DNA from: Methanobacteriota archaeon
GTDB lineage: Archaea; Thermoplasmatota; Poseidoniia; Poseidoniales; Poseidoniaceae
Direction of reading: 5' to 3'
Length of the DNA: 64,000 nt
Assembly (NCBI GenBank): GCA_002722135.1
Contig: PBKJ01000008.1
Coordinates: 30,290-94,289 of the forward strand
Part shown: one piece after another, positions 1 to 64,000 of the stretch
How positions within the stretch are numbered: the first letter of the stretch is position 1
Layout: each line of letters opens with the position of its first letter
Translations under genes and position numbers: made by a program
Notes under the pieces: model-generated
The model's database searches: none
What the model was told of the DNA's origin: nothing
Seen by the model: only the letters and a program-made list of their open reading frames with translations

Positions 1-1
1 T

Positions 2-643
2 GACGCACGTCGCACGGTCATCTTCGGTCACTCGACCACCACCAAATTCGGTTCAAGACCGGGCGATGTGGCCTTCAGCGACGTCCGCCTTCCTGACGGT
101 CGGCCATCGTGGTTGGCCATGGACATCGGCGCCTACAACCACGTCGACCCAGGACTCGCTGCCGTTGACCTGAGATCGATGCGTATCCAGCGTCAGCAAA
201 CCCTCCGCTCCGAGCGTTGGTTCGATGCGCCGGACCGAAAGGAGGCTCCAGTCAGTGACTTCTTCGGCCTGCGCGCGCTTGAATCCCGACGTGACCGCCG
301 GGTGCGGCCACGCTCCAGCGGCTACGCCAGAACTGCTGGCGTGGTGCTACCAAGGGACGGTTCATGCCGTTCGTGGGCGGAATCCCAGGCCGCCATCGCC
401 GCCAACGAACTGACGCCCACGACGTGGCGACGGCTTCGGGCGGCAGCATCTCCACCGCCACCGCAACCAGCCCTCAGCCAACGTCAGGCGGCGCAACGTC
501 ATCGCATCCTCCTGGGACCAGGCAGGCCTCCAGAGCGAACGCATCCGGTGCTTCCGCCGCCTGAGCGCTATCGCATTATTCGCCGAAAAGAGGCGATAAA
601 ATCCGCTTCTAAGTCGAATTTGAAGCAATTGATGCGCGCATGA
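2..643 (+). CDS. Metallophosphoesterase (Ser/Thr phosphatase-like), 5'-truncated, with Arg/Pro-rich tail
   Basis: Frame open from window start: DARRTVIFGHSTT...WLAMDIGAY...LAAVDL, matching the C-terminal VFGH and IDTG motifs of calcineurin-like phosphoesterases. Confidence 0.6.
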   Translation, partial: DARRTVIFGHSTTTKFGSRPGDVAFSDVRLPDGRPSWLAMDIGAYNHVDPGLAAVDLRSMRIQRQQTLRSERWFDAPDRKEAPVSDFFGLRALESRRDRRVRPRSSGYARTAGVVLPRDGSCRSWAESQAAIAANELTPTTWRRLRAAASPPPPQPALSQRQAAQRHRILLGPGRPPERTHPVLPPPERYRIIRRKEAIKSASKSNLKQLMRA

Positions 644-876
644 TGCAGGATGACGAACATTCAAGAGGGAATACGGCGTTCTCCTGTTCATGACGCAACG
701 TGACCCACAGACGGCGCTGCTGATGCATCTCCTGGAAGGAGCGACCACCCCGCTGGCCAAAGCGATGGCTGCAGCGGTGGCCGATCGGCCGCGCGTGCTT
801 CGAGCTCAGCAAGCATGGGACCGTTTGTACGCCGAATGATGCGACAGCGTGAAGCCGCACACGTTCAACCAAGCGC

Positions 877-1509
877 GTGGACGGCGCAATCTTTCCAGCG
901 CTTTTGGGCGCAGGCACGGTCTTTGTCTTGGGCGCCATGAGCCCAGGACCGAGCCTTGCTGTCGTGCTGCGCAACACGTTGACGGGGGGGCGGCGCGGTG
1001 GCGTGGCCTGCGCCTTGGGCCACGGCCTCGGCTTTGGCGTGTACGCCCTTGTGGCGGTGTTCAGCCTCATCGCACTCTTGGAGGCGGCCGAGCAGGCCCT
1101 TCCGGTGTTGCGTGTCCTTGGTGCGTTGGTCCTGTTGATGTTCGCTCGATGGACGTGGACCTCGGCCGATTCACCTCCGGCTGTGCAGCATGAGCAACAG
1201 CGCGCATCGGGCCGAACCGGCTTTGCCGAGGGCGCTGCCATCGCCTTCCTGAACCCCAAAATCGCGGTCTTCATGGTCGCCGTGCTTTCGCAGGTCCTCG
1301 AACCCGGCATGTCGCTGTGGACCAAGGCCGCCATCGGTGGGCTCGGGATGGTGATCGACACGACATGGTACCTCATCGTCGCCCTCTTCCTGTCGAGCAA
1401 GCGGCTCGAGGATGTGCTTGAGCGCAGAAGCGGCGCCCTGAACCGAGGCTTAGCGGTGGCCTTGGCTGGATTGGCCGTGTGGACGATGGCGCAAGTCATC
1501 CTTCGCTAA
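877..1509 (+). CDS. LysE/RhtB family amino-acid exporter
   Basis: GAMSPGPSLAVVLRNTL and FLNPK motifs; about 6 TM helices. Confidence 0.9.
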   Translation: MDGAIFPALLGAGTVFVLGAMSPGPSLAVVLRNTLTGGRRGGVACALGHGLGFGVYALVAVFSLIALLEAAEQALPVLRVLGALVLLMFARWTWTSADSPPAVQHEQQRASGRTGFAEGAAIAFLNPKIAVFMVAVLSQVLEPGMSLWTKAAIGGLGMVIDTTWYLIVALFLSSKRLEDVLERRSGALNRGLAVALAGLAVWTMAQVILR

Positions 1510-1524
1510 ACAAGGGCAACTCTG

Positions 1525-1556
1525 CGTTAATAGAATCTCTTAAATTCTTATTAGCG
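1525..1556. promoter_or_regulatory. AT-rich imperfect inverted repeat (candidate operator overlapping the promoter of the oxidoreductase)
   Basis: cgttaata-gaat ctcttaa attcttattagcg, 11 nt upstream of the ATG at 1568, in GC-rich surroundings. Confidence 0.45.
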
Positions 1557-1567
1557 GGCGGCCGGTC

Positions 1568-2740
1568 ATGGTGATGGCCAACGAGTCCACGGAAGTCATT
1601 GAGGAAATCATCCCCCTCGATCCCTCTCAAGAATACGACACCATCGTCATTGGAGCCGGTGCGGCAGGCATTGGGGCTGCCATCGCCCTCATGCACGCTG
1701 GCGTTGAGAAATTCTTCGTCGTCGATCGCGAAACCGTTGGTGCTTCCTTCGCCAAATGGCCCGCTGAGACCCGTTTCATCACGCCCTCTTTCCCAAGCAA
1801 CTCCATCGGCATGCTGGATTTGAATTCGATTGCCGTGGGCGTTTCACCGGCGTTTAGCATGAAGGTGGAACACCCCACTGGCCAACAATATGCTCAACAC
1901 CTGAACAACTTGGCCACGTTCTTCGAGATTCCCATCTTGGAACACACGAACGTCAACGCCATCGAGAAGCACGACGGTCTGTACCACCTCCACTTCGATG
2001 AAGGGAGTTTCATGACCAAGAACGTCATTTGGGCCGCAGGTGAATTCCAATATCCGAAGACGGATGCGTTCGAGGGTGCTGAACTGTGCCGCCACACTGC
2101 GACCGTTCCCTCCTACGCTGAACTTGACGGCGACGATTTCCTGGTCATCGGCGGATACGAAAGCGGCGTGGATGCAGCATACCACCTCGCTGACAACGGG
2201 AAAAAGGTACACGTCTTTGACCGTGCAGACCCGTGGGGCGAGGGCAGCTCAAACCCCAGCATCGCCCTCGCAACCTTCACCATTGAACGAACACGCCATG
2301 CATGTTTCTCCGAACACGTCACGCTGCACGCCAACAACGGCGTTGAGCGTGTGACCTTCTCCGACGGCATGTACGAACTCACGACCAGCAACGGAGACAC
2401 CTTCCAAACGGCCACTCAACCCCTCTTCGCCGGCGGATTCGAAGGCAGCCACACCTTTGTGTCACACCTGTTCGAATCGCGGGACGATGGATTTCCCGAA
2501 TTGACCGACCGAGATGAATCGACCACGCACCCGGGCATGTTCCTCTGCGGTCCAGCCATCCGTCATGGAAACGAGAACTTCTGTTTCATCTACAAATACC
2601 GCCAGCGCTTTGCTGTGGTGGCCCAAGCCATCGCCTCCTCGCTTGGCCATGAGACCGACGACTTCGTGGAAGCCTACCGCGGGTGGGGCATGTACCTCGA
2701 CGACCTCTCGTGCTGCGGACAGGAGTGCTTGACGTGCTAA
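1568..2740 (+). CDS. NAD(P)/FAD-dependent oxidoreductase with Cys-rich C-terminus
   Basis: VIGAGAAG FAD motif, VIGGYESG second dinucleotide motif, ends DDLSCCGQECLTC. Confidence 0.85.
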   Translation: MVMANESTEVIEEIIPLDPSQEYDTIVIGAGAAGIGAAIALMHAGVEKFFVVDRETVGASFAKWPAETRFITPSFPSNSIGMLDLNSIAVGVSPAFSMKVEHPTGQQYAQHLNNLATFFEIPILEHTNVNAIEKHDGLYHLHFDEGSFMTKNVIWAAGEFQYPKTDAFEGAELCRHTATVPSYAELDGDDFLVIGGYESGVDAAYHLADNGKKVHVFDRADPWGEGSSNPSIALATFTIERTRHACFSEHVTLHANNGVERVTFSDGMYELTTSNGDTFQTATQPLFAGGFEGSHTFVSHLFESRDDGFPELTDRDESTTHPGMFLCGPAIRHGNENFCFIYKYRQRFAVVAQAIASSLGHETDDFVEAYRGWGMYLDDLSCCGQECLTC

Positions 2741-2793
2741 ACGAACAAGGAAGCCCGCTCACTGGTCCGACCAAGTCACGAAAATCTGTGGCG

Positions 2794-2952
2794 ATGAGTT
2801 TCGAATGGTTGGGGCAAACCATGGCCAGTGCATGCTGGATCGTCAGCGTGTTTGTGTACGGCATCTCCTCGACGGGCGACTGGTTGCAATTGGGGGCCGC
2901 ATCATGTTGGATGGTGGCCAACCTCGCGACGCTGGCTGGCGCAGAAGCCTGA
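2794..2952 (+). CDS. Small 52-aa membrane protein
   Basis: ATG at 2794; MSFEWLGQTMASACWIVSVFVYG...WLQLGAASCWMVANL, two hydrophobic segments. Confidence 0.6.
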   Translation: MSFEWLGQTMASACWIVSVFVYGISSTGDWLQLGAASCWMVANLATLAGAEA

Positions 2953-2968
2953 GCCAAGGTGCGCTGGC

Positions 2969-3898
2969 TCAGCGCTGACAGGCGGAGCAAAAGAAGGTCG
3001 AACGACCGGACTGAACGATCCGCTGAATCGTCTGGCCACAGAACCGTCCACCTTGCCCTGCACACGGTTGTCCTTCGCGATCGTACACCCGAAACTGGTG
3101 CGGGAAGTAGCCGAGATCACCCTCAACACCACGGAAATCGGAGAGCGTTGACCCCCCAGCTTGAATCGCTTCCGTCAACACCTCGCAGCAGGCCTCCCAC
3201 AAGGCTTCGAGGCGCTCCGTGGGTTGGTCGGCACCACGCACCAGGGTGTCGCTCCGGCGACGCGGTGAAAGGCCCGCCCGATGAAGGGCTTCGCAGACGT
3301 AGATGTTGCCCAAACCCGCAACGATGCGTTGATCGAGCAAGGCCGACTTCAGTGGCGTTCGGCGCCCGGCGAGCGCTTTCGCCAGCACCTGAGGGCTCCA
3401 CAGGGGAGCGCCGTCCATCACACCCTCGAGCGCCAAAGGCTCAGGGCCAATGTGCTCCATGCCTGCAAGCACCTCGTCCATCGTGGCATGAAGTTCAATC
3501 CAACCAAACCGGCGCGGGTCGGTGTACACCGCCACGTGGCCGTCGTCAAAACCGAGCACGAGGTGGTCGTGCCTCCCGAGCGCATCGTGCGCCTCGGGCG
3601 CCTTGACGCTTCGATGGTAGACACCGAGGGTTTGACCCTCGGTCGCCCGATGAAGGGTCCACCGCCCGGACATACCAAGATGCGACAGCAGCACTTGGCC
3701 GTCCTCCATCTGCACCACAAGGTGCTTGGCACGACGTTGAACGGCACGCACCGTCGAACCGACAAGCCGGGACTCGAGGCCTTCAGGGAAAGGAAAACGG
3801 AGGTCAGGTCGACGCTGATCGACGGTGACCACACGACGACCGGTCCATGCCTCCGCGAGGCCACGACGAACGGTCTCGACCTCAGGCAACTCAGGCAC
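2969..3898 (-). CDS. mutM: Formamidopyrimidine-DNA glycosylase (Fpg)
   Basis: GTG start then PELPEVET; HLGMSG, DPRRFG, H2TH GLGNIY and C-terminal zinc finger GRSTFFCSACQ. Confidence 0.95.
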   Translation of the reverse strand: MPELPEVETVRRGLAEAWTGRRVVTVDQRRPDLRFPFPEGLESRLVGSTVRAVQRRAKHLVVQMEDGQVLLSHLGMSGRWTLHRATEGQTLGVYHRSVKAPEAHDALGRHDHLVLGFDDGHVAVYTDPRRFGWIELHATMDEVLAGMEHIGPEPLALEGVMDGAPLWSPQVLAKALAGRRTPLKSALLDQRIVAGLGNIYVCEALHRAGLSPRRRSDTLVRGADQPTERLEALWEACCEVLTEAIQAGGSTLSDFRGVEGDLGYFPHQFRVYDREGQPCAGQGGRFCGQTIQRIVQSGRSTFFCSACQR

Positions 3899-4604
3899 GT
3901 GGCGGCCTCCCCACAACGAAGAGCAGATGCTTGTCTTCGAACCCCTCGAGGTCGATGACCTCTTCGAGGATGAGCCCTGCATCAGCAAGTTCGTGCTCGA
4001 CCTTCACGCGCAAGCCATCAGCATCCGTGCCACGGTCACTTTCGACCTTCAGCGAGAGCAAACCGCGCCCTCCCGGTACCAAAAAGCGCTCACAGGCCGA
4101 GGTGAAAATCGAGGCTTGGTGGGCTTGTGCCACGTCCTGAAACACCCACGACGCACGTCGGGGCAACCACGCGCGCCATGCTTCAGGCCGCCGCGCATCC
4201 CCCAAGACCGGCACCAAGCCGGGTCGTGCATGCGACAAGCGCGTCAAGTCACGCAAACACCGTGGCGAAAGGTCCACGGCGACCACACGACCCGGTGCTC
4301 CTCCGTGGCAGACCACGTCGTGGATGTGGCTCACAGTGGTGCCGTGACCGGCCCCCAGGTAGAGCACATGATCGCCGGGCGCGGGGAGGAGACGCTCCGC
4401 AGCGCCGGAGGTGCGGAGCAGTCCGGAGGCGACCTTGGAGCGACGAGGGTCCCACCGCCGCCACTCGCCCTGCTTGGCCTTCCGCAGCGTCTCTCCGTAG
4501 ACTGTAGCCCCGGGATTGGCGGACCACGTCCACGGCGCATGGACGTCCATCCGCACGGCATCGCTGAGTGGGCGCCCGGGTGGCTTTCCCGAGGCACGAC
4601 CCAT
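3891..4604 (-). CDS. flpA: Fibrillarin-like rRNA/tRNA 2'-O-methyltransferase
   Basis: VYGE, WDPRRSK, VLYLGAGHGTTVSH, DARRP, FQDVAQ motifs. Confidence 0.93.
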   Translation of the reverse strand: MGRASGKPPGRPLSDAVRMDVHAPWTWSANPGATVYGETLRKAKQGEWRRWDPRRSKVASGLLRTSGAAERLLPAPGDHVLYLGAGHGTTVSHIHDVVCHGGAPGRVVAVDLSPRCLRDLTRLSHARPGLVPVLGDARRPEAWRAWLPRRASWVFQDVAQAHQASIFTSACERFLVPGGRGLLSLKVESDRGTDADGLRVKVEHELADAGLILEEVIDLEGFEDKHLLFVVGRPPRA

Positions 4605-4606
4605 GG

Positions 4607-5611
4607 TCAGCGCCCCCCCTTGCGAGAGGGAGGGCGTGGGTGGGCAGCACGGATGGCGAGCACCTTGGCCTCGACCTCAGCCACGTCTTCAGCGGTCATC
4701 GGCGTGCCCTCGTAGGCGTCAAGCCGCGCGGCGATGCTGCACCGACCGGCGAGGGTGCGCGCGACTTTCCCCCGCACCCACAGAGGGGAACGCATCACCC
4801 ACGGGTGGGCGAAGAGGAAGCCGTGCTTCGGTGGTGGGGAGCCGGTTTTGAGATGGGCAAAGAAGGCCTTCTCCGCCCCAAGCACTTGGACGGTGGAGGA
4901 GGGCAATTTGGCCAAGCGAGCGCGCCCTCCTGCGCCCACGCACAGCCGGGCAGCCAACATGGGACCAACCAAAGCGCTGAGGCTCGGAAGGTGCGCTTCA
5001 GCGAGGGTGCGCAAGGCGGCCTCCAGCCGATCCAACCTCGCTTGAACGTCAACGGCCGCAGCCCCATGATCGCGGAGGCTCCTCCACTCCGAACGAGCGG
5101 GCAGGTGCAGCGGGGTTTGAAGCCCCAGGTGCCGAGCCAAGCCCCCCAAATCGTCGGCTTCGCCAAGGGCTCGAGCGGTGCCCAAACGATCCTTGTCCAG
5201 GTCCAGGTCTGGCAAGAAGAGGCCGAGCCATTCCACAAGACGGGAGAGGCGCACGTTGCTCGCTTGACGCACTTCCTCCATCGCTCGATGCAGGTGTTCG
5301 AGGCGCCGATCGAGGTCGCCTGCAGCGTCGGCGACGCCCCGCTCTGCAAGTCTGAGGGCAGCCTGATCCAAGAAGGCGAGGTCCTCGGCCGTGACCTCGG
5401 GCAGCTCGCCCTCACCCACGGGTTCAACGTTGGCTTCTGGGAATCGCTCAAGCAGTTGCGCTGCTTCGGGGGTCAGGCGTGCTTGCGCGACGCGCTCGAG
5501 GCGCTCAACGGCCCCTTGCACGCCGCCACCACCGGTCCACCTGAGGCGGTCCACCTGCACGCCGTCCTCGTTGACGAGGACCGCGACGTACCAGTCATGG
5601 AAGAGGCGCAC
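4607..5611 (-). CDS. nop5: Nop5 (Nop56/58) C/D RNP protein
   Basis: Nop domain LAKLPSSTVQVLGAEKAFF...PPKHG...GKVARTLA; adjacent to fibrillarin; start estimated (GTG 5611). Confidence 0.9.
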   Translation of the reverse strand: MRLFHDWYVAVLVNEDGVQVDRLRWTGGGGVQGAVERLERVAQARLTPEAAQLLERFPEANVEPVGEGELPEVTAEDLAFLDQAALRLAERGVADAAGDLDRRLEHLHRAMEEVRQASNVRLSRLVEWLGLFLPDLDLDKDRLGTARALGEADDLGGLARHLGLQTPLHLPARSEWRSLRDHGAAAVDVQARLDRLEAALRTLAEAHLPSLSALVGPMLAARLCVGAGGRARLAKLPSSTVQVLGAEKAFFAHLKTGSPPPKHGFLFAHPWVMRSPLWVRGKVARTLAGRCSIAARLDAYEGTPMTAEDVAEVEAKVLAIRAAHPRPPSRKGGR

Positions 5612-5700
5612 ATCGTGACGAACGGGCCATGGGCCAAGACCCTTCGCTCTGAAGGACGAGCGTCCGAAGCGTCTAAGTGACGTCACGACGGGCAAGACCC

Positions 5701-6054
5701 ATGTTCTGCCCGAAGTGTGGGACCTTGTCCTTCCCTTCTCCGTCCGGTGACATTGCTTGCACGAACTACAAGTGCGGCTACACCGGACCTGCAAAGTTGG
5801 TCGTGAAAGGCGCGGACGGGAAGAAGGTCGACCTGTCCAAGGCGAAATCGAAAACCGAGGCGGTCGACCGAGAATACGAGGTCATCAAGGACTCCGACAA
5901 GGCACGGGGCGTGCTGACCAGCGGAAGCTACCTGTGCCCCAAGTGCGATTGTGACCAGGTGTATTCCTACCTTGAGCAAACGCGTTCGTCTGATGAGCCC
6001 GAAACGCGAATGCTCACCTGCAAGGAATGCGACCACGGCTGGCGTGAGTACTGA
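5701..6054 (+). CDS. tfs: Transcription factor S / RpoM-family zinc-ribbon protein
   Basis: MFCPKCG N-terminal ribbon; CPKC...QTRSSDEPET...CKEC C-terminal TFIIS ribbon with acidic DE hairpin. Confidence 0.93.
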   Translation: MFCPKCGTLSFPSPSGDIACTNYKCGYTGPAKLVVKGADGKKVDLSKAKSKTEAVDREYEVIKDSDKARGVLTSGSYLCPKCDCDQVYSYLEQTRSSDEPETRMLTCKECDHGWREY

Positions 6055-6942
6055 TCACGCCTCGCTCCTTCCAGAGCGGTAGGCCTCAAGCACAGCGCGG
6101 GCGATGGCTTCTGGATCGTTCACGATTTGGCGATCGATGACCGTGGAGCCCACGAAAGCATCGCCGGCCACAACGGAGTCTTGCATGGAGAGGCCCTTTC
6201 CATCCTCCCTGGAAGCCTGCCGCTCCATATCGCCCTCGAAGCGCGACTGTGCGGCCTCAAGCAGCACGATTTCAGCACGCCGTTCCACAAGATCGTGCTC
6301 CAATCGCGTCACGTGCCGGCGTGTTTCGGACAACTCCTCCTCCAGAGCAGCAGCCCGTGCGTTGGCTTCGGCAACTTGCCGATGGACGGCGTCCAGAACC
6401 TGCTGGAAGGAGGCGGGGGCAGAGCCGGCCTGAACAGGGGGCAACGGGTCGAGCCCGGCATTCAACCCGCGACCCTCAACCACCGCAGAGGAGGAGGGAG
6501 GGGCGACAGCACCTTGCGTGAAGACCGCAGGATAGGCGAGGATGTATTGCGTCATCTGAGCAGGCCGCCACTGCTGTCCGCGTCTCAATCGACGCCATCG
6601 AGACCCGAGAGCGACCGACTGAAGCCAGCGCGCCAAGAGATGAAACTCGACCACGCTAAGCACCACGGCCAAGGTCAGGAGTTGCGGATCATCACCGTAG
6701 TACACGATGAGATCGATCAAGACAGCCAGAAAAACGCCGAACAAGGCCACCAGCACACCGATGCCGATGGTTTGAGCCCACAACGACGTGCGCCGCACGT
6801 TGCGGAAGGCCTCGTCCGACATACGTGTGTGGACCCGAACGCGGGTGTAGTACGGCATGGTGATGAGCAAGATACCAACCAACACCGCGACAGGACGCGT
6901 CAACCAATGGCCGGCATCAATGAGAAAGAAGCCCTCACTCAC
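6055..6942 (-). CDS. Hypothetical membrane protein with coiled coil
   Basis: Three N-terminal TM segments, heptad-like region EANARAAALEEELSE, fills gap after pcn. Confidence 0.7.
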   Translation of the reverse strand: MSEGFFLIDAGHWLTRPVAVLVGILLITMPYYTRVRVHTRMSDEAFRNVRRTSLWAQTIGIGVLVALFGVFLAVLIDLIVYYGDDPQLLTLAVVLSVVEFHLLARWLQSVALGSRWRRLRRGQQWRPAQMTQYILAYPAVFTQGAVAPPSSSAVVEGRGLNAGLDPLPPVQAGSAPASFQQVLDAVHRQVAEANARAAALEEELSETRRHVTRLEHDLVERRAEIVLLEAAQSRFEGDMERQASREDGKGLSMQDSVVAGDAFVGSTVIDRQIVNDPEAIARAVLEAYRSGRSEA

Positions 6943-7002
6943 AGGGGACCCTTCCTTTCACAGTGGAAAGTTCTCCCGGGTCGGGGAAGAAGGTTTCGTG
7001 CT

Positions 7003-7743
7003 TCAGTATCCTTCTTGCTCGACACGTGGTGCAAGGAAGTACTTGACTGAGCCGCTGCCGTCGCTGAAGGTGAAGTCCATCGCCAGAGGGAAGTTCTCAC
7101 CAAAGGCGATGGTCACGCTCTCGATGCTGCTGAACACCTTTCCGAGAGGGACGAGGTAGGTCAGGCTGTATTGGGACTTCGCGGGACTGTCGCAGGTGAT
7201 GCCCTGAAGTTCGTCGTGGCCGTAGACCACGGTCACCGAGTCGTTCGGTCCGGACACGTGGATGGTGAACTTCTCCGGGTCAATCGAGAGGGTCACCAAG
7301 TCGCCCACCTGGCGGGCAGCGCGGAACGCTTGTGCCAGTTCCGAACCGCGGATCGTCACGCTGCACGGCAGGTCCAGGTTGGGGAGGTTGGGGGGGTTCA
7401 GGGTGTTGTTGTCGAGGGGACGCGAACTCCGGTCAATCTTGCCGAGGTTCATCAGCACGTCGCCCTTTCCATCGTAGGTCATCGAGATGATGTCGTCCGC
7501 GCCACCGAGGCTGATGAGCTCCTTGAGTTTCTTCATCTCGAGGCCCACCATCGCTTCCTCAACCTCCCAGGTTTCGAAGGCCACAGCGTCGACGTCGAGC
7601 TTGACCATCGCCACGTGGGATGGGTCGACAACACGGACGTTGAGCCCGTTCTCGCTGAAGTCGAAGCGCGCTTCTTCCACGACGATGCTGATGGTATCGG
7701 CAATGCGAGAGAGAAGCTCCTGTCGAGCGGTGACGTTCAGCAT
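7003..7743 (-). CDS. pcn: DNA polymerase sliding clamp PCNA
   Basis: VDPSHVAMV, SQYSLTYL, KYFLAPR motifs; 246 aa. Confidence 0.95.
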   Translation of the reverse strand: MLNVTARQELLSRIADTISIVVEEARFDFSENGLNVRVVDPSHVAMVKLDVDAVAFETWEVEEAMVGLEMKKLKELISLGGADDIISMTYDGKGDVLMNLGKIDRSSRPLDNNTLNPPNLPNLDLPCSVTIRGSELAQAFRAARQVGDLVTLSIDPEKFTIHVSGPNDSVTVVYGHDELQGITCDSPAKSQYSLTYLVPLGKVFSSIESVTIAFGENFPLAMDFTFSDGSGSVKYFLAPRVEQEGY

Positions 7744-7855
7744 ATGAGGACCCGATTTGTCTGCCCCTTCGACGGCTTATGAACATCACCGGACGGAGCG
7801 GCGGAGTGCTGCGAAGCGAGCCGCAATTCTAAGAGGAGAGCCGCCACGGAGAAGC

Positions 7856-9004
7856 GTGGACGAGAGCGATGAGCGCGTCGGCACCGCGGAGCCGGTGCTC
7901 GGGCCTGACGGTCAACCCTACCGCGTGGCCGTGCTGGTGCCGACCATCAACAACGCCGATGAATTGGACGGTGTGTTGGCGCGCCTCATGCGCCAAACTT
8001 ACCCGTCCTACGAGGTCATCGTGTCCGATTCGAAGTCCAAGGACCACACGCGTGCGGTCTGCGAAAAGCACGGTGTAACGTGGTTTGACGACGATTCAAC
8101 CAACCGAGCCGACGCGTGCACCAACGTCCTGCAGACCATGGACCACGACCTCGTCCTGTTCACCGACGACGACACCGTCCCGCCCATCGACTGGGTCGAG
8201 AACCTCGTGCGCTGGTTTGCCGACCCTGAGGTCGGTGGCGTCGGAGGCCCCAACTTTGCTCCCGATCACGATCCCTTTGGCGCAAAGTGCGCAGACGTGG
8301 CCTTCTGTACTCGCTTCATGACCGCCGGCACGCGCTACGGGGCACGCCCGAAAGGAGAGCTCGTGCCCATCAGCCACAATCCGGGCGTGAATTGTGCCCA
8401 CCGGATGGCCAACCTCCGAGAAGTCGGTTTCTTTGAATCGGGTTGCATCGGTGCAGAAGACGTCGTTTTGGACGCAAAAATTCAGCGCGCTGGACACAAG
8501 TTGTTCATGGATCCGTCCAACGTCATGCCCCACCGACGACGACGCCCGTTCAAGCCGTACATGAAGCAAATGCGGAACTACGGCTACACCCGCATGGTGG
8601 CCAACAAGCGCTGGCCGGAAATCGCAGCGTGGTCGCACACCGCCGTCGGCCTCTTCCCATGGCTTGTGATCGCGGCCACATTGGCCATGCTGGCCGGTGC
8701 CAGCACGGGTGGCGCAGCGCCTGATCTGTGGTTCACCCTTGAGGGCGAGTGGGACCTGTCCCGCGTCGCCTTCCATGGCACGCTGGGCCTTGCTTCACTC
8801 TACGTGGCCATCGCCTGGCTCGGAGCGGCCACGGGCACCAGTCCGCACCGCTCCATCGGCACCGTGGCCTTGGCACCGCTGTTCGTCTTCCTCGCGCACT
8901 GGGCGTACGGTCAGGGCGTCAACAAAGCATGGCGGGAAATCCGTAGAACCGGCGGGGCCGCTGGCGTTGGCCGGCAAATCGACGACCGCACACGGACCAT
9001 CTGA
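7856..9004 (+). CDS. GT2 glycosyltransferase with C-terminal TM helices
   Basis: VLVPTIN, VIVSDSKSKD, LFTDDD (DxD), AEDVVL; start estimated (GTG 7856). Confidence 0.88.
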   Translation: MDESDERVGTAEPVLGPDGQPYRVAVLVPTINNADELDGVLARLMRQTYPSYEVIVSDSKSKDHTRAVCEKHGVTWFDDDSTNRADACTNVLQTMDHDLVLFTDDDTVPPIDWVENLVRWFADPEVGGVGGPNFAPDHDPFGAKCADVAFCTRFMTAGTRYGARPKGELVPISHNPGVNCAHRMANLREVGFFESGCIGAEDVVLDAKIQRAGHKLFMDPSNVMPHRRRRPFKPYMKQMRNYGYTRMVANKRWPEIAAWSHTAVGLFPWLVIAATLAMLAGASTGGAAPDLWFTLEGEWDLSRVAFHGTLGLASLYVAIAWLGAATGTSPHRSIGTVALAPLFVFLAHWAYGQGVNKAWREIRRTGGAAGVGRQIDDRTRTI

Positions 9005-9042
9005 CGCAATCCTGTTGGTCTGCAGGCACCCCAACACCATCA

Positions 9043-9294
9043 ATGCCCGAGGACGACCGCCCCTTGTTGACCGACGAGGAGGAAATCTGGAGCGCCCTTC
9101 GAACGGCCATCGGCGGCCTTGCTGTGCTCGATCTGGTGACGATGATCATCGTCTCAGAAGCCATGGAAGAACGCACGTGGCAGGGCATGAGCGTCTCGGT
9201 ATGGGCCATCGTCATCGGCGTGCCTATCTTCGCTCTTTTGAGCGCGCTGACGCTCTTTGGCGACCGAATCATCCTTCGGAATCATCGCCAATGA
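9043..9294 (+). CDS. Small two-TM membrane protein
   Basis: 83-aa ORF, two hydrophobic helices, co-oriented with the GT2. Confidence 0.65.
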   Translation: MPEDDRPLLTDEEEIWSALRTAIGGLAVLDLVTMIIVSEAMEERTWQGMSVSVWAIVIGVPIFALLSALTLFGDRIILRNHRQ

Positions 9295-11104
9295 CCGCGC
9301 CCATGTCACCGGTCTGGATCGTCCACTGGCTGGCGTACACGCCATTGATGTCCAAGAGGGCATCGTGCTGGCCACGCTCGACGATGGCGCCGTCCACCAT
9401 CGCCAGAATTTCGTCGGCGTTGCGGATGGTCGACAGGCGATGAGCGACGGCGATGGTCGCACGCTGGGCGTTGGTCGCCAGCAGGTTTTCCTGAATGCGT
9501 CGCTCGGTTTCTGCGTCCAAAGCGCTGCTGGCCTCGTCGAGAATGAGCAAGCTTGGGGCCTTCAGCACCGCGCGAGCGAGGCTGACGCGTGCACGCTGTC
9601 CACCGGACAACTTGCTGCCTCGGTCCCCGACCATGGTGTTGAGGCCTTCTTCGAGGTCCTGAACGAAATCCCACGCTCCGGCCGTCTTGAGGGCAGCCTC
9701 AATCCCCGCTGCATCGGTGTCGATGTTGTAGCGGACGTTGTCCTCCACGGTCCCGTGGAAGAGGAACGGCTCTTGCGAGACGAAGCCAATGGCATCACGA
9801 ACGGAATCCAAGGTGAAGGCCGAAACCGGTTGGCCGTTGATGAGCACCTCGCCCTCGTCTGGCGTGTAGTACCGCATGAGGAGCTTCAGGATGGTGGTTT
9901 TGCCGGCCCCCGTGTGGCCCATGACACCGAGGAAATCTCCGGCTTCAACCTTGAACGAAATCCGGGACAAGACGGGTTGGGTGGTCGAGGGGTAGGCGAA
10001 GGTGACGTTGCGGAATTCAACGGACGTGATGCCGCCCTCAAGGGGCACGGCTCCCGGCTCGTCAACGATGGTCGGCTCGAGGTCCACCGCAGCAAAGACC
10101 CGCCGAGCCGCGGCTTCGCCGCGCTGAAGTTGGTTCACAAGGATTCCAAAGATGAACAGCGGCATGGTCATCCGCGTGGAGATGAGCAGGAAGGTCACCA
10201 GTTCACCAGTGGTGATTTCACCGGCTTGGGCCAAGCGACCGCCGGCCACGGTCAGCAAACCGAAGGCGACACCGGCAATGGCGTATATGCCAGGGAGGAA
10301 GCGGTTGCGGTCTTGGCTTGCACCAATGGCCTGATCGCGGTATTCACCGGACTCACGCTGAACGCGGTCCGCCTCCCACGTCTGGGCGTTGTAGGCCTGC
10401 ACCACCGCAATGCCCGAAATGAGGTTCTCGAGCACCGACGTGATGCCTCCCGTGGATTCGCGCTGCTTCCTGTACCGGCGCTGGACGCGCGTGGAAAACC
10501 AATACACGAGCGGGATGATGAAGGTCAGCGGCCCGAAAATGACGGCCGCCAATTTCCACGACATGGAGAGGAGAATGAGGAAGGCGAAGCCGAAGGTCAC
10601 CACAATACGGATGATGGAGGTGGATGAGTCCGCGACCACGTCTTCCAATTGGTTGACGTCAGAGGACAAGACCGACATGATTTGACCGGTTTGCCGCAAA
10701 TCGTAGTAGGACGCTTCCATCGCGATGAGTGACTTGGTGGCGTCCATGCGAAGGTCGTGCTGAATTTTGTAGCCCAAGGTTTGCCACGAGTATTCGGAAA
10801 TGCCTTGGAAGACCGCGAGCATGACGAAGGAGACGAAAATGATGAGGCCGTAACCAACAGCGGGCTGATTGAACGCCGTGACAAAGTCAACCACAGGGCC
10901 GAATCCTGCGATAGCCCCTGAGGTGAAGTGATCGACCGCCCAACCGATGGCGATGAAGGGCAGAAGGTCGGCGGCTCGTGCACAAGCGTTCGCAAGCATA
11001 CCGGTGACCAAGCGACGCGGATATGCGGTCGCATAGGGCACAACGCGCCACAACTGACGGCCCATGACAGCGACGCGGTCATTGATGTCCTCGGGAGCCA
11101 TCAT
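9269..11104 (-). CDS. ABC exporter, fused permease/ATP-binding (MsbA-like)
   Basis: Six-TM domain; Walker A GHTGAGKT, LSGGQ, LILDEASS, AHRLSTI. Confidence 0.93.
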   Translation of the reverse strand: MMAPEDINDRVAVMGRQLWRVVPYATAYPRRLVTGMLANACARAADLLPFIAIGWAVDHFTSGAIAGFGPVVDFVTAFNQPAVGYGLIIFVSFVMLAVFQGISEYSWQTLGYKIQHDLRMDATKSLIAMEASYYDLRQTGQIMSVLSSDVNQLEDVVADSSTSIIRIVVTFGFAFLILLSMSWKLAAVIFGPLTFIIPLVYWFSTRVQRRYRKQRESTGGITSVLENLISGIAVVQAYNAQTWEADRVQRESGEYRDQAIGASQDRNRFLPGIYAIAGVAFGLLTVAGGRLAQAGEITTGELVTFLLISTRMTMPLFIFGILVNQLQRGEAAARRVFAAVDLEPTIVDEPGAVPLEGGITSVEFRNVTFAYPSTTQPVLSRISFKVEAGDFLGVMGHTGAGKTTILKLLMRYYTPDEGEVLINGQPVSAFTLDSVRDAIGFVSQEPFLFHGTVEDNVRYNIDTDAAGIEAALKTAGAWDFVQDLEEGLNTMVGDRGSKLSGGQRARVSLARAVLKAPSLLILDEASSALDAETERRIQENLLATNAQRATIAVAHRLSTIRNADEILAMVDGAIVERGQHDALLDINGVYASQWTIQTGDMGAVIGDDSEG

Positions 11105-11219
11105 GTCTCCACTCGTCCCGCGACGCATGGTTTGCGCTCGTCAAGTGGCCTTTGAACGCTCGTGTTCACCCGGCCTGAATCAACCAATGCTTGATGAGGG
11201 TTCAGCAGAACCAGACCAC

Positions 11220-14200
11220 ATGACCCGACGTGCTGCGCATGCCTTGTTCTTCAGCGCGCTGATGCTCATCCAAATCACGGCTCCGTTGGCTGCCGGAACG
11301 CCAACGAACGGGCCAGAACGCGTGCTCGACACGGACGTCGACCTGACGTTGCTTGACGCCTTCGGCATGCAACCAAGCGGCGACCTCGCCGAAGGATGGT
11401 TCGCTCCAACCGAGGCTGGCCATGTCAACCTCGTTCACCGCACGTCCGCGCTTGTGGCCCCATCGGATTGGGCGTCATGGACCGGTGAGCAGGGCCTGCT
11501 TGACGGCTGGTTCGTCCTTGGAACCACGTGGCCGGTGCCAACGCCTTGGGAAGGCGAACTTGCAGAGGCCGGCATCGCGTGTGGATCCTTCCTTCCACCG
11601 GCTGCCTTCCATTGCGAGGTGAACGGGCTCCTGCCGAACGACCTCGAAGCCTTGGGCGTCACCGGCATGCAGCGACTCGCGCCTTCGGACCGTGTCCGAG
11701 AAGGGCTGCTTGAATCGCTGTATGGACAGGACGAACCCGTCTTGGCCAGCGCGATGCTCGCTGGTGAGAGGCTCCCTGAGACCCTGCCTCATGGCGTTGA
11801 GGTCCTCAGCCACAGCGGACGGTTCGCAGATTTCCTGCTCAGCAGTGAAGGGCTGAGCACGCTCGCACACGAGCCTGCCCTTGAGTGGGTGGAGCCTCGT
11901 CCGTGGTTCGTGAACTTCAACGACGAAGCCCGCCACATCATGAACGTCACCGGCGTCTCCTCCACCAGCTCCATGGGAGCGACGTCGACGGGTTGGACCG
12001 GACTTGACGGATCGGGCGTCATCGTGACCGTGGCCGACACCGGCCTCGACAACGGGGTCAACAACTCGAACATGCACCCTGATTTTGCCGATCACATCGT
12101 CGATGTGGTGTCCTTCGGCGTCCCCTCTGGCACATGTTCGTACTACAGCCTCCCGACCTGCAACGACGGTGCGGCCGACGAGTGGTCGGGCCACGGAACG
12201 CACGTGGCAGGCTCCGTGCTTGGTGACGGTACCCACAGCAACGGCGCCATCCAAGGCGCAGCGCCGGAAGCCCGGCTGTATTTCCAAGCCATCGAGACGG
12301 AGGCGACCATCTCAGGAACCACAGACGGCTACCTCCTTGGCATCCCAAACAACCTCTACGATTTGTTTGAGCCCGCATACGACAACGGTTCTCGTGTGCA
12401 CACCAACTCGTGGGGTTCAGCGGTCAACGGTCAGTACACCACGTCCTCTGCACAAGCCGACGCCAGCGCACAGATTCTCTGGGACATGGCGATTTTGTTC
12501 GCTGCCGGGAACGAAGGCACGGACGGCAACAGCGACGGTGAAGTGGATTTGGACAGCATGTCCTCACCGGGCACCGCAAAGAACGTCATCACGGTCGGCG
12601 CGACAGAGAACGATCGTTCCTCGGTCACCTCCACGTGGGGGGGATGGTGGCCTGGTGATTACCCGACCAACCCCGTCAAGGACGACCGCCATGCGGACAA
12701 CATCGACGGCATGGCGGCGTTTTCCAGTCGGGGCCCTACCGACGACTCACGTCTCAAACCGGACGTCTCTGCACCGGGCGCGTGGATCCTGAGCACAAAG
12801 TCCCGGGACACCACGAGCGTCGGTTGGGGCGCCTACAACACCTCGTACACCTACATGGGCGGCACGAGCATGGCCACGCCTCTCACGGCCGGCGCCACGG
12901 CCTTGCTCATTCAGCACCTCGACGATAACCTCGGCCACAGCCAACCCTCCTCCGCGCTGGTGAAAGCCATCCTTGCCGCCTCGTCCACCGACATGGCAGG
13001 CCAATACAGCTCCTCGACCAACGGCGCCGGTGAAACAGCCCCCAACGACCACGAAGGCTGGGGTCGTGTGGACATGTGGACGGCGGTGAATGCCTCCTTT
13101 GTCGACAACGAGAGCGTCAGCACCAACGACGAGCGTGGTTGGAGTTTCAACGTCCCCAACGGAGCCGACGACTTCCGCGTGATGCTCGCTTGGACCGACC
13201 CCGCCTCGACACCTGCCGCTTCGACGAATCTGGTCAACGACCTGGACCTGGCCGTGAAAGACCCAAGTGGGACGTGGACAAACCTGTCCAACGACGAAGA
13301 CAACCTTCGCGGTCTGACCTTCACATCCCCCGCGCAAGGGACGTGGGAGGTCCACGTCATCGGCACGAGCGTCCCGCAGGGTGGGCCGCAGATGTTTGCG
13401 ATGACGCTGAGCGAAAATTGGACCCTGACCAACCTCACACAGGATGCTGATTTGGACGGTGTTGAGGACGACGACGACGATTGTCCCAACGACTACGGCC
13501 GATCGACCGTCGATCGTGTCGGTTGTCCTGACACGGACAACGACGGCTATTCCAATCAGGACGCCAACTGGACGCTGGCCAACGGCGCTGACGCCTTCCC
13601 CGCTGAACCCACGCAATGGGCGGACAGCGATTATGACGGCTACGGCGACAACGCCGTGGGCTTCCAGCCGGACGCATGTACGTCCGTGGCGGGCAACTCC
13701 ACTCAAGACCGGTTTGGCTGCATCGACAGCGACGGCGACGGATGGTCGGACCCCGTCGGAGGATACACCGTCGAAAGCGGCGGCGACGCCTGTGATGACG
13801 TCCTCGGCACGTCTTGGCGTGACCGCAACGGTTGCACCGATGAGGACGGCGACGGAGCCTCCGACCCAGACCCCACCGGCGCCTCGTCGTCCAACGGTAG
13901 CGCTTGGGGCGTCACGGAGGGTGCAGACGCCTTCCTCGGCGACGACACGCAGTGGGTGGACACCGACGGGGACGGATACGGCGACAATCCTGCGCCAGCC
14001 ACGGACCCGGACGGCTGCCCAACGCAGTTCGGAGACTCGACGGCCGACCGGCTGGGTTGCCCGGACACCGACGGTGACACCTACTCAGACCCTGATTCAG
14101 GGTTTACCGCCGCTCACGGCGCGGATGCCTTCCCCAACGAAGCCTCACAGTGGGCCGATCAAGACGGCGATGGCTACGGCGACAACGCCACGGGCACGCA

Positions 14201-16805
14201 GCCGGATGCATGCCCCACCGTGCCCGGCACGTCCACGGAAGCCAACCGTCTGGGTTGCCCAGACGGTGACGGTGACGGTTGGGCCGACGTGGACGACGCT
14301 TTCCCCTTCGAATCCACGCAGTGGAACGACACGGACATGGACGGCTACGGGGACAACGCGATGGGGGCGAATCCCGACGCTTGTCCCTCCACGGCAGGCA
14401 CCTCAACCAACGACCGCCTTGGGTGCGCGGACAGCGACGGAGACGGCTATTCGGACCCAGACGCCGGATGGACCACCGCGCAAGGGGCGGACGAATGGCC
14501 CTCCGACGCCACCCAATGGGTGGACGCTGACGCCGACGGTTACGGGGACAATCCGGCCGGAACGATGGGTGACGCCTGTCCAGGCGTGACGGGCGGCTCG
14601 TCGGTGGATCGTTACGGTTGCCCAGACGCAGACGGCGACGGGTACTCGGACGCCGACGGCAGTTGGACCGTCCTCAACGGTGCCGACGCCTTCCCAAGCG
14701 ACGCTTCTCGCTGGGCGGACAGCGATGGCGACGGCTACGACGACACCATCGATGACGCCTGTCCCAACGCTGCGGGCACGTCTTCACTGGACCGCCAAGG
14801 GTGCCCCGACCGAGACAGCGACGGCTGGTCGGACCCGGACGGGGTGTGGACCGTCGCTGATGGCGCGGATGCCTTTGTGATGGACGGCACCCAGTGGGCC
14901 GACCAGGACGGTGACGGATACGGCGACAACAGCACCGGCACCTTGGCCGATGCCTGCCCGACACAGGCCGGCTCCTCGTGGCAAAACGGCACCCTTGGTT
15001 GCCCAGACTCGGACGGTGACGGTTGGGCCGACGCCGAAGATCAGGCTCCCAACGACGGCACGCAGTGGGTGGACACCGACGGAGACGGATACTTCGACAA
15101 CTCCGGGGGAACCATGCCAGATGCATGCCCGAACGTTCAGGGCAATTCCACGGCGGCCAACCGATACGGATGTCCGGACACCGACGGTGACGGCTGGGAC
15201 GACGCCATCGACGTGCTTCCGAACCTGCCCTCGCAGTGGGCTGATCAAGACGGTGACGGATACGGCGACAACGCCACGGGTCCGCAACATGATGCGTGTC
15301 CCGGAGAAGCCGGCACCTCTACCGTTGACCGCTTTGGCTGCCCCGACGCGGACAACGACGGTGTCTCAGACCTCGGTGACGCCTTCCCTGACGACCCGAG
15401 CCGCACTGCGGACGCTGACGGCGACGGCATCGACGACCCAAGCGATGGGTGCCCTGCCTTGGCGGGCACGTCAACCAGCCCCGTGACCGGATGCCCGGAC
15501 ACGGACGGAGACGGCGTGGCCGATGCTCAGCCCGGTGTCGACGGCATCGGTGAAGTGCGCATCGACCAAGGTGCCGATCCTTTCCCCAACGACCCGACAC
15601 AATCGGCCGATTCGGACGGCGACGGCTACGGCAACAACGCCTCGGGCACCGAAGGCGACGCCTGTCCAAGCGTGGCAGGGAATTCGACCTTCGACCGATT
15701 CGGCTGTCCTGATTCAGACGGTGACGGCGCCTCGGACGAAGGAGATGAATTCCCGAACGACCCCTCCCAGATCGGTGACACCGACAACGACGGCTACGGC
15801 GATCTCGCGTCGGGTGAACAACCCGATGCTTGTCCGGGCACAGCAGGAACGTCCACGCTCGACCGCTTCGGTTGTCCGGACAGCGACGGCGACGGCCAAA
15901 GCGACCTCAACGACCCTTGGCCAAGCGATGGAGCCGTGTGGTCGGATGGGGACGGTGACGGCTACGCTGACCAAGGTGGAACGTCGGTTTCAGACGATTG
16001 CCCGTCGGTGGCAGGAACCTCCACGCACTCGAGTGCACGGGGTTGTGAAGACCGGGATGAAGACGGCTGGTCGGATGACGAAGACGCCTTCCCAGACCTT
16101 TCCACACAACAGGTGGACAGCGACGGTGACGGATACGGTGACAACAACAGCATCGGTGCCGAGTCGCCGGACCATTGGCCGCAGGATGCCTCACGTAACG
16201 TGGCGGAAGCGACCCTCGAATGCCAGCTGGTCGATCCAGAGGTCGATTTGGCGGTGGGGCCAAAGTTCGCCTTCACGTGCACCGTCACCCACAGCATGGA
16301 CGTCCCCGTTACGGCCCGTGTCACGTGGGACGGCGGCTCGGACTTGTTCGGTGGCGCTCGCTCACAAACCGTCGTCATCGCACCCGAGGCGGACAACGCC
16401 ACGCTGTGGTTCCAAACCGAGGTGGCACGCATGGTGCCCATCGATTTGGTCATCACCGTGCTCGAACCAGGCGGCAGCGTCGCCATGGACGAAGTCACGC
16501 TGAAGGTGAACGTGGTCGACAGTCGCTTGTTCGAGGTGGACGAACCGACGCGAATGGAATGGACCGACATGTCATGGTGGGTGGACGACGAACGTGGACA
16601 GGTGGCCCTCGGCCAGGTGCTCTTGATCGTCCTCCTGCTCGGCTTGTTGGTGCAAGGCCGTCGGCGACGAACGCGGTGGGAAGAGGAACGAGAGGCCCTC
16701 GCCATGGCGCTGGTGGAACGTCGACGAACGGCACCACCGATGTCCTCGACACCGCCCCCACCGCAGGGCATCCCGAGCCTGCAGCAGCGACCGCCAAACC
16801 CCTGA
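11220..16805 (+). CDS. Secreted, membrane-anchored S8 subtilase (Kp43-like) with PPC-like domain and long thrombospondin type-3 repeat stalk
   Basis: Signal peptide; triad VADTGLD / GHGTHVAG / GGTSMATP; dozens of DxDGDG and DACP/GCPD repeats; C-terminal TM helix plus RRRR. Confidence 0.93.
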   Translation: MTRRAAHALFFSALMLIQITAPLAAGTPTNGPERVLDTDVDLTLLDAFGMQPSGDLAEGWFAPTEAGHVNLVHRTSALVAPSDWASWTGEQGLLDGWFVLGTTWPVPTPWEGELAEAGIACGSFLPPAAFHCEVNGLLPNDLEALGVTGMQRLAPSDRVREGLLESLYGQDEPVLASAMLAGERLPETLPHGVEVLSHSGRFADFLLSSEGLSTLAHEPALEWVEPRPWFVNFNDEARHIMNVTGVSSTSSMGATSTGWTGLDGSGVIVTVADTGLDNGVNNSNMHPDFADHIVDVVSFGVPSGTCSYYSLPTCNDGAADEWSGHGTHVAGSVLGDGTHSNGAIQGAAPEARLYFQAIETEATISGTTDGYLLGIPNNLYDLFEPAYDNGSRVHTNSWGSAVNGQYTTSSAQADASAQILWDMAILFAAGNEGTDGNSDGEVDLDSMSSPGTAKNVITVGATENDRSSVTSTWGGWWPGDYPTNPVKDDRHADNIDGMAAFSSRGPTDDSRLKPDVSAPGAWILSTKSRDTTSVGWGAYNTSYTYMGGTSMATPLTAGATALLIQHLDDNLGHSQPSSALVKAILAASSTDMAGQYSSSTNGAGETAPNDHEGWGRVDMWTAVNASFVDNESVSTNDERGWSFNVPNGADDFRVMLAWTDPASTPAASTNLVNDLDLAVKDPSGTWTNLSNDEDNLRGLTFTSPAQGTWEVHVIGTSVPQGGPQMFAMTLSENWTLTNLTQDADLDGVEDDDDDCPNDYGRSTVDRVGCPDTDNDGYSNQDANWTLANGADAFPAEPTQWADSDYDGYGDNAVGFQPDACTSVAGNSTQDRFGCIDSDGDGWSDPVGGYTVESGGDACDDVLGTSWRDRNGCTDEDGDGASDPDPTGASSSNGSAWGVTEGADAFLGDDTQWVDTDGDGYGDNPAPATDPDGCPTQFGDSTADRLGCPDTDGDTYSDPDSGFTAAHGADAFPNEASQWADQDGDGYGDNATGTQPDACPTVPGTSTEANRLGCPDGDGDGWADVDDAFPFESTQWNDTDMDGYGDNAMGANPDACPSTAGTSTNDRLGCADSDGDGYSDPDAGWTTAQGADEWPSDATQWVDADADGYGDNPAGTMGDACPGVTGGSSVDRYGCPDADGDGYSDADGSWTVLNGADAFPSDASRWADSDGDGYDDTIDDACPNAAGTSSLDRQGCPDRDSDGWSDPDGVWTVADGADAFVMDGTQWADQDGDGYGDNSTGTLADACPTQAGSSWQNGTLGCPDSDGDGWADAEDQAPNDGTQWVDTDGDGYFDNSGGTMPDACPNVQGNSTAANRYGCPDTDGDGWDDAIDVLPNLPSQWADQDGDGYGDNATGPQHDACPGEAGTSTVDRFGCPDADNDGVSDLGDAFPDDPSRTADADGDGIDDPSDGCPALAGTSTSPVTGCPDTDGDGVADAQPGVDGIGEVRIDQGADPFPNDPTQSADSDGDGYGNNASGTEGDACPSVAGNSTFDRFGCPDSDGDGASDEGDEFPNDPSQIGDTDNDGYGDLASGEQPDACPGTAGTSTLDRFGCPDSDGDGQSDLNDPWPSDGAVWSDGDGDGYADQGGTSVSDDCPSVAGTSTHSSARGCEDRDEDGWSDDEDAFPDLSTQQVDSDGDGYGDNNSIGAESPDHWPQDASRNVAEATLECQLVDPEVDLAVGPKFAFTCTVTHSMDVPVTARVTWDGGSDLFGGARSQTVVIAPEADNATLWFQTEVARMVPIDLVITVLEPGGSVAMDEVTLKVNVVDSRLFEVDEPTRMEWTDMSWWVDDERGQVALGQVLLIVLLLGLLVQGRRRRTRWEEEREALAMALVERRRTAPPMSSTPPPPQGIPSLQQRPPNP
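13440..16190 (+). repeat. Degenerate coding tandem repeats (TSP3-like Ca2+-binding units)
   Basis: Recurrent DAFP..QWxDxDGDGYGDN..DACP..G.S..DR.GCPDxDGDG units; bounds approximate. Confidence 0.85.
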
Positions 16806-16852
16806 AGCTGCGACGCGTCCGCCACCGCCTGAAGGTGAACACCACGCCGAGG

Positions 16853-16924
16853 TGCGGATAGCGGGAGTCGAACCCACGACATAAGGTTGGAAACCTCAGA
16901 TGATAACCACTTCACCATATCCGC
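16853..16924 (-). tRNA. tRNA-Gly (TCC)
   Basis: GCGGATA acceptor pairs with TATCCGC+A; anticodon arm TGAGG-TT-TCC-AA-CCTTA; T arm GTGGG-TTCGACT-CCCGC; no intron; CCA not fully encoded. Confidence 0.95.
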
Positions 16925-17021
16925 TGGCGTGTTGACTCGGCGTGTGGCCATCCTGTCTTGAGGTCATCGGCCGGCCAGACGACATGGCGAAGTCCTTAGG
17001 AACCGGGCATTCGACCAACCC

Positions 17022-18446
17022 ATGATGCTGGCGAAGATGCGCACCGCATTGCTGCTCATGGTGCTCATGATGCTGGCTCCAATGTCGGGCTGCATCGGTG
17101 GCACCCCTGAGGAAGAGGTCATCGACGCCGATGCGACCCTGACCATCGATGGGCTCCCCGCCACCGAAGCCACCGTCCGCCTTGGCGAGTGGCATGACCT
17201 GCTGCTCATCGGCGAGGGACTCCGCCTTTCTGCTCCCGCCCACGACGTGTTCCTGTTCGTGAACGGGTCGATGGATTTGGACAGTTCCGTGCCGGTCGAC
17301 GGTGACCGCTTGTCCTTCCGCTTGCTGACCACGCCCTACACTGAGGTGGTCGAACTGACGATCTACGATCAAAATGGCCGGAAGACCATGTTCTCCCTGC
17401 CCATCGAAAACGGGACACCAATCATCAACGGCCAGGAATGGTTCGAGAAGATGGATTACATCACCTGCGATCCGGTGATTGACGGACGTCCCTCCGCCGA
17501 ATGCGGGGGCTACAACGATCGGTGGATGGGTGCGGCAAACCCCGCCTATGAGCGAGCTGCGGCCTATTTCCAAGGACACTTTGAGAGCCTCGGTTACCGC
17601 ACCTACATGCTCCGCGTCACCGACCACCTCAACCCCACGCAACCTGAATCACTGAACGTCATCGCCTGGAAAGAGGGGCGCGACGACTCCTGCGTTCAGG
17701 GCATGGGCGGCCACATGGACATCATGCCCCCGGCCGGACCCCCCGGCGGCGGTACCCACGAAGGCGCGTACGACAACACCGCTGGCACGGTCACGATGAT
17801 GCTCTACGCCAAGGTGCTGGCCGATTTGGAGGTGGAATGCGACACCTTCCTTGCGCTTTGGTCCTCCGAAGAAGAGGGGCTGCGCGGCTCCAACGCGTTC
17901 GCCAACAACGATTGCGGCTACTGCCTCCCCCAAGACAAGGAACTCCGGTTTTACATCAACATGGACATGATGGGCATCTCATGGCCGGCCATCAAGCCCA
18001 CCGGTGAACCGTACCCCTACCACGCATGGTCTGGCCCCGACATCGACCCCGATGAGCAAGACGTTGCCATCACCAGCATCCTTGACCACGTGCATCGGAA
18101 CGTCCTGAAGGCCCCGATGGACCTCCGCATCGACGGGACCTACGGCGCAGGGTGCGACCAGCATTGGGAAGACCACGCCGATCTTGTGATGGACGTCCAC
18201 GAGGACACCTTCGGTCGATCCGACCACGTTACCTTCCGCGACCTTGGCGCACAGACCATCTTCCACCTTGGTGCATACGACGACGACTACGATGCGTACC
18301 ACTCGCCCTCGGATACGTTGGAGAACATGATGGACGTGGTGGGTGGCCAAGACAAGCTGGAAGAAAGCATCGAGTTCGTGATGTGGGCCGCTTTGCTCGA
18401 ATTCCTGTTTGCCGATCAAACTCCGGAAATCCGCAACGTCGGTTGA
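17022..18446 (+). CDS. M28 family metallopeptidase, probable lipoprotein
   Basis: Lipobox-like MSGC; GGHMD, GAYDNTAG, SEEEGLRGS, YINMDM, RSDH, YHSPSDT. Confidence 0.9.
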   Translation: MMLAKMRTALLLMVLMMLAPMSGCIGGTPEEEVIDADATLTIDGLPATEATVRLGEWHDLLLIGEGLRLSAPAHDVFLFVNGSMDLDSSVPVDGDRLSFRLLTTPYTEVVELTIYDQNGRKTMFSLPIENGTPIINGQEWFEKMDYITCDPVIDGRPSAECGGYNDRWMGAANPAYERAAAYFQGHFESLGYRTYMLRVTDHLNPTQPESLNVIAWKEGRDDSCVQGMGGHMDIMPPAGPPGGGTHEGAYDNTAGTVTMMLYAKVLADLEVECDTFLALWSSEEEGLRGSNAFANNDCGYCLPQDKELRFYINMDMMGISWPAIKPTGEPYPYHAWSGPDIDPDEQDVAITSILDHVHRNVLKAPMDLRIDGTYGAGCDQHWEDHADLVMDVHEDTFGRSDHVTFRDLGAQTIFHLGAYDDDYDAYHSPSDTLENMMDVVGGQDKLEESIEFVMWAALLEFLFADQTPEIRNVG

Positions 18447-19232
18447 TCACGACATGTTGCGGGTGGTTTTGCACCCCACGCCCCAGTCTGGGTTGAGCTG
18501 CATGGCCGCTCGCGTCGCATCGAGCACGGTGTCCTCTGGCGTCTGAGGAGGAGCGCGGCCTGGGGCTAAGGCGACGCACATCAGCATCCCGTCCACCTCC
18601 ATCCAACTCAGGTGCACGACAGCGCCGTTGTGGACGTAGCGATCACCCTCCGCCACGATGTGACGTGGGTTCAGATGCATCCCCAAACCCAGCGCCTTCT
18701 GCACGGCTTCTTTCGTCACCCATGCACGGAGGGCTGACGCTGGCTTGCCCTGGAAGGAGGCACGCTCTTCGGCGGAGGCAAACATGTCCCATGCACCCTC
18801 GGCGATGGCTCGGTCAAGCGGTTCTGCATCGACCCCAATGCTCCATCCTGTATCGACCAAACCGACGACGGCTTGCCCAGCGCTGTGGCCAATGGACACA
18901 CCCGGCAAGGGAGCTTGCCGCCAGAGGCCAGGCCGCCAGCGGAGGTAGGGGGCACGGTGCTCATCGCGCACCACGTCCAGTTCGTCCGTGCGGCCAAGTG
19001 AGGCGCGCTCCTTCCACCACGCTTCGACGGCGTTGGCCAGCAAAAGGCGCCCACCAAGATGCTCCCTTCGACGCTTGTCGGTTTTGAACGTCAGCCACTC
19101 GGTCGAGTCCACCAAAGGCGGTAACGGGTCATCGACCCCTGGAAGGCGCTCGGGGAGCGAGGAGAGGTGGACCATGTGCTCTGGGGCATCGAAGCCGGAC
19201 CACTCCGGCACGACCCTTCGCATCTGCATCAC
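18447..19232 (-). CDS. 4'-phosphopantetheinyl transferase (Sfp-type)
   Basis: SIGHS, IGVDAE, WVTKEAVQKALG motifs; start overlaps the PKS stop. Confidence 0.9.
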   Translation of the reverse strand: MMQMRRVVPEWSGFDAPEHMVHLSSLPERLPGVDDPLPPLVDSTEWLTFKTDKRRREHLGGRLLLANAVEAWWKERASLGRTDELDVVRDEHRAPYLRWRPGLWRQAPLPGVSIGHSAGQAVVGLVDTGWSIGVDAEPLDRAIAEGAWDMFASAEERASFQGKPASALRAWVTKEAVQKALGLGMHLNPRHIVAEGDRYVHNGAVVHLSWMEVDGMLMCVALAPGRAPPQTPEDTVLDATRAAMQLNPDWGVGCKTTRNMS

Positions 19233-22200
19233 CGGTCGATGGACACCGCGAGGTCCTCTGGAACCGGAGCCATGCCCTTCAAGCGCAGCCCTCGGAGGGC
19301 CAACACCGGGTCGTCCTCCTCACCGAAGATGACCACATCGTGCACGGTGATGCCACCGTCTTCCTTTCCAGTGCACAGCGAGCGCATGCGGAGGGATTCA
19401 CCCTCATCGGGCACCCGAAGCACCGTGGACCATTCAATCCCGACCGGCAGGCTGCTGAGCCCTTCAGACTCCATCGCAACCAAGCCGGCGTTCTGGAAGC
19501 CGGCTTCGATGAGCATCGGCAAGGCCTCAAGCAGCACAGCCTCGCCTTCAGCCTCGATGGCGAACTGATCCTTCGCAGGCAGTTGGTGGCGCATCAGCGC
19601 CAATCCATCCACGCCGAGGTGTTCGTCTTGCTGTACACCTCGGAGCACGCCACCGTGGCTCTGGAAACGCGGACCGTGGAAGTATCGCAGGTAGATGAAG
19701 GACGGGTGATGCAGGAGATCGCCGGGCGCTGGGGCCAGACCCGTGTCGGGCATGTCCGCAAGTTCGTTGGCGAAAAAGGCACTCAGGTCCTCGGCTTGTT
19801 CGACAAGGCGCACAACGGCCGTGTGGTGTTCGCGTTCACCGAACACCTCGCCGCTCGATGACACAAGGTCGGACACGAGCCGACACTGGACGTCATGGGC
19901 CCCATCGCTTGCATCGCTCAGCGAGGCTTCAACACGCACCGTCATGCTCTCCCGCATGATCTTCACGGGCAAGCCAAAGGTCACGTCCCTGAATCCGGCC
20001 AAGGCCGTCCCGGGCTTGAGGAGGAGCGCGTTTTGCGCAAACATCTCGAGCGCCATCACTCCGGGGTGGTACGGCACGCCGTCGATGGCGTGATCCACAA
20101 GGAAGGGATGCATTTCAGTTGAAAGCGTAGTCTGCGTGATGATGCGGGCGTCCTCATCGAAGGCGACGACCTTGTCGATGAAGGGGAAGCGCTGAGGATC
20201 GGCGATCAGTCCCGCCATGCCCGGAGGCAGCTTGAGCGGCGCTTCGCGGAAGGCGCTGAAGGTGTCCATCGCACCGAGGCTGCCGCAACCGAGCACGCGG
20301 CGCTTTCCACCGGCCAGAGCCTCGTCCACAAACAGGTCCACGCCGACGTCGACCGGCAGCGTCTCGATGCCAGCAGCCTCAAACACCGCTTCAATGGAGC
20401 CTCGGGTCGCCATGCCGACATCGCGCCAACCGGTCCACCCGATGGCCACGGCGCGGCATGCACCGCTTGCCGTCAGGCGAGCCATTTCGGCATCCAGGAC
20501 TGAATTGGCCGCGGCGTAATCCGTTTGACCACCGTTTCCGAAGCGCCCGGCGACCGAGGTGAAGCAGGCTGCAAAGGCTGGATGACGCACACCAGAAGCC
20601 TCCACGGCGCCCATCAGCGCGGACCATCCGTCGACCTTGACCCGCACCACGCGATCGAAGGCTTCGTGGGTCTTGTCGCCCACAAGTTTGCTCTCCTCGA
20701 GCCCGGCACCATGGACGACGCCGGTGATGGCGTGGCCAAGGTTCGCGCCAAGTTTGGTCAGCGCTTTCCCGTCCATGACGTCCACGGCATGGTATTGGGC
20801 CAGATTGCCCGTGGCCTGAATGCTGGCGAGGGTCTGTTGTACGTCACGTGAACGCATCATGCGGTCCCAAGCACGGTTCCACTCCACCATGGTGACCTTA
20901 CCCGAAGAGGACGCCTCAATCATGCGCTCGCGGAGCGCCATCTTCTCAGATTCGAGGGTCGCATCGTCATGGTCGAGCCAAGCCTCGGTGACCTCCATCA
21001 GCGGGGTTCGACCCAGGAGATGGAAGGAAGCACCGGCATCCTTCGATGCAGCAGCCACGCCAATGACGGCGGCCGCCGTGACGCCAGATCCACCGCCAGA
21101 GACCAGCCACACGTCGGTTTCTTCCAGCGGAGTTCGCTCCTCAACCAAATCCTCGGCGAAACAGACCAGCGTCCAGCGCTCGCCAGCACGGTCGAGGCCA
21201 ATTTCGACTTCGCCTCCAACGTTGAGCAAGTCGTCCACGAGGCGCTCTGCCGTGGCCTCGGCATCCATCAACATGTCCGGATGCACGTCATAGGCACGGC
21301 AGCGCAAGGCAGGCCGCTCATGGGCGTAGGATTTGGTCACGCCCGCAGCCGCGGCTTGAAGCGCGTTGAAGCGGTCCCCGCGGTTGCCGTGGCGCCCGTC
21401 CATGGCGCTCACCGAAGCCACGATGCCAGACTCGAGGGCTCCGAGTTTCGAATCGAGGGATTTCAAGAGTCCGAACCACGCTTGACCGGACAACACCACC
21501 TGCTGGCTTGGTCCGGATTCTTCAGACCACGCCATGCTGGCCAGCCGCAACGGAGCCAAGTGAATCATGCCCGCCAGTGGGCCTTCTCCGATGGCGTCCA
21601 CAAAGGCGTCCATTTGCTCGGAGGAGGCTGGATCGACCCGGTGGACGATGCGTTCACCCTCCTCTTGGATGCGATGTGATTTCGCTCCGGGCTCGAGCCC
21701 AATGTGCACGACATCGAAGCCCTTCTCGGAAAGGACGTGGGCGACCGCGGCGGAAACGCCCCAATCGTCCTCCGTGACGAGAATACGGCCGGTGAGGCTC
21801 AGAGGAGCCTCTTGACCTGAGCAGGGTTCAACCTCGACCTGCCAGCGCCTGTTGCCAACCGCCACCATCGAGGAAGGAGCATCGACGGCTGATGGCGCCT
21901 CGGCGGGTGCCGTCGACGTTGGGGCAGTCGTGCTTGCTTCGCCCCCACCGGAGGAATACTTGGCGACGTAGGCCACGAAATGATTGAGCGTTGGGTGGTC
22001 GGACAGCAGGAAATCTTCGTCCACTGGGAGGTCGAAGATGGCGCGAACGTCGGCCATGATCTCGGCCTGCTTGACCGTGTCAATGCCCAATTCGCCTTCG
22101 AGGTCCTGGTCGAGTTCGATGAAATCCTCTGGGTACCCGGTGTGCTTGACCACGACCTCGACCAAACGTGCTGCAATGCTCCCGTCGTCGCCGGATGGGG

Positions 22201-25200
22201 GTGCAGGAGTTGGGGCAGGGGCAGCCGCAGGAGCGGTTTCTGGCGCAGGTGCTGCAGCCGGCGCAGGGCCAGGTGCCGGCGCTGGAGGTGCAGACCCGCT
22301 TTCTCCGCCCGTCATCCGCTGGATGTAACCCACCATGTGGTTGAGCGTCGGGCGGTCTGAGAGCAGGAAGTCCTCGTCAACGGGCAGCGAGAAGCGCGCT
22401 CGGATGTCGGCCATGATCTCGGCCTGCTTGACCGTGTCAATGCCCAATTCGCCTTCGAGGTCCTGGTCCATTTCGATGAAGTCGGCCGGGTAGCCGGTGT
22501 GCTCCACCACGACCGCCACCACGGTGTCCACGAGGTCACCTGCATCGGCCGTGGGAACGGCAGCGGCTGGTGCTGGGGTTGGGGAAGGTGCCGAAGTCGC
22601 CGCAGGTGCAGCCTCGACCGTTGCCGCAGGAGCGGGCTCTGGAGCCGGAGCAGGACGGTCCACAGCCGCTTCGGCTGCTGGGGCCGGAGCGCCGCCTTGC
22701 ATGCGCGTCAGGTACGCCAGCATGTGGTTGAGCGTCGGATGGTCGGAGAGCACGAAGTCCTCATCAACGGGCAGCGAGAACCGGTCCCGAAGCGCCGCCA
22801 TGATTTCGGCTTGCTTGACCGTGTCAATGCCAAGTTCACCCTCGAGGTCCTGGTCCATTTCGATGAACTCTGCAGGGTAGCCTGTGTGTTCGACGACCAC
22901 TTCAATCATGGCAGCAGCGACCTCTTCGTCGCTTGCGTTCATGGTAACCTGGGCTGTCGGGGCGGCGGTGGCTGCAGGCTCGGGGGCGGCTTGCGGTGCA
23001 GGCTCAGGAGCAGGTGGGGCTTCCGGTTCCTCGACCACGCCTTCGAAGGGAGCGCTTGGACCCCATGCCTCGCCTTGCACCCCGCCATGGAGGTTGCTTT
23101 CCCCGTCGACATACGCGACCAAGGTGTTGTTCTTGATGCGCAGCACGACGTCGTTCGTGCCTGCAAGACGCCGGTTCCATGCCAGCACGGCCCGACCGTT
23201 CACGCGCTCACCTTCGACCGGCCAGCGTCGCACCAGCGAGAGGGCAATTTGTGAACCAAATCCAGCACCGAAGCGGATGCCGTACTCGATGCCGTCAACG
23301 TCTCCACCCTTGCTGAGGTTGAGGTTGCCCAGCTCTGGATCCACTTCTTTGTGGTTGGCAATGGGTGGGAAGCGGCGGTGATGGAGGCCATGAATCATGC
23401 TCGCATCTTCAATGCCGACGCCCATCGGATGCCCCGTGAAGCCCTTGGTGTTGGCAATCAGGATCTTGTCCGTGCTTTCGCCAAAGGTCGTTCTGAGCGC
23501 TTTGACCTCCGACTGAGCCGAACCACCGCGTGCGGGTGTGTAGGTTTCATGCGAGAAGAAGACCGTGTTCGGTGCCATCGTATGCCGATCAAGACCCCAC
23601 GTGCGCTCCATCTGACCGACGAATCCATCGACGGTTTGCGCCACGTGTTCAACGTCGAGACGGGTCCCGTGGAAGGCGGAATTCGCCATTCGGGTCCCGA
23701 GCAATTCAGCATAGGGCTGAACGCCACGCTCCGCCGCTTCGGCGTTTCGCTCCACCACGAAGGCGGCGGCTCCCATGCCGAGGATCAAGCCGTTGCGTCG
23801 CCGGTCGAACGGCAGGGCTGCTTCTTCGATGACGTTGCTTGAGGATGCGGCCCCAGAGGCGGCAAAACCAGCTCCGATCCACGACCAGAGTTCTGGACTG
23901 GTCACGTTGTCTGAAGAGATGATGACCACGCGGTCCGCGCGGTCGTTGGCCAACCAATCCTCTGCGATGCTGAACGCCGCCGTTGCGGAGGCACAGGCGA
24001 CGTTGATGGTGGAGTTGGGCCCTCGGATACCGGTATGCTGGGCGAACTGGGCATGGCCCATGTTGAGCACTTGGAAGAGGAAACGACGGTCGAAGCGACC
24101 GTCGGCATCTGCACCGTTGTTTCGTGCATGTCCGAACGAGGCCGTGGTGCCTGGGAAACATGAGGCAAACACCACACCGGTCCGCTCACGCTGGTGTTGT
24201 GGAACTTGCCAGCCACGGATGAGCCGAAGACCACCTTTGCCCACCTGCTCCTCGGGCGTGAGCGGGATGGCGGCGTCCCGCAAAGCGAGCAAGCCGGACG
24301 CCACGGCCAGTTGCGTGGTGATGTCCCATGCCAGCACGGCCTTCGGATCCACGCCGAATTCCTCAGCGAGATCGAAGGCGTGAGCCACACCGGCCAGTTG
24401 AGGGATGTCGCCGAAGGTTTCTGCGGGAGACATGTCCACTGAACCGTCACGGCCCTTGACGAGCCGCACGATGTTCCGATCGAGCAGCGCCTGCTTGTAG
24501 GCGTCCGACACTTCTTCGATGCAGGTCTCGCCTCGCACCAAGCGCTCAAACACGTCCTCATCGAAGACGCGTTCTCCGCCGGGGAGGCCGAGGGACACAC
24601 CGGTGATCACGTAGGGGTTGGCTCTCCGGTCGGCCATCGCATCGTGCACGACGGTTGCACCCGTGACCGCCTCCACTGGGCGACGGGTTGCGGGCGCAGC
24701 GGGGCTCCAGCTCGACGGCGGAGCGCGGACCGCTCGGACCAATTCGGCCGGCGTCCGTGCGGACGCGATGTCCACTTCGCCGTCCAGCGGGGCCTCTGCC
24801 CGAAGGCGTTGCACGACGGAAGCCACCTTGGCATCGTCCAGACCGAGTCCTGTCCGTAGGTCCACGGCTCCGCGGCAGAAGCGGGCAGGGTAGCCGCACA
24901 CCGCAGCAAGACGATCACCGACGTAGGCGGCAATGGCCTCAGCAGGGTCGGAAGGCGTCGCGGCGGGAGCAACGACGGCCTGCGCGGCGACGGGCGTACC
25001 GCCGCTGGAAGGCAACGGACGAGCGCGGGTGCGCAGGTCCTCGTGTTCCTGTGACGAGCGAGCGGGTTGCAAGGGCGACGAGGACCACGCTTCCAACGGT
25101 CCGGCGCGGAAGGCTTCGGTGAGCGCCGGGCTTGCGCCGTCAGGCATCGTGGCGACACGCCCGGCCAGAGCCAACATGCCCAATGCGGAAAGGAAGCTGG

Positions 25201-28054
25201 CGATGCCGCCTTGCTTCGGATGGTTGGTCATCACCGCAACGTGCGGCTTGCCTTCGAGGATTTGCGTGGCGAACACCGTCAGCGCTCGCTTTGGACCGAC
25301 CTCGACGAAGGCACCCGCACCGGCAGCCGCCATGGTCTCGATTTGAGCGGTCCACTCGACCGATGAGGCCATTTGTGGTGCGAGCTTTTCCAGCACGGCC
25401 GCCTTGGCGTTGTCGCCTTCCATCGCGTAGAAGGTCCCGTCAACGTTGGCCGTGATGGGGATGGTGGGCCACTGGAGATCGAGTTCCTCGAGGAAGGCGC
25501 GGAGCGGTGCGTTCGCAGGTGCGACGATTTTGGAATGGAACGCGTGGGAGGTTTGCAGAACGGTGCACGGCATGCTTTCTGCTTCAAACGCGGCCATAGC
25601 GGCCTTCACCGGCTCGGTTTCGCCGGCGATGACGGTCATCTTCGGCGAGTTCTTGTTGGCGGAGATGACGTAACCGTCCGTGGCCTCAAGGATGCGCTCA
25701 ACGTCAGCGAGCGGTGCGCTGACCGAAGCCATCAGGCCCTGATCGTCAATTTCAACCGAGCCCATTTCCGTTCCACGGGCAGCGGCCGCGCGAAGGGCGC
25801 TGTCCATGTCCATGATGCCGGCCGACATCAGGGCCGCGTATTCGCCAAGCGAATGGCCTGCGACCATGTCGGGTTTGAGGCCGTGATCGTTGAGGGCACG
25901 CTCGATGGCCAGATCGGCCGTCAACATGGCAGGTTGGGTGTATTCGGTCCGCTTGAGCTTCGCTTCAGCGTCCTGGATTTCTTCCTTGGACAAGTTGCTT
26001 CGCAGCACAAAGGAAGAGAGCGTCTCGCCGTCCAGCACATCAACCATGGTCTCGTCAGCCAAACGCCAGACGTCCTGAACCGCCGTGAAGCGCTGCCAGA
26101 GGTCGTGGGTCATCCCAACGTATTGGCTGCCTTGACCGGGGTACATGTGGGCGACTTTGGCTTGGGGGGGCATGGCGGGTTGGTCGGTGATCATCACGCC
26201 TTGGGCCCCAAGGAAGCCCCAACGGGCGGGATCGGACAGGGATGAAGCGGCGAGGCCCTTTCGCTTTTCGAATTCGGCCCACGACGTGGCCACGACCGCG
26301 AGCCGAACGGCCGCGTTCACGTCGAAACCTGTGGACCACGTCGGGAAGACGGCGGACAGCCGATGCCCCCGAGGGTCCTCGTCGAAGGTCGGACCGTCGA
26401 CGCTGAGTGCCGCGAGGCGAGCCGCGACGGCTTCGACGCTGTCGCCAGAGAGCAGCAGGACGCCACCTTCGACGGACTTGAGGGCCGCGTGGCCCAGCGA
26501 AGGGGTGGCGGTGGCGTCGAGGATGGACGCCGCTTCGGGCGCCGAAGGCGCGCCAGCGTAGGCGTCCCAACGGGACGACCACGTCTCGCCCATGGCCGCG
26601 TGAACCTCGGGGTCGTAGGCCTCGAGGGCGACGTGGAAGTTGGTGCCGCCAAAACCGAAGGCGCTGACGCCAGCACGGCGCGGATGGCCCGCAGGTTGAG
26701 GCCAAGCCATGGGCTCCGTGGGCACAAAGAAGGGATTGGTCGACCAGTCCACCGTTGGGTTCGGTGTTTCAAAGCCCGCACTCGGCGGAATGGTCGCATG
26801 GTGCAGGGCCATCGTGACTTTGAGCAGCCCCGCCATGCCGGCGGCTGCTTTGAGGTGGCCAATTTGGCTCTTGATGGAGCCCACAGCAACGTTGTCGCCG
26901 GCCTCGATGTCCGTCCACAAGGTGCCGAGGGTGGACAATTCAGTGGCGTCGCCGACCTTGGTGGACGTCCCGTGGGCCTCGACCAATTCCACAGAGGACG
27001 GGGCATAACCCGCCTGGTTGTAGGCACGAGCAATCGCCTGAATCTGGCCGCGCTGCGACGGGGCAGTGATGCCCTTGCCACGGCCATCGGATGAACCGCC
27101 GATGCCACGGATGACCGCGAAGACTTCGTCGCCGTCTCGGACCGCATCGCTCAGGCGCTTGAGCACCATGGCTCCTGCACCCTCGCCCATGACGAAGCCG
27201 TTGGCACGCGCATCGAACGGCGTGGAGTGGCTCGGAGACAGCGCCCCAATGGCGCTGAACTTGGCGTAGGTGGCAGGGTCCATCGTCCGGTCCGAAGCAC
27301 CGCAGATCATCGCGTCGACTTGGCGCGCGTGCAGCAAACGGCAGGCGTCGAGCAAGGCCGCAAGCGAGGACGCACATGCGGCGTCCATGGCATGGTTGGG
27401 CCCCTGCAGATCGAGCAGGTTGGCGACGCGGCCTGACACGACGTTGGCAAGCTCACCCGGCATGGTGTCCTCGGTGATTTTCGGAGCGCCTTCGACCATG
27501 GCGTCCACGAAAGCGTCGCTCGCGGAGGCGGCAAGGCCTGCTTCGATGGCCAAGGCTCGGTTGTGTTCTGCCCAGACCCGCTGGTTGGATTCGTTGCGGT
27601 TTTCACCGCCGAGGGCGTTGGCAAAGACCACGCCAACTCGGCTGCGGTCGAGCGGGCGGCCTTCGTCGCCGTAACCTGCGTGCTCCAAGGCTGACGCAGC
27701 CACTTCGACCGCCCACAGCTGACAAGGATCGATCTGAGCCAGGGTTCCCGGCGGTTGCCGCCATCGGCGCCAATCGAATTCGAAGCCTTCGACGAAGGCG
27801 CCGATTTTCGCATAGGTGCGGTTTTGCTCAACGTTTCCAGGTGAACCCTCGGCCCAGAAGTGTTCGATTGGGCCCGGCCATCGGCCCTCGGGCAGGTCAC
27901 GGATGCTGACGTGTGCGTCGATGATGTTCTGCCAAAACGTCGCGGCATCCGCTGCATCGGGCATCAGGGCCGAGCAACCGATGATGGCGATGGGTTCGAA
28001 GGGGCCCTGGTCGGTCCCGCCGACCTCTTTTCCGTCCGCTGTGGTGATCGTCAT
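19229..28054 (-). CDS. Type I polyketide/fatty-acid megasynthase (KS-AT-degenerate ACP-KS-ACP-ACP-ACP-KR-DH), PfaA/HglE-like
   Basis: KS1 DAACASS/EAHGTST/KSQIGH; AT PGQGSQ/GHSLGE/HAFHS; KS2 NVACAS/SHETYT/TKGFTGH; 3x LGIDTVKQAEI; KR VSGGGSG/VHGAG/YAAAN; DH HAIDGVPYHP/FHGPRFQ. Confidence 0.93.
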   Translation of the reverse strand: MTITTADGKEVGGTDQGPFEPIAIIGCSALMPDAADAATFWQNIIDAHVSIRDLPEGRWPGPIEHFWAEGSPGNVEQNRTYAKIGAFVEGFEFDWRRWRQPPGTLAQIDPCQLWAVEVAASALEHAGYGDEGRPLDRSRVGVVFANALGGENRNESNQRVWAEHNRALAIEAGLAASASDAFVDAMVEGAPKITEDTMPGELANVVSGRVANLLDLQGPNHAMDAACASSLAALLDACRLLHARQVDAMICGASDRTMDPATYAKFSAIGALSPSHSTPFDARANGFVMGEGAGAMVLKRLSDAVRDGDEVFAVIRGIGGSSDGRGKGITAPSQRGQIQAIARAYNQAGYAPSSVELVEAHGTSTKVGDATELSTLGTLWTDIEAGDNVAVGSIKSQIGHLKAAAGMAGLLKVTMALHHATIPPSAGFETPNPTVDWSTNPFFVPTEPMAWPQPAGHPRRAGVSAFGFGGTNFHVALEAYDPEVHAAMGETWSSRWDAYAGAPSAPEAASILDATATPSLGHAALKSVEGGVLLLSGDSVEAVAARLAALSVDGPTFDEDPRGHRLSAVFPTWSTGFDVNAAVRLAVVATSWAEFEKRKGLAASSLSDPARWGFLGAQGVMITDQPAMPPQAKVAHMYPGQGSQYVGMTHDLWQRFTAVQDVWRLADETMVDVLDGETLSSFVLRSNLSKEEIQDAEAKLKRTEYTQPAMLTADLAIERALNDHGLKPDMVAGHSLGEYAALMSAGIMDMDSALRAAAARGTEMGSVEIDDQGLMASVSAPLADVERILEATDGYVISANKNSPKMTVIAGETEPVKAAMAAFEAESMPCTVLQTSHAFHSKIVAPANAPLRAFLEELDLQWPTIPITANVDGTFYAMEGDNAKAAVLEKLAPQMASSVEWTAQIETMAAAGAGAFVEVGPKRALTVFATQILEGKPHVAVMTNHPKQGGIASFLSALGMLALAGRVATMPDGASPALTEAFRAGPLEAWSSSPLQPARSSQEHEDLRTRARPLPSSGGTPVAAQAVVAPAATPSDPAEAIAAYVGDRLAAVCGYPARFCRGAVDLRTGLGLDDAKVASVVQRLRAEAPLDGEVDIASARTPAELVRAVRAPPSSWSPAAPATRRPVEAVTGATVVHDAMADRRANPYVITGVSLGLPGGERVFDEDVFERLVRGETCIEEVSDAYKQALLDRNIVRLVKGRDGSVDMSPAETFGDIPQLAGVAHAFDLAEEFGVDPKAVLAWDITTQLAVASGLLALRDAAIPLTPEEQVGKGGLRLIRGWQVPQHQRERTGVVFASCFPGTTASFGHARNNGADADGRFDRRFLFQVLNMGHAQFAQHTGIRGPNSTINVACASATAAFSIAEDWLANDRADRVVIISSDNVTSPELWSWIGAGFAASGAASSSNVIEEAALPFDRRRNGLILGMGAAAFVVERNAEAAERGVQPYAELLGTRMANSAFHGTRLDVEHVAQTVDGFVGQMERTWGLDRHTMAPNTVFFSHETYTPARGGSAQSEVKALRTTFGESTDKILIANTKGFTGHPMGVGIEDASMIHGLHHRRFPPIANHKEVDPELGNLNLSKGGDVDGIEYGIRFGAGFGSQIALSLVRRWPVEGERVNGRAVLAWNRRLAGTNDVVLRIKNNTLVAYVDGESNLHGGVQGEAWGPSAPFEGVVEEPEAPPAPEPAPQAAPEPAATAAPTAQVTMNASDEEVAAAMIEVVVEHTGYPAEFIEMDQDLEGELGIDTVKQAEIMAALRDRFSLPVDEDFVLSDHPTLNHMLAYLTRMQGGAPAPAAEAAVDRPAPAPEPAPAATVEAAPAATSAPSPTPAPAAAVPTADAGDLVDTVVAVVVEHTGYPADFIEMDQDLEGELGIDTVKQAEIMADIRARFSLPVDEDFLLSDRPTLNHMVGYIQRMTGGESGSAPPAPAPGPAPAAAPAPETAPAAAPAPTPAPPSGDDGSIAARLVEVVVKHTGYPEDFIELDQDLEGELGIDTVKQAEIMADVRAIFDLPVDEDFLLSDHPTLNHFVAYVAKYSSGGGEASTTAPTSTAPAEAPSAVDAPSSMVAVGNRRWQVEVEPCSGQEAPLSLTGRILVTEDDWGVSAAVAHVLSEKGFDVVHIGLEPGAKSHRIQEEGERIVHRVDPASSEQMDAFVDAIGEGPLAGMIHLAPLRLASMAWSEESGPSQQVVLSGQAWFGLLKSLDSKLGALESGIVASVSAMDGRHGNRGDRFNALQAAAAGVTKSYAHERPALRCRAYDVHPDMLMDAEATAERLVDDLLNVGGEVEIGLDRAGERWTLVCFAEDLVEERTPLEETDVWLVSGGGSGVTAAAVIGVAAASKDAGASFHLLGRTPLMEVTEAWLDHDDATLESEKMALRERMIEASSSGKVTMVEWNRAWDRMMRSRDVQQTLASIQATGNLAQYHAVDVMDGKALTKLGANLGHAITGVVHGAGLEESKLVGDKTHEAFDRVVRVKVDGWSALMGAVEASGVRHPAFAACFTSVAGRFGNGGQTDYAAANSVLDAEMARLTASGACRAVAIGWTGWRDVGMATRGSIEAVFEAAGIETLPVDVGVDLFVDEALAGGKRRVLGCGSLGAMDTFSAFREAPLKLPPGMAGLIADPQRFPFIDKVVAFDEDARIITQTTLSTEMHPFLVDHAIDGVPYHPGVMALEMFAQNALLLKPGTALAGFRDVTFGLPVKIMRESMTVRVEASLSDASDGAHDVQCRLVSDLVSSSGEVFGEREHHTAVVRLVEQAEDLSAFFANELADMPDTGLAPAPGDLLHHPSFIYLRYFHGPRFQSHGGVLRGVQQDEHLGVDGLALMRHQLPAKDQFAIEAEGEAVLLEALPMLIEAGFQNAGLVAMESEGLSSLPVGIEWSTVLRVPDEGESLRMRSLCTGKEDGGITVHDVVIFGEEDDPVLALRGLRLKGMAPVPEDLAVSIDR
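22049..22468 (-). repeat. 63-nt identical direct repeat in ACP2 and ACP3 (22049-22111 and 22406-22468); near-identical third copy near 22800-22860
   Basis: gtcggccatgatctcggcctgcttgaccgtgtcaatgcccaattcgccttcgaggtcctggtc read twice. Confidence 0.9.
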
Positions 28055-28058
28055 GCCC

Positions 28059-28065
28059 TCACCTC
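28059..28065 (-). promoter_or_regulatory. Shine-Dalgarno GAGGTGA between fabI stop and PKS start
   Basis: Minus strand ...GAGTGAGGTGAGGGCATG. Confidence 0.7.
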
Positions 28066-28855
28066 ACTCCATGATGGTCTCCGGCACCATCGTGATCGAA
28101 TAGCCTGCATCAACGTGAATCACCTGCCCGGTGACCCCTGCCGAAAGCGGACTTGCCAACCACAAGGTGGTCCCTGCCACGTCCGATTGCGTGACGTTTC
28201 TTCGAAGCGGCGCGTTGGACGCCACGTGATTCAGGATGTTGTCGAACCCGGGGATGCCCGAGGCAGCGATCGTTCGGATTGGACCTGAGGAAATCGCGTT
28301 CACGCGGTGGCCCTCCGGCCCAAGGTGACAGGCCAATTCCCGCGTCCAGCACTCAAGGGCGGCCTTGGCCATGCTCATGATGCCGTAGGACGGCACATAT
28401 CGGGTGGAGGCAGCATAGGTCAGGGTGATCGTCGATGAACCCTCGGACAGGTATGGGAGTGCGTGCTTGAGGCACCGCTGCAGGCTGTTGGCGGAGATGG
28501 TCATCGCGGTGTTGATGTCGGCATCCTCGACGAAGAGGATCGGGCGATCGAAGCAGGTTCGCGGCGCGAAGCCGATGGCGTGGACCAAGATGTCGGCCTT
28601 CTTGCCCGGGTGTTCTGCGGCGAAGGCGTCGAAGAATTCCTTGGTGGAGGCATCTTCAGCGACATCCAAGGGGTAGAAGCCACCGATGGAAGGAAGTTGG
28701 TCCTTCAGTTTGAAGATCCGGCTCATGAAGCGCTTCTGATAGCCGAGGTACAGCGTGCAGCCTGCCGCGGCCAGTTGTTGGCAAATGGCCCACGCGATGG
28801 AATCCTCGCTGGCCACACCGAAGACGAAGGCTGTCTTTCCCTTGAGGTCCAGCAT
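28064..28855 (-). CDS. fabI: Enoyl-ACP reductase (FabI-type SDR)
   Basis: GVASEDSIAWAI, LVHAIGFAP, Y-x6-K (YGIMSMAK), RVNAISSGPIRT, VTGQVIHVDAG. Confidence 0.92.
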   Translation of the reverse strand: MLDLKGKTAFVFGVASEDSIAWAICQQLAAAGCTLYLGYQKRFMSRIFKLKDQLPSIGGFYPLDVAEDASTKEFFDAFAAEHPGKKADILVHAIGFAPRTCFDRPILFVEDADINTAMTISANSLQRCLKHALPYLSEGSSTITLTYAASTRYVPSYGIMSMAKAALECWTRELACHLGPEGHRVNAISSGPIRTIAASGIPGFDNILNHVASNAPLRRNVTQSDVAGTTLWLASPLSAGVTGQVIHVDAGYSITMVPETIME

Positions 28856-28956
28856 ACGCACACCCTCCATCGGTGTAGCCGGGCACACCGGCCTTTGACC
28901 ATTCCCCCTGAAGAGGCCCGGAAAATGCGGGGACGTGACCCGAACAGGACCTTCCG

Positions 28957-30081
28957 TCACAGTCCGTCAAAATCAAACTCGTCAGGGCCGTCAAGATCGT
29001 CAAACATGCCGTCAAACTCGTCGACTGGGGCGGCGGCGGCAACGGGAGCAGCAGCAACGGGCACGTCCGGCTCGTCGAGTTCGGTCACTTCCTCGAGTTC
29101 AGGGCCACTGGAACGGCGCACCAAACGGCCGACCACGAAGATGAGCAGGAAGAACACGACCACGCCCCCGCCAATGGCGGCATAGAGCTGAATCTGGTCT
29201 TGACTGAGTTCCTCAAGGCCACCTCCCACCAACGCGGCGTTGGTGGTGGCGGGCTGAACGACCACGGTGACGGTGGATTGCATCGGCTCGGCCGTGGCAT
29301 CGTTGGTGCTCGTCGCTTCAAAGACCACTTGGACGCGGACCTCTTCGGTCACCTCAGACGGCGTGCGCAGCACAATGGTGCGCTCGGCTGAGGTCCCCTC
29401 GACCATGACGGTCTCGGCAACAAAACTGCCCTCGGGGAAGCTGAAACCGGCGCCTTCCAGTTCGGCAAGGTTGGCGATGTTCACCTCGATTTTGTCTTCG
29501 GCGTTGCCGTCGTTGCCCATGGTGAAGCCGATGCTGACCTCCTCGCTGACTTCGAGGTTCCGGGTGGAACGGTCGGTGAGGGTCAAGTCAACCTGGCCGA
29601 ACGTTGCAATCGTCAACTCACCGGAGTAGGTCGCAGATTGGTTCAGCTGGTCCACTGGGAGCACCATCACCGAGGTAATGGAAGCGGTGATGTCGAAGTC
29701 AAGGGAGAGGTCGGCCTCGATCCTCGGCGAGCCAGAGAAGGTCGCCTCAAACTCCTCTTCTGCACCTGCGGCGAGGGTGAATTCGTCCTCCGAAAGCGAC
29801 ATGTCCACACGAGGGTCATCGTCCTGCCACTCGTAATCCACCGAGATGGTGGATTCCAGTTGGCCTGAATTTGACACGGTGCACGTGATGACCACATCCT
29901 CGTTTTCTGAGGGCGCGACGTTGAGCTCTGGGTCGCCGTCACAGTCGATTTGGACGCCGATGCCGATTTGGGCCTGGGCGCTCGGGGCCGCTACGAGCAG
30001 CAGGGAAGCCAGCAGCAACCCAACGGTCCACACAGCTCGTGAGGGGCGGCTCATTGGTTGCGGGTGATGCGACTCCGCCAT
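28957..30081 (-). CDS. Secreted Ig-like protein with C-terminal TM anchor and acidic tail (choice-of-anchor T-like)
   Basis: Signal peptide, acidic beta-rich repeats (TVSNSG, NDGNAED), TM helix followed by RR. Confidence 0.65.
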   Translation of the reverse strand: MAESHHPQPMSRPSRAVWTVGLLLASLLLVAAPSAQAQIGIGVQIDCDGDPELNVAPSENEDVVITCTVSNSGQLESTISVDYEWQDDDPRVDMSLSEDEFTLAAGAEEEFEATFSGSPRIEADLSLDFDITASITSVMVLPVDQLNQSATYSGELTIATFGQVDLTLTDRSTRNLEVSEEVSIGFTMGNDGNAEDKIEVNIANLAELEGAGFSFPEGSFVAETVMVEGTSAERTIVLRTPSEVTEEVRVQVVFEATSTNDATAEPMQSTVTVVVQPATTNAALVGGGLEELSQDQIQLYAAIGGGVVVFFLLIFVVGRLVRRSSGPELEEVTELDEPDVPVAAAPVAAAAPVDEFDGMFDDLDGPDEFDFDGL

Positions 30082-30108
30082 GAAGATGACGCCCTGTAGA
30101 GCACAGAA

Positions 30109-30987
30109 TCAGGCCCTGATGGAGGGCCCGTACAGGCGCTCAGGAAGGTCCACGTGTGCGCGATAGAGCACCTCGTCGTCCACACCGGCTTCGCTGAGTT
30201 GTCGGGTCCGCTTTGGAACCGTCTTTGGTCCAAGCACCGCTCCGGGACGAGCCGGGTCGTCCATGTGGTCCGTCTCGAGCATGAACCCTTGACGGGCATC
30301 GTCCATCGTCTCCAACAGCACCGGCAGGGCCCCCTTTCCGCACAAAACGCTGGGGATGAGACCATGCGTGGACGATGCGCTGACGTCTGGAGGAGCGTAG
30401 TGACGAACGATGCGATCACGAGGACAACCTTCCCGGTCGGCCATGTCAGCGAGTTCAGGATAGGTGGAGGCTTGCTCACCTTCGACGTGCAGCTGAAGCG
30501 CAAAGCCCTCGCGGCCGGCTCGACGCATGGTCCACGCCAACAACTCGTTCGAGAGGTCCCAAATGTCCTCGCTGACCGGCCAATGAGGGCGACCCACCTC
30601 GCCCACAGCGTGGGCCTTCCCTTCGTCAATGAAGGCCACGGCAGCATCGATGCTCGCGGTGTAGGCTTCGACGGCGCGAGCACGGCCGGCCTCGCCGTCG
30701 ACCGACCACGCCTCGAATTGATGGGCGAAGGCGGCCGGGTGTGGCCCGAGGACCACACGCACGCCAAGGCCCACCGAAGCTCGCACCTCTTCTGCCATGG
30801 CAATCGTGTCAGCGTACGCCGCGCGATGTCCGGCCTCGTCCGTGGGCGGGGCAGCAAAATCGGGGCAATGAACGAGGACCAGATCGGTGCCACCTGCACG
30901 AGCAAAGTCCTCAGCTGCAGCGATGCAGCGGCCGTCGCGACGCAGGTGGAAGTGGTCGTCGGTCACCGGCCCTTGGTACGACGACAT
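30109..30987 (-). CDS. TatD-related metal-dependent hydrolase (archaeal type)
   Basis: DDHFH, GPHP, GEVGRPHW, LQLHVE, FMLETD, PGAVLGPKTVP. Confidence 0.88.
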   Translation of the reverse strand: MSSYQGPVTDDHFHLRRDGRCIAAAEDFARAGGTDLVLVHCPDFAAPPTDEAGHRAAYADTIAMAEEVRASVGLGVRVVLGPHPAAFAHQFEAWSVDGEAGRARAVEAYTASIDAAVAFIDEGKAHAVGEVGRPHWPVSEDIWDLSNELLAWTMRRAGREGFALQLHVEGEQASTYPELADMADREGCPRDRIVRHYAPPDVSASSTHGLIPSVLCGKGALPVLLETMDDARQGFMLETDHMDDPARPGAVLGPKTVPKRTRQLSEAGVDDEVLYRAHVDLPERLYGPSIRA

Positions 30988-30989
30988 CC

Positions 30990-31529
30990 TCAGGCCTCGC
31001 TCACGAAGGCTTGACGGCTCTCGATTTGCGTTCGCCAGTGGACGGCGGCCATCGCCACCATGTTCGGATGACGAGCTTCGGTGGCCACGGCCTTACCGTT
31101 GCTCCACAGGTGAATGGTCAGGCCGTGTCGCTCGTCGTTGATGCACACGCAGCCAAGCCGTTCGTCCACTTCGCCTTGCCCTGCCCCGAGATCGCCAGCA
31201 AGGCGCTCGATGTGCACGGCTCGACGGTATTGGAAGGAGGCGATGATTGGGCCAAATTCCATGCTCAGTGAGGCGTCACTTGCACCAAGCCGAATCAGGA
31301 TTTCTTTGGCCGCCGCTTGAGCCGCTTCCACACGGTGCGTGCCGTGAACGATGAGACGTCCCTCCGCATCAACGATGACCGTCGCCGACGGGCGGGTCAG
31401 GGCCACGACCACAAGCTCGCCTGCTCGGACACCGCCGAGGTCAGCCTCGACTCGGGCCTGGTCAACAGGCGTCGCAGGAATGAACCGAATGAGGCGGTTT
31501 TCCACACGAACGTCGATTCCTTCGCTCAT
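30990..31529 (-). CDS. Highly diverged TATA-box-binding protein (TBP)-fold protein
   Basis: 179 aa, two-repeat pattern: VRVEN...PSATVIVDAEGRLIVHGT..EAAQAA and IIASF...TIHLWSNGKAVATEAR. Confidence 0.6.
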   Translation of the reverse strand: MSEGIDVRVENRLIRFIPATPVDQARVEADLGGVRAGELVVVALTRPSATVIVDAEGRLIVHGTHRVEAAQAAAKEILIRLGASDASLSMEFGPIIASFQYRRAVHIERLAGDLGAGQGEVDERLGCVCINDERHGLTIHLWSNGKAVATEARHPNMVAMAAVHWRTQIESRQAFVSEA

Positions 31530-31530
31530 G

Positions 31531-32319
31531 TTAGGCCTCCTCAAACGACGCGACGAGGTCGTCATATGAAACGATGACCTCGGCCGGAGGGCCCTCATTG
31601 AGCGCCTTCACCAGGGCGTCCACCCTCGGTTCGACCAGCACGAGAAGGAGCGTGGAACCCCCCGCCTTCCGCACCTCGGCCAAGGCACCTCGGGCCCGAG
31701 CGGCAAAGCGACGGTCGCGAGAAAGACGGGTGGTCACCGTCAGGTCTGCGTCCCACATCTGCCACCACGCGCGCGTGGAGACCATGACTTCGGCCATGCC
31801 GTCCTCTGGACCGGACGTGACCCCTGATGCAGCGTCCGACAGTGCCTTTCGCCACGCACGACGGCTGCGCACCCTTCGAATGAGCCGGCGCCAATCCGTC
31901 CGTTCCTTCGCCTCAAGCGAGAGGTGATCGGACCACGCCTCGTCGTCCAGGTTCGGCTCGAGGAAATACACTGATCGGTCAGAACGCTGTGCCTCGCGGA
32001 ACAAGCGAAGCGGCTCAGGGTCAGGAAACCGACCGGTCAGGGGACCGTCGATGCTGGTGAGGGCATCGAGAAGATGCGCTTCATGCCCGATGCCAAATCG
32101 AGCCGCTTCGAGGTTGACGCCGGGAGAGGCTCGCTCGTCCTCCTCCTCTTGCAACCACGCCTCCGGCGCTCCAGCATCGTCGAGCAGCGCAAGACCGTCC
32201 CACGCCTTCGGGTTTGGCCAGAGGCTGCGCGGCAGGACCACCGTGGGGAAGGTCCCGTGCAGGAGGATCGTCCCTCCGTCAGGATCTTCCCACGAAGCCG
32301 TGGACCAGCCACGGGTCAT
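31531..32319 (-). CDS. Hypothetical protein
   Basis: 262-aa ORF tightly packed between neighbours on the same strand. Confidence 0.65.
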   Translation of the reverse strand: MTRGWSTASWEDPDGGTILLHGTFPTVVLPRSLWPNPKAWDGLALLDDAGAPEAWLQEEEDERASPGVNLEAARFGIGHEAHLLDALTSIDGPLTGRFPDPEPLRLFREAQRSDRSVYFLEPNLDDEAWSDHLSLEAKERTDWRRLIRRVRSRRAWRKALSDAASGVTSGPEDGMAEVMVSTRAWWQMWDADLTVTTRLSRDRRFAARARGALAEVRKAGGSTLLLVLVEPRVDALVKALNEGPPAEVIVSYDDLVASFEEA

Positions 32320-32327
32320 GGTCAGGC

Positions 32328-35300
32328 TCACTCCTGGCTGTTGACCCACTCAAGCAGGGAGGGAATGTCCCAACCTTGGTCGAAGTACCCCTGGATTTGC
32401 TCTTGCGTCCATTGTGGGAAGGTCTTCATCGCTTCCGCCATTTGCGGACTGACGTCAGCAGCAGGCGCGCTGGCCGGGATGTTCACGACTTGCTTGGTGT
32501 CTTGTTCCTCGTAATCGTCGTATTCGTCATCGTCGTCCACGACCGAGCCGCCACCGCCTCGGCGGAGGAGCACCATCACAAGGGTGGCCAACACGGCGAC
32601 CACACCGACCAAACCGACGAGCAAGAGGGCCATGGCCCCGCCTTGGCCTTCGTCGCTCTGGACCTTGACGTTGATGAGGCCGCCCGCGGTTTCGCTTCCG
32701 TTGTAGAGCAGTTCACCGCTGACCTCGTCATAGATGAGGTAATACAGACCGGTTGTTGGGGTCAGGTAGGCTTCGAGGGTGATGGATTCCCAAGCGGTAG
32801 CACCGATGCCCAACTCTTGCGAGGTGTGCACGGTTTCACGGGAAGCGATGCCGTCGTAGACGCCCATCACGCGCAGGTCAACGGTTCCAGCAAGGCTGCC
32901 GGTGTTTTGCAAGTAGACCTCGAGGGTCATTTGCTGTCCGACCTCGGGCTGCGCAGGGTCAAAGCGCACCGTGCCGACGGTGAAGACCGCTTCTTCGTTG
33001 ATCAGGTTGTACTGCGACGTGGCCTCATCGGAATTGCCGTTGATTGGAACCACGTTGCCGTCAGAGGTGGGGCCACCACCGAGGATTGAGGATCCTGCGG
33101 AATCGGTGCCGTACACCCAGAAGATGACGCGGACACCGGCCATTTGAGCGGCCGAGGGCTCAACGGGGTCAGGCCAAAGGTCGATGCAATCCGCCGAAGC
33201 GTAGTATTCACCGACACCTTTCACGAGGCTCACCGGGGTCGAGAGGGGGCCGGCTCCGAAGGCCTGACCGTAGACGGGCCAGGTAAGCCCCGTGCTTGGG
33301 TCGGCGTAGAACTGCCAGCGGATCTCCACTTCGTCCTCGAGCAACTTCTCAGGCTCTTCGATGGTCACGACCGCGTCAACGCAGTGGAGCACCGAGGAGG
33401 GCAGGTCTTCGCCAAGGGCGTCTTCGGTTCCGCCCTTGGTCAACTCCCAGCTGTTGCTGGCCACCTTGGGGGCGTTGAAGTCCACCTTGAGCGTGAACTC
33501 AGCGCAACCGTAGCCGTCGAAGTCACCACAATACGCGTCCGTCGCGTCCGTCGCTCCCGTGGGCATGTCAATGAGGCGGAAGGTGTACACGAATTCGTTG
33601 GTCACGGGCGGTGCGGTGATGTTGAAATCGAACACGCCGCCGGTGAAGGTCTCGGTCCACACCTCACCTTGGTATGGGATGTAATCCTTCCCGGGTTCAC
33701 TGACCTTGGCCGCAGCCTGGCGGGTGATTTCCATCGTGAGGGGGATCTCAGGCTGAATCGAGACGCCGTTTGCCAAACCGGCCACGTAAGCGTAGCGGCC
33801 TTCGAAGCGGATGGTGTCGCCAGGGCCCACAAAGCCGACCTGGACGTCGTTGGTCACGGGTTCGGTCTGGTCAGAGATGTAGGGAATTTCCATGATGCCA
33901 GCGTTGAGGTCTGCGCGGAAGTCAAGCCTCACGCCGTCGGCATACATCCAGTCTTGGAGGTGTCCAGAGAGACCGAGGTAATTCTGGATGACGTTGTCGA
34001 AGTCCTGGATGCTCACCTTTGGCGTGCTGGCACCGACGTGGCCAGGAATGCCCCATGCCAGGCGAACTGGGAGGTCGAGGTAGAAGGTGCTCTCGAACGG
34101 ATCGATCAGCGCACCACCGTCCATGCGGCGCAGGCTCGGCGAGAGCTCGTCGTCGTCGACGATGGTCAGGTAGGGCGACGTGGTCCACGCCGTGCCGTTT
34201 CGCGGGTGGAAGTTGATGACCATGTCTTCCGAGGAGGCTCCGTCGAGGTTCACGCGGATGGTGTCGAGGTCACGCCAGCCGTTGCCGTCCTGGGCCTCGA
34301 CGATCACGTGGTAGGTGTTGCCTGCATAGACCGTCTTGTTCTCAAGGCCCTGATAACCGGGGTCGGTCGAACGCATGAAGCGCAGCCCATTGGCGTCCTC
34401 GATGTAGACGTTGTTGATGACCGGCGTGGCCGAACTCATGGAGACGTAGGTCACGTAGTCGTTCTCGAAGCCAGCTGAGCCCCCATCGATGGAGTTGCCT
34501 GCGAGGTCAAAGCCCTCAATCCAAACGCTCACCTTGCCCACGGGATCGCGCCCGAGGTTGGCTTCGTCGTTGAATTGGGCGATGTAAGAGGCGTTTGGAG
34601 CACCACCGTCGCTGTTCAGGGTCACCATCGTGTATTCTTGGGGATCGGCTTCGCCGTCACCGTCGGTGTCGTGTTCGTACTCCACCCAAAGGTGCATCGT
34701 CATGGTCTCCGGCGGCGAGGGCAGGTCCTGCGCGATAAGGCGCATCTGCTGGGTTGCAGAAGGAATCACCCAAGTGTCGTCGTACACGCGACGCCAGTTC
34801 TCTGGCAGGTCGGCTCCGCCAAGGAAGACCGACATGGAAAGGAGGTTGGGCTCGTAGGTGTCGATGGAGAGGTTGAACGGCACCGCGCAATCGTCGTCCG
34901 GTCGCAATTCAGCACCGGGACAAAGCGTGTCGCCACCCTCGTAGCCGGCCATGCGAACACGGAGGATTTCGTCCCCAGCAGCGCCCTGGCCAAGGTCGAT
35001 GGGCCACGAAATGTCCCCACCGATGGGGCCACTGATGTTGTCGATCTCGGTCCATCCGATGGTGATGTTCCCGTCGATGTTGTCCACGGTCTGCTGTTCC
35101 AGCACGAGGTTGTAGGCGGAGGGATCGGGTGCGACGTCAAGGTCCTGCAAGCGGACGCTCATGTCGATGGTCATGTAGCGGGTGGAAACCGCGTCGTCGA
35201 GGTCCTGAACCTCGGCGTTGGCGTTGAGCACCTGCAAACTGGTGATGCTGGCGTCGTTCTCGATGGCGTTGCCTTCGCTGGGGTCAAAGAGGACCGCAGC

Positions 35301-38174
35301 GGGGAGGCCATCGACGCCGTTCGCACCGACGCTGAAGGCGTAGAGGCGCAGGGTGTCCGCGTCTTCCCAAGCGGGGTTCACGCGGAAGCGCCAGGTGATG
35401 TCCTTGCCCGCAGGGCTCGTGGTGTCCACCACGGTGGAGGTTTCCAACGTCAGGTAGTTGCCCGGGTCAGCGCGCTTCTCGAACCCGGTCACTTCGGACC
35501 ACGCCACTTCGACGGTTCCGGTCGAGGATTCGAAGAGCAACACGGCCTCAGCGAGCGTGGTGCCCGTGGCGCCGTCGACCGCGTGGGTGCTGGTCACCTC
35601 GTAGATCTCGCCCGAGGGGTAGAGACCAACAGGACTGCCGGTGACGGTCATCGTGCTGTCGTATCCCGACGCGGTGCTGACGCTGAGGTCGGCAAAGCGC
35701 ACCGCACCACCGTTGCTGGTGTACACCGCGAAGGGGATGTCCGCCGTACCCGTGCCTTGGGCCAGCGCCACGCCCTGATTCAGTTCGCGGTCGAAGCCGT
35801 CGGACTCGTCGAAGGTGCGCTCCCAGTCGTACAGGATGTCGAGGTCACGGACCACAAGCGAACTGCCCGTCGAGGCGTTGAGGCTCTCAAGTTCGAAGCG
35901 GAAGGACACCCACTGGTTGCCGTAGTCGTCCTCGAAGGCGAAGGGCACTTGCGGGTCGTTCAGGAGGTTGTTGATGGCGTCGGCCAAGCCGATCGGCGTC
36001 CCTCCGATGGTGGGCATGATGCGCGTCGCGTTCGGCATGGCGCCGAGGTCTTCGCTCAAACCACCGACGGCGAGCATCAGGTCGAAGCCCTCACCTGCGT
36101 CGGTCGTGGAGTAAATGGTGTTCTGATCGAAGACGATGTCCGCGGCCGTGACGGTCGCACCGTAGGGCAGCACGAAGCCGCCGCCGACCGCTTGCGCAGC
36201 AAGGTTCAGCGTCATCGTTTTGCTGTCCACACCGGTGTGCACATCGCCAATCTTGGCGTTGTAGAACATGGTCTGACGACCAAGCGCACCGAAGGCGGGC
36301 TGGTCAAAGGCCCAGTCGATGTCACCGTCGTTGGCCAGGTCCACGCGAACGTCGTTGGCGTGGTGTCCAAAGCGGAGGTCGAACCAAATTTCTGAGACCC
36401 TACAATCAAAGAAATTGTTCGCGGGGTCGAAGTTGAAACTGATCAAGGCCTCGAAACCGAACATTGGGCTGCTGAGTTGATTCCACTGGTCCACAACAAT
36501 GTCCTCAGGAAGATCTTGCTCGATGGTGGACAACTGGATGTCTGGGGCTTCCGAACACTCTCGGTTGACGGTGGGCTTGATGGCCACGATGGGATGATCG
36601 AAGTTGATGCGCTCGATGGAAGGTGAGAATCCGGTGTCCACCAAGGTCGGCTGGTAAGCGTAGGGGCCGGCCATCGCGTTCCACGCGCCTCCGTAGATTT
36701 CCGGATTGGCCAAATCGGTTTGGTTGAATCCGGTTCCGATACGCGTTCCAATGTTGAACCCGTGCAGCACGGCCGTGGAAAGTCGATCCGGGCCTGAGTC
36801 GAAATTGAACATGAAGTCCAGTGACTTGTGGACGTTGGCGTCGATGTTCCATAGCTCGATGATGTCCCCGGTCAAGCCCGACATCGGGTTGCCGTCAAGG
36901 TCGTTGACCAACAGCCCGGTCTGGGTGTTGTAGACGTCCACGTTGAGGGTCCCCGTCTGGGTGGTCTCGAGCTCCATGTTGAGCAGCCCGTAGCCGTTGG
37001 GTTGTGGGTCTCCTCCGTTCACAGAAGGAAGGAAGCCGCGGACCTTCATCCAGCCGTTTGCAGGCAGGAGTTGGCCCAAGCGAACGTTGTCGATGTACCA
37101 GCCAGGCATGGTGTAGTTCGTCGGCGTGTTGCCGTTGCCGCCCACGTTGTTGTGCTCCATGACGAAGCGGAGTTGCACCCACTGACCCACGTAATCGGTC
37201 AAATCGATGGCGATGTCTGCCCACCCGCTGGGGTTGTTGGTGCTCACGGACGTGCCACCAAGGGCGGATTGGGTCGAACCAACGCCCTGGCAGCCGCTCT
37301 GGATTTGACCCTGGTTGTTGCCCTTCGTGTACAGCCCGTTTCCAAAGCCAATGTTGGAGGAGTTGGCTTGGTCGACAGGGATGTAGTTGAACGCGTTTGG
37401 ACCGCTGGTGTCGGGAGGGAAGAACTCGTCGTTGCGCTCTCGAATTTCGATGTACGCACAGTCGCGGTAGTACTTCTGAACGCCGCCCGTTCCGGACTCG
37501 AGGTAGTTCAAGGCGTGGAAGGAGGAAAAGCGGAAGGTGGTCCCCCCCATCGCGGGGTCAACGAAAATCGCAGGCGACAACAAACTGCTGTCGAACGCGT
37601 TTCCGTTGTTGTCGTCACGGTAATCGTCGTCGAAGGGGTTGGTGCCCCAGCACATCTCACCAGACTTGCAGCCGGTTGGGAGGATGCCGAGCGAGGAGGA
37701 AATGCTGCCGTGACCCCACGACATGGGGCTCATGGGCGGCTGCGTGCCGTCGGTGAAGTTCTTCGTGGTGCCCTCAAAATCGCTAAGGAAACCGTTCGAC
37801 GTCAGGCGAACAGGCGTGGCATCTGACCCGTCTTCGAACTGGAAAGAGGACTTGGCCGAGAAGGAGGTCAGCTGCCCGTTGGCGTCGGGGCTCCACGTCT
37901 TCGGGAGGGTCTCGGTGTCGATCCTCACGAAAGCATCGTGCTCGGCCATGGCCGTGCCCACGGTCATCGAGGCCGACGTCACGGTCTCACCGGCAGGGAG
38001 CGTCACGGACGCATCATCGAGGTCCAACCACGTCGCAGGGTCGCGAACATCGACCACGGCCTCGGCATCTCCACCGCTAAACGTGGTGACGTTGATGGAG
38101 GACGCGAGAGGGACGAGGAGAAGCATGGCCATCATCAAGAGGGCGGGCAAGCGGCGGGGGGCATTTGCGTTCAT
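32328..38174 (-). CDS. Giant (1948 aa) secreted, membrane-anchored surface protein
   Basis: Signal peptide, acidic beta-rich body, adhesin-like GWYIDNV motif, CARDB-like last domain, C-terminal TM plus RR and acidic cytoplasmic tail. Confidence 0.85.
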   Translation of the reverse strand: MNANAPRRLPALLMMAMLLLVPLASSINVTTFSGGDAEAVVDVRDPATWLDLDDASVTLPAGETVTSASMTVGTAMAEHDAFVRIDTETLPKTWSPDANGQLTSFSAKSSFQFEDGSDATPVRLTSNGFLSDFEGTTKNFTDGTQPPMSPMSWGHGSISSSLGILPTGCKSGEMCWGTNPFDDDYRDDNNGNAFDSSLLSPAIFVDPAMGGTTFRFSSFHALNYLESGTGGVQKYYRDCAYIEIRERNDEFFPPDTSGPNAFNYIPVDQANSSNIGFGNGLYTKGNNQGQIQSGCQGVGSTQSALGGTSVSTNNPSGWADIAIDLTDYVGQWVQLRFVMEHNNVGGNGNTPTNYTMPGWYIDNVRLGQLLPANGWMKVRGFLPSVNGGDPQPNGYGLLNMELETTQTGTLNVDVYNTQTGLLVNDLDGNPMSGLTGDIIELWNIDANVHKSLDFMFNFDSGPDRLSTAVLHGFNIGTRIGTGFNQTDLANPEIYGGAWNAMAGPYAYQPTLVDTGFSPSIERINFDHPIVAIKPTVNRECSEAPDIQLSTIEQDLPEDIVVDQWNQLSSPMFGFEALISFNFDPANNFFDCRVSEIWFDLRFGHHANDVRVDLANDGDIDWAFDQPAFGALGRQTMFYNAKIGDVHTGVDSKTMTLNLAAQAVGGGFVLPYGATVTAADIVFDQNTIYSTTDAGEGFDLMLAVGGLSEDLGAMPNATRIMPTIGGTPIGLADAINNLLNDPQVPFAFEDDYGNQWVSFRFELESLNASTGSSLVVRDLDILYDWERTFDESDGFDRELNQGVALAQGTGTADIPFAVYTSNGGAVRFADLSVSTASGYDSTMTVTGSPVGLYPSGEIYEVTSTHAVDGATGTTLAEAVLLFESSTGTVEVAWSEVTGFEKRADPGNYLTLETSTVVDTTSPAGKDITWRFRVNPAWEDADTLRLYAFSVGANGVDGLPAAVLFDPSEGNAIENDASITSLQVLNANAEVQDLDDAVSTRYMTIDMSVRLQDLDVAPDPSAYNLVLEQQTVDNIDGNITIGWTEIDNISGPIGGDISWPIDLGQGAAGDEILRVRMAGYEGGDTLCPGAELRPDDDCAVPFNLSIDTYEPNLLSMSVFLGGADLPENWRRVYDDTWVIPSATQQMRLIAQDLPSPPETMTMHLWVEYEHDTDGDGEADPQEYTMVTLNSDGGAPNASYIAQFNDEANLGRDPVGKVSVWIEGFDLAGNSIDGGSAGFENDYVTYVSMSSATPVINNVYIEDANGLRFMRSTDPGYQGLENKTVYAGNTYHVIVEAQDGNGWRDLDTIRVNLDGASSEDMVINFHPRNGTAWTTSPYLTIVDDDELSPSLRRMDGGALIDPFESTFYLDLPVRLAWGIPGHVGASTPKVSIQDFDNVIQNYLGLSGHLQDWMYADGVRLDFRADLNAGIMEIPYISDQTEPVTNDVQVGFVGPGDTIRFEGRYAYVAGLANGVSIQPEIPLTMEITRQAAAKVSEPGKDYIPYQGEVWTETFTGGVFDFNITAPPVTNEFVYTFRLIDMPTGATDATDAYCGDFDGYGCAEFTLKVDFNAPKVASNSWELTKGGTEDALGEDLPSSVLHCVDAVVTIEEPEKLLEDEVEIRWQFYADPSTGLTWPVYGQAFGAGPLSTPVSLVKGVGEYYASADCIDLWPDPVEPSAAQMAGVRVIFWVYGTDSAGSSILGGGPTSDGNVVPINGNSDEATSQYNLINEEAVFTVGTVRFDPAQPEVGQQMTLEVYLQNTGSLAGTVDLRVMGVYDGIASRETVHTSQELGIGATAWESITLEAYLTPTTGLYYLIYDEVSGELLYNGSETAGGLINVKVQSDEGQGGAMALLLVGLVGVVAVLATLVMVLLRRGGGGSVVDDDDEYDDYEEQDTKQVVNIPASAPAADVSPQMAEAMKTFPQWTQEQIQGYFDQGWDIPSLLEWVNSQE

Positions 38175-38243
38175 GGCGACACCGGCGTCTGCGCGACAGC
38201 AAGCCTGCCTAAAAGAGTCCCCGTGAGGGTGCTTCGACGTGCC

Positions 38244-38906
38244 TCAGAGGGGCACGCTCACGCGCTGTGACCAAGCGTGCTTCGCGAGGTCCAACAAACC
38301 GCCCACGCGAGCCTCGCTTCGCTCGAGCCATTCCCGGTTGCCAACGGTGGTGGTGTGCTTGGGCCCGAGCGCGTCACAGACCTCAGGTCCAATGCTCAGT
38401 TCGTAGGTGCCCAGCGCACGGGCCATGTCGGTGATGGCTGATTTGTCGAACCCGAGCAAGGGCCTGAGGATCTCAAGTTTGGTGGCTTCCTCGACAGCAC
38501 CAAGGTTGCCCAGGGTTTGACTGGAGACCTGACCGAGGTTTTCTCCGGTCAACACATGGCTTGCACCAACCTCGTTGGCGTGCAGCGTCGCCACGGTGTT
38601 GAACACCCGCTTCATGTGGATGAAGTACTCCGAATGGCACCATGATTCGGTGAACTTGGCCATGACCTCTGCGACAGGGACGACCACGAGCGTTGGATTG
38701 AGCCGTGTGCTCACGTCAACTCCAAGCGCGCCGTCCATCGCACCAAGGTGTTGCAGGCTGGCCATGGTGCGTTCTTGCGCCTCCGGGCCGGTGACGGGCT
38801 CCATGCTGAAATGCAGCGGATGGAGATCCCAACCGGCGCGCATGGCCCGCGCGGCCGCCACGGGAGAATCGATGCCGCCCGACATCAGGCCGACACACAC
38901 CCCCAT
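38244..38906 (-). CDS. ThiI-family PP-loop sulfurtransferase lacking THUMP domain
   Basis: LMSGGIDSPVA, TGENLGQVSSQTL, ILRPLLGFDK, GTYELS; protein starts directly at the PP-loop. Confidence 0.85.
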   Translation of the reverse strand: MGVCVGLMSGGIDSPVAAARAMRAGWDLHPLHFSMEPVTGPEAQERTMASLQHLGAMDGALGVDVSTRLNPTLVVVPVAEVMAKFTESWCHSEYFIHMKRVFNTVATLHANEVGASHVLTGENLGQVSSQTLGNLGAVEEATKLEILRPLLGFDKSAITDMARALGTYELSIGPEVCDALGPKHTTTVGNREWLERSEARVGGLLDLAKHAWSQRVSVPL

Positions 38907-38946
38907 GACCAACAAGCCGACGAAGTCACGTCATGAGCCTTCCCCG

Positions 38947-39456
38947 ATGGCGAGGCTTCATGACCGTCGGACGCGAGGGGCAATTGTGCAACCGTTCTCT
39001 GTTGAACCCGTGACCCTCATCGAGGAAGTCTTCCCTCAGGACACCAACGCCTACGACACGCTGTTTGGCGGACGGTTGCTCTCCTTGATGGACAAAGCCG
39101 GAGGCATCGCTTGTGCCAAGTTCGCACATCGCGAATTCGTGACCATCTCGATCGACACCTTGACCTTCATCGCTCCAGCCCGTCAAGGCGACCTTCTCGA
39201 AGTGACCGGCCAGGTCGTGTTCACGTCCACCCACACCGCCTGCGTGAAGGTCACCGCTCAATCGATGAGCAAGTCGGATTGGGAACGCCGCCCCATCTGC
39301 GAGGGATACTTCTTCTTCGTCGCCATCGACTCCATGATGCGTCCCATCCCGATTCCTCAACTGACGCCGGAAGGCGAAGCCGCTGAGCGTGAGTGGGCGC
39401 ATGCTGAGGAACTCCGAGCGAACATGCTTCGCAACCGTGCAGCGTCCAAGGCTTGA
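38947..39456 (+). CDS. Hot-dog acyl-CoA thioesterase (YciA-like)
   Basis: VFPQDTNAYDTLFGGRLLSLMDKAG, FFFVAID..RPIPIP; start may be GTG 38986. Confidence 0.9.
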   Translation: MARLHDRRTRGAIVQPFSVEPVTLIEEVFPQDTNAYDTLFGGRLLSLMDKAGGIACAKFAHREFVTISIDTLTFIAPARQGDLLEVTGQVVFTSTHTACVKVTAQSMSKSDWERRPICEGYFFFVAIDSMMRPIPIPQLTPEGEAAEREWAHAEELRANMLRNRAASKA

Positions 39457-39480
39457 TGTGGAGCATCCCGAGGCCACCCC

Positions 39481-40503
39481 ATGCCGGTCCTCAACATCGC
39501 GGCGGTGTGTACCGACGACCTTGCGCGGTTGATCGCCAAACCGAGCGACCAGCGTGACGTCCACACCTACGTCCACAAGGAAATGGGCGATTCAGGCGCC
39601 CGAATCCTCTCCATCATTCGTCCGGCCAAATATCCCGAGCGTCTGCGCCCGCTGCTGAACGCCCTTTCCGCCGCACGGGTGGGGCTCATCGAGGTGCAAG
39701 CCGTTGACGCCACACTCGGAGAAGCCCTCGTGGCCTTCGCCAGCGCAGGCCTCACGCGAGGCCTTGCCGTGATTCGTCCAACGGACGGCGGTTGGATTGA
39801 CGAAGACCAAGTCAAGGGGCTTTTCCAACAAGCCGGCCTTGCGGCGTGGTCCTTTGAGCAAGAGGACGGTCCTCACCTCAGGGAACGCCTCTACGCGCTG
39901 ATGGACGATTTGGCGGACGAACTCGCAGAAGCCTCGCAACAGCCCCTGGTCATCCCTGTCGACCAGCACTTCAACGTCCGCGGCATTGGACTCGTCGCCA
40001 TTGGATACGTGCAGGCGGGGACCGTTCAACAGCACGACGAACTCCTGCTCCTTCCCGCTGAGGGTGGAGGCACGGCGAAATCCCTGCAGGTGATGGACGA
40101 TGACGTGCCGACGGCCACGGCCGGCGATCGCGTGGGCCTCGCACTGCGCAACGCCCAGGAGGCGCATTTGACCGGTGGAACGCTCATTGTGCATCCGCCA
40201 ATCGACGATGCACGCACGGGCACACACCGACCTCCCGCCATGGTGGCACATGCTCGCTCGACCGTTCACCTGACGCCATCCCCGTTTCAGCGCCGAACCT
40301 TGCAAACAGGAGACGTGATTCACCTCTCGGTCGATTTGCAATTCATTGTCGGCCGAGTGACCGGCGCCGAAGCGAACGTCCTCACCGTTGAGTGGGACCA
40401 CCCCGCGCTCATTCGAGCCCAATCCCCGCCTCAAGCCATCATCGCACAGCTTGATTCCAAACCCCGCATCATCGGCTCTGGACGGCTCGAATTTGAGGCG
40501 TGA
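39481..40503 (+). CDS. EF-Tu/SelB-like protein with degenerate G domain
   Basis: Domain-II motifs VDQHFNVRGIGLVAIGYV, KSLQVMD, AGDRVGLAL; no P-loop visible. Confidence 0.8.
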   Translation: MPVLNIAAVCTDDLARLIAKPSDQRDVHTYVHKEMGDSGARILSIIRPAKYPERLRPLLNALSAARVGLIEVQAVDATLGEALVAFASAGLTRGLAVIRPTDGGWIDEDQVKGLFQQAGLAAWSFEQEDGPHLRERLYALMDDLADELAEASQQPLVIPVDQHFNVRGIGLVAIGYVQAGTVQQHDELLLLPAEGGGTAKSLQVMDDDVPTATAGDRVGLALRNAQEAHLTGGTLIVHPPIDDARTGTHRPPAMVAHARSTVHLTPSPFQRRTLQTGDVIHLSVDLQFIVGRVTGAEANVLTVEWDHPALIRAQSPPQAIIAQLDSKPRIIGSGRLEFEA

Positions 40504-40592
40504 TTCGGCGAACGAAGCCGCCCCCTGCAACCTCATTGCGGAAGAGGAAGGATGAGGGAGCATTCATATTCCTCTCCACCAAGTGCGCGCGG

Positions 40593-42287
40593 ATGGGAGA
40601 AATCGTGCCGGCGTCTGCCGGCCCGATGCAGTTGGACCGTGAGGTCCTCGACGGGCTGCATCTGGCCGGGATGCGTGGAAGGGTGGCCGTTGAGGTCGAT
40701 CCTTCCGCCCTCCTCATCCGCGCAAAGGAGGGGAAAACCACGACCCTTCCCCTGTCGTCCATCAGTTCCTTCAACCACCACCAAACGCACCTGATGCCCC
40801 CGTACAGCCACCTGTTTGGCCTCATCCTGATCGGCATGGCGGGCTGGACCATCGAAATGGTCGCCGTGCGTAACGTGGTCATGACCGTTGGGTGCATCCT
40901 TGTGGGTGCATGGGCGCTCACGCGTCGCCCAACCCTGACGGTCGACTTGCACAACGGCGAATGTCACGTCATCACCGGTGCAGATGGCAAGTTGATGATG
41001 CTCGCTTACCTGATGGGGCGGCTCATGGCGGGCCAGCCGCTGGCTGAAGCACGCGTGGGGCTGAACGACCTCATGCAACCCCGCTCGACACCTGAAGCAC
41101 TGGTGGTCCCGACGCCAATCACCGGCCTTCTCGAGGGGGAAATTGTACCGCGGGCGGCTCCAGATGAGGCCATCATGGCCGACTTCTTTGACGAGCCGTC
41201 AACGCCGGCGCCAAGCATTGCTTCTCCCGCTCCTGCGGTCAACATCACCATCGAGGACCGGCGGGCGCCCATGCAATCCGACGCTTACCTCGCACCGGTC
41301 CATGTGCCGGTGCCGGTGACCCCTCCACGAGACGGCCTGCACGCGCGAGCTCAACAGATGATGATCGAACAGCGTGAAACGCTCCCGAGTCCTTCACACG
41401 ATGCCCTCAACCCTCGCACGCCCGTTGATCGGGAGGAGGCGCAACAAGCCCGCGAGGAGGCAAGCTCTCCTTTCGCAGTGAGCGGAACAGGCTGGCAAGC
41501 CGTGCATCAGGAGCAGCGTGCTCTGCCTGCGCCACGGGTTGAGCCTCCGCTTCCTGCCTTCGATCCCGGTGCAGAGCCGTACCTGCCCAGCTTCGTCGGC
41601 CCAACGGGCCATTCACGGCCAGCCCTTGCGCCTGAGCCTGCGCCCATGTTCCCCGTCATGGGATTGCAAGAGCCCATGCCAGACACGGCATCCGTCGAGA
41701 CGGCCCCTGAACCTCCTGCTCCGCCGCTACGCGGCATTGTGGGCACCTCGCGCCGTTCTGAAAATGAGCGAGCCGTCGCTCCTGCGGGACAACCGGTCAA
41801 CCTGCAACCGAAGACGGGGACCGTCGCGCCTCGTCACCTCATTCCACGGCCCGCAAGCGGAGTTCGCCCCCGGCGTCGAGCCCTCGGTGGGCTGTTCGAT
41901 GCCGCCCTCCGACCACCTGCGCCCTCGCCGCAGGAGCAGGACTACGCCGCCATGTATGGCGACGAGGACGGACAGGCCGTCGCTGCGGAGGACGTTGCAC
42001 CGATGAGCACCTGGCAGCACACACGTCTACGAACCGACGCCTCATCGCAAGCGATTGTTGACGAACACAACCGCATTCATGCCGGCTCCAGCGGTGGAGA
42101 ACGGGCCGATGATCGACTCCGCAACTTGCTTGACGACATCTCTGTTGCTCCGCTTCCAGCTTCTGAAGAGACCTTGACCGGTGAGCGTCAAGGACAGATT
42201 GCTTCATCGTTCAGCGACATGATCGAGGTCCACACAGAACCTGCGGCAGGACGGCCGTTCATCGACCTGGACCGGCTTGACGGTTGA
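40593..42287 (+). CDS. Hypothetical membrane protein with long Pro-rich disordered region
   Basis: N-terminal beta domain plus 2 TM, then Pro/Ala/Glu-rich; start estimated. Confidence 0.7.
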   Translation: MGEIVPASAGPMQLDREVLDGLHLAGMRGRVAVEVDPSALLIRAKEGKTTTLPLSSISSFNHHQTHLMPPYSHLFGLILIGMAGWTIEMVAVRNVVMTVGCILVGAWALTRRPTLTVDLHNGECHVITGADGKLMMLAYLMGRLMAGQPLAEARVGLNDLMQPRSTPEALVVPTPITGLLEGEIVPRAAPDEAIMADFFDEPSTPAPSIASPAPAVNITIEDRRAPMQSDAYLAPVHVPVPVTPPRDGLHARAQQMMIEQRETLPSPSHDALNPRTPVDREEAQQAREEASSPFAVSGTGWQAVHQEQRALPAPRVEPPLPAFDPGAEPYLPSFVGPTGHSRPALAPEPAPMFPVMGLQEPMPDTASVETAPEPPAPPLRGIVGTSRRSENERAVAPAGQPVNLQPKTGTVAPRHLIPRPASGVRPRRRALGGLFDAALRPPAPSPQEQDYAAMYGDEDGQAVAAEDVAPMSTWQHTRLRTDASSQAIVDEHNRIHAGSSGGERADDRLRNLLDDISVAPLPASEETLTGERQGQIASSFSDMIEVHTEPAAGRPFIDLDRLDG

Positions 42288-43235
42288 TCAACGCGTCAAG
42301 GCACGGAGCGCCGCCAGCCGTTCATCCCGGTCACTTTGCTCCATGGCCACGAGGCCGCTCACGCCAAGGCCTTGCAGGGTGAAACTCGCCACCACGGCCG
42401 CGTGCTCGAGCCCAATCCGCAACTCCTCTCGCCCCACAGGGCCCTCTCCCTTGGAGAGGTGAGCGGCGAGCGTGCCTGCAAAACTGTCCCCGCATCCTGT
42501 GGGGTCCACAAGACCGGGCGAAGGCACGGATGGGACGTGGAGCAATCCACTGGAATGGATGGCAAGCACGCCGTGCTCGCCTCGCTTGACCACCAGAATG
42601 GCGTCCGGCTGCAGTTCACCGTGAAGCCATTGTGCGGCGCGAACCAAGTTGGCATCGTCGGCGAGCATCCGCACCTCACCGTCGTTGAGCACCACGAGGT
42701 CGACACGGCGCAGCACGTCAACCAGGAGGGGGCGCGCAATGTCGATCCAGAGGTTCATCGAATCCAGCATGCGCAGCCGAGTGGGTGTGCACTGATTCAG
42801 AACCTTGCTCTGAAGCGCGGGATGGAGGTTGGCGCAGAACAACACGGTCGGTGCGGTCCATGCTGCGGGAACTTCAGGATCAAATGCTTCGAACACGTTG
42901 AGTTCCGTGTTCAGGGTTGACGCTTCGCCCATCGCGCCGGAATACTCGCCTTCCCAGTGGAAGGTGCGCCCTTCTGCGGTCACGACGCCGTCCAAGTGAA
43001 GGCCCGCGCTGGCGAGCAAAGCACGGTCTTCGTCGCGGAAGTCCTCACCAACCACACCCACGAGACCACAGGAGGCATCGTTTGCTGCGGAGGCCAGTCC
43101 GGCATAGGTGGCCGAGCCACCCAAGAGCCGCTCGCCTTGTGCAGCAGGAGTTTGAATCGAATCGTAGGCGAGGCTACCGACCACCATCACGTCCATGACA
43201 CGCCGCGGGCCTTCCGAATGAAGAACCCTTGTCAT
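42288..43235 (-). CDS. PfkB family carbohydrate/nucleoside kinase
   Basis: VVGSLAYD, LGGSATY, VKRGEHG, DPTGCGDSFAG; ATGA overlap with glpX. Confidence 0.92.
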   Translation of the reverse strand: MTRVLHSEGPRRVMDVMVVGSLAYDSIQTPAAQGERLLGGSATYAGLASAANDASCGLVGVVGEDFRDEDRALLASAGLHLDGVVTAEGRTFHWEGEYSGAMGEASTLNTELNVFEAFDPEVPAAWTAPTVLFCANLHPALQSKVLNQCTPTRLRMLDSMNLWIDIARPLLVDVLRRVDLVVLNDGEVRMLADDANLVRAAQWLHGELQPDAILVVKRGEHGVLAIHSSGLLHVPSVPSPGLVDPTGCGDSFAGTLAAHLSKGEGPVGREELRIGLEHAAVVASFTLQGLGVSGLVAMEQSDRDERLAALRALTR

Positions 43236-44182
43236 CGACGACGCTCGGTCACCATCGTGCGTCGCGTGCCGGAAGCGACGTCGATGATTTCGCTGGTGGT
43301 GACCGTGCGGTGGTCGTCCATGACCACACCGGGAAGGTAACCGTCGCACACTCCAGCAGCGATGAACACCGCATCTTTGGACGCACAGAGGTCCTCTGCT
43401 TCCCATCGACGGTCGAGGTCATCCCCCACCATCGTGGCTGCACGGGCAGCTTCCTCGTCGTTGCGGAGCACGAGACGGCCTTGGAACACGCCACCAAGTC
43501 CGCGAATGGCCGCTGCGGTGATGACGCCCTCCGGCGCCGCACCGATGCCCAACAACAGGTCGAACGGGCCGTCATCTCGGGCGGCCCAGATGGCCGCACT
43601 GACGTCACCGTCGGACATCAATTCGAGCTGTGCGCCCGCATCCTTCACCTCGCGGATGAGGTCGGCGTGCCGGTCGCGGTCAAGGGCGACGACGCGAACG
43701 TCGGAGACCTCCCGGTCAAGGGCATGTGCAGCCTGCTCAAGGTTCCAGGCCACCTCACCGTCGAGATCGACATGACCGGCGAGGGCTGGGCCGGCGGCAA
43801 TCTTGTCCATGTAGCAATCCGGAGCGTGCAGCAGCGCGCCACGGGGTGCAGCAGCGAGGACGGCAATTGAGTTCGGAAGATTGTCGGCGCAGTTGTTGGT
43901 GCACTCCAACGGATCCACGGCGATGTCGAGTTGGAGGGCCCCTTCGCGACCGACCTCGGCGCCAATCGGCTCACCGATGTAGAGCATGGGGGCATCGTCG
44001 CGCTCGCCTTCGCCGATGGCCACGCGGCCGTCGAAGGGGGCGTGGTCAAAGGAGCGACGCATCGCTTCCACGGCGGCGCCGTCGGCTGCATCCTTGTCGC
44101 CAAGGCCACGCCATTCAGCGCTGGCCAGCGCCGCCATATCGACGGCTTCGAGCAGGTGGGGCCAGACGTCGCCGACGCGCAT
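43232..44182 (-). CDS. glpX: Class II fructose-1,6-bisphosphatase
   Basis: ADGAAVEAMR, IGEGERDDAPMLYIGE, DIAVDPLECT, PDCYMDKI, GAAPEGVI. Confidence 0.93.
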   Translation of the reverse strand: MRVGDVWPHLLEAVDMAALASAEWRGLGDKDAADGAAVEAMRRSFDHAPFDGRVAIGEGERDDAPMLYIGEPIGAEVGREGALQLDIAVDPLECTNNCADNLPNSIAVLAAAPRGALLHAPDCYMDKIAAGPALAGHVDLDGEVAWNLEQAAHALDREVSDVRVVALDRDRHADLIREVKDAGAQLELMSDGDVSAAIWAARDDGPFDLLLGIGAAPEGVITAAAIRGLGGVFQGRLVLRNDEEAARAATMVGDDLDRRWEAEDLCASKDAVFIAAGVCDGYLPGVVMDDHRTVTTSEIIDVASGTRRTMVTERRR

Positions 44183-44226
44183 GGTCCGCGAACGAAAGAG
44201 GGGTGATGAACACACCGGAACAGAAC

Positions 44227-44700
44227 TCAGGCCGTGCCCTTGTGCTTCTCGAGGACCCGCACACCGTCGATCTGCGCGACGGGATACTGGCCTGACGCGT
44301 CTTTTTCCAGCGATTTGACCATGTCAAACGCGCAGAGCAAACCCGCGGTGACGCCGGCCAAAGCTTCCATTTCGATTCCAGTCCGGTAATGCGCACCGAC
44401 CTCAACCTCGCAACCAAGGCGCGTGTCTTCCACGTGCCAACGCACCTTGCACGACTCGATGGGCACAGGATGGCAATGAGGAATCATGCGCGGCGTGTCC
44501 TTCACCGCCTGAATGGCGGCGATGGTCGACGCTTCCCTGACGTCGCCCTTGGCGACGCGGCCCTCGACGATGGCCGCGAGGGTCTCGGGCCGCAGCGTCA
44601 CCCAGCCTTCGGCCACCGCTCGACGGTCCACGGCCGGTTTCCGACCGATGTCGACGATGCCCTCAATTTCAACCGAGTCCTGCTTTCCACGTGGCTCCAT
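44227..44700 (-). CDS. moaC: Cyclic pyranopterin monophosphate synthase
   Basis: KGDV, IPHCHP, TGIEMEAL, FDMVKS. Confidence 0.92.
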   Translation of the reverse strand: MEPRGKQDSVEIEGIVDIGRKPAVDRRAVAEGWVTLRPETLAAIVEGRVAKGDVREASTIAAIQAVKDTPRMIPHCHPVPIESCKVRWHVEDTRLGCEVEVGAHYRTGIEMEALAGVTAGLLCAFDMVKSLEKDASGQYPVAQIDGVRVLEKHKGTA

Positions 44701-45100
44701 GATCGGTCACCTCCTTTTTCCACAGGGGGGCCTGCTGCTTGAGTTCATCGATGAGCCAACGGCAGGCCTCGAAAGCGGCACCACGGTGGGCAGAACCCAC
44801 GTGGATGGCGACGATGGGTTCCTCGGGCTCCACGCTGCCGATGCGGTGCGCGATGGCCACGGCTCGAAGGCCGTGGGTTTCGCCGGCTTGCACCGCAAGG
44901 TCGTGAAGCACCTTTGGCAACTGTTCTTGCCACGCGTCGAACTCCAATCGGAGCACCTTTGCGTCACCTTCAGTCCCTCGCGTCAGGCCAACAAAACTGA
45001 CCACAGCCCCAACGCCGTCCACGGGCAGGCGTTGAAGCAGCGCATCAGGCTCGAGACGGGCCGAGGGGGTGTCCACGATCACCTCGAAGGGGGTGGACAT
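44669..45100 (-). CDS. moaE: Molybdopterin synthase catalytic subunit
   Basis: GAVVSFVGLTR, AHRIG, SAHRGAAF, LKQQAPLWKKE. Confidence 0.92.
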   Translation of the reverse strand: MSTPFEVIVDTPSARLEPDALLQRLPVDGVGAVVSFVGLTRGTEGDAKVLRLEFDAWQEQLPKVLHDLAVQAGETHGLRAVAIAHRIGSVEPEEPIVAIHVGSAHRGAAFEACRWLIDELKQQAPLWKKEVTDHGATWKAGLG

Positions 45101-45152
45101 GGACGATGCTCGGGCAGCGCATCCTTCAAACCCTCCGCGCCGATGTCCTGTC

Positions 45153-46415
45153 ATGGAAGGCGAGGGCCCCGTCACCGTGATGGGAGCCGGGCTCTCGGGC
45201 TTGGCCGCCGCCACGCTGCTCGCCCGGGCGGGCCGCGAAGTCCACGTCCACGACATCCGGGCCGATTCCGGTGCGCGATTTGACGGAGACTTTCAGGCGC
45301 TCGAAAATTGGAGCATGGATGCCGATTTCTTCGACCAACTCGAAACGTGGGGCTTTGATTCCACTTCGTTCAAATCCACCTCCTTTTCCGTGGTGGACCT
45401 CATTCATCCAGACGACGAGGTCACCCAAGCAAAAACCGACGGCGTGGCGTACCGCATCGTCGAGCGCGGCATGTCTGACCACACCATCGACCAGGCGTTC
45501 AAGCGGATGGCCATCGAAGCCGGAGCAACGCTGCATTACAAGTCGCGCATTGACGAGAAGGACGCCGACATCGTGGCCTGCGGTCCAAAGGACACATCCG
45601 CGCTTGCCCTCGGCGAGATTTTCCGGACCAGTCACCCAAACCACATCGCGTTCCAATTGAACGACAAACTCGCGCCCGGCGCATACAGCTACCTCATCAT
45701 CATCGACGGCGTTGGCCTCATTTGCACCTGCCTCTGGCGCAAGCAGAAGAAGAGCGAGCGCTTCCTCAACGAATGCATCGCCACCTACCAGCGGCTCTAT
45801 CCAGACATCGACATGGAACCGATCAAGCGCGTCGGTGGGAAGGGCGATTTCACGCTCAACGGCTTCTACACCGTTCCTGAAACGGGCCAGCACTTTGTCG
45901 GGGAGTCGGGCGGCCTTCAGGACTTCATGTGGGGGTTCGGAATGCGAATGGCCGTATGGTCGGGCGTGTTGGCGGCTCAAGAGATGCTTGGTGGTCCATC
46001 GTACGACAAGGAAGTCCGACGGCAACTCCTGCCCTACGTGCAGACCAGTGTGGCGAACCGCTGGCTGATGAACAGGGTGGGCGACCGCATGTTCAAGCGC
46101 ATGTGCGTGCGCTGGATGAAGGACCAAAATCGGTCTGGTGACGGCCTGCGATGGATCGGTCGCCTCTTCCGTCCAAGCCTGCTGAAGCGGCTCGTGTATG
46201 CAACGACCTCCCCGTTCATGCTTGAACGCGGCAGCGGGCCAACGAAACCGAAGCGCCTGCCCTTCCGCGCGGCCAAGCCGCGGGACACATGGGAACAGAG
46301 CGAGGCTGCGCTAGCCGTGAAGGCCCGGTGGGAAGCCGCGCGGCGCAGCGGCGGCCACACCTCCTTTGAAAGTCGAGACGGAGAAGCCCACGAAACCGAA
46401 GCGACGCTCGCCTGA
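45153..46415 (+). CDS. FAD-dependent oxidoreductase (geranylgeranyl-reductase-like)
   Basis: VMGAGLSG, APGAYSYL, VGESGGLQDFMWGFGMRMAVWSG. Confidence 0.8.
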   Translation: MEGEGPVTVMGAGLSGLAAATLLARAGREVHVHDIRADSGARFDGDFQALENWSMDADFFDQLETWGFDSTSFKSTSFSVVDLIHPDDEVTQAKTDGVAYRIVERGMSDHTIDQAFKRMAIEAGATLHYKSRIDEKDADIVACGPKDTSALALGEIFRTSHPNHIAFQLNDKLAPGAYSYLIIIDGVGLICTCLWRKQKKSERFLNECIATYQRLYPDIDMEPIKRVGGKGDFTLNGFYTVPETGQHFVGESGGLQDFMWGFGMRMAVWSGVLAAQEMLGGPSYDKEVRRQLLPYVQTSVANRWLMNRVGDRMFKRMCVRWMKDQNRSGDGLRWIGRLFRPSLLKRLVYATTSPFMLERGSGPTKPKRLPFRAAKPRDTWEQSEAALAVKARWEAARRSGGHTSFESRDGEAHETEATLA

Positions 46416-46458
46416 GCCGCTGCGGTTGCTTCATTAGCGCCCTTCCATTGGGCGGGTC

Positions 46459-47325
46459 ATGTCCGACCTCTACGGCCTGACCTTCGAAGCGATGCCCAAC
46501 AACCTCGTGAACTACGGCACCACCGACAACGGCATCGCCGTCATCGAACTCGCCTCCGACTCCGGCGGCGAACCCCTTCAAGGCGACGAGACCGCGGTGA
46601 ACACCTACACGCACGGCATGTTCCGTGACTTCGACGAGGCCATCATCCGCGCCCGCTTCGACGACAAGGTCACGGCCATCGTCATCACCGGCGCCGGTGA
46701 GAAGTTCTTCTCCGCCGGTGCGTCCATCAAGATGCTCAACAGCGTCTCGCCCGGCTTCAAGTACAACTTCTGCCTTCACGCCAACGAAACCCTCTCTCGC
46801 CTGGAGCAAACGCCGAAGATCGTCATCGCGGCCATCAACGGCCACGCTGTCGGCGGCGGTCTCGAGATCGCCATGGCCGCGGACATCCGCATCGCCCGCA
46901 AGAACAGCGGCAAGGTCGGTTTGCCTGAGATCAACCTCGGTGTGCTCGCCGGAACCGGCGGCACCGCTCGCCTGACCCGCCTCATCGGCAAGGCCAAGGC
47001 CCTCGAGATGATGGTGACCGGCGAACTCATGTCCTTTGAAGACGCCAAGAACCACACCCTGATCAACCAGATTTGGGAAGGGAACGCGACCGAATTCCGC
47101 GAGATGATGCTCGACTGGGTCAGCGCTCAATTCACCCTGCCCAACAAGGCCGCGAAGGCCGTGGGCAACATCAAGCGCTCCTGCCAGACCGGCCCGGAGA
47201 TTCCCTTCGAGTACCACCTTGCGCTCGAGCGTGAACTCCAGGCGGCCCTCTTCTTCAGCGACGACGCCAAGGAAGGCATCGCGGCTTACGTCGAGAAGCG
47301 CATTCCTTCCTTCACCGGTCAGTGA
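46459..47325 (+). CDS. Enoyl-CoA hydratase/isomerase (crotonase)
   Basis: FFSAGASI, IAAINGHAVGGGLEIAMAADIR, GLPEINLG, DAKEGIAAY. Confidence 0.92.
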   Translation: MSDLYGLTFEAMPNNLVNYGTTDNGIAVIELASDSGGEPLQGDETAVNTYTHGMFRDFDEAIIRARFDDKVTAIVITGAGEKFFSAGASIKMLNSVSPGFKYNFCLHANETLSRLEQTPKIVIAAINGHAVGGGLEIAMAADIRIARKNSGKVGLPEINLGVLAGTGGTARLTRLIGKAKALEMMVTGELMSFEDAKNHTLINQIWEGNATEFREMMLDWVSAQFTLPNKAAKAVGNIKRSCQTGPEIPFEYHLALERELQAALFFSDDAKEGIAAYVEKRIPSFTGQ

Positions 47326-47465
47326 AGGAGAAGGACGCAACGATTTGCCGCCGCCGCGGCAGGGCGTCGCTTGTACCGGCTGAGGTACCAACACGGGTCA
47401 CTGCGCTCGATTCGCCCAGAAGCGCCCAACGGAGCGTTGAAGTCCCGTCACGGCGGGCCACCACC

Positions 47466-48389
47466 ATGGACCCCAGCGATGTCATGGTGCCCGCCGACGT
47501 GCCCGACGAACTCATCGACACCTACGTCGAGAATTACCTCAACGCCACCGCGGGCACGGGTTCGATGAACCTCTTCGCGTGCGACCAAAAGATCGAGCAC
47601 CTCAACGACGATTTCTACGGCGAAGGCATCCCGCTCAGCTCCAACGACCCTGCTCACTTGTTCGAAATCGGTGACCTCTCCTTCGCTGAAGGCACGCTCG
47701 GCGTGCTCGCCGGTCAACTCGGCCTCATCGCACAGTACGCTCGAGACGCCCCAGACCTGCCTTACCTGGTCAAACTCAACTCAAAGACGAACCTTGTCAA
47801 GACGGCCCAGCGTGACCCCGTGAGCATGGCGATGTGGGACATGGACGACGTGATGTCCTTGGTCCACAACGGCATCAACGTCGTGGGCATCGGCTACACG
47901 GTCTACCTCGGCAGCGAGCACGAACATGAGATGCTTACTGAAGCGGCCACCTTCATCCGCCAAGCGCACGAACTTGGCATGCTCGCTGTGGTCTGGATGT
48001 ACCCCCGTGGCCAGGCCGTCGCGGACGAGAAGGACCCACAACTGATCGCCGGTGCAGCCGGTGTCGCCGCCTGCATTGGTGCGGACTTTGCGAAGGTGAA
48101 CTACCCGCGCGCCTTCGAGGGCATGACCGCTCCGGAGAGCCTCGGCATCGCCGTCGAAGCGGCCGGTCGCACCGGCATCATCTGCTCCGGTGGAGGCTCC
48201 ATGCCGCCCAAGGAGTTCCTCCAGCGCTTGCATGACCAAATTCACGTGTCCGGATGCCGCGGCGCGGCCACAGGTCGAAACATCCACCAGAAGGGCACCG
48301 AGGAAGCCGTGCGCATGGCGGCGGCCTGCCACGCCATCATCTGCGAAGGCGCGTCGGTCGACGAAGCGCTGGCCCTGTACCAAGGCTGA
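47466..48389 (+). CDS. Class I (DhnA/FbaB-type) fructose-bisphosphate aldolase
   Basis: ACDQKIEH, VKLNSKT, WMYPRG, GADFAKVNYP (Schiff-base Lys), ATGRNIHQ. Confidence 0.88.
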   Translation: MDPSDVMVPADVPDELIDTYVENYLNATAGTGSMNLFACDQKIEHLNDDFYGEGIPLSSNDPAHLFEIGDLSFAEGTLGVLAGQLGLIAQYARDAPDLPYLVKLNSKTNLVKTAQRDPVSMAMWDMDDVMSLVHNGINVVGIGYTVYLGSEHEHEMLTEAATFIRQAHELGMLAVVWMYPRGQAVADEKDPQLIAGAAGVAACIGADFAKVNYPRAFEGMTAPESLGIAVEAAGRTGIICSGGGSMPPKEFLQRLHDQIHVSGCRGAATGRNIHQKGTEEAVRMAAACHAIICEGASVDEALALYQG

Positions 48390-48408
48390 GGCTCGGATCG
48401 GTCCGATT

Positions 48409-49914
48409 TCATCGCTCATTTGAGAGGATGAGGTCCACGGTGGCCTTTGCAGAGTTCAACACACCGGGCAAGCCTGCTCCAGGATGCGTGCCGGCGCCAA
48501 CGAGGTACAAGCCTGGAATGCCTGAGTCCTTGTTGGAGGGTCGGAAGTATGCACTCTGCGTCAATTTTGGAGCCACCGAGAAGGCCGAGCCCTTGAACGC
48601 CGCGAGATCGGTTTCAAACGTCTTAGGGGTGATGTGGCGACGCGTCACGATGTGCTTGCTCAGATCGGGCATCTCCACTTCCAAGGCCTCGATGATGCGA
48701 TCGCCGTATGCTTCGGCGATGGCGTCCCAGTCGACGTCTGCACGTCCAAGGTGAGGGACCGGCGCAAGAACGTAGGCTGCGCTGCAACCTTCAGGAGCGA
48801 GGCTCTTGTCGGTCACCGTTGGTACGTGCAGATAGAGGCTGAAATCGTCAGGAAGTTCACTCCCCTTGAAGATGTCATCGAGGAGGCCTTTGTAGCGAGG
48901 CCCGAACAAAATCGTGTGGTGGGCCACGTCGTCGTACGCGATGTCCGTACCAAAGTACAGCACGAACAGGGACATCGACCAGTCGGCCTTCTCCAGCTTC
49001 CGCGTTCGACGCTGAGCGACCGGCGATGACGCATACAACCGGCTGTACGTGTGGTGAACGTCCGCATTGGACACCACCATGTCGAAGGTTTCCTGCACAC
49101 CGTTTCCGTCGGTGATGCAGTGCTTGGTGCGCCCTCCCTCCTCGATGAGATCAACGACCTTCACGGGCGTCGAGAGCCGAAGTTCGCCTCCCAATTCTTC
49201 GTACAGTTGAACCAAGGTCCGGACCAGAGCGTGCGTTCCACCCTCGGGGAAATAGACGCCCCATTCTCGTTCAAGGAAGTGAATCAGGGTGTAGATGGAT
49301 GAGGTCTGGAAGGGGTTCCCGCCCACCAACAAGGAGTGGAAACTCAACGCCTGCCTCAAATGGTCGTCCTTGACGTACTTCGCCACGGTGTTGTAGACGG
49401 AGCGATCTGCCCGCAAACGCATCAGTGAAGGAGACACTGCAAGCATGTCCGAGAAACGAAGGAAGGGACGGTCTGCGAGGCCTGTGTACCCCTTATCGAA
49501 GACCTTCTTGGCGTATTGGAAGAACTTCTGGTACCCTTCGGCATCGCGTGGACTCCGTGCCCGGATTTGTTCCACCATGGTGGCTTCATCCCGCACGTAA
49601 TCGAAGCGGTCCCCATCGCTCCAGATCAGACGGTACATCGGTGTGACTTCGATGAGTCGGATGTAATCCTCCAAGCGTCGGTCCGTCAGTTCGAACAAAT
49701 CTGTGAGCGTGTGTGGAGCGGTGATGACCGTCGGCCCCGCGTCAAAGGTGAAACCGTCATCGTGGTAGACGTATGCCCTCCCTCCCGGAAGATCCCTCGC
49801 TTCGTAGAGGACCGTTTGGATGCCCGCGCTTTGGAGCCTGATGGCCGCACCCAGGCCTCCAAAGCCGCTCCCGATGACCGCCGCCTTGCGGTCGCTTGAC
49901 TGACCGGTGGCCAT
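48409..49914 (-). CDS. crtI: Phytoene desaturase
   Basis: VIGSGFGGL, FDAGPTVIT, SIYTLIHFLER, YLVGAGTHPGAGLPGV. Confidence 0.95.
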   Translation of the reverse strand: MATGQSSDRKAAVIGSGFGGLGAAIRLQSAGIQTVLYEARDLPGGRAYVYHDDGFTFDAGPTVITAPHTLTDLFELTDRRLEDYIRLIEVTPMYRLIWSDGDRFDYVRDEATMVEQIRARSPRDAEGYQKFFQYAKKVFDKGYTGLADRPFLRFSDMLAVSPSLMRLRADRSVYNTVAKYVKDDHLRQALSFHSLLVGGNPFQTSSIYTLIHFLEREWGVYFPEGGTHALVRTLVQLYEELGGELRLSTPVKVVDLIEEGGRTKHCITDGNGVQETFDMVVSNADVHHTYSRLYASSPVAQRRTRKLEKADWSMSLFVLYFGTDIAYDDVAHHTILFGPRYKGLLDDIFKGSELPDDFSLYLHVPTVTDKSLAPEGCSAAYVLAPVPHLGRADVDWDAIAEAYGDRIIEALEVEMPDLSKHIVTRRHITPKTFETDLAAFKGSAFSVAPKLTQSAYFRPSNKDSGIPGLYLVGAGTHPGAGLPGVLNSAKATVDLILSNER

Positions 49915-50018
49915 GCGTGCTGTCCAATTTCTCGGTATGAGAATATTCGCTTTTTTGCCTCGAGAAATATCTCGCAAAAAGACAACCAGTTATATTCTCT
50001 CAAACGTCATTTCCGCGC
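49915..50018. promoter_or_regulatory. AT-rich divergent crtI/crtB promoter region with nested inverted repeats
   Basis: cgaga-aata-tctcg (49961-49974) flanked by T and A tracts and by gagaatat (49939) / atattctc (49992). Confidence 0.5.
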
Positions 50019-50954
50019 ATGAAGGACGCCGAATTGAGGCTCGGCGACCCAGAGCAGGTGTTGGCCACCAGCGGCGAGAGTTTCTTTTGGGCGCGCCGAT
50101 TCCTCGGGCCGACCATCGGTCACAACGCCGCCCGCCTGTACTCCTTCTGTCGGGTCCTTGACGACATGGCAGACGGGGACATCCCGAACGGACCTGCACA
50201 CCTTGAGGTCATCCAATCCGATCTTGAACGAGGCGTGTGGAACGACCATCCTGTCCTCAACCAATTCCGGGATTTGGTTGAAGATCACGCCTTGCCGACC
50301 GAAGTGATTTGCTCGCTGGTGGAAGGCCTGATGGACGATCAACGCCCTGAGGTTCTGATTCGTGATGAACAGGAACTCATCCAGTACGCCTACAAGGTCG
50401 CGGGCACGGTTGGCCTTCTCATGTGCAGGGTGCTGAACGTTCGGAACCCACTCGCCGAAGCACATGCCATCGACCTTGGCATCGCCATGCAACTGACCAA
50501 CATCGCTCGGGACGTGGTTGAAGACGCCAAGATGGGGCGGCGCTACCTGCCCGCCTCGTGGACATGGGGCATGGCGCCTGAGGACATCCTTCGTGCTGCG
50601 GAAAACCCCTCATGTGACGACGCCGCCATCGTTACAGCAGCGGTGCGTCGGCTCCTGGCCTTGGCTGAGGAATATTATGCAAGCGGACGGGCGGGGCTTG
50701 CGTACCTGCCGTTCAGAGCGCATTTCTCCATTGGCGTGGCCGCCAAAATTTACCGACAAATTGGCGTCCAACTCCTCCAATCTGAGCATCTTTGGTTTGG
50801 CCCAAAGCACGTCACAAGCAAGCCCACCAAGGCCTTCTGCACCCTCAAGGCCTCCTTCGGGCTTGTTCGAAGGCTCCCCCACCCGCGTCCGGGCCATGAT
50901 GCGACCCTGCACGCATTGCTGTCGCCGACCATGTTGCCAGGGGGCAGCCGATGA
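50019..50954 (+). CDS. crtB: Phytoene synthase
   Basis: LYSFCRVLDDMAD, YAYKVAGTVG, LGIAMQLTNIARDVVED, RRYLP. Confidence 0.95.
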   Translation: MKDAELRLGDPEQVLATSGESFFWARRFLGPTIGHNAARLYSFCRVLDDMADGDIPNGPAHLEVIQSDLERGVWNDHPVLNQFRDLVEDHALPTEVICSLVEGLMDDQRPEVLIRDEQELIQYAYKVAGTVGLLMCRVLNVRNPLAEAHAIDLGIAMQLTNIARDVVEDAKMGRRYLPASWTWGMAPEDILRAAENPSCDDAAIVTAAVRRLLALAEEYYASGRAGLAYLPFRAHFSIGVAAKIYRQIGVQLLQSEHLWFGPKHVTSKPTKAFCTLKASFGLVRRLPHPRPGHDATLHALLSPTMLPGGSR

Positions 50955-52036
50955 TGACCGTCGAGACCGTGCTGCTTGGCGATGGCGTCGCCGCGATGAG
51001 CTTGGCGTCTGTGGCTGACCAACTTCCGACTCATTCCTTCACGGTGATGCAACCCGAAGGGGCGCCTGAGCCCCATGATCACATGCTCGGGTTCTGGAAC
51101 ACGGAAGGCCTGAATTTCGCTGCATCTGGCGCCCGCGCATCGTGGTCAAAATGGTCCATCGTCACCCACGAAGACACAGCGGTGCTTTCCTCGACCGAGC
51201 ACGCCTATCACGTGATGCACAAGTTGGCCTACCTCGACCGCTGCAAAACCGTTGCAGCAACCCACAACGTCGCGTTCGAAACCGAAACAGACCGTACTGA
51301 TGCAGACCTCGTGTTTGATTCCCGTCCACCACGCTCCAGCCAAAACGCGATGTTGCAACATTTCCATGGATTGGAAGTGGAAATTGACCGACCTGCGTTC
51401 GACGACAGCACGGCGATTTTGATGGATTTCCGAGTGGATCAAAGTCAAGGCATGCATTTCATCTATCTGCTCCCCTTTTCCAAAACCCGAGCGCTCGTTG
51501 AATCAACCATCTTCAGCCCTCAACCCATGCCAGAGGCATACTACGTCGACGCCATCCATGCTTACCTGATGGAACAGCACCACACAAGGGTGGTGAAGGT
51601 GCACCACGAAGAGAAGGGCATCATCCCCATGGGCACCCTTGCCCCTCACGACCCATCCATCCCCGGCCTCGGGGCCAACGCTGGGGCCATTCGTCCGGCC
51701 AGCGGCTACACCTTCGTGTTCATTCAAGAGCAGATCAAGCGCGCCATCGAGGACGTGAATTCCGGCAAGCCACTTCGGTTCAAGCGACCGCACAAGGGCA
51801 TTGACGTGTGGATGGACACCGTTTTGCTGGTGGTGCTCAAACACTGGCCTCAACATGGCCCTTCGATGTTCTCAAGGATGGCCTCAGGGCTTACCGGAGA
51901 GGAGTTCATCCGTTTCATGAGCGGCCAAGCATCATGGCGACTCCGACTCAAAGTGATGATGACGATGCCAAAATGGCCGTTCATCCGGGGCGTTTCGAAG
52001 CTGATGTTTCAACGGCCTCGTAAGGTGGTGGCATGA
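50951..52036 (+). CDS. crtY: Lycopene beta-cyclase
   Basis: LQHFHG, ILMDFR, FIYLLPF, ALVEST, EKGIIPM, IRPASGYTF; coupled to crtB. Confidence 0.85.
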   Translation: MMTVETVLLGDGVAAMSLASVADQLPTHSFTVMQPEGAPEPHDHMLGFWNTEGLNFAASGARASWSKWSIVTHEDTAVLSSTEHAYHVMHKLAYLDRCKTVAATHNVAFETETDRTDADLVFDSRPPRSSQNAMLQHFHGLEVEIDRPAFDDSTAILMDFRVDQSQGMHFIYLLPFSKTRALVESTIFSPQPMPEAYYVDAIHAYLMEQHHTRVVKVHHEEKGIIPMGTLAPHDPSIPGLGANAGAIRPASGYTFVFIQEQIKRAIEDVNSGKPLRFKRPHKGIDVWMDTVLLVVLKHWPQHGPSMFSRMASGLTGEEFIRFMSGQASWRLRLKVMMTMPKWPFIRGVSKLMFQRPRKVVA

Positions 52037-52881
52037 CCCCACTCGATCTTGCAACGTCGCTTGGCGGATTGAACCTGCTCGCGTTGGCGTGCATTGTGTT
52101 CATCGGATTGCCCCACGGCGCGATGGACGGTGCACTGGCCCTTCACCTCGGATGGATGCGGCAACGCACCAAGGCAGCGGTGTTCTTGTTGGCGTACGTT
52201 GGCCTCGCTGCGGCGGTGGTGTTGGCCTGGTTCTTGGCCCCTGTCCTCACTTTCACCCTCTTTTTGGCGATCAGCCTGCTGCACTTTGGACGGGGAGACG
52301 TGGACGACGAAGATGCCAGCATGTGGCTGCTCGAAAGTTTCGCCCGAGGCGGTTTGGTGATCGCGGGCATCAGTCAGTTCCATCGTCTGGAGACCGACCT
52401 TGTCTTCCAGACCCTCGTAGGTTCGGACACCGAATTCGTATGGCTCTGTTTGGACGCCGCCTCCGTTGTTGTGGCTGCATGCATCCTGCTCGTTGTTGTC
52501 AGGACAACGGGCGACGCCCGTCGGTCCTACGTCCTCGAAACCATCGGTTTGGCCACCCTGTTTGCCGTCACGCCGCCTTTGGTCGGCTTCGCGGTGTACT
52601 TCTGCCTGGTTCATTCCGCACGGCATTTCCTGAGCATGCGGCGTATCTTCGGGGAGGCTTTGGCAGCCCTTGACATCGCCAAGCCAACGGTTGTGCTCAC
52701 GCTCATTACGTGGGGGTCTGGAATCGTCGCGCTCGCCGCGCGTTCAAGCGACCTTGCACTCAGTGAGGCTGTTCTGCAGGTGGTCTTCATCGGCCTCGCG
52801 GCCTTGACCGTCCCGCACATGATCCTGGTGGATGGCGTGGCGCCTCACATGAGCAAGAGTGAGCGCCTGCACGCCATCTGA
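52033..52881 (+). CDS. blh: Beta-carotene 15,15'-dioxygenase (Brp/Blh)
   Basis: IGLPHGAMD, LLHFG, YFCLVHSARH, LTVPHMILVD: four His ligands. Confidence 0.92.
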   Translation: MTPLDLATSLGGLNLLALACIVFIGLPHGAMDGALALHLGWMRQRTKAAVFLLAYVGLAAAVVLAWFLAPVLTFTLFLAISLLHFGRGDVDDEDASMWLLESFARGGLVIAGISQFHRLETDLVFQTLVGSDTEFVWLCLDAASVVVAACILLVVVRTTGDARRSYVLETIGLATLFAVTPPLVGFAVYFCLVHSARHFLSMRRIFGEALAALDIAKPTVVLTLITWGSGIVALAARSSDLALSEAVLQVVFIGLAALTVPHMILVDGVAPHMSKSERLHAI

Positions 52882-52914
52882 ACGCTTCGTAGGACCAGCC
52901 TCGTTCTCGAGGTT

Positions 52915-54636
52915 CTAGGAAAACGTCGGTTCCTCTCCATCCCAGCGAACGATGTGTTTTGCGCCGGTTTTCGTTTCAATTTCAAACACAGCATCCGATG
53001 TGTGAGCCACGCGCTCAACAAACCCTGCTGGACCCCACCATGACAAACTCAGCACCCGATCAACCTCAAACTCATGCACCACAACAGGAGCGGGGGTGCG
53101 TTGACGGTGTCCTTTGGTCACCCACCCTTGCGGTGAAGGCTCAAGCATCCCTGAAACAATTCTTGTCTGACACGGTTCTGAGTGCCTCCAACCCATGGAC
53201 ACCTGATGACCATCCGAGGAGAGCAACAGCTCTGCATGGTCACTGGCGTCCGTCAGCAGAACCCCATTTGTACCATAATTGAGGTCTAGGGCATTGGTCG
53301 GACGGATGCCGATGTCATCCGCAAGGTGCCAGGGGATGTGCACGCTTGCTTTTTCCGGAAGAGAAATACGATCAAAAACGAAGAAGCATTCGTCCTCCAG
53401 CATCCACACTGCACGGCGTACATCGCCATCCTCTCGAGCGATACGAGCCGAAACAAGGCCGCTGGTGCGTGAGTTCTCCTCGTGTCCCTCTGCCATTTGT
53501 TTCGAATTTTTGCCGAAAAGTAGCGGGACGTTGTGCGCAGATTGGCTTACGATGTAGGAAAAACGGAATGGCTCGCCGTAGGCATACGAACCGCCTGAAT
53601 CGACGACGATCTTCCGACCCCCGTGGATGAGTGTTGCATGCAGTGGGCTGAAATGCCCGTGAGAGGCACGGCTCGTCGGGTAAGAGAACGTGGCCACGTG
53701 TTCTCCGCGCTCCTCGCCACCTCGAAGGACTGCGAGGCCTGTCTGAGGGAAGTTGTAGGTCCCGTTTGGACGCACCGCCGTAGGTCGATGCATCGGTTTG
53801 ATTTCAAAACCGTACGTGGTATCACCCAACGCAGGCACGCATCCTGCTGCTGTCGAAATCAAATGGATGAAGGATGTCATGCGATCCATCATTTCATTCA
53901 GCGGCCCACCATCGATTCCTTCGTCATGGGAAAGGACCTGTTGCAGAGGGACCAGTTCATCCAAAACAAATTGATGGTAAAAGAGGGACTGCTCGACTGA
54001 AAATCCAGAATCCGTATGGAGCATCGATTCCATCGAGGCCTGGAGGTACCGTTGCGTCAGATCCTCGTGTGGCGTACCGGCCATCACATCAGGGCACGCA
54101 ATGCGTACGTTCACGAGCGATGCGATGTGAAAAATTGCATGATTTGTAGGGATCCAGTGTCCGTTTTCGAAAAATCCGTTCACGACGTCCACATGGTGCG
54201 CAATGATTGGTTTCAACCAAGAACCATCCAGTCCGTGTTCCTCCGACAGCGTGAGCCAAAAACACAGGTTGGCCAAGCGGTTTGATGTCGCGTGATCATC
54301 CCAAGCCATCGTCTCTGGCTGCGTTCGAGCCTCATTGAAGCCCCACCAATCACGAATGATGTCCAATCCCCGGTGAAGGTCGTCCATGCATCCATTCATC
54401 TGTGCAGAATAGCGTATGGCATGCAACCAATCCAGACTATGAAGGTACAAACGCCATGACTTGGAAGAAATTGGGTCCATGGTCCAATCGATGCTAGACA
54501 CGTCAAATCCAGTTGGCTTGAAGGCCTTGGTGATCTGAATCTTCCCGCTCTCGAGCAGATCAAGGGCGCCCTGTCGGTAATGGAATGACGTGGCATGGTT
54601 GGACATCCACAACCTGTTGGTAAGGCTCAGAGCCAT
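52915..54636 (-). CDS. Heparinase II/III-family protein
   Basis: WRLYLHSLDW, MAWDDHA, NH, EQSLFYH, PALGD, HGH, VDSGGSYAY, SAHN. Confidence 0.8.
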   Translation of the reverse strand: MALSLTNRLWMSNHATSFHYRQGALDLLESGKIQITKAFKPTGFDVSSIDWTMDPISSKSWRLYLHSLDWLHAIRYSAQMNGCMDDLHRGLDIIRDWWGFNEARTQPETMAWDDHATSNRLANLCFWLTLSEEHGLDGSWLKPIIAHHVDVVNGFFENGHWIPTNHAIFHIASLVNVRIACPDVMAGTPHEDLTQRYLQASMESMLHTDSGFSVEQSLFYHQFVLDELVPLQQVLSHDEGIDGGPLNEMMDRMTSFIHLISTAAGCVPALGDTTYGFEIKPMHRPTAVRPNGTYNFPQTGLAVLRGGEERGEHVATFSYPTSRASHGHFSPLHATLIHGGRKIVVDSGGSYAYGEPFRFSYIVSQSAHNVPLLFGKNSKQMAEGHEENSRTSGLVSARIAREDGDVRRAVWMLEDECFFVFDRISLPEKASVHIPWHLADDIGIRPTNALDLNYGTNGVLLTDASDHAELLLSSDGHQVSMGWRHSEPCQTRIVSGMLEPSPQGWVTKGHRQRTPAPVVVHEFEVDRVLSLSWWGPAGFVERVAHTSDAVFEIETKTGAKHIVRWDGEEPTFS

Positions 54637-54665
54637 GCCCCATCACCAAAGCGGCGCGAGTGGTA

Positions 54666-55013
54666 TCACTCGGGGAGAGGTCCGAGGGTGAAGTCACCCT
54701 CTTCATTGAGGATGATGGGCTGCCCTTCCGTCCATTCGGGGCAGTGTTCAGCGACCCAGTTGCGGGTGGCCCATTCGCAAATGTCGTAGCCGCCAGAGAG
54801 GATTCCCGAGCGCTTGATGTAACCGACCTTGACGATGTCTTTGTCCTTCGAGAGCACGTTGCCAAGCTGTTGGCTGGTGGTGCCGTGACGCATGGTGCTG
54901 TTGATGTGTTCCAGGATTTCCGCGGTGTTGCGTGGGCGGTCGCCTAGGAACTTCTTGATCTTCTCTCGGATGCGGACGGTCTTCATGCTCTCAGTCTCCA
55001 CGGCCCCGGTCAT
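54666..55013 (-). CDS. DUF3860 small winged-helix-like protein
   Basis: RPRNTAEILEHIN..MRHGTTSQQLGNVLSKDKDIVKVG..GGYDICEWA; start could be 54986. Confidence 0.75.
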   Translation of the reverse strand: MTGAVETESMKTVRIREKIKKFLGDRPRNTAEILEHINSTMRHGTTSQQLGNVLSKDKDIVKVGYIKRSGILSGGYDICEWATRNWVAEHCPEWTEGQPIILNEEGDFTLGPLPE

Positions 55014-55243
55014 CCGAGGCCTTGGCTCACAGGGACGCGGACGCCTATATCATATTAGCGACTGAAGTGGTTCCATTGTTACACGGAACTACGCATTCTG
55101 ATGGACGAAAGGGAGGTCTCTCCGTTCAAAAATGCACGACCCGATGGTTCTCCATTGGAAATATGTAACATCTTGTAACAAAATCAGGAGTTAGAGGTTG
55201 TCTTCATTAATCACCCCCTAGTCTCAGGGATTGGAGCAGACAC

Positions 55244-57622
55244 ATGGCAACTTCACGCATCCGCAGCGGGTATCAACGCAGGATCCTCGACGAACTGCTC
55301 GATGGGCCTGCAACCGTGACGGCGCTCGCGGCACGGTTGAGCCTCGCAACGTCGCACACGTCCTCCACCCTCCGCACCTTGCGGCAGCAAGGACTCGTCA
55401 CGCGCGATGAGCGTGAGGGTGTACGTGGAGCACCCCACCACCTCAGCCCCCAGGGGCTGATTCGCCTGCAAGAGGACGCCCTTGAGCGCCTGCGGGACGC
55501 CACGAGGGCATCGCGACCAGAAGGGACCAACGTCCTCTTGACGCGCGATGGGCCTCTGGTGGTGCTTGCTTACGGAGAACGCATCCCTTCAGACCTGATT
55601 TGGTTGCCTCCACGCCGCTTGAGCGTCGAGGGGGCGCCACTGCTGTCTTCCAGTGGAAACGCACGGGGGGGCGCGTGGTGTGCGGTGCGTAGCGCACCGC
55701 AGTGGTTCGACCTGGACACCTTGGAGCCATGTGACCCGCCACCCCCAGAAATGCCCCTCAGCGACATTCGCACATGGACACAAGATGGGCGGAAGTTGGC
55801 TTTGGTTCGAGCCCGGGTGATGAGCGGGCAAGACCGATGGACGATGCCGCCGGGGACATGGTTCGAGACCGAAGGAGCAGACGAGAGCCCACCTGCGGCC
55901 CTGAACCGAAGTGGAGTGGACCTTGGCACGGTCCAAGGCACGGAGGTGCCTTGCAGGCCTTCAACACCCATCCTTGGGCAGGTTGGCGAGGCCTGGCGGC
56001 GTGAATCGTTGCTGGGTGGACAAAAAGGCCTGATCGTTCTACGGTCCTCCCGCCCAGACGCAATTGCAGAGCGTCCAGTGTCCCTGCTCCATCTTTGGAT
56101 GCGCCACAGGCACCCGCGTTTGCGAGGCGCCGAATTGGACCGCCGGACACAGAGGTTGCTCGAACGCCTGCGGGGCGACCGTCGCGGACGTCCGAGTGCT
56201 GTGGCTCACGCTGCGCTGGCGGCTTTTGGACCGAGCACGTGGGTCGAACACGAGACCACCTTCCACGAACTGGCCCGATCCAACGAGGAAGGGGCACGCG
56301 CGATCTGGGAATGGGCGCTTGAACATGCGAAGGGGGCCGTCCAGGGCGAATGGACCCTTGGCGCCACCCACAAGAAACTCCTCAAACGGGTTATCGCGGA
56401 CGGGCGATGCCAGCTTCTGCTCGCCGGTGATGCGCGCTTGCGTGAGCACAAACAAGGCACGTGGCTGGTGGACATCAAGGGCGAACGCTGGGTTCACCTG
56501 AACGAAGTCACGCGGCTCCGACTGACCAGAGATCATCAGCAGTCTCCAAGTCAAGCAATGTGGCAACAGCCCATACCGGCCTCGGCTGCCTCGTTGTTGG
56601 CACATGAACGCGCAGCAGTCGACGAGACTACTGCACGAAACACGACGGCCATGGAGCGAGAACTGAGACGCGCGCTTTCGGCGTGGCCTGATGGAGACGA
56701 CAATCTCGCAGACACGCTTGAGCACGAACACCCGCTTGCAGCATGGATTGCGTCAAGCGAGAAGGAACGCGGACGCCGGTGGCGCCGCATCGGTGATCGT
56801 GTCCCGGACGCATGGGTGGGCTTACACGCCCCACAGAACGCCTCGGATGAATGGCTGAGCGAGGCTGCGAATCGAGCAGCGTTTGAGGAACGGGAAGCGT
56901 ACGCGCTGGAACTCGCCCGTCGCTACGAACAGCAACCACGCCCTCGTCCCACAGCGCCTCTTCTTCAGCCTGTTGCGAGCACAGCGCGGTTGTTGACCTT
57001 GCGTGAAGGGCAGGTCCCTGACGCCTCCGACGTGACCACATGGACCGCCGACCCCTTGCATTTTTCAGCCGTGCTTCCAAGGGTATGGGATGCCCTCGAA
57101 CCTACGCCAACGGACCTCCCCAACGCACCACTGCTGACGTGGCATACATGGATCACTGCACCAAACGCACCCCCAAGCATCGACGCCATCATCAGGAGGT
57201 GTGAGGACCTCCCGTGCGAATGGTGGGCGCCTTGGTTACCGGAGTGGCTCCCCTACCTGCTTGCTTCGGCACGCGGGCGACGATGGTTGTCGGACTGCAA
57301 CATCGTGTGGCCCGTGGTGGTCGCCGCCATGGACAGCGATGGCCCTCCGGGCCTCGCTCCGCCAACACCAGCCTTGAGTTTCGAAGGGCGTGACCTTTCA
57401 GACGTGCATCTGGTCGAAGAAAGACAGAGCACAGCGGCCCTCTTTGATGTGGCTGAGGGCGTCATGGCCGCACAAGAAGGGCGACCAACGCCGGTTGGCC
57501 GAACCCACCCAGAGGCATGTTGGCTGGTCTCGCCCCCACACACATGGCCGACGTTCGTCGGTTTAGGCCTTCCAGACGGGCCTGTAGGGATGGCGTTGAG
57601 CAAGCGACGTCTTGATAGGTGA
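55244..57622 (+). CDS. Large protein with N-terminal winged helix-turn-helix and unknown C-terminal region
   Basis: RILDELLDGPATVTALAARLSLATSHTSSTLRTLRQQGLV; GGAG SD upstream. Confidence 0.75.
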   Translation: MATSRIRSGYQRRILDELLDGPATVTALAARLSLATSHTSSTLRTLRQQGLVTRDEREGVRGAPHHLSPQGLIRLQEDALERLRDATRASRPEGTNVLLTRDGPLVVLAYGERIPSDLIWLPPRRLSVEGAPLLSSSGNARGGAWCAVRSAPQWFDLDTLEPCDPPPPEMPLSDIRTWTQDGRKLALVRARVMSGQDRWTMPPGTWFETEGADESPPAALNRSGVDLGTVQGTEVPCRPSTPILGQVGEAWRRESLLGGQKGLIVLRSSRPDAIAERPVSLLHLWMRHRHPRLRGAELDRRTQRLLERLRGDRRGRPSAVAHAALAAFGPSTWVEHETTFHELARSNEEGARAIWEWALEHAKGAVQGEWTLGATHKKLLKRVIADGRCQLLLAGDARLREHKQGTWLVDIKGERWVHLNEVTRLRLTRDHQQSPSQAMWQQPIPASAASLLAHERAAVDETTARNTTAMERELRRALSAWPDGDDNLADTLEHEHPLAAWIASSEKERGRRWRRIGDRVPDAWVGLHAPQNASDEWLSEAANRAAFEEREAYALELARRYEQQPRPRPTAPLLQPVASTARLLTLREGQVPDASDVTTWTADPLHFSAVLPRVWDALEPTPTDLPNAPLLTWHTWITAPNAPPSIDAIIRRCEDLPCEWWAPWLPEWLPYLLASARGRRWLSDCNIVWPVVVAAMDSDGPPGLAPPTPALSFEGRDLSDVHLVEERQSTAALFDVAEGVMAAQEGRPTPVGRTHPEACWLVSPPHTWPTFVGLGLPDGPVGMALSKRRLDR

Positions 57623-57640
57623 ACCGTCAGAGGACAAATC

Positions 57641-57902
57641 GCCACACCTGCAACATCGGGCCGAGCCACTGTGCAAACAGGCGATGACGTTCGATACCAA
57701 GGCCGTGGCCCGCTTCGAAGACCGCTGTGACCCTCGGGGATGATCAGCGGAGCAACAGCGGTACCGTGATCGGACATGGGTCCTCGGACGACGAACGGAT
57801 GACTCCGAGCCAACCAACCGATTGCACAGACAACCCCTGCACATGGGTCAGGCCCCGGAGCTGTGAGGTGATGATGCGGGCCGTTCGTGCGGGGGGACAG
57901 AC
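57641..57902 (+). ncRNA. Probable multi-hairpin box H/ACA guide RNA (four K-turn/K-loop hairpins)
   Basis: Four successive stem-pocket-stem hairpins with GA/GAUGA K-turns; hairpins 3 and 4 followed by ACA (57826, 57897) 16 and 14 nt from the upper stem; pyrimidine run follows. Confidence 0.7.
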
Positions 57903-57962
57903 CCCCCCTTTCTCACCGGGTGCCGCCGATGCCCTGAAGGGCTCTGCGGCGCGCCTCGATGC

Positions 57963-58982
57963 ATGACCTCCAACGGAGGGCACACCCGATGCCTCCTTGG
58001 TGGAACCTTTGACCGATTGCACCACGGCCACGAAGACCTCTTGCGTGCGGGATTGGAAGCTGCTTCCCATCTGGAGGTGCACGTGACCACAGACAGCATG
58101 GCCTTCGCCAAGGACCACCGCATCCAATCGATGGAGGACCGCATGGCCGCCGTTGAGGCAGCACTGCGGAGCGTACGGGAAACGGGGTGGAGCTTGCACA
58201 TGCTGGAGGACGCCTTCGGGCCCGCGCCGACGCACACCACCGCCGATGCGTTGGTGGTCAGTCCCGAAACCCGAACAGGGGGGGAGGCCATCAATCGAAA
58301 GCGCAGTGAATCAGGACTTGCGCCCCTCGTGCTCATCGAAGTTCCCCATCGACGAAACGCCGCGGGAACCATTCTTTCCTCGACCGCCATTCGAAACGGG
58401 AGCATGGACGTCACCGGTGAAGCGTGGATCAACCCGTCGTGGCGCACCCATGTCATGGCGATGAGCCCGGATGCAGAAGCGCATCTGAAAACCCCATCTG
58501 GAACGCCATACAAGGGGCCGGAGGCAACACCTGAAGTGGCCATGGCCGCTGTCTTGGACGACCTGACCTCGCTGGATGGCCCCCTCATCGCCGTAGGGGA
58601 CGTGACCGCTCGGGTCATGCTCGAACTTGACATGGTGCCGGACCTGGCCCTTATTGACGGCCAAACGAAACGGATGGCCCTGAACGAGGACGAAACCGTC
58701 GACACGTCTCACTTCCCGGTACGAATGACGGCGTCCTCACCAGCGGGTGTCCTGACCCCGAACTTGCTCGAGCAACTTGAACGGGCCCTCCATGCGGAGG
58801 AAGCGTGCGTGATGACGGTGGACGGAGAGGAGGACATGGCGCCGTTGTACCTGCACTTGCTTGCCCCGTTGGGGACCGTTATCGTGTTTGGCATGCCGGG
58901 CTGGGGCCTGATGGTGCAGCGCACCACCCTTGCGATGAAGGCGCGGTGCAGAACCATTCTCAACGCCTTTGAGGTGAAGTGA
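57963..58982 (+). CDS. coaD: Fused phosphopantetheine adenylyltransferase / DUF359 GTP-dependent dephospho-CoA kinase
   Basis: GGTFDRLHHGH, LVVSPET, LSSTAIR, then IAVGDVT, LIDGQTKR, VDGEEDM. Confidence 0.88.
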   Translation: MTSNGGHTRCLLGGTFDRLHHGHEDLLRAGLEAASHLEVHVTTDSMAFAKDHRIQSMEDRMAAVEAALRSVRETGWSLHMLEDAFGPAPTHTTADALVVSPETRTGGEAINRKRSESGLAPLVLIEVPHRRNAAGTILSSTAIRNGSMDVTGEAWINPSWRTHVMAMSPDAEAHLKTPSGTPYKGPEATPEVAMAAVLDDLTSLDGPLIAVGDVTARVMLELDMVPDLALIDGQTKRMALNEDETVDTSHFPVRMTASSPAGVLTPNLLEQLERALHAEEACVMTVDGEEDMAPLYLHLLAPLGTVIVFGMPGWGLMVQRTTLAMKARCRTILNAFEVK

Positions 58983-60133
58983 TGGGCGAGGATGCACCGC
59001 TTGTCACGATCACCGTTTGCGTACGCAACGGTGCGGATTGGGTCGAAGGGTGCATGCAATCCCTGCTGGAGCAAACGTGGCGGCCTTTGGAAATCGTCGC
59101 CGTCGACGACGGTTCGTCCGACGGTTCTGACGAACGCCTTCAGGCCTTTCATGACCCTGACGGAGAGGTCCCCGTGCGCGTTCTTCGACGCCCAGCCGAA
59201 GGCTTAGCGGCCGCCCGAAACGCTGCTGCTCGAGCAGCAAGAGGAACCTGGATCGCCATCACAGACATCGACGTTCGGCCCATGCCGGACTGGATTGAGG
59301 CACTGATGGCCGCGAGAAATGGTCTCGAAAACGAAGACGTCATGGCCGTCACAGGCCGCACCATATTCGAAGAGGGGGACGATCTTGTCTCTCGATTGCG
59401 CTCCATCGAAATTGAACGGAAGTACCGAAGCCGTCCGCGGCGAACGAGCCTCGCCAACGGACCATGTTCCATGTTCAGGGCGGACGCCCTGCTCGAGGTA
59501 GGTGGTTTCGAACCCGCCTGGTACCACGCCGAAGACATGGAGGTCAGCCTCAACATGGTCGCCGCAGGAGGTACCATCGTTTACACACCTGAAGCCATGG
59601 TGCGCCACGTCCCCGAGGAAGGGCGTCAGCGCTTTGCCGCCAAGCGGCGCAGGGATGCCCGCGCCCATGTTCGTATCGCGCGTCGATGGCCACGACGGGC
59701 CAGGAAGGGCATGCGGTTCGATTTTCTTGGCACACCGCTTCTGGTCTTGGCCATGATGCCGCTCCGATTGGCGACGTGGGCGTGTTTCATTGCTGCAATT
59801 GGCCCGGCCGTGTTGTGGTGGACGCAGAACGGCACAGGCGGCACTGACGGCATTCTACCGCCTGACCCTGCGGCATCATTCGCCATCGCCTCCACCTTCT
59901 GGGTGGGCGCAGTGCTCCTTGCGGAAGCGACCATGTGGTTCAGCGCCCTTGGTGCCGTCACGCGGGAAGTCCTGTCGGACGTGCGACGCCGGAAGCGGCT
60001 CACATGGTTGATCTCGCGCGAGTCCTTCGCGCTCAGGATGCTGCTGTTGAGTTGGTCTTGGGCGCTGTGGCGTGGGCTGGTGCTCGGAGGGTGGGATGCG
60101 GTCACCGGCCGGAACGGCCACCGGCGTCGCTGA
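58979..60133 (+). CDS. GT2 glycosyltransferase with C-terminal TM region
   Basis: VAVDDGSSD, GLAAARN, ITDID, VGGF, AEDME. Confidence 0.88.
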   Translation: MMGEDAPLVTITVCVRNGADWVEGCMQSLLEQTWRPLEIVAVDDGSSDGSDERLQAFHDPDGEVPVRVLRRPAEGLAAARNAAARAARGTWIAITDIDVRPMPDWIEALMAARNGLENEDVMAVTGRTIFEEGDDLVSRLRSIEIERKYRSRPRRTSLANGPCSMFRADALLEVGGFEPAWYHAEDMEVSLNMVAAGGTIVYTPEAMVRHVPEEGRQRFAAKRRRDARAHVRIARRWPRRARKGMRFDFLGTPLLVLAMMPLRLATWACFIAAIGPAVLWWTQNGTGGTDGILPPDPAASFAIASTFWVGAVLLAEATMWFSALGAVTREVLSDVRRRKRLTWLISRESFALRMLLLSWSWALWRGLVLGGWDAVTGRNGHRRR

Positions 60134-60739
60134 TCACGCTTCGGATTCGCTCATCGCGAGGGCACGCAAGGCAAATCCGAAGGCCACGAGCACCGCGCTG
60201 ACCGCGTACACGCCGGGGTCAAACCAGTTGGTGTGCATGATGCCACGAACCACGTAGAAGACGAGCCCAATCAAAAGGCACCAAGCCCCCACGGTGTGGC
60301 TCAAGCCATCGGAGGCCGAACCAAGGGCGCGCCAGGTGGAGTTGTCCACGAGGCTGCGGAAGAACCCAGCAACGCTCCCGTCTTCGTTGGCGATGGACCG
60401 GAAGCCGAGGGCGACAAGGCCGCCGCAGAGGGCGATGAACACAGCATCGCTGGCGACGAAGGCAGGCGCGGTGGCGTGGGCTTCGAAGGCTTCGTTCAGT
60501 CGACCCATGCTGAGCACGCCAGCCCACGAGATGCGTTGGGTGGGATGTGCCATGCCGAGGAGGTTGAGCAGAGCAAGGAGGAGGCCCCAAGCTCCGAGGC
60601 CGACGAACCAACGGGCGGTCGAGGAGGAAGGTTCGATGACCATCTGGACCAGGCCGCGGCCTTCGCTGGACGTCTCGGTCATGTCGCTCGCCACCTGCCC
60701 TCTTGTTATAACGGCGTCGCAGTCAACGACGTGGCTCAC
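60134..60739 (-). CDS. Hypothetical membrane protein (about 4 TM)
   Basis: Hydrophobic helices; start overlaps cdc6 stop (alternative start 60682). Confidence 0.7.
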   Translation of the reverse strand: MSHVVDCDAVITRGQVASDMTETSSEGRGLVQMVIEPSSSTARWFVGLGAWGLLLALLNLLGMAHPTQRISWAGVLSMGRLNEAFEAHATAPAFVASDAVFIALCGGLVALGFRSIANEDGSVAGFFRSLVDNSTWRALGSASDGLSHTVGAWCLLIGLVFYVVRGIMHTNWFDPGVYAVSAVLVAFGFALRALAMSESEA

Positions 60740-61977
60740 AGCCTGCTCTGATGACGGTACTTCGAAGAGAAGATGGGTTCCAAATCGGGCTCAGAAGCTT
60801 GGATGATGGCCGCGGCATCGACGTTGGGAGGGAGGCTCGAGTGAATCTCCTTCGTTCGCCCGTAGCGACCGCGGCTGACGGTTCGGGCGGTGATCAGTCC
60901 AAGCATGTCGAGGTTTGAGATGAGCATGGACACCCGGCGGGCGGTGAGGGGTGTTTTGCCCACGTGGTGGCACGCTTGGTCGTAGACGTCGTACACTTCA
61001 CCGGTCTGCACACCTCGTGCCCCCGTGCGCTCGGTGAGGAGTACAGCGGAGAGGACGAGTTTCTGTTGCGTCGGCAGCGAGTGAACAACAGGCGTGATCT
61101 GGTCGGCTTCAATCTGAGATTGTGCCGTGCGGACGTGGCGGATGGCCACCGTGTTGGTGCCTTCGTGCTCCGCCTTTTCCGCCGAGACGCGAAGCAGGTC
61201 CAAAGCGCACCGGGCATCGCCGTGCTCTTGCGCAGCGAGGGCGGCGCAGAGGCCAATCACGCCGTCTTCCAAGGCCTCCGGGTGGAGGGCGCTCGAGGAG
61301 CGCTGAACGAGGATGTCACGCAGTTGGTCCGCATCATAGGGGTTGAACACAACGTCCTGCTGACCAAGACGAGACCGGACACGCGGGTCAAGGAAGTCGG
61401 TGAACTTCAGGTCGTTCGAGATGCCGATGACACAGCATCGGGCCGAATTTAGGGAACTGTTGAGGTTCGTGAGGTTGTAGAGGAGGTCGTCGCCTGCTTT
61501 GCGAACGAGGTGGTCGATCTCGTCGAGGACGAGGATGTAGACGCCCGCTCGCTTTTCCATGCGACGGACGAGCTCGCCAAGCACCCGGTCGGTGGGCCAG
61601 CCCGTGAAAGGAATCTCATCCACCTCATGGGCCTCGAGCATGGAGTTTCCAAGGTGCGTCAAGACGCGGTATTGGGTGTCGATTTGTCGGCAGTTGACGG
61701 TGATGGCAAACACGTCGCGATCGATTTGTCGTCCCTTCTCGACGAGCTGATTGCAGACAAAGGAGGTCACGGCCGTCTTTCCGGCCCCGGTCACACCGTA
61801 CAGGATCATGTTGGAGGGAATTTGCCCGTTGAGCGCTTCAACGAGGTTGAAGGTCAGTTGCTCAATCTCCCTGTCCCTGTGGGGCAAAGTGGTGGGCTGA
61901 TGGCTGTGACGAAGGTGCTCCTTGTTGCGGAACAACGTGGCCCTGCCAAGGGCCTTGTCGAAGATGTTCCCACTCAT
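60736..61977 (-). CDS. cdc6: Orc1/Cdc6 replication initiator
   Basis: LPHRDREI, YGVTGAGKT, VLDEIDHL, LDPRVRSRL, HGDARCALDLL, SRGRYGRT. Confidence 0.95.
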   Translation of the reverse strand: MSGNIFDKALGRATLFRNKEHLRHSHQPTTLPHRDREIEQLTFNLVEALNGQIPSNMILYGVTGAGKTAVTSFVCNQLVEKGRQIDRDVFAITVNCRQIDTQYRVLTHLGNSMLEAHEVDEIPFTGWPTDRVLGELVRRMEKRAGVYILVLDEIDHLVRKAGDDLLYNLTNLNSSLNSARCCVIGISNDLKFTDFLDPRVRSRLGQQDVVFNPYDADQLRDILVQRSSSALHPEALEDGVIGLCAALAAQEHGDARCALDLLRVSAEKAEHEGTNTVAIRHVRTAQSQIEADQITPVVHSLPTQQKLVLSAVLLTERTGARGVQTGEVYDVYDQACHHVGKTPLTARRVSMLISNLDMLGLITARTVSRGRYGRTKEIHSSLPPNVDAAAIIQASEPDLEPIFSSKYRHQSRL

Positions 61978-62139
61978 TGGGAGCACCCCTTCATAACGTG
62001 TCCCCCGGGAATCGCGGAGGCCACGCACAGCATGTCTCACGTGAGTCCGAGTCCCCCTCATAAGCCTGCCCACCGCGAGGAAAATGAAACCACCATCGAC
62101 CCATCTTTTGGCCGTTTATATGCCCCCAATTGGAGGGTC

Positions 62140-62958
62140 TTATGCCATCGGGTTTTGGGCGGAATCTTTCAGATGAGCGACCCACGTTCCGCCCGTCCAC
62201 GACCATGCCTCACCGTCGCGCGCGAGGTGGACGTTGCTCGGCATGTCGGGAATTGGTGCAGAGACGATGTCAGGCCCCGGCCCCTCATCGTCGGCGAAGG
62301 TGTGGGTGATGACGAACCTGACCGCAGGATGGCGGTTGGCCAGTGCAACGACATCCTTCGGGGTATGATGGTGGTCGGTGTCGACCCAATCGGGCACGCC
62401 CATCTCGACCACGGCCAAGCCGACACCCCCGATTTCCGACTCGAGTGTGTCGCACGGTCCGCTGTCCCCGCTGTGCAACCATTCAGCCCCGTCGTCATGC
62501 ACGAAACGGTAGCCGTGTGGATCAACAGCATCGTCATGGTGAACCTCGAAGCGGGCATACGACCACCCCCCTTCGAGCCTCCCTTCTGTGGCCTCCACAA
62601 CCTCAACCGCGTCCAGCATGGGCTCGAGGCTGCCTGGGTAGGCAAGGTTGCACAAGTGCCGAACGCGGTCGAAGGCCCCTGGGGCGCACACGATACGCAG
62701 CGGAAGAGCACCCTCACGGTCCGAGATGTACTTCCGCTCAAGGAGCAGGAACGGCAAACCGAACACATGGTCTCCATGAAGGTGAGTGATTAGGATTGTG
62801 CGGAGCTCAGCAGGCGAACGGCCCGCACGGCGCAGGGCGATGAGGGCCGTGGGTGACGCATCGATCAGGTGCCGCCCGTCCAACAGCGCCATCGAATGGA
62901 GACGCCCTCTTGGAAGGAAGGCGTTCCCGGTCCCAAGCAGCTCAACGCGTGGGTCCAT
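62140..62958 (-). CDS. MBL-fold metallo-hydrolase (RNase Z-like)
   Basis: LLGTGNAF, THLHGDH, HSGDSGP, HHTP, ITH. Confidence 0.85.
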   Translation of the reverse strand: MDPRVELLGTGNAFLPRGRLHSMALLDGRHLIDASPTALIALRRAGRSPAELRTILITHLHGDHVFGLPFLLLERKYISDREGALPLRIVCAPGAFDRVRHLCNLAYPGSLEPMLDAVEVVEATEGRLEGGWSYARFEVHHDDAVDPHGYRFVHDDGAEWLHSGDSGPCDTLESEIGGVGLAVVEMGVPDWVDTDHHHTPKDVVALANRHPAVRFVITHTFADDEGPGPDIVSAPIPDMPSNVHLARDGEAWSWTGGTWVAHLKDSAQNPMA

Positions 62959-63075
62959 GTGACCACCGAGAACGCGATGCCCACATGGACCCATCGGCGA
63001 GGTCGAGGTCGGCGTTTGACAAGGATGATAAGGACCCTTTCCGAGGCGGAACCGACGCTTGCGTCGGTGAGTCAG

Positions 63076-64000
63076 ATGAGCGAAACATGGTCGCTGAAGA
63101 ACCCCTACCCGTCGAAGATTGTGGACAACTACATTCTCAACGGAGAAGGCTCGCGCAAAGAAACACGTCACATCGCCTTTGAACTCGGCGACTCGGGGAT
63201 GACCTACAGGGCAGGGGATGCACTTGGCGTCATCGCGGAGAACCCCCCACACATCGTCGACGAGATGATCGAACTGCAGGGTTGGGACCCAGAGCACCCC
63301 GTGACCACCCACGCCGGCGAGCGCACGCTTCGTGACGCGCTCAAGAAGGACTACGAAGTCCACATGGCGAGCTCAAACTTTGTCTCCGATTTGCTGGAAC
63401 GCGTCAAGCCGAGCGGGCTCCGCGTCAGTTTGTCCTTCGTTCAGCGCGAGCGGTCCGGGCCTGAGCCCGACGCACCTGCCGCCAGCAAGCCGCGAGAGGA
63501 CCCGCGCTCGCGCGTTGAGACCATCAACGCCTCCAAGGAATCGATTGCGGATTACCTCTGGACGCGTGATTACGTGGACATCATGCGCGAATTCGACCTC
63601 AAGTACAGCCCCGAAGAATTCCTCGCGCTCGCTGGAAAGGTCAAGCCTCGCCTCTACAGCATCTCGTCGTCACCCGACGCACATCCAGGACTGGTCGAAC
63701 TCACCGTGGGCATCGTCCGTTTCGAGTACCACGGACGCAAGCGAGGCGGTCTGTGCACGCTGTACATGGCCGATGAAATCGACACCAGCGGCGCACCGAT
63801 CAACGTCTTCATGTCCCCGACCAAGAGTTTCCTCCTCCCTGACGACGGTGATGTTGACATCATCATGGTTGGGCCCGGCACCGGCATTGCGCCCTTCCGT
63901 GCCTTCATGGAACAGCGTGTTCACGACAAGTCGAAGGGCCGAAACTGGCTTTTCTTTGGCGACCAATCGCAACACACCGAGTACTACTACAAGGAACAGA
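63076..64000 (+). CDS. CysJ/CPR-like FAD/NADPH reductase lacking N-terminal flavodoxin domain, 3'-truncated
   Basis: KETRHIAF, YRAGDALGV, PRLYSISSS, GLCT, MVGPGTGIAPFRAF, NWLFFG; runs off window end. Confidence 0.85.
   Translation, partial: MSETWSLKNPYPSKIVDNYILNGEGSRKETRHIAFELGDSGMTYRAGDALGVIAENPPHIVDEMIELQGWDPEHPVTTHAGERTLRDALKKDYEVHMASSNFVSDLLERVKPSGLRVSLSFVQRERSGPEPDAPAASKPREDPRSRVETINASKESIADYLWTRDYVDIMREFDLKYSPEEFLALAGKVKPRLYSISSSPDAHPGLVELTVGIVRFEYHGRKRGGLCTLYMADEIDTSGAPINVFMSPTKSFLLPDDGDVDIIMVGPGTGIAPFRAFMEQRVHDKSKGRNWLFFGDQSQHTEYYYKEQ

What the first reader, a model, noticed from the sequence alone, without database searches (positions are those of the whole stretch)
18447..28855. 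Archaeal ACP-dependent lipid assembly line: fabI + type I megasynthase + Sfp PPTase operon
Seen: three co-oriented genes with a 9-nt gap carrying an SD (fabI to PKS) and an overlapping stop/start (PKS to PPTase). They sit among unambiguous archaeal genes (pcn, cdc6, flpA, nop5, tfs) with no integrase or transposase nearby. Together they supply a full reductive elongation cycle: KS, malonyl-type AT (HAFH), ACPs, KR and DH in cis, enoyl reductase in trans, plus the priming PPTase. Established: archaea build isoprenoid membranes and generally lack ACP-dependent FAS/PKS; tandem-ACP KS-AT-ACPn-KR synthases are typical of bacterial PfaA/HglE lipid systems. Inference: this archaeon makes straight-chain acyl or alkyl lipids de novo, possibly for hybrid membranes.
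Basis: partly seen in the sequence, partly recalled or inferred. Interest (0 to 1): 0.95.

Follow-up and report, generated by a model that had tools for sequence, protein, structure and literature searches.

The report
Archaeal lipid megasynthase with threonine carriers
A marine archaeon carries a conserved three-gene set for building fatty-acid-like chains the bacterial way, and the carrier parts that should hold the growing chain on a serine have a threonine there instead.

Summary
On the minus strand lie fabI (28064-28855), a 2941-aa synthase (19229-28054) and a PPTase (18447-19232). A 9-nt GGTGA-bearing gap and a stop/start overlap join them.

The synthase reads KS-AT-KS-ACP3-KR-DH, and every catalytic residue checked is intact.

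It is neither a chimera nor a recent import. All three genes occur together in the same 16 of 22 sampled genera of the order (Poseidoniales by the names of homologues). They are collinear in 16 of 16 loci examined, and composition is ordinary.

The synthase is not PfaA or HglE. It fits the uncharacterised "Type R secondary lipid synthase" (pfaA-like gene plus downstream PPTase) described in bacteria in 2011.

New here:
- The archaeal form has FabI at the place where most bacterial clusters have an acyl-CoA-dehydrogenase-family gene, often with ETF genes.
- It is the genome's only carrier-protein system.
- The family's ACPs carry Thr (LGIDTVKQAE) at the phosphopantetheine serine position. One archaeal subclade has reverted to Ser.

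The product is unknown; a reduced acyl chain is my inference. The hybrid-membrane idea for this group is already in print. The module was not found in six genera that keep PlsC-type acyltransferases, so it looks accessory.

The parts
28064..28855 (-). fabI-like enoyl reductase (263 aa from ATG 28855; the ORF is open back to GTG 28960)
   Evidence: Pfam adh_short_C2 2.9e-70. NCBIfam FabI models reach at most 227 bits, below their cut-offs. A Y-x6-K stretch is seen in the translation. An orthologue lies directly upstream of the synthase in 16 of 16 loci. Orthologues occur in 102 of 151 order genomes, in the same 16 genera as the synthase.
28055..28063 (-). 9-nt spacer GGTGAGGGC between the fabI stop and the synthase start, Shine-Dalgarno-like
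   Evidence: Sequence read.
19229..28054 (-). 2941-aa iterative type I synthase: KS-AT-KS-ACP3-KR-DH
   Evidence: Found in 104 of 151 order genomes, of which 103 are strong matches.
26606..27997 (-). KS1 (aa 20-483), C227/H361/H400
   Evidence: Pfam ketoacyl-synt, Ketoacyl-synt_C and KAsynt_C_assoc. Residues invariant in 17 of 17 aligned sequences.
25178..26146 (-). Acyltransferase (aa 637-959), GHSLGE S735, R760, HAFH H840
   Evidence: Pfam Acyl_transf_1 7.2e-35. TIGR00128 FabD 2e-58, below its cut-off. Residues. That HAFH means malonyl specificity is recalled knowledge, not tested here.
23252..24610 (-). KS2 (aa ~1149-1601), a divergent FabF-like condensing domain with C1354/H1502/H1542
   Evidence: Pfam ketoacyl-synt 3.2e-17. 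TIGR03150 fabF 1e-39. Triad invariant in 17 of 17 sequences.
22709..22906 (-). ACP1; attachment-site residue Thr1745 (codon ACG at 22820-22822)
   Evidence: PF00550 match. Codon and context GIDTVKQA. The Thr aligns with the Ser of solved ACPs.
22322..22525 (-). ACP2; Thr1874 (ACG at 22433-22435)
21965..22168 (-). ACP3; Thr1993 (ACG at 22076-22078)
20420..20854 (-). Ketoreductase catalytic part (aa 2401-2545), K2473/S2500/Y2513/N2517
   Evidence: Pfam KR 1.8e-23. Residues.
19277..20185 (-). PKS-type dehydratase (aa 2624-2926), H2655-x3-G-x4-P2664
   Evidence: PKS_DH_N 1.1e-09 and a weak PS-DH match. Residues.
18447..19232 (-). Sfp-type 4'-phosphopantetheinyl transferase (261 aa from GTG 19232, or ATG 19229). 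It is the only PPTase in the genome.
   Evidence: PF01648 37.1 bits. Only PF01648 match in G000. Family-invariant R54, H116, D135, E137, W171, E175, K179. Found in 103 of 151 order genomes, directly downstream of the synthase.

Best explanation
SHOWN
- fabI, the synthase and the PPTase form one conserved, co-inherited, closely packed module of this archaeal order (Poseidoniales / Marine Group II by the names of homologues).
- The synthase belongs to the 'Type R secondary lipid synthase' family, which occurs in many bacterial phyla and patchily in Thermoplasmatota.
- All its catalytic residues that I checked are intact, in both KS domains, AT, KR and DH.
- Its three ACPs are the genome's only carrier domains, and the neighbouring gene is the genome's only PPTase.
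- The ACP attachment position holds Thr, as in almost the whole family.

INFERRED
- The PPTase loads 4'-phosphopantetheine onto that Thr.
- The AT loads malonyl units; three acyl-CoA carboxyltransferase genes are present in the genome.
- KS1 and KS2 elongate iteratively. KR and DH act in cis. FabI acts in trans as the enoyl reductase, so a largely saturated acyl chain is built on the ACPs.
- No thioesterase or reductase release domain is present. The chain is probably passed directly to an acyltransferase or another off-loading enzyme encoded elsewhere.
- The product is an accessory ('secondary') lipid or an extra fatty-acyl supply. It is not the indispensable core of the membrane.
For: Module and inheritance:
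- Synthase in 104 of 151 order genomes: f1 74/74, f2 2/2, f3 27/74. One of the f3 matches is weak, at 1.5e-28.
- PPTase in 103 of 151. FabI orthologue in 102 of 151 at E<=1e-70. All three fall in the same 16 of 22 genera.
- Collinear fabI-synthase-PPTase in 16 of 16 loci from three families.
- The gene tree places all 23 Poseidoniales rows in one clade (support 100). Its inner split is f1 against f2+f3.
- Ordinary composition.

Catalysis: residues intact and invariant in 17 of 17 aligned archaeal and bacterial sequences.

Sole carrier system in G000:
- Three PF00550 matches, all inside this protein.
- One PF01648 match.
- No FabA/FabZ.
- KS domains only here, plus three weak matches in ~390-430-aa ORFs.
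- Three PF01039 carboxyltransferases.

FabI as the reductase partner:
- In 52 of 68 non-Poseidoniales loci with enough upstream DNA, an acyl-CoA-dehydrogenase-family gene occupies the same upstream, same-strand position. ETF genes accompany it in about 20 loci by my reading of the table.
- One Desulfobacterota member has an NMO/FabK-type reductase domain fused at the N-terminus.
- FabI was found beside the synthase in only 1 of those 80 loci, and that one groups inside Poseidoniales.

Fatty-acyl nature of the product:
- A single-chain acetyl-CoA-carboxylase-type gene sits inside at least 27 of 80 bacterial clusters.
- A WS/DGAT wax-ester/TAG synthase gene is in 7 of 80.

Thr as the attachment site:
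- It aligns on the Ser of solved ACPs.
- Of the 150 best family representatives, 132 are Thr-only, 3 Ser-only, 1 mixed and 14 have no motif.
- Thr codons vary among ACG, ACC, ACT and ACA.
- Orthologues in three genera (4 of 28 Poseidoniales loci) have Ser there. They form one nested clade.
- In five bacterial genomes, 18 resolved non-Type-R carrier domains all have Ser, and all 8 Type R windows have Thr.

RNA: contigs from metatranscriptome libraries of three studies, 95-100% alike, cover parts of all three genes.
Against: - No product, no holo-ACP and no enzyme activity has been observed; the chemistry is read from domains alone.
- From recall, not checked here: a Ser-to-Thr change in E. coli ACP blocks modification by AcpS. 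Thr loading would therefore be unprecedented.
- The FabI scores lie below every NCBIfam FabI cut-off.
- The acyl-CoA-dehydrogenase neighbours in bacteria could act oxidatively rather than as reductases, which weakens the 'reductase slot' argument.
- The module was not found in 6 of 22 genera, and no acyltransferase co-varies with it (PlsC-type 148/151, second type 145/151). The link to membrane lipids is therefore open.
- The RNA evidence consists of assembled contigs. It shows neither strand nor level, and DNA carry-over is possible.
- The 80 non-Poseidoniales loci were fetched with the pattern LGIDTVKQ among others, so they are biased towards Thr-type members.
Confidence: 0.7

Rival explanations
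1. One reading: the module is the archaeon's main de novo source of straight-chain acyl or alkyl chains, used to build a hybrid (ester/ether, G3P-based) core membrane.
For: - It is the only ACP-dependent system in the genome.
- The genome has a GpsA-type G3P dehydrogenase (124 bits) and a PlsC-type acyltransferase (84.9 bits). No G1P-dehydrogenase family match was found, and a GGGPS is present.
- Published passages propose mixed membranes for Marine Group II (PMC6962369, PMC6461757, PMC7852524).
Against: - Synthase, FabI and PPTase were not found in 6 of 22 genera (47 of 74 f3 genomes lack a synthase match). PlsC-type acyltransferases are in 148 of 151 genomes and 22 of 22 genera, and the second acyltransferase-like gene is in 145 of 151.
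- PlsY was not found.
- The bacterial relatives of this family coexist with other Ser-type carrier proteins and further PPTases. The 2011 paper that defined the family classed it as 'secondary' lipid synthesis.
- Nothing here measures lipids.
Confidence: 0.2
2. The synthase makes a specialised, partly reduced polyketide-like lipid (a hydroxy, enoyl or very-long-chain compound such as a glycolipid aglycone, or a wax or hydrocarbon precursor). FabI acts only in some cycles, or serves another pathway.
For: - There are two active KS domains, as in systems that divide the work by chain length.
- A PKS-type rather than FabA-type DH is present.
- No release domain is present.
- The product of Type R clusters is unknown (PMC3098273 passages).
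- WS/DGAT neighbours occur in 7 of 80 bacterial loci.
- The module is dispensable across genera.
Against: - FabI is strictly linked with the synthase in position and in distribution.
- Reductase-type partners occupy the same position in other lineages.
- No tailoring genes (glycosyltransferase, P450 or the like) are conserved beside the archaeal module. Its neighbours are TatD, a choice-of-anchor-T surface protein and an M28 peptidase.
Confidence: 0.2
3. The Thr-type ACPs are not phosphopantetheinylated. Either the domains are inactive relics, or the chain is held by some other chemistry, and the PPTase has a different client.
For: - Every carrier protein described so far uses Ser (recalled).
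- The PPTase matches Pfam only weakly (37 bits), and solved PPTases only at E=0.13.
Against: - The Thr and its surrounding motif are invariant across phyla despite synonymous codon change.
- No other conserved hydroxyl residue is visible in the consensus printed for the ACP columns.
- The genome has no other PF00550 client for its only PPTase.
- PPTase and synthase share the same distribution.
- PPTase motif residues are invariant.
- In some lineages the PPTase is fused to the synthase.
- One clade swapped Thr for Ser in all its ACP copies.
Confidence: 0.08
4. Assembly chimera, bin contamination or a very recent bacterial import.
For: The family is mainly bacterial. The nearest large clade in the unrooted tree is bacterial.
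Against: - The same trio in the same order sits beside the same TatD gene in 15 of 16 loci from three families, including single-contig genomes.
- Identity falls with taxonomic distance: 90-98% within the genus, about 59-68% within the family, and 44-60% in the other family.
- The Poseidoniales clade is monophyletic.
- Composition is ordinary.
Confidence: 0.01

Closest known systems
'Type R' secondary lipid synthase cluster (Shulse & Allen 2011, PLoS One, PMC3098273; passages read)
   Same: A single pfaA-like gene described as KS-MAT-CLF-ACP(3-6)-KR, followed by a PPTase gene. An acetyl-CoA-carboxylase gene sometimes sits inside the cluster. The product is unknown. Relatives from the named lineages (an Elusimicrobium minutum MAG, Ca. 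Korobacteraceae and other Acidobacteriota, Chloroflexota) fall in the same family here.
   Different: - The paper lists bacteria only; the word 'archaea' occurs 0 times in it.
- The second condensing domain is not a Cys-less CLF, because it keeps C-H-H.
- A C-terminal PKS-type DH is present.
- The archaeal form has FabI upstream, where most bacterial clusters have an ACAD-family gene, often with ETF genes.
- The archaeal form has no ACC gene in the cluster.
- The Thr at the ACP attachment site is not mentioned; the word 'threonine' occurs 0 times.
PfaA of bacterial PUFA synthases, and HglE of heterocyst glycolipid synthases
   Same: KS-AT-tandem ACP-KR(-DH) order, a dedicated PPTase, and iterative use of one module. 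The best NCBIfam model for the synthase is TIGR02813 PfaA.
   Different: - The score of 867.8 is below the cut-off of 1010.1.
- An extra KS lies between AT and the ACPs.
- No FabA-type DH (PF07977) was found in the genome. PfaB, PfaC and PfaD were not searched by name.
- The ACPs have Thr rather than Ser.
- HglE was not tested directly.
Bacterial type II enoyl-ACP reductase FabI
   Same: Full-length match to the enoyl-ACP reductase SDR family (237 bits), and all the best NCBIfam matches are FabI models.
   Different: - The scores lie below all the FabI equivalog cut-offs.
- It works, by inference, with a type I megasynthase in a genome that has no other type II FAS parts.
Sfp/PfaE-type 4'-phosphopantetheinyl transferases
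   Same: Its length (~260 aa), its PF01648 match, and invariant residues at the places of the KRRxEH, SxSHS, GxDxE and WxxKEAxxK motifs. The motif names are recalled.
   Different: - It is very divergent: E=0.13 to solved PptT.
- Its only possible PF00550 clients carry Thr.
- In some relatives it is fused to the synthase.
ACP-independent archaeal fatty acid synthase complex of Sulfolobus acidocaldarius (bioRxiv 10.1101/2024.07.05.601840; passages read)
   Same: Both address how archaea could make fatty acids.
   Different: That system uses thiolase/DUF35, SDR and MaoC enzymes on CoA esters, without ACP or PPTase. The one here depends on ACP and PPTase and is a bacterial-type megasynthase.

Membership tests
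Type R secondary lipid synthase cluster (Shulse & Allen 2011) | One pfaA homologue with the order KS-MAT-(second KS-like domain)-tandem ACPs-KR | tested here: met
   KS 20-428, AT 637-959, KS2 ~1149-1601, three PP-binding domains, KR 2401-2545.
Type R secondary lipid synthase cluster (Shulse & Allen 2011) | A PPTase gene directly downstream | tested here: met
   The PPTase overlaps the synthase stop. It lies downstream in 16 of 16 Poseidoniales loci. It is present in 51 of 80 other loci, many of which are cut short.
Type R secondary lipid synthase cluster (Shulse & Allen 2011) | The second KS-like domain is a chain length factor, meaning it lacks the active-site Cys | tested here: not met
   C1354/H1502/H1542 are present and invariant in 17 of 17 family members. 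This probably reflects the label used in 2011 rather than a real difference, but the paper's own sequences were not examined.
Type R secondary lipid synthase cluster (Shulse & Allen 2011) | The KS groups phylogenetically with Koribacter, Solibacter, Elusimicrobium and Roseiflexus members | tested here: inconclusive
   The tree holds an Elusimicrobium minutum MAG, Ca. Korobacteraceae and other Acidobacteriota and Chloroflexota in one family with the archaeal clade. The reference strains themselves and outgroups (PfaA, HglE) were not included.
PUFA synthase PfaA (TIGR02813) | Score at or above the curated cut-off | tested here: not met
   867.8 bits against a cut-off of 1010.1.
PUFA synthase PfaA (TIGR02813) | Partner genes with FabA-type dehydratase/isomerase (PfaC) and PfaD-type reductase | tested here: not met
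   There is no PF07977 match in G000, which is 92.5% complete. The reductase beside the synthase is FabI-type. PfaD/NMO was not searched in G000.
Enoyl-ACP reductase FabI | Match to the FabI-type SDR family, and scores above the NCBIfam equivalog cut-offs | tested here: inconclusive
   PF13561 237 bits (cut-off 27). The best NCBIfam FabI model, NF005615, gives 227.1 bits against a cut-off of 391.
Sfp-type PPTase | PF01648 match and conserved metal- and CoA-binding motif residues | tested here: met
   37.1 bits against a cut-off of 25. D135, E137, E175, K179, H116 and R54 are invariant in 27 sequences.
Sfp-type PPTase | Two-lobed pseudo-dimeric fold | not testable with these tools
Carrier protein (PP-binding, PF00550) | Four-helix ACP domain matching the family model | tested here: met
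   85.8 bits with three stretches. It aligns to solved ACPs.
Carrier protein (PP-binding, PF00550) | A Ser in the (D/H)S motif that receives 4'-phosphopantetheine | tested here: not met
   Thr1745, Thr1874 and Thr1993 sit at that position.

The most novel reading that the evidence does not exclude
Type R synthases, in bacteria and in these abundant marine archaea alike, hold their growing chain on O-(4'-phosphopantetheinyl)-threonine. No such protein modification turned up in my two literature searches or is known to me. A dedicated PPTase lineage installs it. In Poseidoniales this Thr-based machine, with a recruited FabI, is the cell's only de novo fatty-acyl factory. That would give a natural archaeon bacterial-type acyl chains to combine with its G3P backbone and isoprenoid pathway.
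Probability: 0.35. Interest if true: 0.9.

Novelty: new variant of a known kind. Interest (0 to 1): 0.7.

Why it matters
Marine Group II archaea are among the most abundant archaea in surface oceans. Their lipids are unknown, and they are a standing case in the 'lipid divide' debate. This module is a compact three-gene candidate for how they could make fatty-acyl chains, so the question becomes testable by heterologous expression.

Independently of the archaeal setting, the Thr at the prosthetic-group site of a whole, widespread synthase family predicts either a new post-translational modification or a new way of carrying acyl chains. It also explains why motif-based tools that require Ser would misjudge these domains.

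The variable partner at the upstream position is FabI here, an ACAD-family gene (often with ETF genes) in most bacterial clusters, and a fused NMO domain in one lineage. That suggests how a bacterial secondary-lipid synthase was made self-sufficient in a host without type II FAS.

Tried and rejected
- An ACP-like relic between AT and KS2 (aa ~1050-1100). I suspected one from the sequence, but Pfam gave only a sub-threshold DUF7433 match and the family consensus is not conserved there. Dropped.

- The upstream 374-aa ORF (28957-30081) as a fourth member. It is a choice-of-anchor-T surface protein found only in f1 loci. Not part of the module.

- An off-loading acyltransferase that co-varies with the module. 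The PlsC-type gene (148 of 151 genomes) and a 531-aa acyltransferase-like gene (145 of 151) occur in all 22 genera. No candidate emerged.

- PPTase residues that differ between Thr-type and Ser-type hosts. Nothing convincing showed in alignment A2, and the four Ser-type sequences form one clade, so any difference is confounded with descent.

- RNA evidence. It consists only of Logan contigs from RNA libraries. They show presence, not strand, level or co-transcription. Parts without cover mean nothing.

- Literature (all 10 searches used).
  - 'Marine Group II' + 'polyketide synthase' gave 7 papers, none on this operon.
  - 'Poseidoniales' + 'fatty acid' + 'acyl carrier protein' gave 0.
  - The hglE-KS search gave one RETRACTED paper, which lists T1PKS and HglE-KS clusters in Ca. 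Poseidoniaceae.
  - 'GIDTVKQ' gave 0.
  - Two searches for threonine at the phosphopantetheine site gave 0, and then 2 papers judged irrelevant from their titles and abstract openings.
  - Rinke 2019 and Tully 2019 have 0 occurrences of 'polyketide' and of 'acyl carrier' in their main text.
  - Villanueva et al. 2017 is not held. Iverson et al. 2012 was not looked up. Supplements are closed. Any of these may mention the gene.

No fold or complex test was therefore made.

Full report
WHAT IS THERE. Three co-oriented genes lie on the minus strand:
- A fabI-like ORF at 28064-28960. Its likely start is ATG 28855, preceded by GGAGG.
- A 2941-aa ORF at 19229-28054.
- A 261-aa ORF at 18447-19232.

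The fabI stop is followed by 9 nt (GGTGAGGGC) and then the synthase ATG. The synthase stop TGA overlaps the GTGATG start region of the third gene.

Pfam gives the following for the large protein: KS (20-428, plus its C-terminal extension), AT (637-959), three PP-binding domains, KR (2401-2545) and a PKS-type DH (2624-2723). Scanning pieces alone adds a second condensing domain at about aa 1149-1601. It matches ketoacyl-synt at 3.2e-17 and TIGR03150 FabF at 1e-39. The first gene is a full-length FabI-type SDR (237 bits). The third is an ACPS-superfamily PPTase (37.1 bits against a cut-off of 25).

In an alignment of 17 full-length archaeal and bacterial relatives, the residues expected for catalysis are all present in the window's protein and are invariant, with one exception: N2517 is Asn in 16 of the 17 sequences.
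- KS1: C227/H361/H400.
- AT: S735/R760/H840, with the HAFH motif.
- KS2: C1354/H1502/H1542.
- KR: K2473/S2500/Y2513/N2517.
- DH: H2655-x3-G-x4-P.

IS IT ARCHAEAL AND NATIVE? The window holds an Orc1/Cdc6 gene (1.3e-147) and a weak, below-cut-off TBP match. Named close homologues of the synthase are annotated as Candidatus Poseidoniales, Poseidoniaceae or Poseidonia MAG proteins.

In 151 genomes sampled from the window's order:
- The synthase was found in 104: f1 74/74, f2 2/2, f3 27/74. One f3 match is weak, at 1.5e-28.
- The PPTase was found in 103.
- A FabI orthologue (E<=1e-70) was found in 102.
- All three fall in the same 16 of 22 genera.
- The one f1 genome without FabI has its synthase at a contig start.

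Sixteen loci from three families all show fabI-synthase-PPTase in that order. A TatD gene lies upstream in 15 of the 16. Identity to the window's synthase falls with taxonomic distance: 90-98% within the genus, about 59-68% within the family, and 44-60% in the other family.

A FastTree of KS1-AT plus KS2 was built from 83 rows. Another 19 of the 102 candidate loci were left out as truncated. It places all 23 Poseidoniales rows in one clade (support 100), split into f1 and f2+f3. GC and tetranucleotide make-up are ordinary. A chimera or a recent import is excluded.

The six genera without the module have small genomes of 1.2-1.7 Mb. Given the tree, loss is the simpler reading. The tree is unrooted, so this is an inference.

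WHAT FAMILY IS IT? The best NCBIfam model is PfaA, but the score is below its cut-off (867.8 against 1010.1). PfaA also has no KS between its AT and its ACPs.

A whole-library HMMER search with KS2+ACP1 found 997 cluster representatives at E<=1e-30. Many of them are ~2900-3300 aa long, with KS2 at the same place. The 80 loci kept come from Acidobacteriota, Chloroflexota, Myxococcota, Actinomycetota, Elusimicrobiota, Gemmatimonadota, Desulfobacterota, Rhodothermales and several Thermoplasmatota.

This is the 'Type R' secondary lipid synthase cluster of Shulse & Allen 2011. They describe one pfaA homologue (KS-MAT-CLF-ACP3-6-KR) and a downstream PPTase in Koribacter, Solibacter, Elusimicrobium and Roseiflexus. 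An ACC gene lies between the two in Koribacter, and the product is unknown (PMC3098273, passages). That paper does not mention archaea.

In a sample of the window's phylum, 33 of 121 genomes hold a relative at E<=1e-100: 15 of 18 Poseidoniales and 18 of 103 others. In the tree the other Thermoplasmatota rows do not group with Poseidoniales. Several exchanges with bacteria are therefore likely; their direction is unresolved.

THE PARTNER AT THE UPSTREAM POSITION. Among the 80 non-Poseidoniales loci, 68 have at least 2.2 kb of DNA upstream of the synthase.
- In 52 of those 68, an acyl-CoA-dehydrogenase-family gene lies directly upstream on the same strand (Pfam).
- EtfB/EtfA genes, and often an Fe-S/CCG oxidoreductase gene, accompany it in about 20 loci by my reading of the table.
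- A single-chain biotin carboxylase-BCCP-carboxyltransferase gene of ~1900 aa sits between the synthase and the PPTase in at least 27 loci. The looser clustering gives 37.
- A WS/DGAT gene is nearby in 7 loci.
- One Desulfobacterota protein is an NMO(FabK/PfaD-type reductase)-KS-AT-KS-ACP-KR-DH-PPTase fusion. A Thermoplasmatales protein has the PPTase fused to it.
- FabI was found beside the synthase in only one of the 80 loci, and that locus groups inside Poseidoniales f1.

I read this as a family that needs a reductase partner, with the partner supplied in non-homologous forms. Poseidoniales uses FabI, and that fits a host with no type II FAS. In G000 no FabA/FabZ was found, and the only KS matches outside this protein are three weak ones in ~390-430-aa ORFs. 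The direction in which the ACAD/ETF enzymes work is not known, so this step is inference.

THE THREONINE. All three ACPs of the window read ...GELGIDTVKQAEIM..., with ACG codons at 22820, 22433 and 22076. Alignments to solved ACPs put this Thr on the Ser of the DS motif.
- All 12 f1 loci have Thr. Of the 16 loci, 12 have Thr and 4 have Ser (GIDSIKQAEIM). Those 4 come from genera g13, g16 and g20.
- The Ser-type rows form one well-supported clade nested among Thr-type rows. That is a single change within the order, and it affects every ACP copy.
- Among the 150 best representatives of the whole family, 132 have only Thr, 3 only Ser, 1 both, and 14 show no motif.
- Thr codons differ between lineages (ACG, ACC, ACT, ACA). 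The Ser clade uses TCN.
- In five bacterial genomes that hold a Type R synthase, 18 other carrier domains that could be resolved all have Ser; 4 could not be resolved. All 8 Type R windows have Thr.
- Those genomes have 1-4 PPTase matches each. In three of the five, one of the matches lies within about 10 kb of the Type R ACPs.
- In G000 the three Thr-ACPs are the only PF00550 matches, and the neighbouring gene is the only PF01648 match.
- The PPTase keeps invariant residues at the family's motif positions, but it is remote from solved PPTases (E=0.13).

The simplest reading is that the Thr is the attachment site and the linked PPTase loads it. I found no printed description of this (the library and its limits are given under Tried and rejected). 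From recall, a Ser-to-Thr change blocks modification of E. coli ACP, so this would be new chemistry. It remains untested.

One bias must be stated. The 80 loci were found partly through the pattern LGIDTVKQ. The counts are not pattern-based, though the query did include one ACP.

WHAT DOES IT MAKE, AND WHAT FOR? The domains provide condensation, malonyl loading, keto-reduction and dehydration. With FabI they also provide enoyl reduction. Three carboxyltransferase genes could supply malonyl-CoA. There is no thioesterase or reductase end domain.

The genome fits the published picture for Marine Group II:
- A GpsA-type G3P dehydrogenase is present.
- No G1P-dehydrogenase family match was found (the genome is 92.5% complete).
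- GGGPS is present, a PlsC-type acyltransferase is present, and PlsY was not found (passages in PMC6461757 and PMC6962369).

Both acyltransferase-like genes occur in all 22 genera, whether or not the synthase is present. The module is therefore dispensable, and I could not tie it to a particular off-loading enzyme. I conclude that it makes an accessory acyl lipid or provides an optional de novo acyl supply. The hybrid core-membrane reading is possible but not favoured.

EXPRESSION. Contigs assembled from metatranscriptome libraries of three studies, 95-100% alike, cover parts of all three genes, and two cross the synthase-PPTase junction. This is weak support, because contigs show neither strand nor level and DNA carry-over is possible.

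PRIOR KNOWLEDGE AND NOVELTY. [quoted passage not shown] A retracted paper lists T1PKS and HglE-KS clusters in Ca. Poseidoniaceae. The two large comparative papers do not mention a PKS or ACP in their main text.

As far as my searches reach, four points are new:
- The identification of the archaeal gene as a Type R synthase.
- Its strict three-gene module with FabI.
- Its status as the sole carrier-protein system of the cell.
- The Thr hallmark of the family's carriers.

VERDICT. This is a new variant of a known but uncharacterised kind. It is of real interest for the lipid-divide question and for carrier-protein chemistry, and it can be tested with three genes.

Noticed in passing
L031, L036, L037, L043, L046, L048, L061, L068, L105 and others (8 kb upstream of and 8 kb downstream of the synthase): Many bacterial Type R clusters form a larger conserved block: Fe-S/CCG oxidoreductase, EtfB, EtfA, ACAD-family gene, synthase, single-chain acetyl-CoA-carboxylase-type gene, PPTase. 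WS/DGAT is added in 7 loci. The block looks like a self-contained alternative fatty acid factory.
   Followed up: partly
L055:5529-16823 and L040:7008-18155: These are fusion forms of the family. A Desulfobacterota protein has an N-terminal NMO-type reductase and a C-terminal PPTase on the synthase. A Thermoplasmatales protein has a C-terminal PPTase.
   Followed up: partly
window 18447-18530 (C-terminus of the PPTase) and the same region in L023, L025, L026, L028: PPTases of several f1 genera (not L027/g6) share a C-terminal tail (...DATRAAMQ..DWGVGCKTTR) that is absent from f2, f3 and most bacterial members. Its function is unknown.
   Followed up: no
window 32328-38174 (-) and 11064-16805 (+): Two very large ORFs flank the region. 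One is a 1948-aa protein with no Pfam match at all. The other is a 1913-aa S8 subtilase with a PPC domain.
   Followed up: no
window 48409-49977 (-): A CrtI-family phytoene desaturase (6.8e-186) lies close to an enoyl-CoA hydratase (46459-47325) and an aldolase (47322-48389).
   Followed up: no
G000:C8:99932-100255 and G000:C19:2130-2453: Two places on different contigs gave identical scores for PF01210 (29.5 bits, 364-aa frames). This may be a duplicated stretch or a redundant contig end in the assembly.
   Followed up: no
window 16851-16924 (-): A tRNA-Gly(TCC) gene lies between the subtilase gene and the M28 peptidase gene, about 1.5 kb beyond the PPTase end of the module.
   Followed up: no

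What the first reader, a model, noticed from the sequence alone, without database searches (positions are those of the whole stretch)
23230..24620. Second, atypical ketosynthase inside the megasynthase
Seen: after the AT and a dead ACP there is a second KS with a Cys-His-His set (NVACAS at 23993, SHETYT at 23549, TKGFTGH). It has HETYT in place of HGTxT, a FabF-like PFDRRRNG motif and no AT of its own. Established: PfaA has one KS, and chain-length-factor domains lack the catalytic Cys. Inference: KS2 is active in a distinct step, such as priming, elongation over a different chain-length range, or condensing two acyl chains into a long ketone or branched lipid.
Basis: partly seen in the sequence, partly recalled or inferred. 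Interest (0 to 1): 0.75.

Follow-up and report, generated by a model that had tools for sequence, protein, structure and literature searches.

The report
Second active ketosynthase in archaeal megasynthase
A marine archaeon's giant lipid-building enzyme really does carry a second, apparently working chain-extending domain, which proves to be the hallmark of a widespread but uncharacterised enzyme family where it had been labelled an inactive helper.

Summary
Window 19229-28054 (-) encodes one 2941-aa protein: KS1-AT-(ACP-like)-KS2-ACPx3-KR-DH. KS2 (aa 1141-1620, window 23195-24634) has a FabF-like fold. It keeps Cys1354, His1502, Lys1537, His1542 and Phe1599, and reads HETYT where FabF has HGTST.

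These residues, including the Glu, are invariant in 374 of 374 full-length KS2 domains collected. KS1 is intact too. KS2 is as conserved as KS1 and AT among relatives.

The organism is a Poseidoniales (Marine Group II) archaeon. Apart from a probable HMG-CoA synthase, this protein holds the only KS and ACP domains found in its 92%-complete genome. A FabI-like enoyl reductase gene lies directly upstream and a PPTase gene directly downstream.

The architecture is not new. It matches the "Type R" secondary lipid synthase of Shulse and Allen (2011): KS-MAT-CLF-ACP(3-6)-KR plus a downstream PPTase, product unknown. Their "CLF" is this KS2, and it fails the defining CLF feature because the Cys is kept.

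Most likely KS2 is a second active condensing domain sharing the elongation cycles with KS1, as the two KS domains of PUFA synthases do. Its exact step is untested.

In passing: the family's ACPs carry Thr where the phosphopantetheine Ser normally sits.

The parts
19229..28054 (-). Megasynthase gene, 2941 aa: KS1-AT-ACP-like-KS2-ACPx3-KR-DH
   Evidence: ORF list and translation. Pfam domains. TIGR02813 PfaA scores 867.8 bits, below its 1010.1 cut-off.
26600..27997 (-). KS1 (aa 20-485), PfaA/PKS-type ketosynthase with Cys227, His361, Lys395, His400
   Evidence: PF00109 and PF02801. Conservation in the family: Cys 316/316, His361 315/316, Lys 315/316, His400 316/316.
25178..26146 (-). The only acyltransferase domain (aa 637-959), FabD-like, with GHSLGE and HAFH motifs
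   Evidence: PF00698 at 7.2e-35, one stretch. TIGR00128 fabD at 2e-58. Motif positions. Reading HAFH as malonyl-specific is recalled knowledge.
24719..24949 (-). Degenerate ACP-like domain (aa ~1036-1112) with Asp1074 at the carrier position
   Evidence: hhalign against the protein's own ACPs gives prob 95%, E 2e-8. Alignment with E. coli AcpP. Only 36% mean identity among 8 relatives, and the carrier position is variable. Not detected by Pfam PP-binding.
23195..24634 (-). KS2 (aa 1141-1620), divergent FabF-fold ketosynthase: Cys1354, His1502-Glu1503 (HETYT), Lys1537, His1542, Phe1599 (AGFGSQ)
   Evidence: The catalytic residues and Glu are invariant in 374 of 374 full-length domains.
21953..22942 (-). 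Three tandem ACP domains (aa 1705-1786, 1834-1915, 1953-2034), each with LGIDTVKQ: Thr at the usual Ser position
   Evidence: PF00550 in 3 stretches. Alignment with E. coli AcpP puts DT on D35-S36. Family-wide, Thr occurs in 1066 of 1095 ACP copies.
20420..20854 (-). Ketoreductase domain (aa 2401-2545), with the YAAAN motif
   Evidence: PF08659 at 1.8e-23. Motif at aa 2512-2518.
19232..20197 (-). PKS-type dehydratase domain (aa ~2620-2941) with HxxxGxxxxP
   Evidence: PF21089 at 1.4e-8. HAIDGVPYHP at aa 2655-2664.
28064..28960 (-). FabI-like enoyl-ACP reductase gene, directly upstream on the same strand
   Evidence: PF13561 at 2.9e-70. Best NCBIfam hits are all FabI (227 bits, below the 391 cut-off). 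Present directly upstream in 69 of 69 evaluable Poseidoniales loci and in 6 of 8 more distant relatives.
18447..19232 (-). 4'-phosphopantetheinyl transferase gene, directly downstream, overlapping the stop by 4 bases
   Evidence: PF01648 at 3.5e-9. A homologue lies directly downstream in 60 of 60 evaluable loci. It is fused to the C-terminus in distant family members.

Best explanation
KS2 is a genuine second, catalytically competent ketosynthase domain. It sits inside an iterative PfaA-like type I synthase of the 'Type R' family.

The protein supplies KS1, one malonyl-type AT, three ACPs, KR and DH. The neighbouring genes supply a FabI-like enoyl reductase and the PPTase. Together these form a complete set for making a reduced (fatty) acyl chain. 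It is the only ACP-dependent system found in this Marine Group II archaeon.

Both KS domains use the same AT and the same ACPs. They most likely divide the condensation cycles between them, as KS-A and KS-C/B do in PUFA synthases. One would handle initiation or short chains, the other later cycles.

Shown here: the fold, the intact active-site residues, strong purifying selection, a family-wide 1:1 pairing with KS1, and operon conservation.

Inferred: that KS2 condenses at all, which cycles it takes, and that the product is a saturated fatty acyl chain.

My sub-odds: KS2 is an active condensing domain, about 0.8. Given that, chain-length or structure partition about 0.45, dedicated priming about 0.3, other about 0.25.
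For: Fold and residues:
- FabF is the best match by sequence and by structure.
- Cys1354, His1502, Lys1537, His1542 and Phe1599 align on FabF Cys163, His303, Lys335, His340 and Phe400 (the mature FabF numbering is recalled).

Conservation:
- These residues are invariant in 374 of 374 full-length KS2 domains: 128 MGII-like, 134 representatives at 50% identity, and 112 from a Bradymonadales-centred search.
- KS1 is equally intact, with Cys in 316 of 316.
- Mean identity to 8 relatives is KS2 65%, KS1 70%, AT 68%, against 37-43% for linkers.
- Mean patristic distances are 1.61 for KS2 and 1.67 for KS1, correlated at r=0.77. KS2 is monophyletic with support 1.0.

Context:
- In the own genome the only KS matches are KS1 and KS2.
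- The only PP-binding matches are the three ACPs.
- No FabA/FabZ was found.
- FabI is upstream in 69 of 69 evaluable loci and the PPTase downstream in 60 of 60.
- In distant members an NMO-type ER is fused at the N-terminus and a PPTase at the C-terminus. This ties ER and PPTase functionally to the core.
- ACP arrays lie after KS2 in most members but before it in some Bradymonadales members. That fits an iterative system in which ACPs serve both KS domains.

Precedent: PUFA synthases use two KS domains differentially by chain length (PMC11962503, abstract).

Expression: contigs from RNA libraries of 2 studies cover KS2, including a 779-base piece with 1 mismatch over both catalytic codons. This is weak evidence, because DNA carry-over is not excluded.
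Against: - There is no functional data for any member. Shulse and Allen list the Type R product as uncharacterised, and ten literature searches found nothing later.
- The C-terminal half of KS2 is very divergent: PF02801 scores only 16.7 bits, below its cut-off.
- The invariant Glu after the first His is unexplained and could signal different chemistry.
- The AF2 model has low-confidence stretches near the active-site loops (residues 254-282 and 367-369 of the domain). Active-site geometry was therefore not checked.
- Marine Group II genomes also encode a complete archaeal isoprenoid lipid pathway (PMC6461757 passage). A primary fatty-acid role is therefore not required.
- FabI is not adjacent in 2 of 8 more distant relatives.
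- The genome is 92% complete, so missing type II genes cannot be called absent.
- The 374 domains come from three overlapping searches and are not independent samples.
Confidence: 0.6

Rival explanations
1. KS2 is the dedicated initiation enzyme. It would make the primer by decarboxylating malonyl-ACP to acetyl-ACP, or by taking acetyl- or another acyl-CoA directly onto Cys1354 (as FabH and FabY do). It would perform only the first condensation, and KS1 would do all later cycles.
For: - The single AT is FabD-like (TIGR00128 at 2e-58) and carries the HAFH motif (malonyl specificity is recalled). No acetyl-loading domain is evident.
- No FabH-type enzyme is linked to the operon. The only ACP_syn_III_C hit in the genome is a 392-aa ORF on another contig. 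The same model also rings in three archaeal control genomes, so this ORF is probably the mevalonate-pathway HMG-CoA synthase. That was not checked.
- The segment around the KS2 Cys weakly matches the FabH active-site model PF08545 (8.2e-6). The same weak match recurs in distant members.
Against: - There is no direct evidence.
- Canonical decarboxylating primers (KSQ, CLF) have Gln in place of Cys, whereas KS2 keeps Cys in 374 of 374.
- In PUFA synthases both KS domains accept C2-ACP (PMC11962503 abstract), so a dedicated primer is not required.
- This reading overlaps with the best explanation and differs only in how narrow the role of KS2 is.
Confidence: 0.22
2. KS2 is a chain-length-factor-like partner. 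It would pair with KS1 in an intramolecular KS-CLF-type heterodimer and mainly shape the acyl pocket or set chain length, without itself condensing.
For: - Shulse and Allen annotated this position as CLF in Type R (KS-MAT-CLF-ACP(3-6)-KR).
- KS1 and KS2 occur 1:1 in the same polypeptide in 316 of 374 proteins with a full KS2. The other 58 are shorter or split records.
- All KS-fold proteins dimerise (established knowledge).
Against: - The defining CLF feature, loss of the catalytic Cys, is not met. Cys, both His and Lys are invariant in 374 of 374. Such conservation is hard to explain for a non-catalytic partner.
- KS1 and KS2 are separated by about 650 residues (AT plus an ACP-like domain). 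They are not adjacent as in PfaC or type II systems.
- Pairing as a heterodimer would not by itself exclude catalysis.
Confidence: 0.08
3. KS2 performs a non-canonical reaction. Examples are off-loading or transacylation of the finished chain (no thioesterase domain is present), or a non-decarboxylative head-to-head condensation of two acyl chains, with the invariant Glu1503 acting as a base.
For: - The megasynthase has no TE domain.
- Glu after the first catalytic His is invariant in 374 of 374 domains and is absent from KS1 (Gly in 315 of 316) and from E. coli FabF and FabB.
- Glu bases are used by non-decarboxylative thiolase-fold enzymes such as HMG-CoA synthase and OleA (recalled).
- There is a generic sub-threshold hit to the AmcF 'acyltransferase subunit' model (6.4e-25).
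Against: - The full decarboxylative set (two His plus Lys) is retained. KS-like transacylases and non-decarboxylative enzymes typically lose or replace it (established knowledge, recalled).
- The orientation of Glu1503 could not be examined.
- A hotdog thioesterase gene (38533-39456) and PlsC-type acyltransferases exist elsewhere for release.
- There are no ole-type partner genes in the operon.
Confidence: 0.07

Closest known systems
'Type R' secondary lipid synthase (Shulse and Allen 2011, PMC3098273; passages read)
   Same: The domain order matches: KS-MAT-second KS-like domain-ACP(3-6)-KR in one pfaA homologue, followed by a PPTase gene. Here the order is KS1-AT-KS2-ACPx3-KR-DH with a PPTase directly downstream. 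A Roseiflexus protein shares the KS2 domain (P0375, E 2.9e-166 to a Bradymonadaceae KS2), and Roseiflexus is a named Type R host.
   Different: The paper calls the second domain CLF and does not mention its cysteine. Here it keeps the full catalytic set. The paper lists bacterial hosts only, whereas this host is an archaeon. The FabI-like gene directly upstream and the C-terminal DH are not part of the published description. The product is unknown in both.
PUFA synthase (PfaA plus PfaC, or thraustochytrid subunits A/B)
   Same: KS1-AT, tandem ACPs, KR and PKS-type DH resemble PfaA: TIGR02813 is the best NCBIfam hit at 867.8 bits. The system has two KS domains, which in PUFA synthases are used differentially by chain length (PMC11962503 abstract).
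   Different: The score is below the PfaA cut-off of 1010.1. The second KS is in the same polypeptide, downstream of the AT, and has no CLF partner. No FabA-type DH/isomerase domains were found in the genome, so no route to cis double bonds is evident. The ER is FabI-type here, not PfaD-type.
FabF (KAS II) of type II fatty acid synthesis
   Same: FabF is the best sequence and structure match for KS2. It shares the Cys-His-His-Lys-Phe catalytic set.
   Different: Identity is only about 20-22%. TIGR03150 scores 136 bits against a cut-off of 494. KS2 reads HETYT and AGFGSQ where FabF reads HGTST and FGFGGTN. KS2 has several insertions, is embedded in a megasynthase, and is monophyletic on a long stem away from E. 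coli FabF and FabB.
Chain length factor (KS-beta) of type II PKS and PfaC
   Same: It is a KS-fold domain accompanying a canonical KS at 1:1.
   Different: CLFs lack the catalytic Cys (established knowledge), whereas KS2 keeps it in 374 of 374. KS2 is not adjacent to KS1.

Membership tests
Type R secondary lipid synthase (Shulse and Allen 2011) | Single pfaA homologue with order KS-MAT-(second KS-like domain)-tandem ACP(3-6)-KR | tested here: met
   Pfam gives KS 20-483, AT 637-959, second ketoacyl-synt stretch, 3 PP-binding and KR. The published definition was read.
Type R secondary lipid synthase (Shulse and Allen 2011) | Downstream gene encoding a PPTase | tested here: met
   Window 18447-19232 (-) matches PF01648 at 3.5e-9. 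A homologue lies directly downstream in 60 of 60 evaluable loci.
Type R secondary lipid synthase (Shulse and Allen 2011) | Homology to the proteins of the named Type R hosts | tested here: met
   Roseiflexus sp. and Oscillochloris proteins share the KS2 domain at E about 1e-166 with the same precomputed Pfam set. Koribacter, Solibacter and Elusimicrobium proteins were not seen by name.
Chain length factor (CLF / KS-beta) | Catalytic Cys lost (typically Gln) | tested here: not met
   Cys1354 is present and invariant in 374 of 374.
Chain length factor (CLF / KS-beta) | Forms a heterodimer with the adjacent active KS | not tested
   No complex prediction was run, because any two KS folds are expected to be modelled as a dimer. 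KS1 and KS2 are about 650 residues apart.
FabF / KAS II (TIGR03150 equivalog) | Score above the curated cut-off | tested here: not met
   136.3 bits against 493.75. None of the 21 NCBIfam hits reaches its cut-off.
FabF / KAS II (TIGR03150 equivalog) | Cys-His-His triad with Lys and gating Phe | tested here: met
   Alignment with E. coli FabF. Invariant in the family.
PfaA (TIGR02813 omega_3_PfaA) | Score above the curated cut-off and one KS per protein | tested here: not met
   867.8 bits against 1010.1. Two KS domains are present. The KS2 segment alone gives no TIGR02813 hit.
Complete fatty-acid-type synthase (KS, AT, ACP, KR, DH, ER, PPTase) | All seven activities encoded together | tested here: met
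   Domains. FabI-like gene. PPTase. Catalytic motifs GHSLG, YAAAN and HxxxGxxxxP are present. This is by sequence only; activity was not tested.

The most novel reading that the evidence does not exclude
The Type R family, including this gene, would be a self-contained type I fatty acid synthase. It would be the only fatty-acid source of Marine Group II and several other Thermoplasmatota and Asgard archaea.

Its hallmark KS2 (the invariant His-Glu variant) would perform a mechanistically distinct step. That step could be acyl-CoA-primed initiation or a non-canonical condensation. The chains would be carried on Thr-linked rather than Ser-linked phosphopantetheine, installed by the dedicated PPTase.

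If so, the bacterial-type lipid potential of these archaea would have an identifiable and unusual enzymatic basis.
Probability: 0.2. Interest if true: 0.8.

Novelty: new member of a known kind. Interest (0 to 1): 0.55.

Why it matters
Marine Group II archaea are among the most abundant planktonic archaea. [quoted passage not shown]

In this genome the megasynthase is the only KS- and ACP-containing system found. It is therefore the candidate source of any fatty acyl chains, and so bears on the 'lipid divide' question.

Showing that the domain labelled 'CLF' is an intact ketosynthase changes how the whole Type R family should be modelled. That family has 530 sequence clusters at E<=1e-30. It occurs in Bradymonadales, Chloroflexi, Acidobacteria, Asgard archaea and Thermoplasmatota. 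The family should be treated as a two-KS iterative synthase, which gives clear mutational targets.

The Thr-for-Ser carrier site, if real, would be an unusual post-translational chemistry worth testing.

Tried and rejected
Literature. Ten full-text searches were run. The terms combined Marine Group II, MGII, Poseidoniales, Asgard, Heimdallarchaeia and Bradymonadales with polyketide synthase, ketosynthase, fatty acid synthase and PUFA synthase. One search looked for Thr in place of Ser in carrier proteins.
- None found a paper on this megasynthase in archaea, on the function of KS2, or on Thr carrier sites.
- Only Shulse and Allen 2011 describes the architecture.
- Villanueva et al. 2017, cited as the source for the MGII fatty-acid genes, was not in the library and was not read.
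- No supplements were opened.

Other steps that led nowhere:
Organism names for distant members therefore come only.
- The search for related loci in genome contigs returned only Poseidoniales-like loci among its best 80 of 555. It gave no view of the distant bacterial members.
- The search for archaeal SSU rRNA in the genome found nothing. Taxonomy rests on record titles.
- The search of earlier findings returned nothing.
- The ESM Atlas look-up gave only generic KS clusters, some labelled diatom or Zoopagomycota. These are leads only and were not used.
- Complex prediction was not run. Any KS pair would probably be modelled as a dimer, so a pass would not separate KS1:KS2 from homodimers.

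Limits of what was done:
- A phylogeny against PfaC KS/CLF, type II KS/CLF and FabY could not be made, because no such sequences were obtainable. Only E. coli FabF and FabB served as outsiders.
- Alignment of the pre-KS2 linker across distant members was not meaningful.
- Acyl-pocket and Glu1503 geometry could not be inspected, because model coordinates are not exposed.
- In the RNA-library contigs, bins without cover are not evidence of anything.
Full report
**What is there**

The finding lies inside one open reading frame, window 19229-28054 on the minus strand, of 2941 residues. Pfam gives these domains:
- a ketosynthase at 20-483
- a single acyltransferase at 637-959
- a second ketoacyl-synt stretch
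- three PP-binding domains
- a KR at 2401-2545
- a PKS-type dehydratase N-domain at 2624-2723

I took residues 1101-1651 out as a separate query. This segment scored as follows:
- PF00109 at 3.5e-17. The C-terminal KS model PF02801 reached only 16.7 bits, below its cut-off.
- TIGR03150 fabF at 1.1e-39, with 136 bits against a cut-off of 494. None of its 21 NCBIfam hits reached a curated cut-off.
- FabF enzymes topped the solved structures (2gqd at 5.1e-24). SHETYTP aligned on HGTSTP and TKGFTGH on TKSMTGH.

An AlphaFold2 model of residues 1141-1620, built on an 11-sequence alignment (mean pLDDT 77.1, pTM 0.84), found E. coli FabF 1kas first (E 2.2e-29, TM 0.73/0.84, about 22% identity).

The Cys1354 codon is 23993-23995 and the His1502 codon is 23549-23551.

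**Is KS2 intact, and is that conserved?**

Aligned with E. coli FabF, KS2 has Cys1354, His1502, Lys1537, His1542 and Phe1599 at the positions of the FabF catalytic Cys, two His, Lys and gating Phe. It differs from FabF in three ways:
- it reads HETYT where FabF reads HGTST
- it reads AGFGSQ where FabF reads FGFGGTN
- it has several insertions

I collected 374 full-length KS2 domains from three searches:
- 128 Marine-Group-II-like proteins and loci
- 134 representatives of 50%-identity clusters
- 112 proteins from a search seeded with a Bradymonadaceae member

In all 374 the Cys, both His, the Lys, the Phe and the Glu after the first His are invariant. An earlier count on 91 domains gave the same result. 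These sets overlap in ancestry and are not independent.

KS1 is equally intact: Cys227 in 316 of 316, His361 in 315 of 316, Lys395 in 315 of 316 and His400 in 316 of 316.

Against eight relatives from other genera and families, mean identity is 65% for KS2, 70% for KS1 and 68% for AT. Linkers score 37-43% and the ACP-like segment 36%.

I built a FastTree (LG+gamma, midpoint root) of KS1 and KS2 from 74 proteins, with E. coli FabF and FabB added. The 74 were the window, 8 loci, the first 45 representatives and 20 random members of the third set; 242 of 316 proteins were left out. The tree shows:
- KS2 is monophyletic (support 1.0) on a long stem.
- KS1 is monophyletic (support 0.67).
- The two sets of pairwise distances correlate (r=0.77).
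- Mean distances are similar (1.67 for KS1, 1.61 for KS2).

KS2 is therefore an old, co-inherited domain under as much constraint as KS1. It is not a decaying duplicate.

**The 'dead ACP' and 'no AT of its own'**

Only one AT domain is present. Residues ~1036-1112 match the protein's own ACPs in a profile comparison (hhalign probability 95%, E 2e-8). They have Asp1074 at the carrier position.

**Whose gene, and what surrounds it**

Source names of near-identical proteins and loci say Candidatus Poseidoniales / Poseidoniaceae, that is, Marine Group II archaea. The window also encodes a Nop5-type protein. The genome has 1.94 Mb in 27 contigs and is 92% complete.

In this genome:
- The only matches to KS2 are KS2 itself and KS1.
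- The only PP-binding matches are the three ACPs of this protein.
- No FabA/FabZ was found.
- The only FabH-type C-domain hit is a 392-aa ORF on another contig. The same model also rings in three archaeal control genomes, so this ORF is probably HMG-CoA synthase. I did not check it.
- Three carboxyltransferases are present.
- Two PlsC-type acyltransferase matches are present.
- No PlsX or PlsY was found.

Directly upstream on the same strand is a FabI-like enoyl reductase (28064-28960). It matches PF13561 at 2.9e-70, and all its best NCBIfam hits are FabI at 227 bits, below cut-off. Directly downstream is a PPTase (18447-19232; PF01648 at 3.5e-9).

Among the 80 best Poseidoniales loci, a FabI homologue lies directly upstream in 69 of 69 evaluable. 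A PPTase homologue lies directly downstream in 60 of 60 evaluable. Among eight more distant relatives, FabI is adjacent in 6, and a same-strand 218-278-aa ORF follows in 8.

With GHSLG and HAFH in the AT, YAAAN in the KR and HxxxGxxxxP in the DH, the locus encodes a full set of fatty-acid-type activities.

**Distribution**
- KS2 was found in 33 of 41 genomes of the order, always together with KS1. In 31 of those 33 these two were the only KS matches.
- It was found in 106 of 301 genomes sampled across the phylum. It is near-universal in some families (f1 42/42, f10 9/9, f19 23/24, f29 10/10) and not found in others (f6 0/36, f16 0/35).
- Across 1.84 billion representative proteins there are 8765 hits at E<=1e-3 and 530 at E<=1e-30. 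Most of the best 150 are proteins of 2000-4000 residues with KS2 at about 1100-2600.
- Of ten distant members scanned with Pfam, seven are large multidomain proteins built as [NMO-type ER]-KS-AT-KS2-ACP-KR-DH-[PPTase]. Three are short records with only KS2.
- Named hosts include Bradymonadales (Lujinxingia, Persicimonas, Bradymonas, Microvenator), Myxococcota, Chloroflexi (Roseiflexus, Oscillochloris, Anaerolineae), Acidobacteria, Omnitrophica, Asgard archaea (Heimdallarchaeota) and Thermoplasmatota.
- The ACP array lies after KS2 in most members. It lies before KS2 in some Bradymonadales members and between KS1 and AT in a few others.
- Split forms on long contigs exist, for example P0191, P0034 and P0045.

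**Comparison with what is known**

Shulse and Allen (2011, PMC3098273; passages read) defined a 'Type R' secondary lipid synthase. It is one pfaA homologue with KS-MAT-CLF-ACP(3-6)-KR, followed by a PPTase gene. They found it in Koribacter, Solibacter, Elusimicrobium and Roseiflexus, with the product uncharacterised.

The present protein has that architecture and that downstream gene, and Roseiflexus proteins share KS2. So the second KS-like domain is not a new discovery. However, the paper labels it CLF and does not discuss its cysteine. By the defining criterion of a CLF, loss of the catalytic Cys, KS2 is not one.

It is also not a member of three other families:
- FabF, because its score is far below the cut-off.
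- PfaA, because TIGR02813 scores 867.8 bits against a cut-off of 1010.1.
- A canonical PUFA synthase, because no FabA-type domains were found.

[quoted passage not shown] Rinke et al. 2019 does not mention this synthase (passages). My ten searches found no description of it in archaea.

**How it most likely works**

Both KS domains are intact. There is one malonyl-type AT, a shared ACP array whose position relative to KS2 varies, KR and DH in cis, and ER and PPTase either adjacent or fused.

The simplest reading is an iterative type I synthase in which two active KS domains share the condensation cycles. PUFA synthases set the precedent: their two KS domains accept different acyl-ACP chain lengths (PMC11962503, abstract).

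A narrower version is that KS2 primes. Two things favour this: the lack of any acetyl-loading domain, and a weak FabH-like match around the KS2 Cys (PF08545 at 8.2e-6).

A CLF-like structural role is unlikely given the conservation. A non-canonical reaction cannot be excluded, because the invariant Glu1503 is unexplained. But the retained His-His-Lys set argues for ordinary decarboxylative condensation.

Contigs from RNA libraries of two studies cover the gene, including KS2. This is only weak evidence of expression.

**Verdict**

The gene is a new archaeal member of a known but uncharacterised family, with a corrected reading of its hallmark domain.

Noticed in passing
window 21953-22942 (-); ACP motifs at 22811-22834, 22424-22447, 22067-22090: All three ACP domains read LGIDTVKQ, with Thr where E. 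coli AcpP has the phosphopantetheine Ser36 (alignment). Across the family, 1066 of 1095 ACP copies in 367 proteins have Thr and 21 have Ser. The Ser cases cluster by lineage, for example both ACPs of L017 and of L019. This suggests Thr-linked phosphopantetheine and a co-adapted PPTase. One literature search found nothing on it.
   Followed up: partly
window 28957-30081 (-): The 374-aa gene just upstream of FabI has no Pfam match. It is a 'choice-of-anchor T' family protein (NF041740, 90.7 bits, above its cut-off of 70). A homologue is present in 63 of 80 Poseidoniales loci. It is probably a surface protein with no obvious link to lipid synthesis.
   Followed up: partly
window 32328-38174 (-) and 11064-16805 (+): Two very large neighbouring genes. 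One is a 1948-aa protein with no Pfam match, conserved upstream in 7 of 8 relatives. The other is a 1913-aa subtilase with a PPC domain, followed by an M28 peptidase. This fits the proteolytic lifestyle described for Marine Group II.
   Followed up: no
L022 (CAXRAI010000082.1): A contig whose KS2 region is 97% identical to the window's is filed under a MAG named Salinimicrobium sp., a bacterium. It is probably a mis-binned archaeal contig.
   Followed up: no
distant family members P0215, P0154, P0149, P0183: There are architectural variants in the family. P0215 (4041 aa) has three ketoacyl-synt stretches. Some members carry ACPs between KS1 and AT.
   Followed up: no
window 38533-39456 (+): A 307-aa hotdog (4HBT) thioesterase-like gene, YciA/PaaI-like at sub-threshold scores. 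It lies about 10 kb from the synthase and is a possible release enzyme. Its conservation with the operon was not examined.
   Followed up: no

Follow-up and report, generated by a model that had tools for sequence, protein, structure and literature searches.

The window analysed here is a stretch of 64,000 nucleotides on contig PBKJ01000008.1 (assembly GCA_002722135.1) of a marine group II archaeon (Ca. Poseidoniaceae). Between an ORF that stops at 57622 and a gene for a PPAT-DPCK homologue on the same strand lies a gap for which the initial annotation, made from the letters alone, had proposed an unannotated four-hairpin H/ACA guide RNA, naming folding, an Rfam search, covariation, pairing with 16S and 23S rRNA and metatranscriptome coverage as means of checking it. 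The gap holds a real, expressed small RNA gene of this marine archaeon. Metatranscriptome contigs from three studies, 250–266 nt in length, match 57640/41–57897/905 with 0 mismatches, so that the coverage looked for was present in RNA-sized form, such contigs being no proof of ends or strand. Runs from RNA libraries that contained ~0.33 of the words and were left unaligned were not used as evidence of expression. A promoter-like box (CGAYG-NN-TTSAWAW) lies within the terminal part of the preceding ORF and stops 22 nt short of hairpin A, a spacing kept in the relatives compared, and in most relatives the last ACA is followed by T-rich stretches, which may serve as a terminator. The features of the locus are collected in Table 1.

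Table 1. Features of the RNA gene and its surroundings, in positions of the window
Feature	Position	Strand	Remarks
BRE/TATA-like promoter element, cgacg..ttgatag	57605–57618	+	putative; recurs in relatives
Whole RNA, extent of metatranscriptome contigs	57640–57905	+	~266 nt
Hairpin A, extra 5′ motif	57641–57709	+	lower stem 57641–45/57705–09
Hairpin A guides	57650–54; 57696–98	+	5′ gcaac; 3′ acc
Hairpin A K-turn	57663–64; 57683–87	+	GA; GATGA
Hairpin B (HgcG motif 1)	57710–57761	+	lower stem 57710–14/57757–61
Hairpin B guides	57715–20; 57752–55	+	5′ tcgaag; 3′ gcaa
Hairpin B K-turn	57729–30; 57739–43	+	GA; GATGA
Hairpin C (HgcG motif 2)	57766–57828	+	including ACA; lower stem 57766–73/57818–25
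Hairpin C guides	57776–81; 57811–15	+	5′ atgggt; 3′ caacc
Hairpin C K-loop	57790–91; 57798–802	+	GA; GATGA
ACA box of hairpin C	57826–28	+	directly after 57825
Hairpin D (HgcG motif 3)	57834–57899	+	including ACA; lower stem 57834–42/57887–95
Hairpin D guides	57845–50; 57883–85	+	5′ gggtca; 3′ gtt
Hairpin D K-turn	57858–59; 57870–74	+	GA; GATGA
ACA box of hairpin D	57897–99	+	one G between stem end 57895 and ACA
T-rich tract 3′ of last ACA	57909–57913	+	possible archaeal terminator; seen in relatives
PPAT-DPCK gene	57963–58982	+	downstream of the RNA
Contig X10, whole	57640–57905		266 nt, 0 other letters
Contig X3, whole	57641–57897		0 other letters
Contig X13, whole	57656–57905		0 other letters
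Contig X1	57724–57899		partial cover of the RNA

Architecture and conservation of the four hairpins

Folded singly, each hairpin forms a lower stem, an internal loop and an upper stem, so that the succession of lower stem, pocket and upper stem is found in all four, the 5′ strand of each bearing GA and its 3′ strand GATGA. These K-turn or K-loop words, as GA and (G/A)TGA, are invariant or nearly so across relatives in every hairpin. The four hairpins, a kink in each and an ACA after C and D (reading ACAGAC in both) had already been described in the initial annotation and are confirmed here, and the GCAA loop that it gave to hairpin A does occur in the window, without conservation in other genera. 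The distance from pocket to K-turn, from alignments read by hand, is 10 layers in A and in B, 10 layers to the K-loop in C if the non-Watson–Crick layer 57782/57810 is counted, and 9 layers plus one bulge in D; these counts fit the 10-layer rule for productive guides (PMC4652768).

All 25 sequences have ACA directly after hairpin C, and 24 of the 25 have N-ACA after hairpin D, with a spacing from the pocket of 15/16 nt and 14 nt, respectively. Hairpin A directly abuts hairpin B without an ANA box between them, and an ANA box after A occurs in none of the 25 sequences. Hairpin B is followed by tacc (57762–65), which holds no ANA box, and the 25 sequences show no conserved ANA at this point (tac, atc or aat in the genus of the window). 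Since an ANA box at 14–16 nt is found for C and D and is absent for A and B, we class C and D as canonical motifs and A and B as ANA-less ‘H/ACA-like’ motifs; the pattern of an archaeal H/ACA sRNA, with an ANA box after each lower stem, is therefore realized in only two of the four motifs.

Folding energy alone is within chance, with z-scores for the whole gap of −0.43 (+ strand) and −0.92 (− strand) and for single hairpins of −1.15 to −1.52; 18–30 of 200 shuffles fold as well as the single hairpins do. Because these scores are unremarkable, energy was dropped as evidence and covariation was used instead. Both conservation and covariation greatly exceed what chance would give. The block that is conserved in relatives (query 39–305) corresponds to ~57638–57904 of the window, and RNAalifold gives four hairpins with compensatory changes in 33 of 51 pairs. 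With an explicit structure model (51 pairs in nine helices, 25 relatives, the lower stem of B excluded), 95.6% of pair cells are paired, compared with 83.2% in shuffles, none of 500 of which reached the observed value, and with 36.0–44.6% in a control in which the partners were slid by 1–3 columns. Changes on both sides affect 34 of the 51 pairs, against 5–18 in the slid controls, which answers the check by covariation. The lower stem of hairpin B shows compensatory changes between genera, and its best helix averages 6.7 bp, compared with 4.4 bp for shuffled strands (29 loci).

A model of hairpins C and D (R1) has one match per genome in 148 of the 151 genomes of the order Ca. Poseidoniales, and a model of A and B (R2) has a match abutting that of R1 in 146 of the 151. 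All four hairpins are present in each of 29 sampled loci from three families. The pocket words gcaac, N-acc (N-acc-a/g), cgaag and gggtca are each invariant in the 29 loci, as is gtt, and gcaa occurs in about 27 (alignments read by eye). The guides of hairpin C are altered in eight of these loci, all from family f3, though the A loop of the rRNA is unchanged. The pocket residues that are invariant across the order are those that pair with rRNA.

Predicted targets in 23S rRNA

Both 16S and 23S rRNA are absent from the assembly of the window and targets were therefore tested on relatives, the nearest of which belongs to the same genus (G012) and offers the 3′ part of 23S only. Shuffled guides were compared with real ones in three guide/rRNA sets (the guides of the window, and two sets of relatives’ own guides against their own 16S and 23S), with 300 trials each. 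The top-ranked sites in the 23S of the relatives are gtaac[T]atgaccc in the loop of helix 69 (E. coli U1915) for hairpin D, cttgc[T]acttcga in the peptidyl-transferase ring (E. coli U2496) for B and ggttg[T][T]cgccca in the A loop (E. coli U2554/2555) for C. For hairpin A, the same best site, aggt[T]tgttgc in helix 93 (E. coli U2606), was obtained in all three sets. The four sites are identical in all nine 23S sequences that include domain V, from families f1 and f3. The two guide strands flank an unpaired U-N and pair over 4+6 bp in B, 5–6+6 bp in C and 3+6 bp in D (more in relatives); hairpin A pairs with its site over 3+5 bp only.

With the relatives’ own guides, shuffles equalled or exceeded the observed pairing in 0 and 2 of 300 trials for D, 1 and 4 for B, and 10 and 7 for C. 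The short guides of the window itself give marginal values (19/300 for B, 19/300 for C and 54/300 for D). For hairpin A, the corresponding counts are 157/300 with the window guides and 176/300 and 73/300 with those of relatives. The most likely targets are predicted to be U1915 for D, U2496 for B and U2554 or U2555 for C, and the least certain prediction is U2606 for A, a position that by offset is reported to be pseudouridylated in yeast (PMC8307265). Only U1915 is predicted for D, since A57850 can pair with U1917.

Three of the four targets suggested at the outset from rRNA consensus survive this comparison. The assignment of D to helix 69 near 1915 agrees with the real 23S of relatives; those of B to a site near 2496 and of A to one near 2606 recover sites that are present in the relatives’ 23S, with one paired base fewer than expected for B and an unpaired N that differs from the one guessed for A. 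Set against the relatives’ rRNA, the pockets of B, C and D thus find their match on 23S, whereas A stays at the level of shuffles. The suggestion that C may target 16S found no support, as its best match is the 23S A loop and in each of the three sets the first-ranked site lies outside 16S.

Several further candidates were considered. E. coli 2586, which is the alternative of Muller et al. for motif 2 of Afu4/Pf7, pairs with hairpin C by hand over 4+4 bp with two unpaired bases atop the 3′ strand, compared with 11–12 bp at the A loop, and is kept as a minor possibility. The variant C guides of f3 gave no convincing new site in the 16S or 23S of the two genomes searched (G047 and G048). All 45 tRNA genes of the genome lack target-like words for hairpins A–D. 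The word of hairpin A has 15 genomic matches, which is about chance level by estimate.

Relationship to HgcG and other archaeal guides

At Rfam gathering thresholds the window has no match except a tRNA elsewhere in it, and at E ≤ 10 there is none in the RNA, the only hits being two weak minus-strand chance matches (M23 and GlsR24); the check by folding and Rfam returned the expected hairpin shapes but unremarkable energies and no family. Models derived from the window reach relatives with two or three hairpins in other Thermoplasmatota. One of these, locus L109 from another order, is matched by R1 with 67.3 bits (E = 1.6e-15) and itself scores 92.7 bits against the Rfam model of HgcG (RF00064), for which the gathering score is 77. 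Seven further relatives have sub-threshold HgcG matches (E = 1e-13 to 0.03), and scores of 20.2 and 25.6 bits were obtained for L020 of the same family and L088 of the same order, respectively. The window RNA and L001 have no match to the HgcG model at E ≤ 10 and miss the gathering threshold (77 bits). The RNA lies under the Rfam thresholds and is linked to HgcG through R1 and L109, and is thus a homologue by transitivity rather than by the Rfam cut-off. Sequence comparison indicates that it is the known three-hairpin guide HgcG with a fourth hairpin gained; in the sampled genomes, the added hairpin A occurs in this order only. Membership of a known family, albeit as a divergent member, and the lack of an ANA box after A and B had both escaped the initial annotation.

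HgcG (Pab40/Pho40/Pf7/Afu4) is a three-motif box H/ACA sRNA of Thermococcales and Archaeoglobus. When relatives are aligned to the Rfam model, hairpin B falls on motif 1, C on motif 2 and D on motif 3, with the same or nearly the same pocket words (cgaag...gcaa compared with GcGAgGa...GCGAc of the model; ggtcc...aacc; gggt.ag...gtt), a K-turn or K-loop in each hairpin and ACA at the end of the RNA. The three motifs of HgcG are each followed by ANA, whereas the present RNA has four motifs with ACA after the last two only, and three-hairpin relatives from other orders have ACA or ATA after the B-type hairpin, whereas here the hairpins abut and ANA is lacking after A and B. Positions in P. abyssi were converted with an offset of 92, which depends on the E. 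coli positions of the RluE, RluB and RluC sites being what we take them to be. These positions are covered by Pab35, and the offset equates P. abyssi 2588 with E. coli 2496 (PMC2377435). Motif 1 of Pab40 is assigned to P. abyssi 23S 2588 and motif 3 to 2016 in helix 69 (PMC2377435, Table 1), the same positions as the predicted targets of B and D. In that study, motif 2 of Pab40 acts at P. abyssi 1932, which is not the site of C, and the target of motif 2 in Afu4/Pf7 is disputed between 2647 (E. coli 2555 by offset) and 2678.

H. volcanii sR-h45 is likewise a multi-hairpin archaeal guide in which one hairpin serves the loop of helix 69 (1940 and 1942), and the G:A pairs of its K-turn are required for activity (PMC7075261). 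It differs in being a two-hairpin RNA with a linker of 56 nt and with an H box whose ANA the 5′ hairpin requires, and its pocket for helix 69, in which UNUN stays unpaired, accounts for two pseudouridines, whereas hairpin D is predicted for U1915 only. Hairpins A and B resemble the ‘H/ACA-like’ sRNAs of Pyrobaculum (sR201–sR210; PMC4652768), which are K-turn hairpins with guides and a lower stem of 5–6 bp or none, some with a degenerate or absent ANA box. Those sRNAs are single hairpins from Crenarchaea, whereas here the ANA-less motifs are internal to a four-hairpin RNA with two canonical last motifs. Archaeal H/ACA RNAs are described as having one to three hairpins (PMC7991803, PMC7075261 and PMC2377435). 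Word searches of the open-access literature, a weak negative, found neither a four-hairpin archaeal H/ACA RNA nor a link between Poseidoniales or marine group II and H/ACA RNAs; one paper, on evolution, mentions both Poseidoniales and pseudouridine.

In all 25 loci examined within the order, the RNA is closely followed by a PPAT-DPCK homologue in the same orientation, as might be expected were the RNA a cis-acting leader or attenuator of that gene and not trans-acting. This reading seems very improbable: outside the order no PPAT-DPCK homologue is found within ~400 nt of the homologous C+D unit (0/20 loci), the contigs from RNA libraries end at 57897–57905, run X1 has the gene on a contig separate from the RNA, the ACA has a T-rich tract behind it, and rRNA matches in the pockets as well as homology to HgcG also argue against a leader. 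Negligible weight is given to the idea of a string of box C/D-type K-turn RNAs (2′-O-methylation guides), prompted by the likeness of each GATGA to a C box, or of chance structure in a GC-rich spacer, with which folding energies no better than those of shuffles would agree. Inside the hairpins GA comes first and GATGA second, which is the order of an H/ACA upper stem and the reverse of terminal C/D boxes, and a terminal C/D pair is absent from the RNA; chance is excluded by the covariation, the presence throughout the order and the link to HgcG. We conclude that 57640/41–57905 (+) very probably encodes, as a gene of its own, a box H/ACA guide sRNA of ~266 nt, a divergent four-motif relative of HgcG that is predicted to bind the H/ACA proteins and to direct pseudouridine formation. 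The RNA, its structure and conservation, its complementarity, the protein genes and its presence in RNA libraries are directly supported. The proposal of an unannotated H/ACA guide is thereby upheld by covariation, the ACA boxes of C and D, complementarity to rRNA, genes for Cbf5, Nop10 and L7Ae, transcript-sized contigs and transitive homology to HgcG.

Possible guide modules without an ANA box

The genome, which is 92% complete, contains genes for Cbf5 (292.6 bits) and two members of the L7Ae family, all over their curated cut-offs, and for Nop10 (31 bits; cut-off 27.2); Gar1 has a weak match of 20.9 bits, below the cut-off of 29.3. In the mechanism that we propose, L7Ae would bind the K-turn or K-loop of each hairpin, Cbf5–Nop10(–Gar1) would dock on each hairpin, and the strands of the internal loop would pair with 23S on both sides of an unpaired U-N, the U of which Cbf5 would then isomerize. 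With lower stems of 5 bp and no ANA, hairpins A and B must, if active, act like the ACA-less ‘H/ACA-like’ motifs. We tentatively suggest that they may be active guide modules without any ANA or ACA, arranged head to tail with a 0-nt linker, in which a euryarchaeal-type Cbf5 would owe its position solely to the K-turn/L7Ae/Nop10 anchor and to stacking on the neighbouring helix; four RNPs would then form on one 266-nt RNA that would have grown from two to three to four hairpins.

Because A and B have no ANA box and short lower stems, the RNA could also be an H/ACA sRNA in which only C and D (perhaps B) guide, A and maybe B being K-turn modules that do not guide but serve, for instance, as L7Ae-bound stabilizers or as assembly or chaperone elements. 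The absence of ANA after A in all 25 sequences and of a conserved one after B would agree with this, as would the chance-level complementarity of A and the requirement for ANA in the 5′ stem-loop of sR-h45 (PMC7075261). However, the pocket residues of A (gcaac and N-acc) stay invariant amid varying stems in three families, which is the pattern of a guide and not of a spacer, and its best site is constant across the three sets and coincides by offset with the yeast pseudouridine (PMC8307265). Hairpin B corresponds to motif 1 of Pab40, which is reported to be active in vitro (PMC2377435), and ACA-less motifs are functional in Pyrobaculum, single stem-loop guides being described as working without ACA (PMC4652768 and PMC7075261). 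A lack of guide activity in A, and maybe B, therefore appears unlikely to us.

To our knowledge, non-coding RNAs are essentially unannotated in marine group II archaea, an abundant, uncultured group. The RNA described here is a core gene, occurring as a single copy in ~97% of the 151 genomes sampled from the order, yet it goes undetected by the curated Rfam model in the window. Its four predicted pseudouridines fall at functionally central sites, namely helix 69, the peptidyl-transferase ring, the A loop and helix 93, and it has more hairpins, four, than the one to three that the sources cited above give for archaeal H/ACA RNAs. It refines a known system and opens no long-standing question. 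As a natural case of internal motifs without ANA, it bears on how Cbf5 is anchored, and also on the origin of guides with several hairpins, among them the two-hairpin snoRNAs of eukaryotes. If hairpins A and B are indeed active, four RNPs on one RNA would jointly modify four sites in helix 69 and the peptidyl-transferase centre, the new hairpin would have taken over a site that is served by a separate guide RNA in other archaea, and the growth of a guide RNA from two to three to four hairpins would be recorded within one phylum.

Genomic context and expression

The four hairpins (A–D, 5′ to 3′) of the predicted H/ACA guide RNA lie in a gap between two ORFs of the same strand (table of features), and their boundaries agree exactly with those proposed in the initial annotation. 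All four have GA in the ascending and GATGA in the descending strand, and each, when folded singly, forms a lower stem, a loop and an upper stem. Folding energies were not significant, either for the single hairpins (z = −1.15 to −1.52) or for the whole gap (z = −0.43 and −0.92 on the two strands). We assign the two domains of the downstream gene to the phosphopantetheine adenylyltransferase and dephospho-CoA kinase families of archaea; its product would then be a two-step CoA-synthesis fusion (PPAT–DPCK). In the upstream ORF the winged-helix match is short (ArsR/MarR/IclR type, residues ~10–56), the remaining ~730 residues have no Pfam family and the last codons hold the promoter-like box of the RNA. 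This element (CGAYG-NN-TTSAWAW) ends 22 nt before 57641, a distance kept in relatives, and is a putative promoter by its resemblance to an archaeal BRE and TATA box; T-rich tracts follow the last ACA.

Coordinates of the RNA and of other features of the window
Feature	Position	Strand	Description
tRNA gene	16853–16924	−	nothing else in the window passes an Rfam gathering threshold
Upstream ORF	55244–57622	+	792 aa; N-terminal winged-helix domain
Gap between ORFs	57623–57962		340 nt
Hairpin A	57641–57709	+	
Hairpin B	57710–57761	+	
Hairpin C	57766–57825	+	followed directly by ACAGAC (57826)
Hairpin D	57834–57895	+	followed, after one G, by ACAGAC (57897)
Downstream gene	57963–58982	+	cytidylyltransferase-like domain PF01467 (residues 11–145) fused to DUF359 PF04019 (residues 216–337)

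In each of ten RNA-library runs from several studies, the words found amounted to about one third of an 801-nt query, a share close to the length of the RNA. Three of four runs, drawn from four studies, yielded whole contigs of 250–266 nt without a mismatch (57640–57905, 57641–57897 and 57656–57905), and coverage in the fourth spanned 57724–57899; the flanks were uncovered in these four runs, apart from the downstream gene, which in one run had a contig of its own. Such RNA-sized contigs are good evidence for presence in RNA and, since contigs prove neither ends nor strand, hint at a discrete species of ~266 nt.

Conservation and relation to HgcG

A DNA search of 60 relatives from three families of the marine group II order Ca. 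Poseidoniales found the block in 24 (f1, 23/36; f2, 0/2; f3, 1/22), the matched part being positions 39–305 of the query (57638–57904). RNAalifold recovered the four hairpins from a 25-sequence alignment (A1), with compensatory changes in 33 of 51 pairs. In an explicit structure of 51 pairs in nine helices, standard pairs occupied 95.6% of cells, compared with 83.2% in shuffles (0 of 500 reaching the observed value) and 36.0–44.6% when partners were slid by 1–3 columns; 34 pairs changed on both sides, against 5–18 in the slid controls. The lower stem of B, which was misaligned by MAFFT, was left out of the 51 pairs. It is built from different complementary words in different genera, and its best helix has a mean of 6.7 bp (minimum 4; 29 loci) versus 4.4 bp once the 5′ strand is shuffled. 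Conservation and covariation thus establish an RNA structure beyond chance.

Two covariance models were built, R1 from hairpins C and D and R2 from A and B. Among 151 genomes of the order, R1 gave one match each in 148 (f1, 73/74; f2, 2/2; f3, 72/74) and R2 matched 146 (f1, 74/74; f2, 0/2; f3, 71/74) at coordinates abutting the R1 match. A small-database search found A and B just upstream in the two f2 loci, so that every one of the 29 sampled loci has all four hairpins. Across 151 genomes of the phylum, 68 were matched by R1 at E ≤ 0.01, including 43 of 126 outside the order. At 20 loci outside the order, a single B-type hairpin lies directly upstream of C and D in 11 (R2, E ≤ 0.01), or in 15, one of them doubtful, by a loose regular expression; it is followed by ACA or ATA. 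No A-type hairpin was seen at these loci, the sole regular-expression match (1/20) being regarded as spurious because it spans the promoter and hairpin B. The loci belong to other Thermoplasmatota orders and comprise two or three hairpins, preceded at each locus by an AT-rich TATA-like box.

Neither gathering thresholds nor a cut-off of E ≤ 10 gave an Rfam family for the RNA in the window. With the HgcG (Pab40) model RF00064 (gathering score 77), a locus of another order, L109, reaches 92.7 bits; R1 matches this locus at 67.3 bits (E = 1.6e-15). Sub-threshold HgcG matches were obtained for L111 (57.5 bits), L116 (39.3), L108 (36), L117 (32.2), L113 (31.4), L088 (25.6) and L020 (20.2), and one of the nine loci put to Rfam had no HgcG match. 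Alignment to the Rfam model equates B, C and D with HgcG motifs 1, 2 and 3 and places A in the unstructured 5′ flanking region. The score of L109, its R1 match and the motif alignment mark the RNA, by sequence comparison, as a divergent homologue of the three-motif Pab40/Pf7/Afu4 RNA, extended on the 5′ side by a fourth hairpin. As five of the six loci from other Thermoplasmatota orders put to Rfam fell under the gathering threshold (31–58 bits versus 77), the curated model appears to miss much of the phylum. Archaeal H/ACA RNAs are described as having one to three hairpins or motifs (PMC7991803; PMC7075261; PMC2377435), and word searches of the literature, a weak negative, gave nothing on Poseidoniales H/ACA RNAs or four-hairpin archaeal guides.

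Predicted rRNA targets

No 16S or 23S was found in the window's own assembly, and targets were tested on the 16S and 23S of relatives, including the 3′ part of the 23S (Rfam model positions 1423–2973) of a genome of the same genus, G012; E. coli numbering was taken from alignment with rrlH. In two single-contig genomes the 16S and 23S genes lie far apart (~0.86 and ~1.38 Mb in G023; ~1.25 and ~0.87 Mb in G051) and are thus unlinked. In hairpin D, gtt (57883–85) and gggtca (57845–50) pair with gtaac[T]atgaccc, the top-ranked site in all four 23S scanned, and the predicted target is U1915 in the helix 69 loop. The gcaa and tcgaag of B pair with cttgc[T]acttcga, which would target U2496 if the upper stem takes in 57721/57751 and 57722/57750. 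Hairpin A pairs through acc and gcaac with aggt[T]tgttgc over only 3 + 5 bp, giving U2606 as its candidate target. These three sites are those that the initial annotation had proposed; its suggestion of a 16S target for C gave way to the A loop of 23S, where caacc pairs with ggttg and atgggt with gcccat on the two sides of T-T-C. If the non-Watson–Crick layer 57782/57810 lies in the upper stem, C is predicted to target U2554, which leaves three bases unpaired and the ACA at 15 nt; in genera with A at 57810, canonical pairing shifts the prediction to U2555, at 16 nt. For Pab19, activity is reported on a target that leaves two additional residues unpaired (PMC2377435).

None of the four sites varies among the nine 23S sequences of f1 and f3 that include domain V, and the loop residues invariant throughout the order are the pairing ones: gcaac, N-acc, cgaag and gggtca in 29 of 29 loci each and, as read from alignments, gtt in 29/29 and gcaa in about 27/29. 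No tRNA of the genome holds a target-like word. Shuffled guides (table below) support the predicted complementarity of B, C and D but not that of A, whose candidate target draws instead on the invariance of the hairpin A loop and the identity of its site.

Shuffled guides, out of 300, that reach the observed score
Guides and rRNA	A	B	C	D
Window guides, rRNA of G021	157	19	19	54
G021 guides, own rRNA	176	1	10	0
G023 guides, own rRNA	73	4	7	2

Both guide strands of C have changed together in eight of the 29 sampled loci, all from f3 (L090, L091, L095, L097, L099, L100, L105 and L106), to aggtcc with actacc in seven, and accacc in one. The 23S A loop is unaltered in two genomes with altered guides (G047 and G048), in whose rRNA no better site was found. 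The change could represent retargeting or tolerated mismatches.

For comparison with other organisms we assume two numbering offsets: 92 between P. abyssi and E. coli, from the E. coli positions of RluE, RluB and RluC together with those of Pab35, and 369 for yeast, anchored on Um2921 using E. coli Um2552. Pab40 motif 1 is reported to guide P. abyssi 23S 2588 and motif 3 to guide 2016 in helix 69, and Pab35 to cover the RluE, RluB and RluC positions (PMC2377435). With the offset of 92, the Pab40 motif 1 site at 2588 becomes E. coli 2496, the same site as that predicted for B, and 2647, first proposed for Afu4 motif 2, becomes 2555, the predicted target of C. That Afu4 assignment is described as disputed (PMC2377435). 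Pseudouridines are reported in yeast 25S at 2258 and 2260 (helix 69), 2865, 2923 and 2975 (PMC8307265); by the offset of 369 the last three would fall at E. coli 2496, 2554 and 2606.

Guide geometry and alternative readings

Counted from the first 3′-guide base, the ACA is 15 or 16 nt away for hairpin C and 14 nt away for D, and by hand count the pocket is separated from the second G:A by 10 layers in A, B and C (one non-Watson–Crick in C) and by nine plus a bulge in D. Productive Pyrococcus guides are described with a 10-layer 'GA stem' and the ACA at 14–15 nt (PMC4652768). A and B depart from this pattern: both have 5-bp lower stems, there is no spacer (0 nt) between the two hairpins, none of 25 sequences shows ANA after A, and B is followed in the window's genus by tac, atc or aat. 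Because ANA is missing, inactivity of A, and perhaps of B, stays a live rival to guiding by all four hairpins; in an H. volcanii double guide the H-box ANA is reported to be required for the 5′ stem-loop, whereas single stem-loops worked without ACA (PMC7075261). At locus L021 (G022), a 6-nt linker after A, catgtg, is perfectly complementary to cacatg in A's own 5′ pocket strand, a possible alternative pairing; the complementarity is only partly kept at the sister locus L024. The genome encodes Cbf5 (TIGR00425, 292.6 bits, above cut-off), Nop10 (31 bits; cut-off 27.2) and two L7Ae-family proteins, with a weak match to Gar1 (20.9 bits, under the cut-off of 29.3).

Synteny with a PPAT–DPCK homologue at 25 of 25 loci within the order suggests a leader of that gene, but the RNA and the gene lie on separate RNA-library contigs, the gene adjoins the homologous RNA at 0 of 20 loci outside the order (flanks of ~400 nt), and the loops match rRNA. 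The way in which the K-turn strands are ordered, together with the covariation, excludes a C/D-box RNA or a chance structure. We conclude that this is a real, core and expressed predicted guide RNA, missed by current models, that carries a fourth motif in addition and two internal motifs without ANA.
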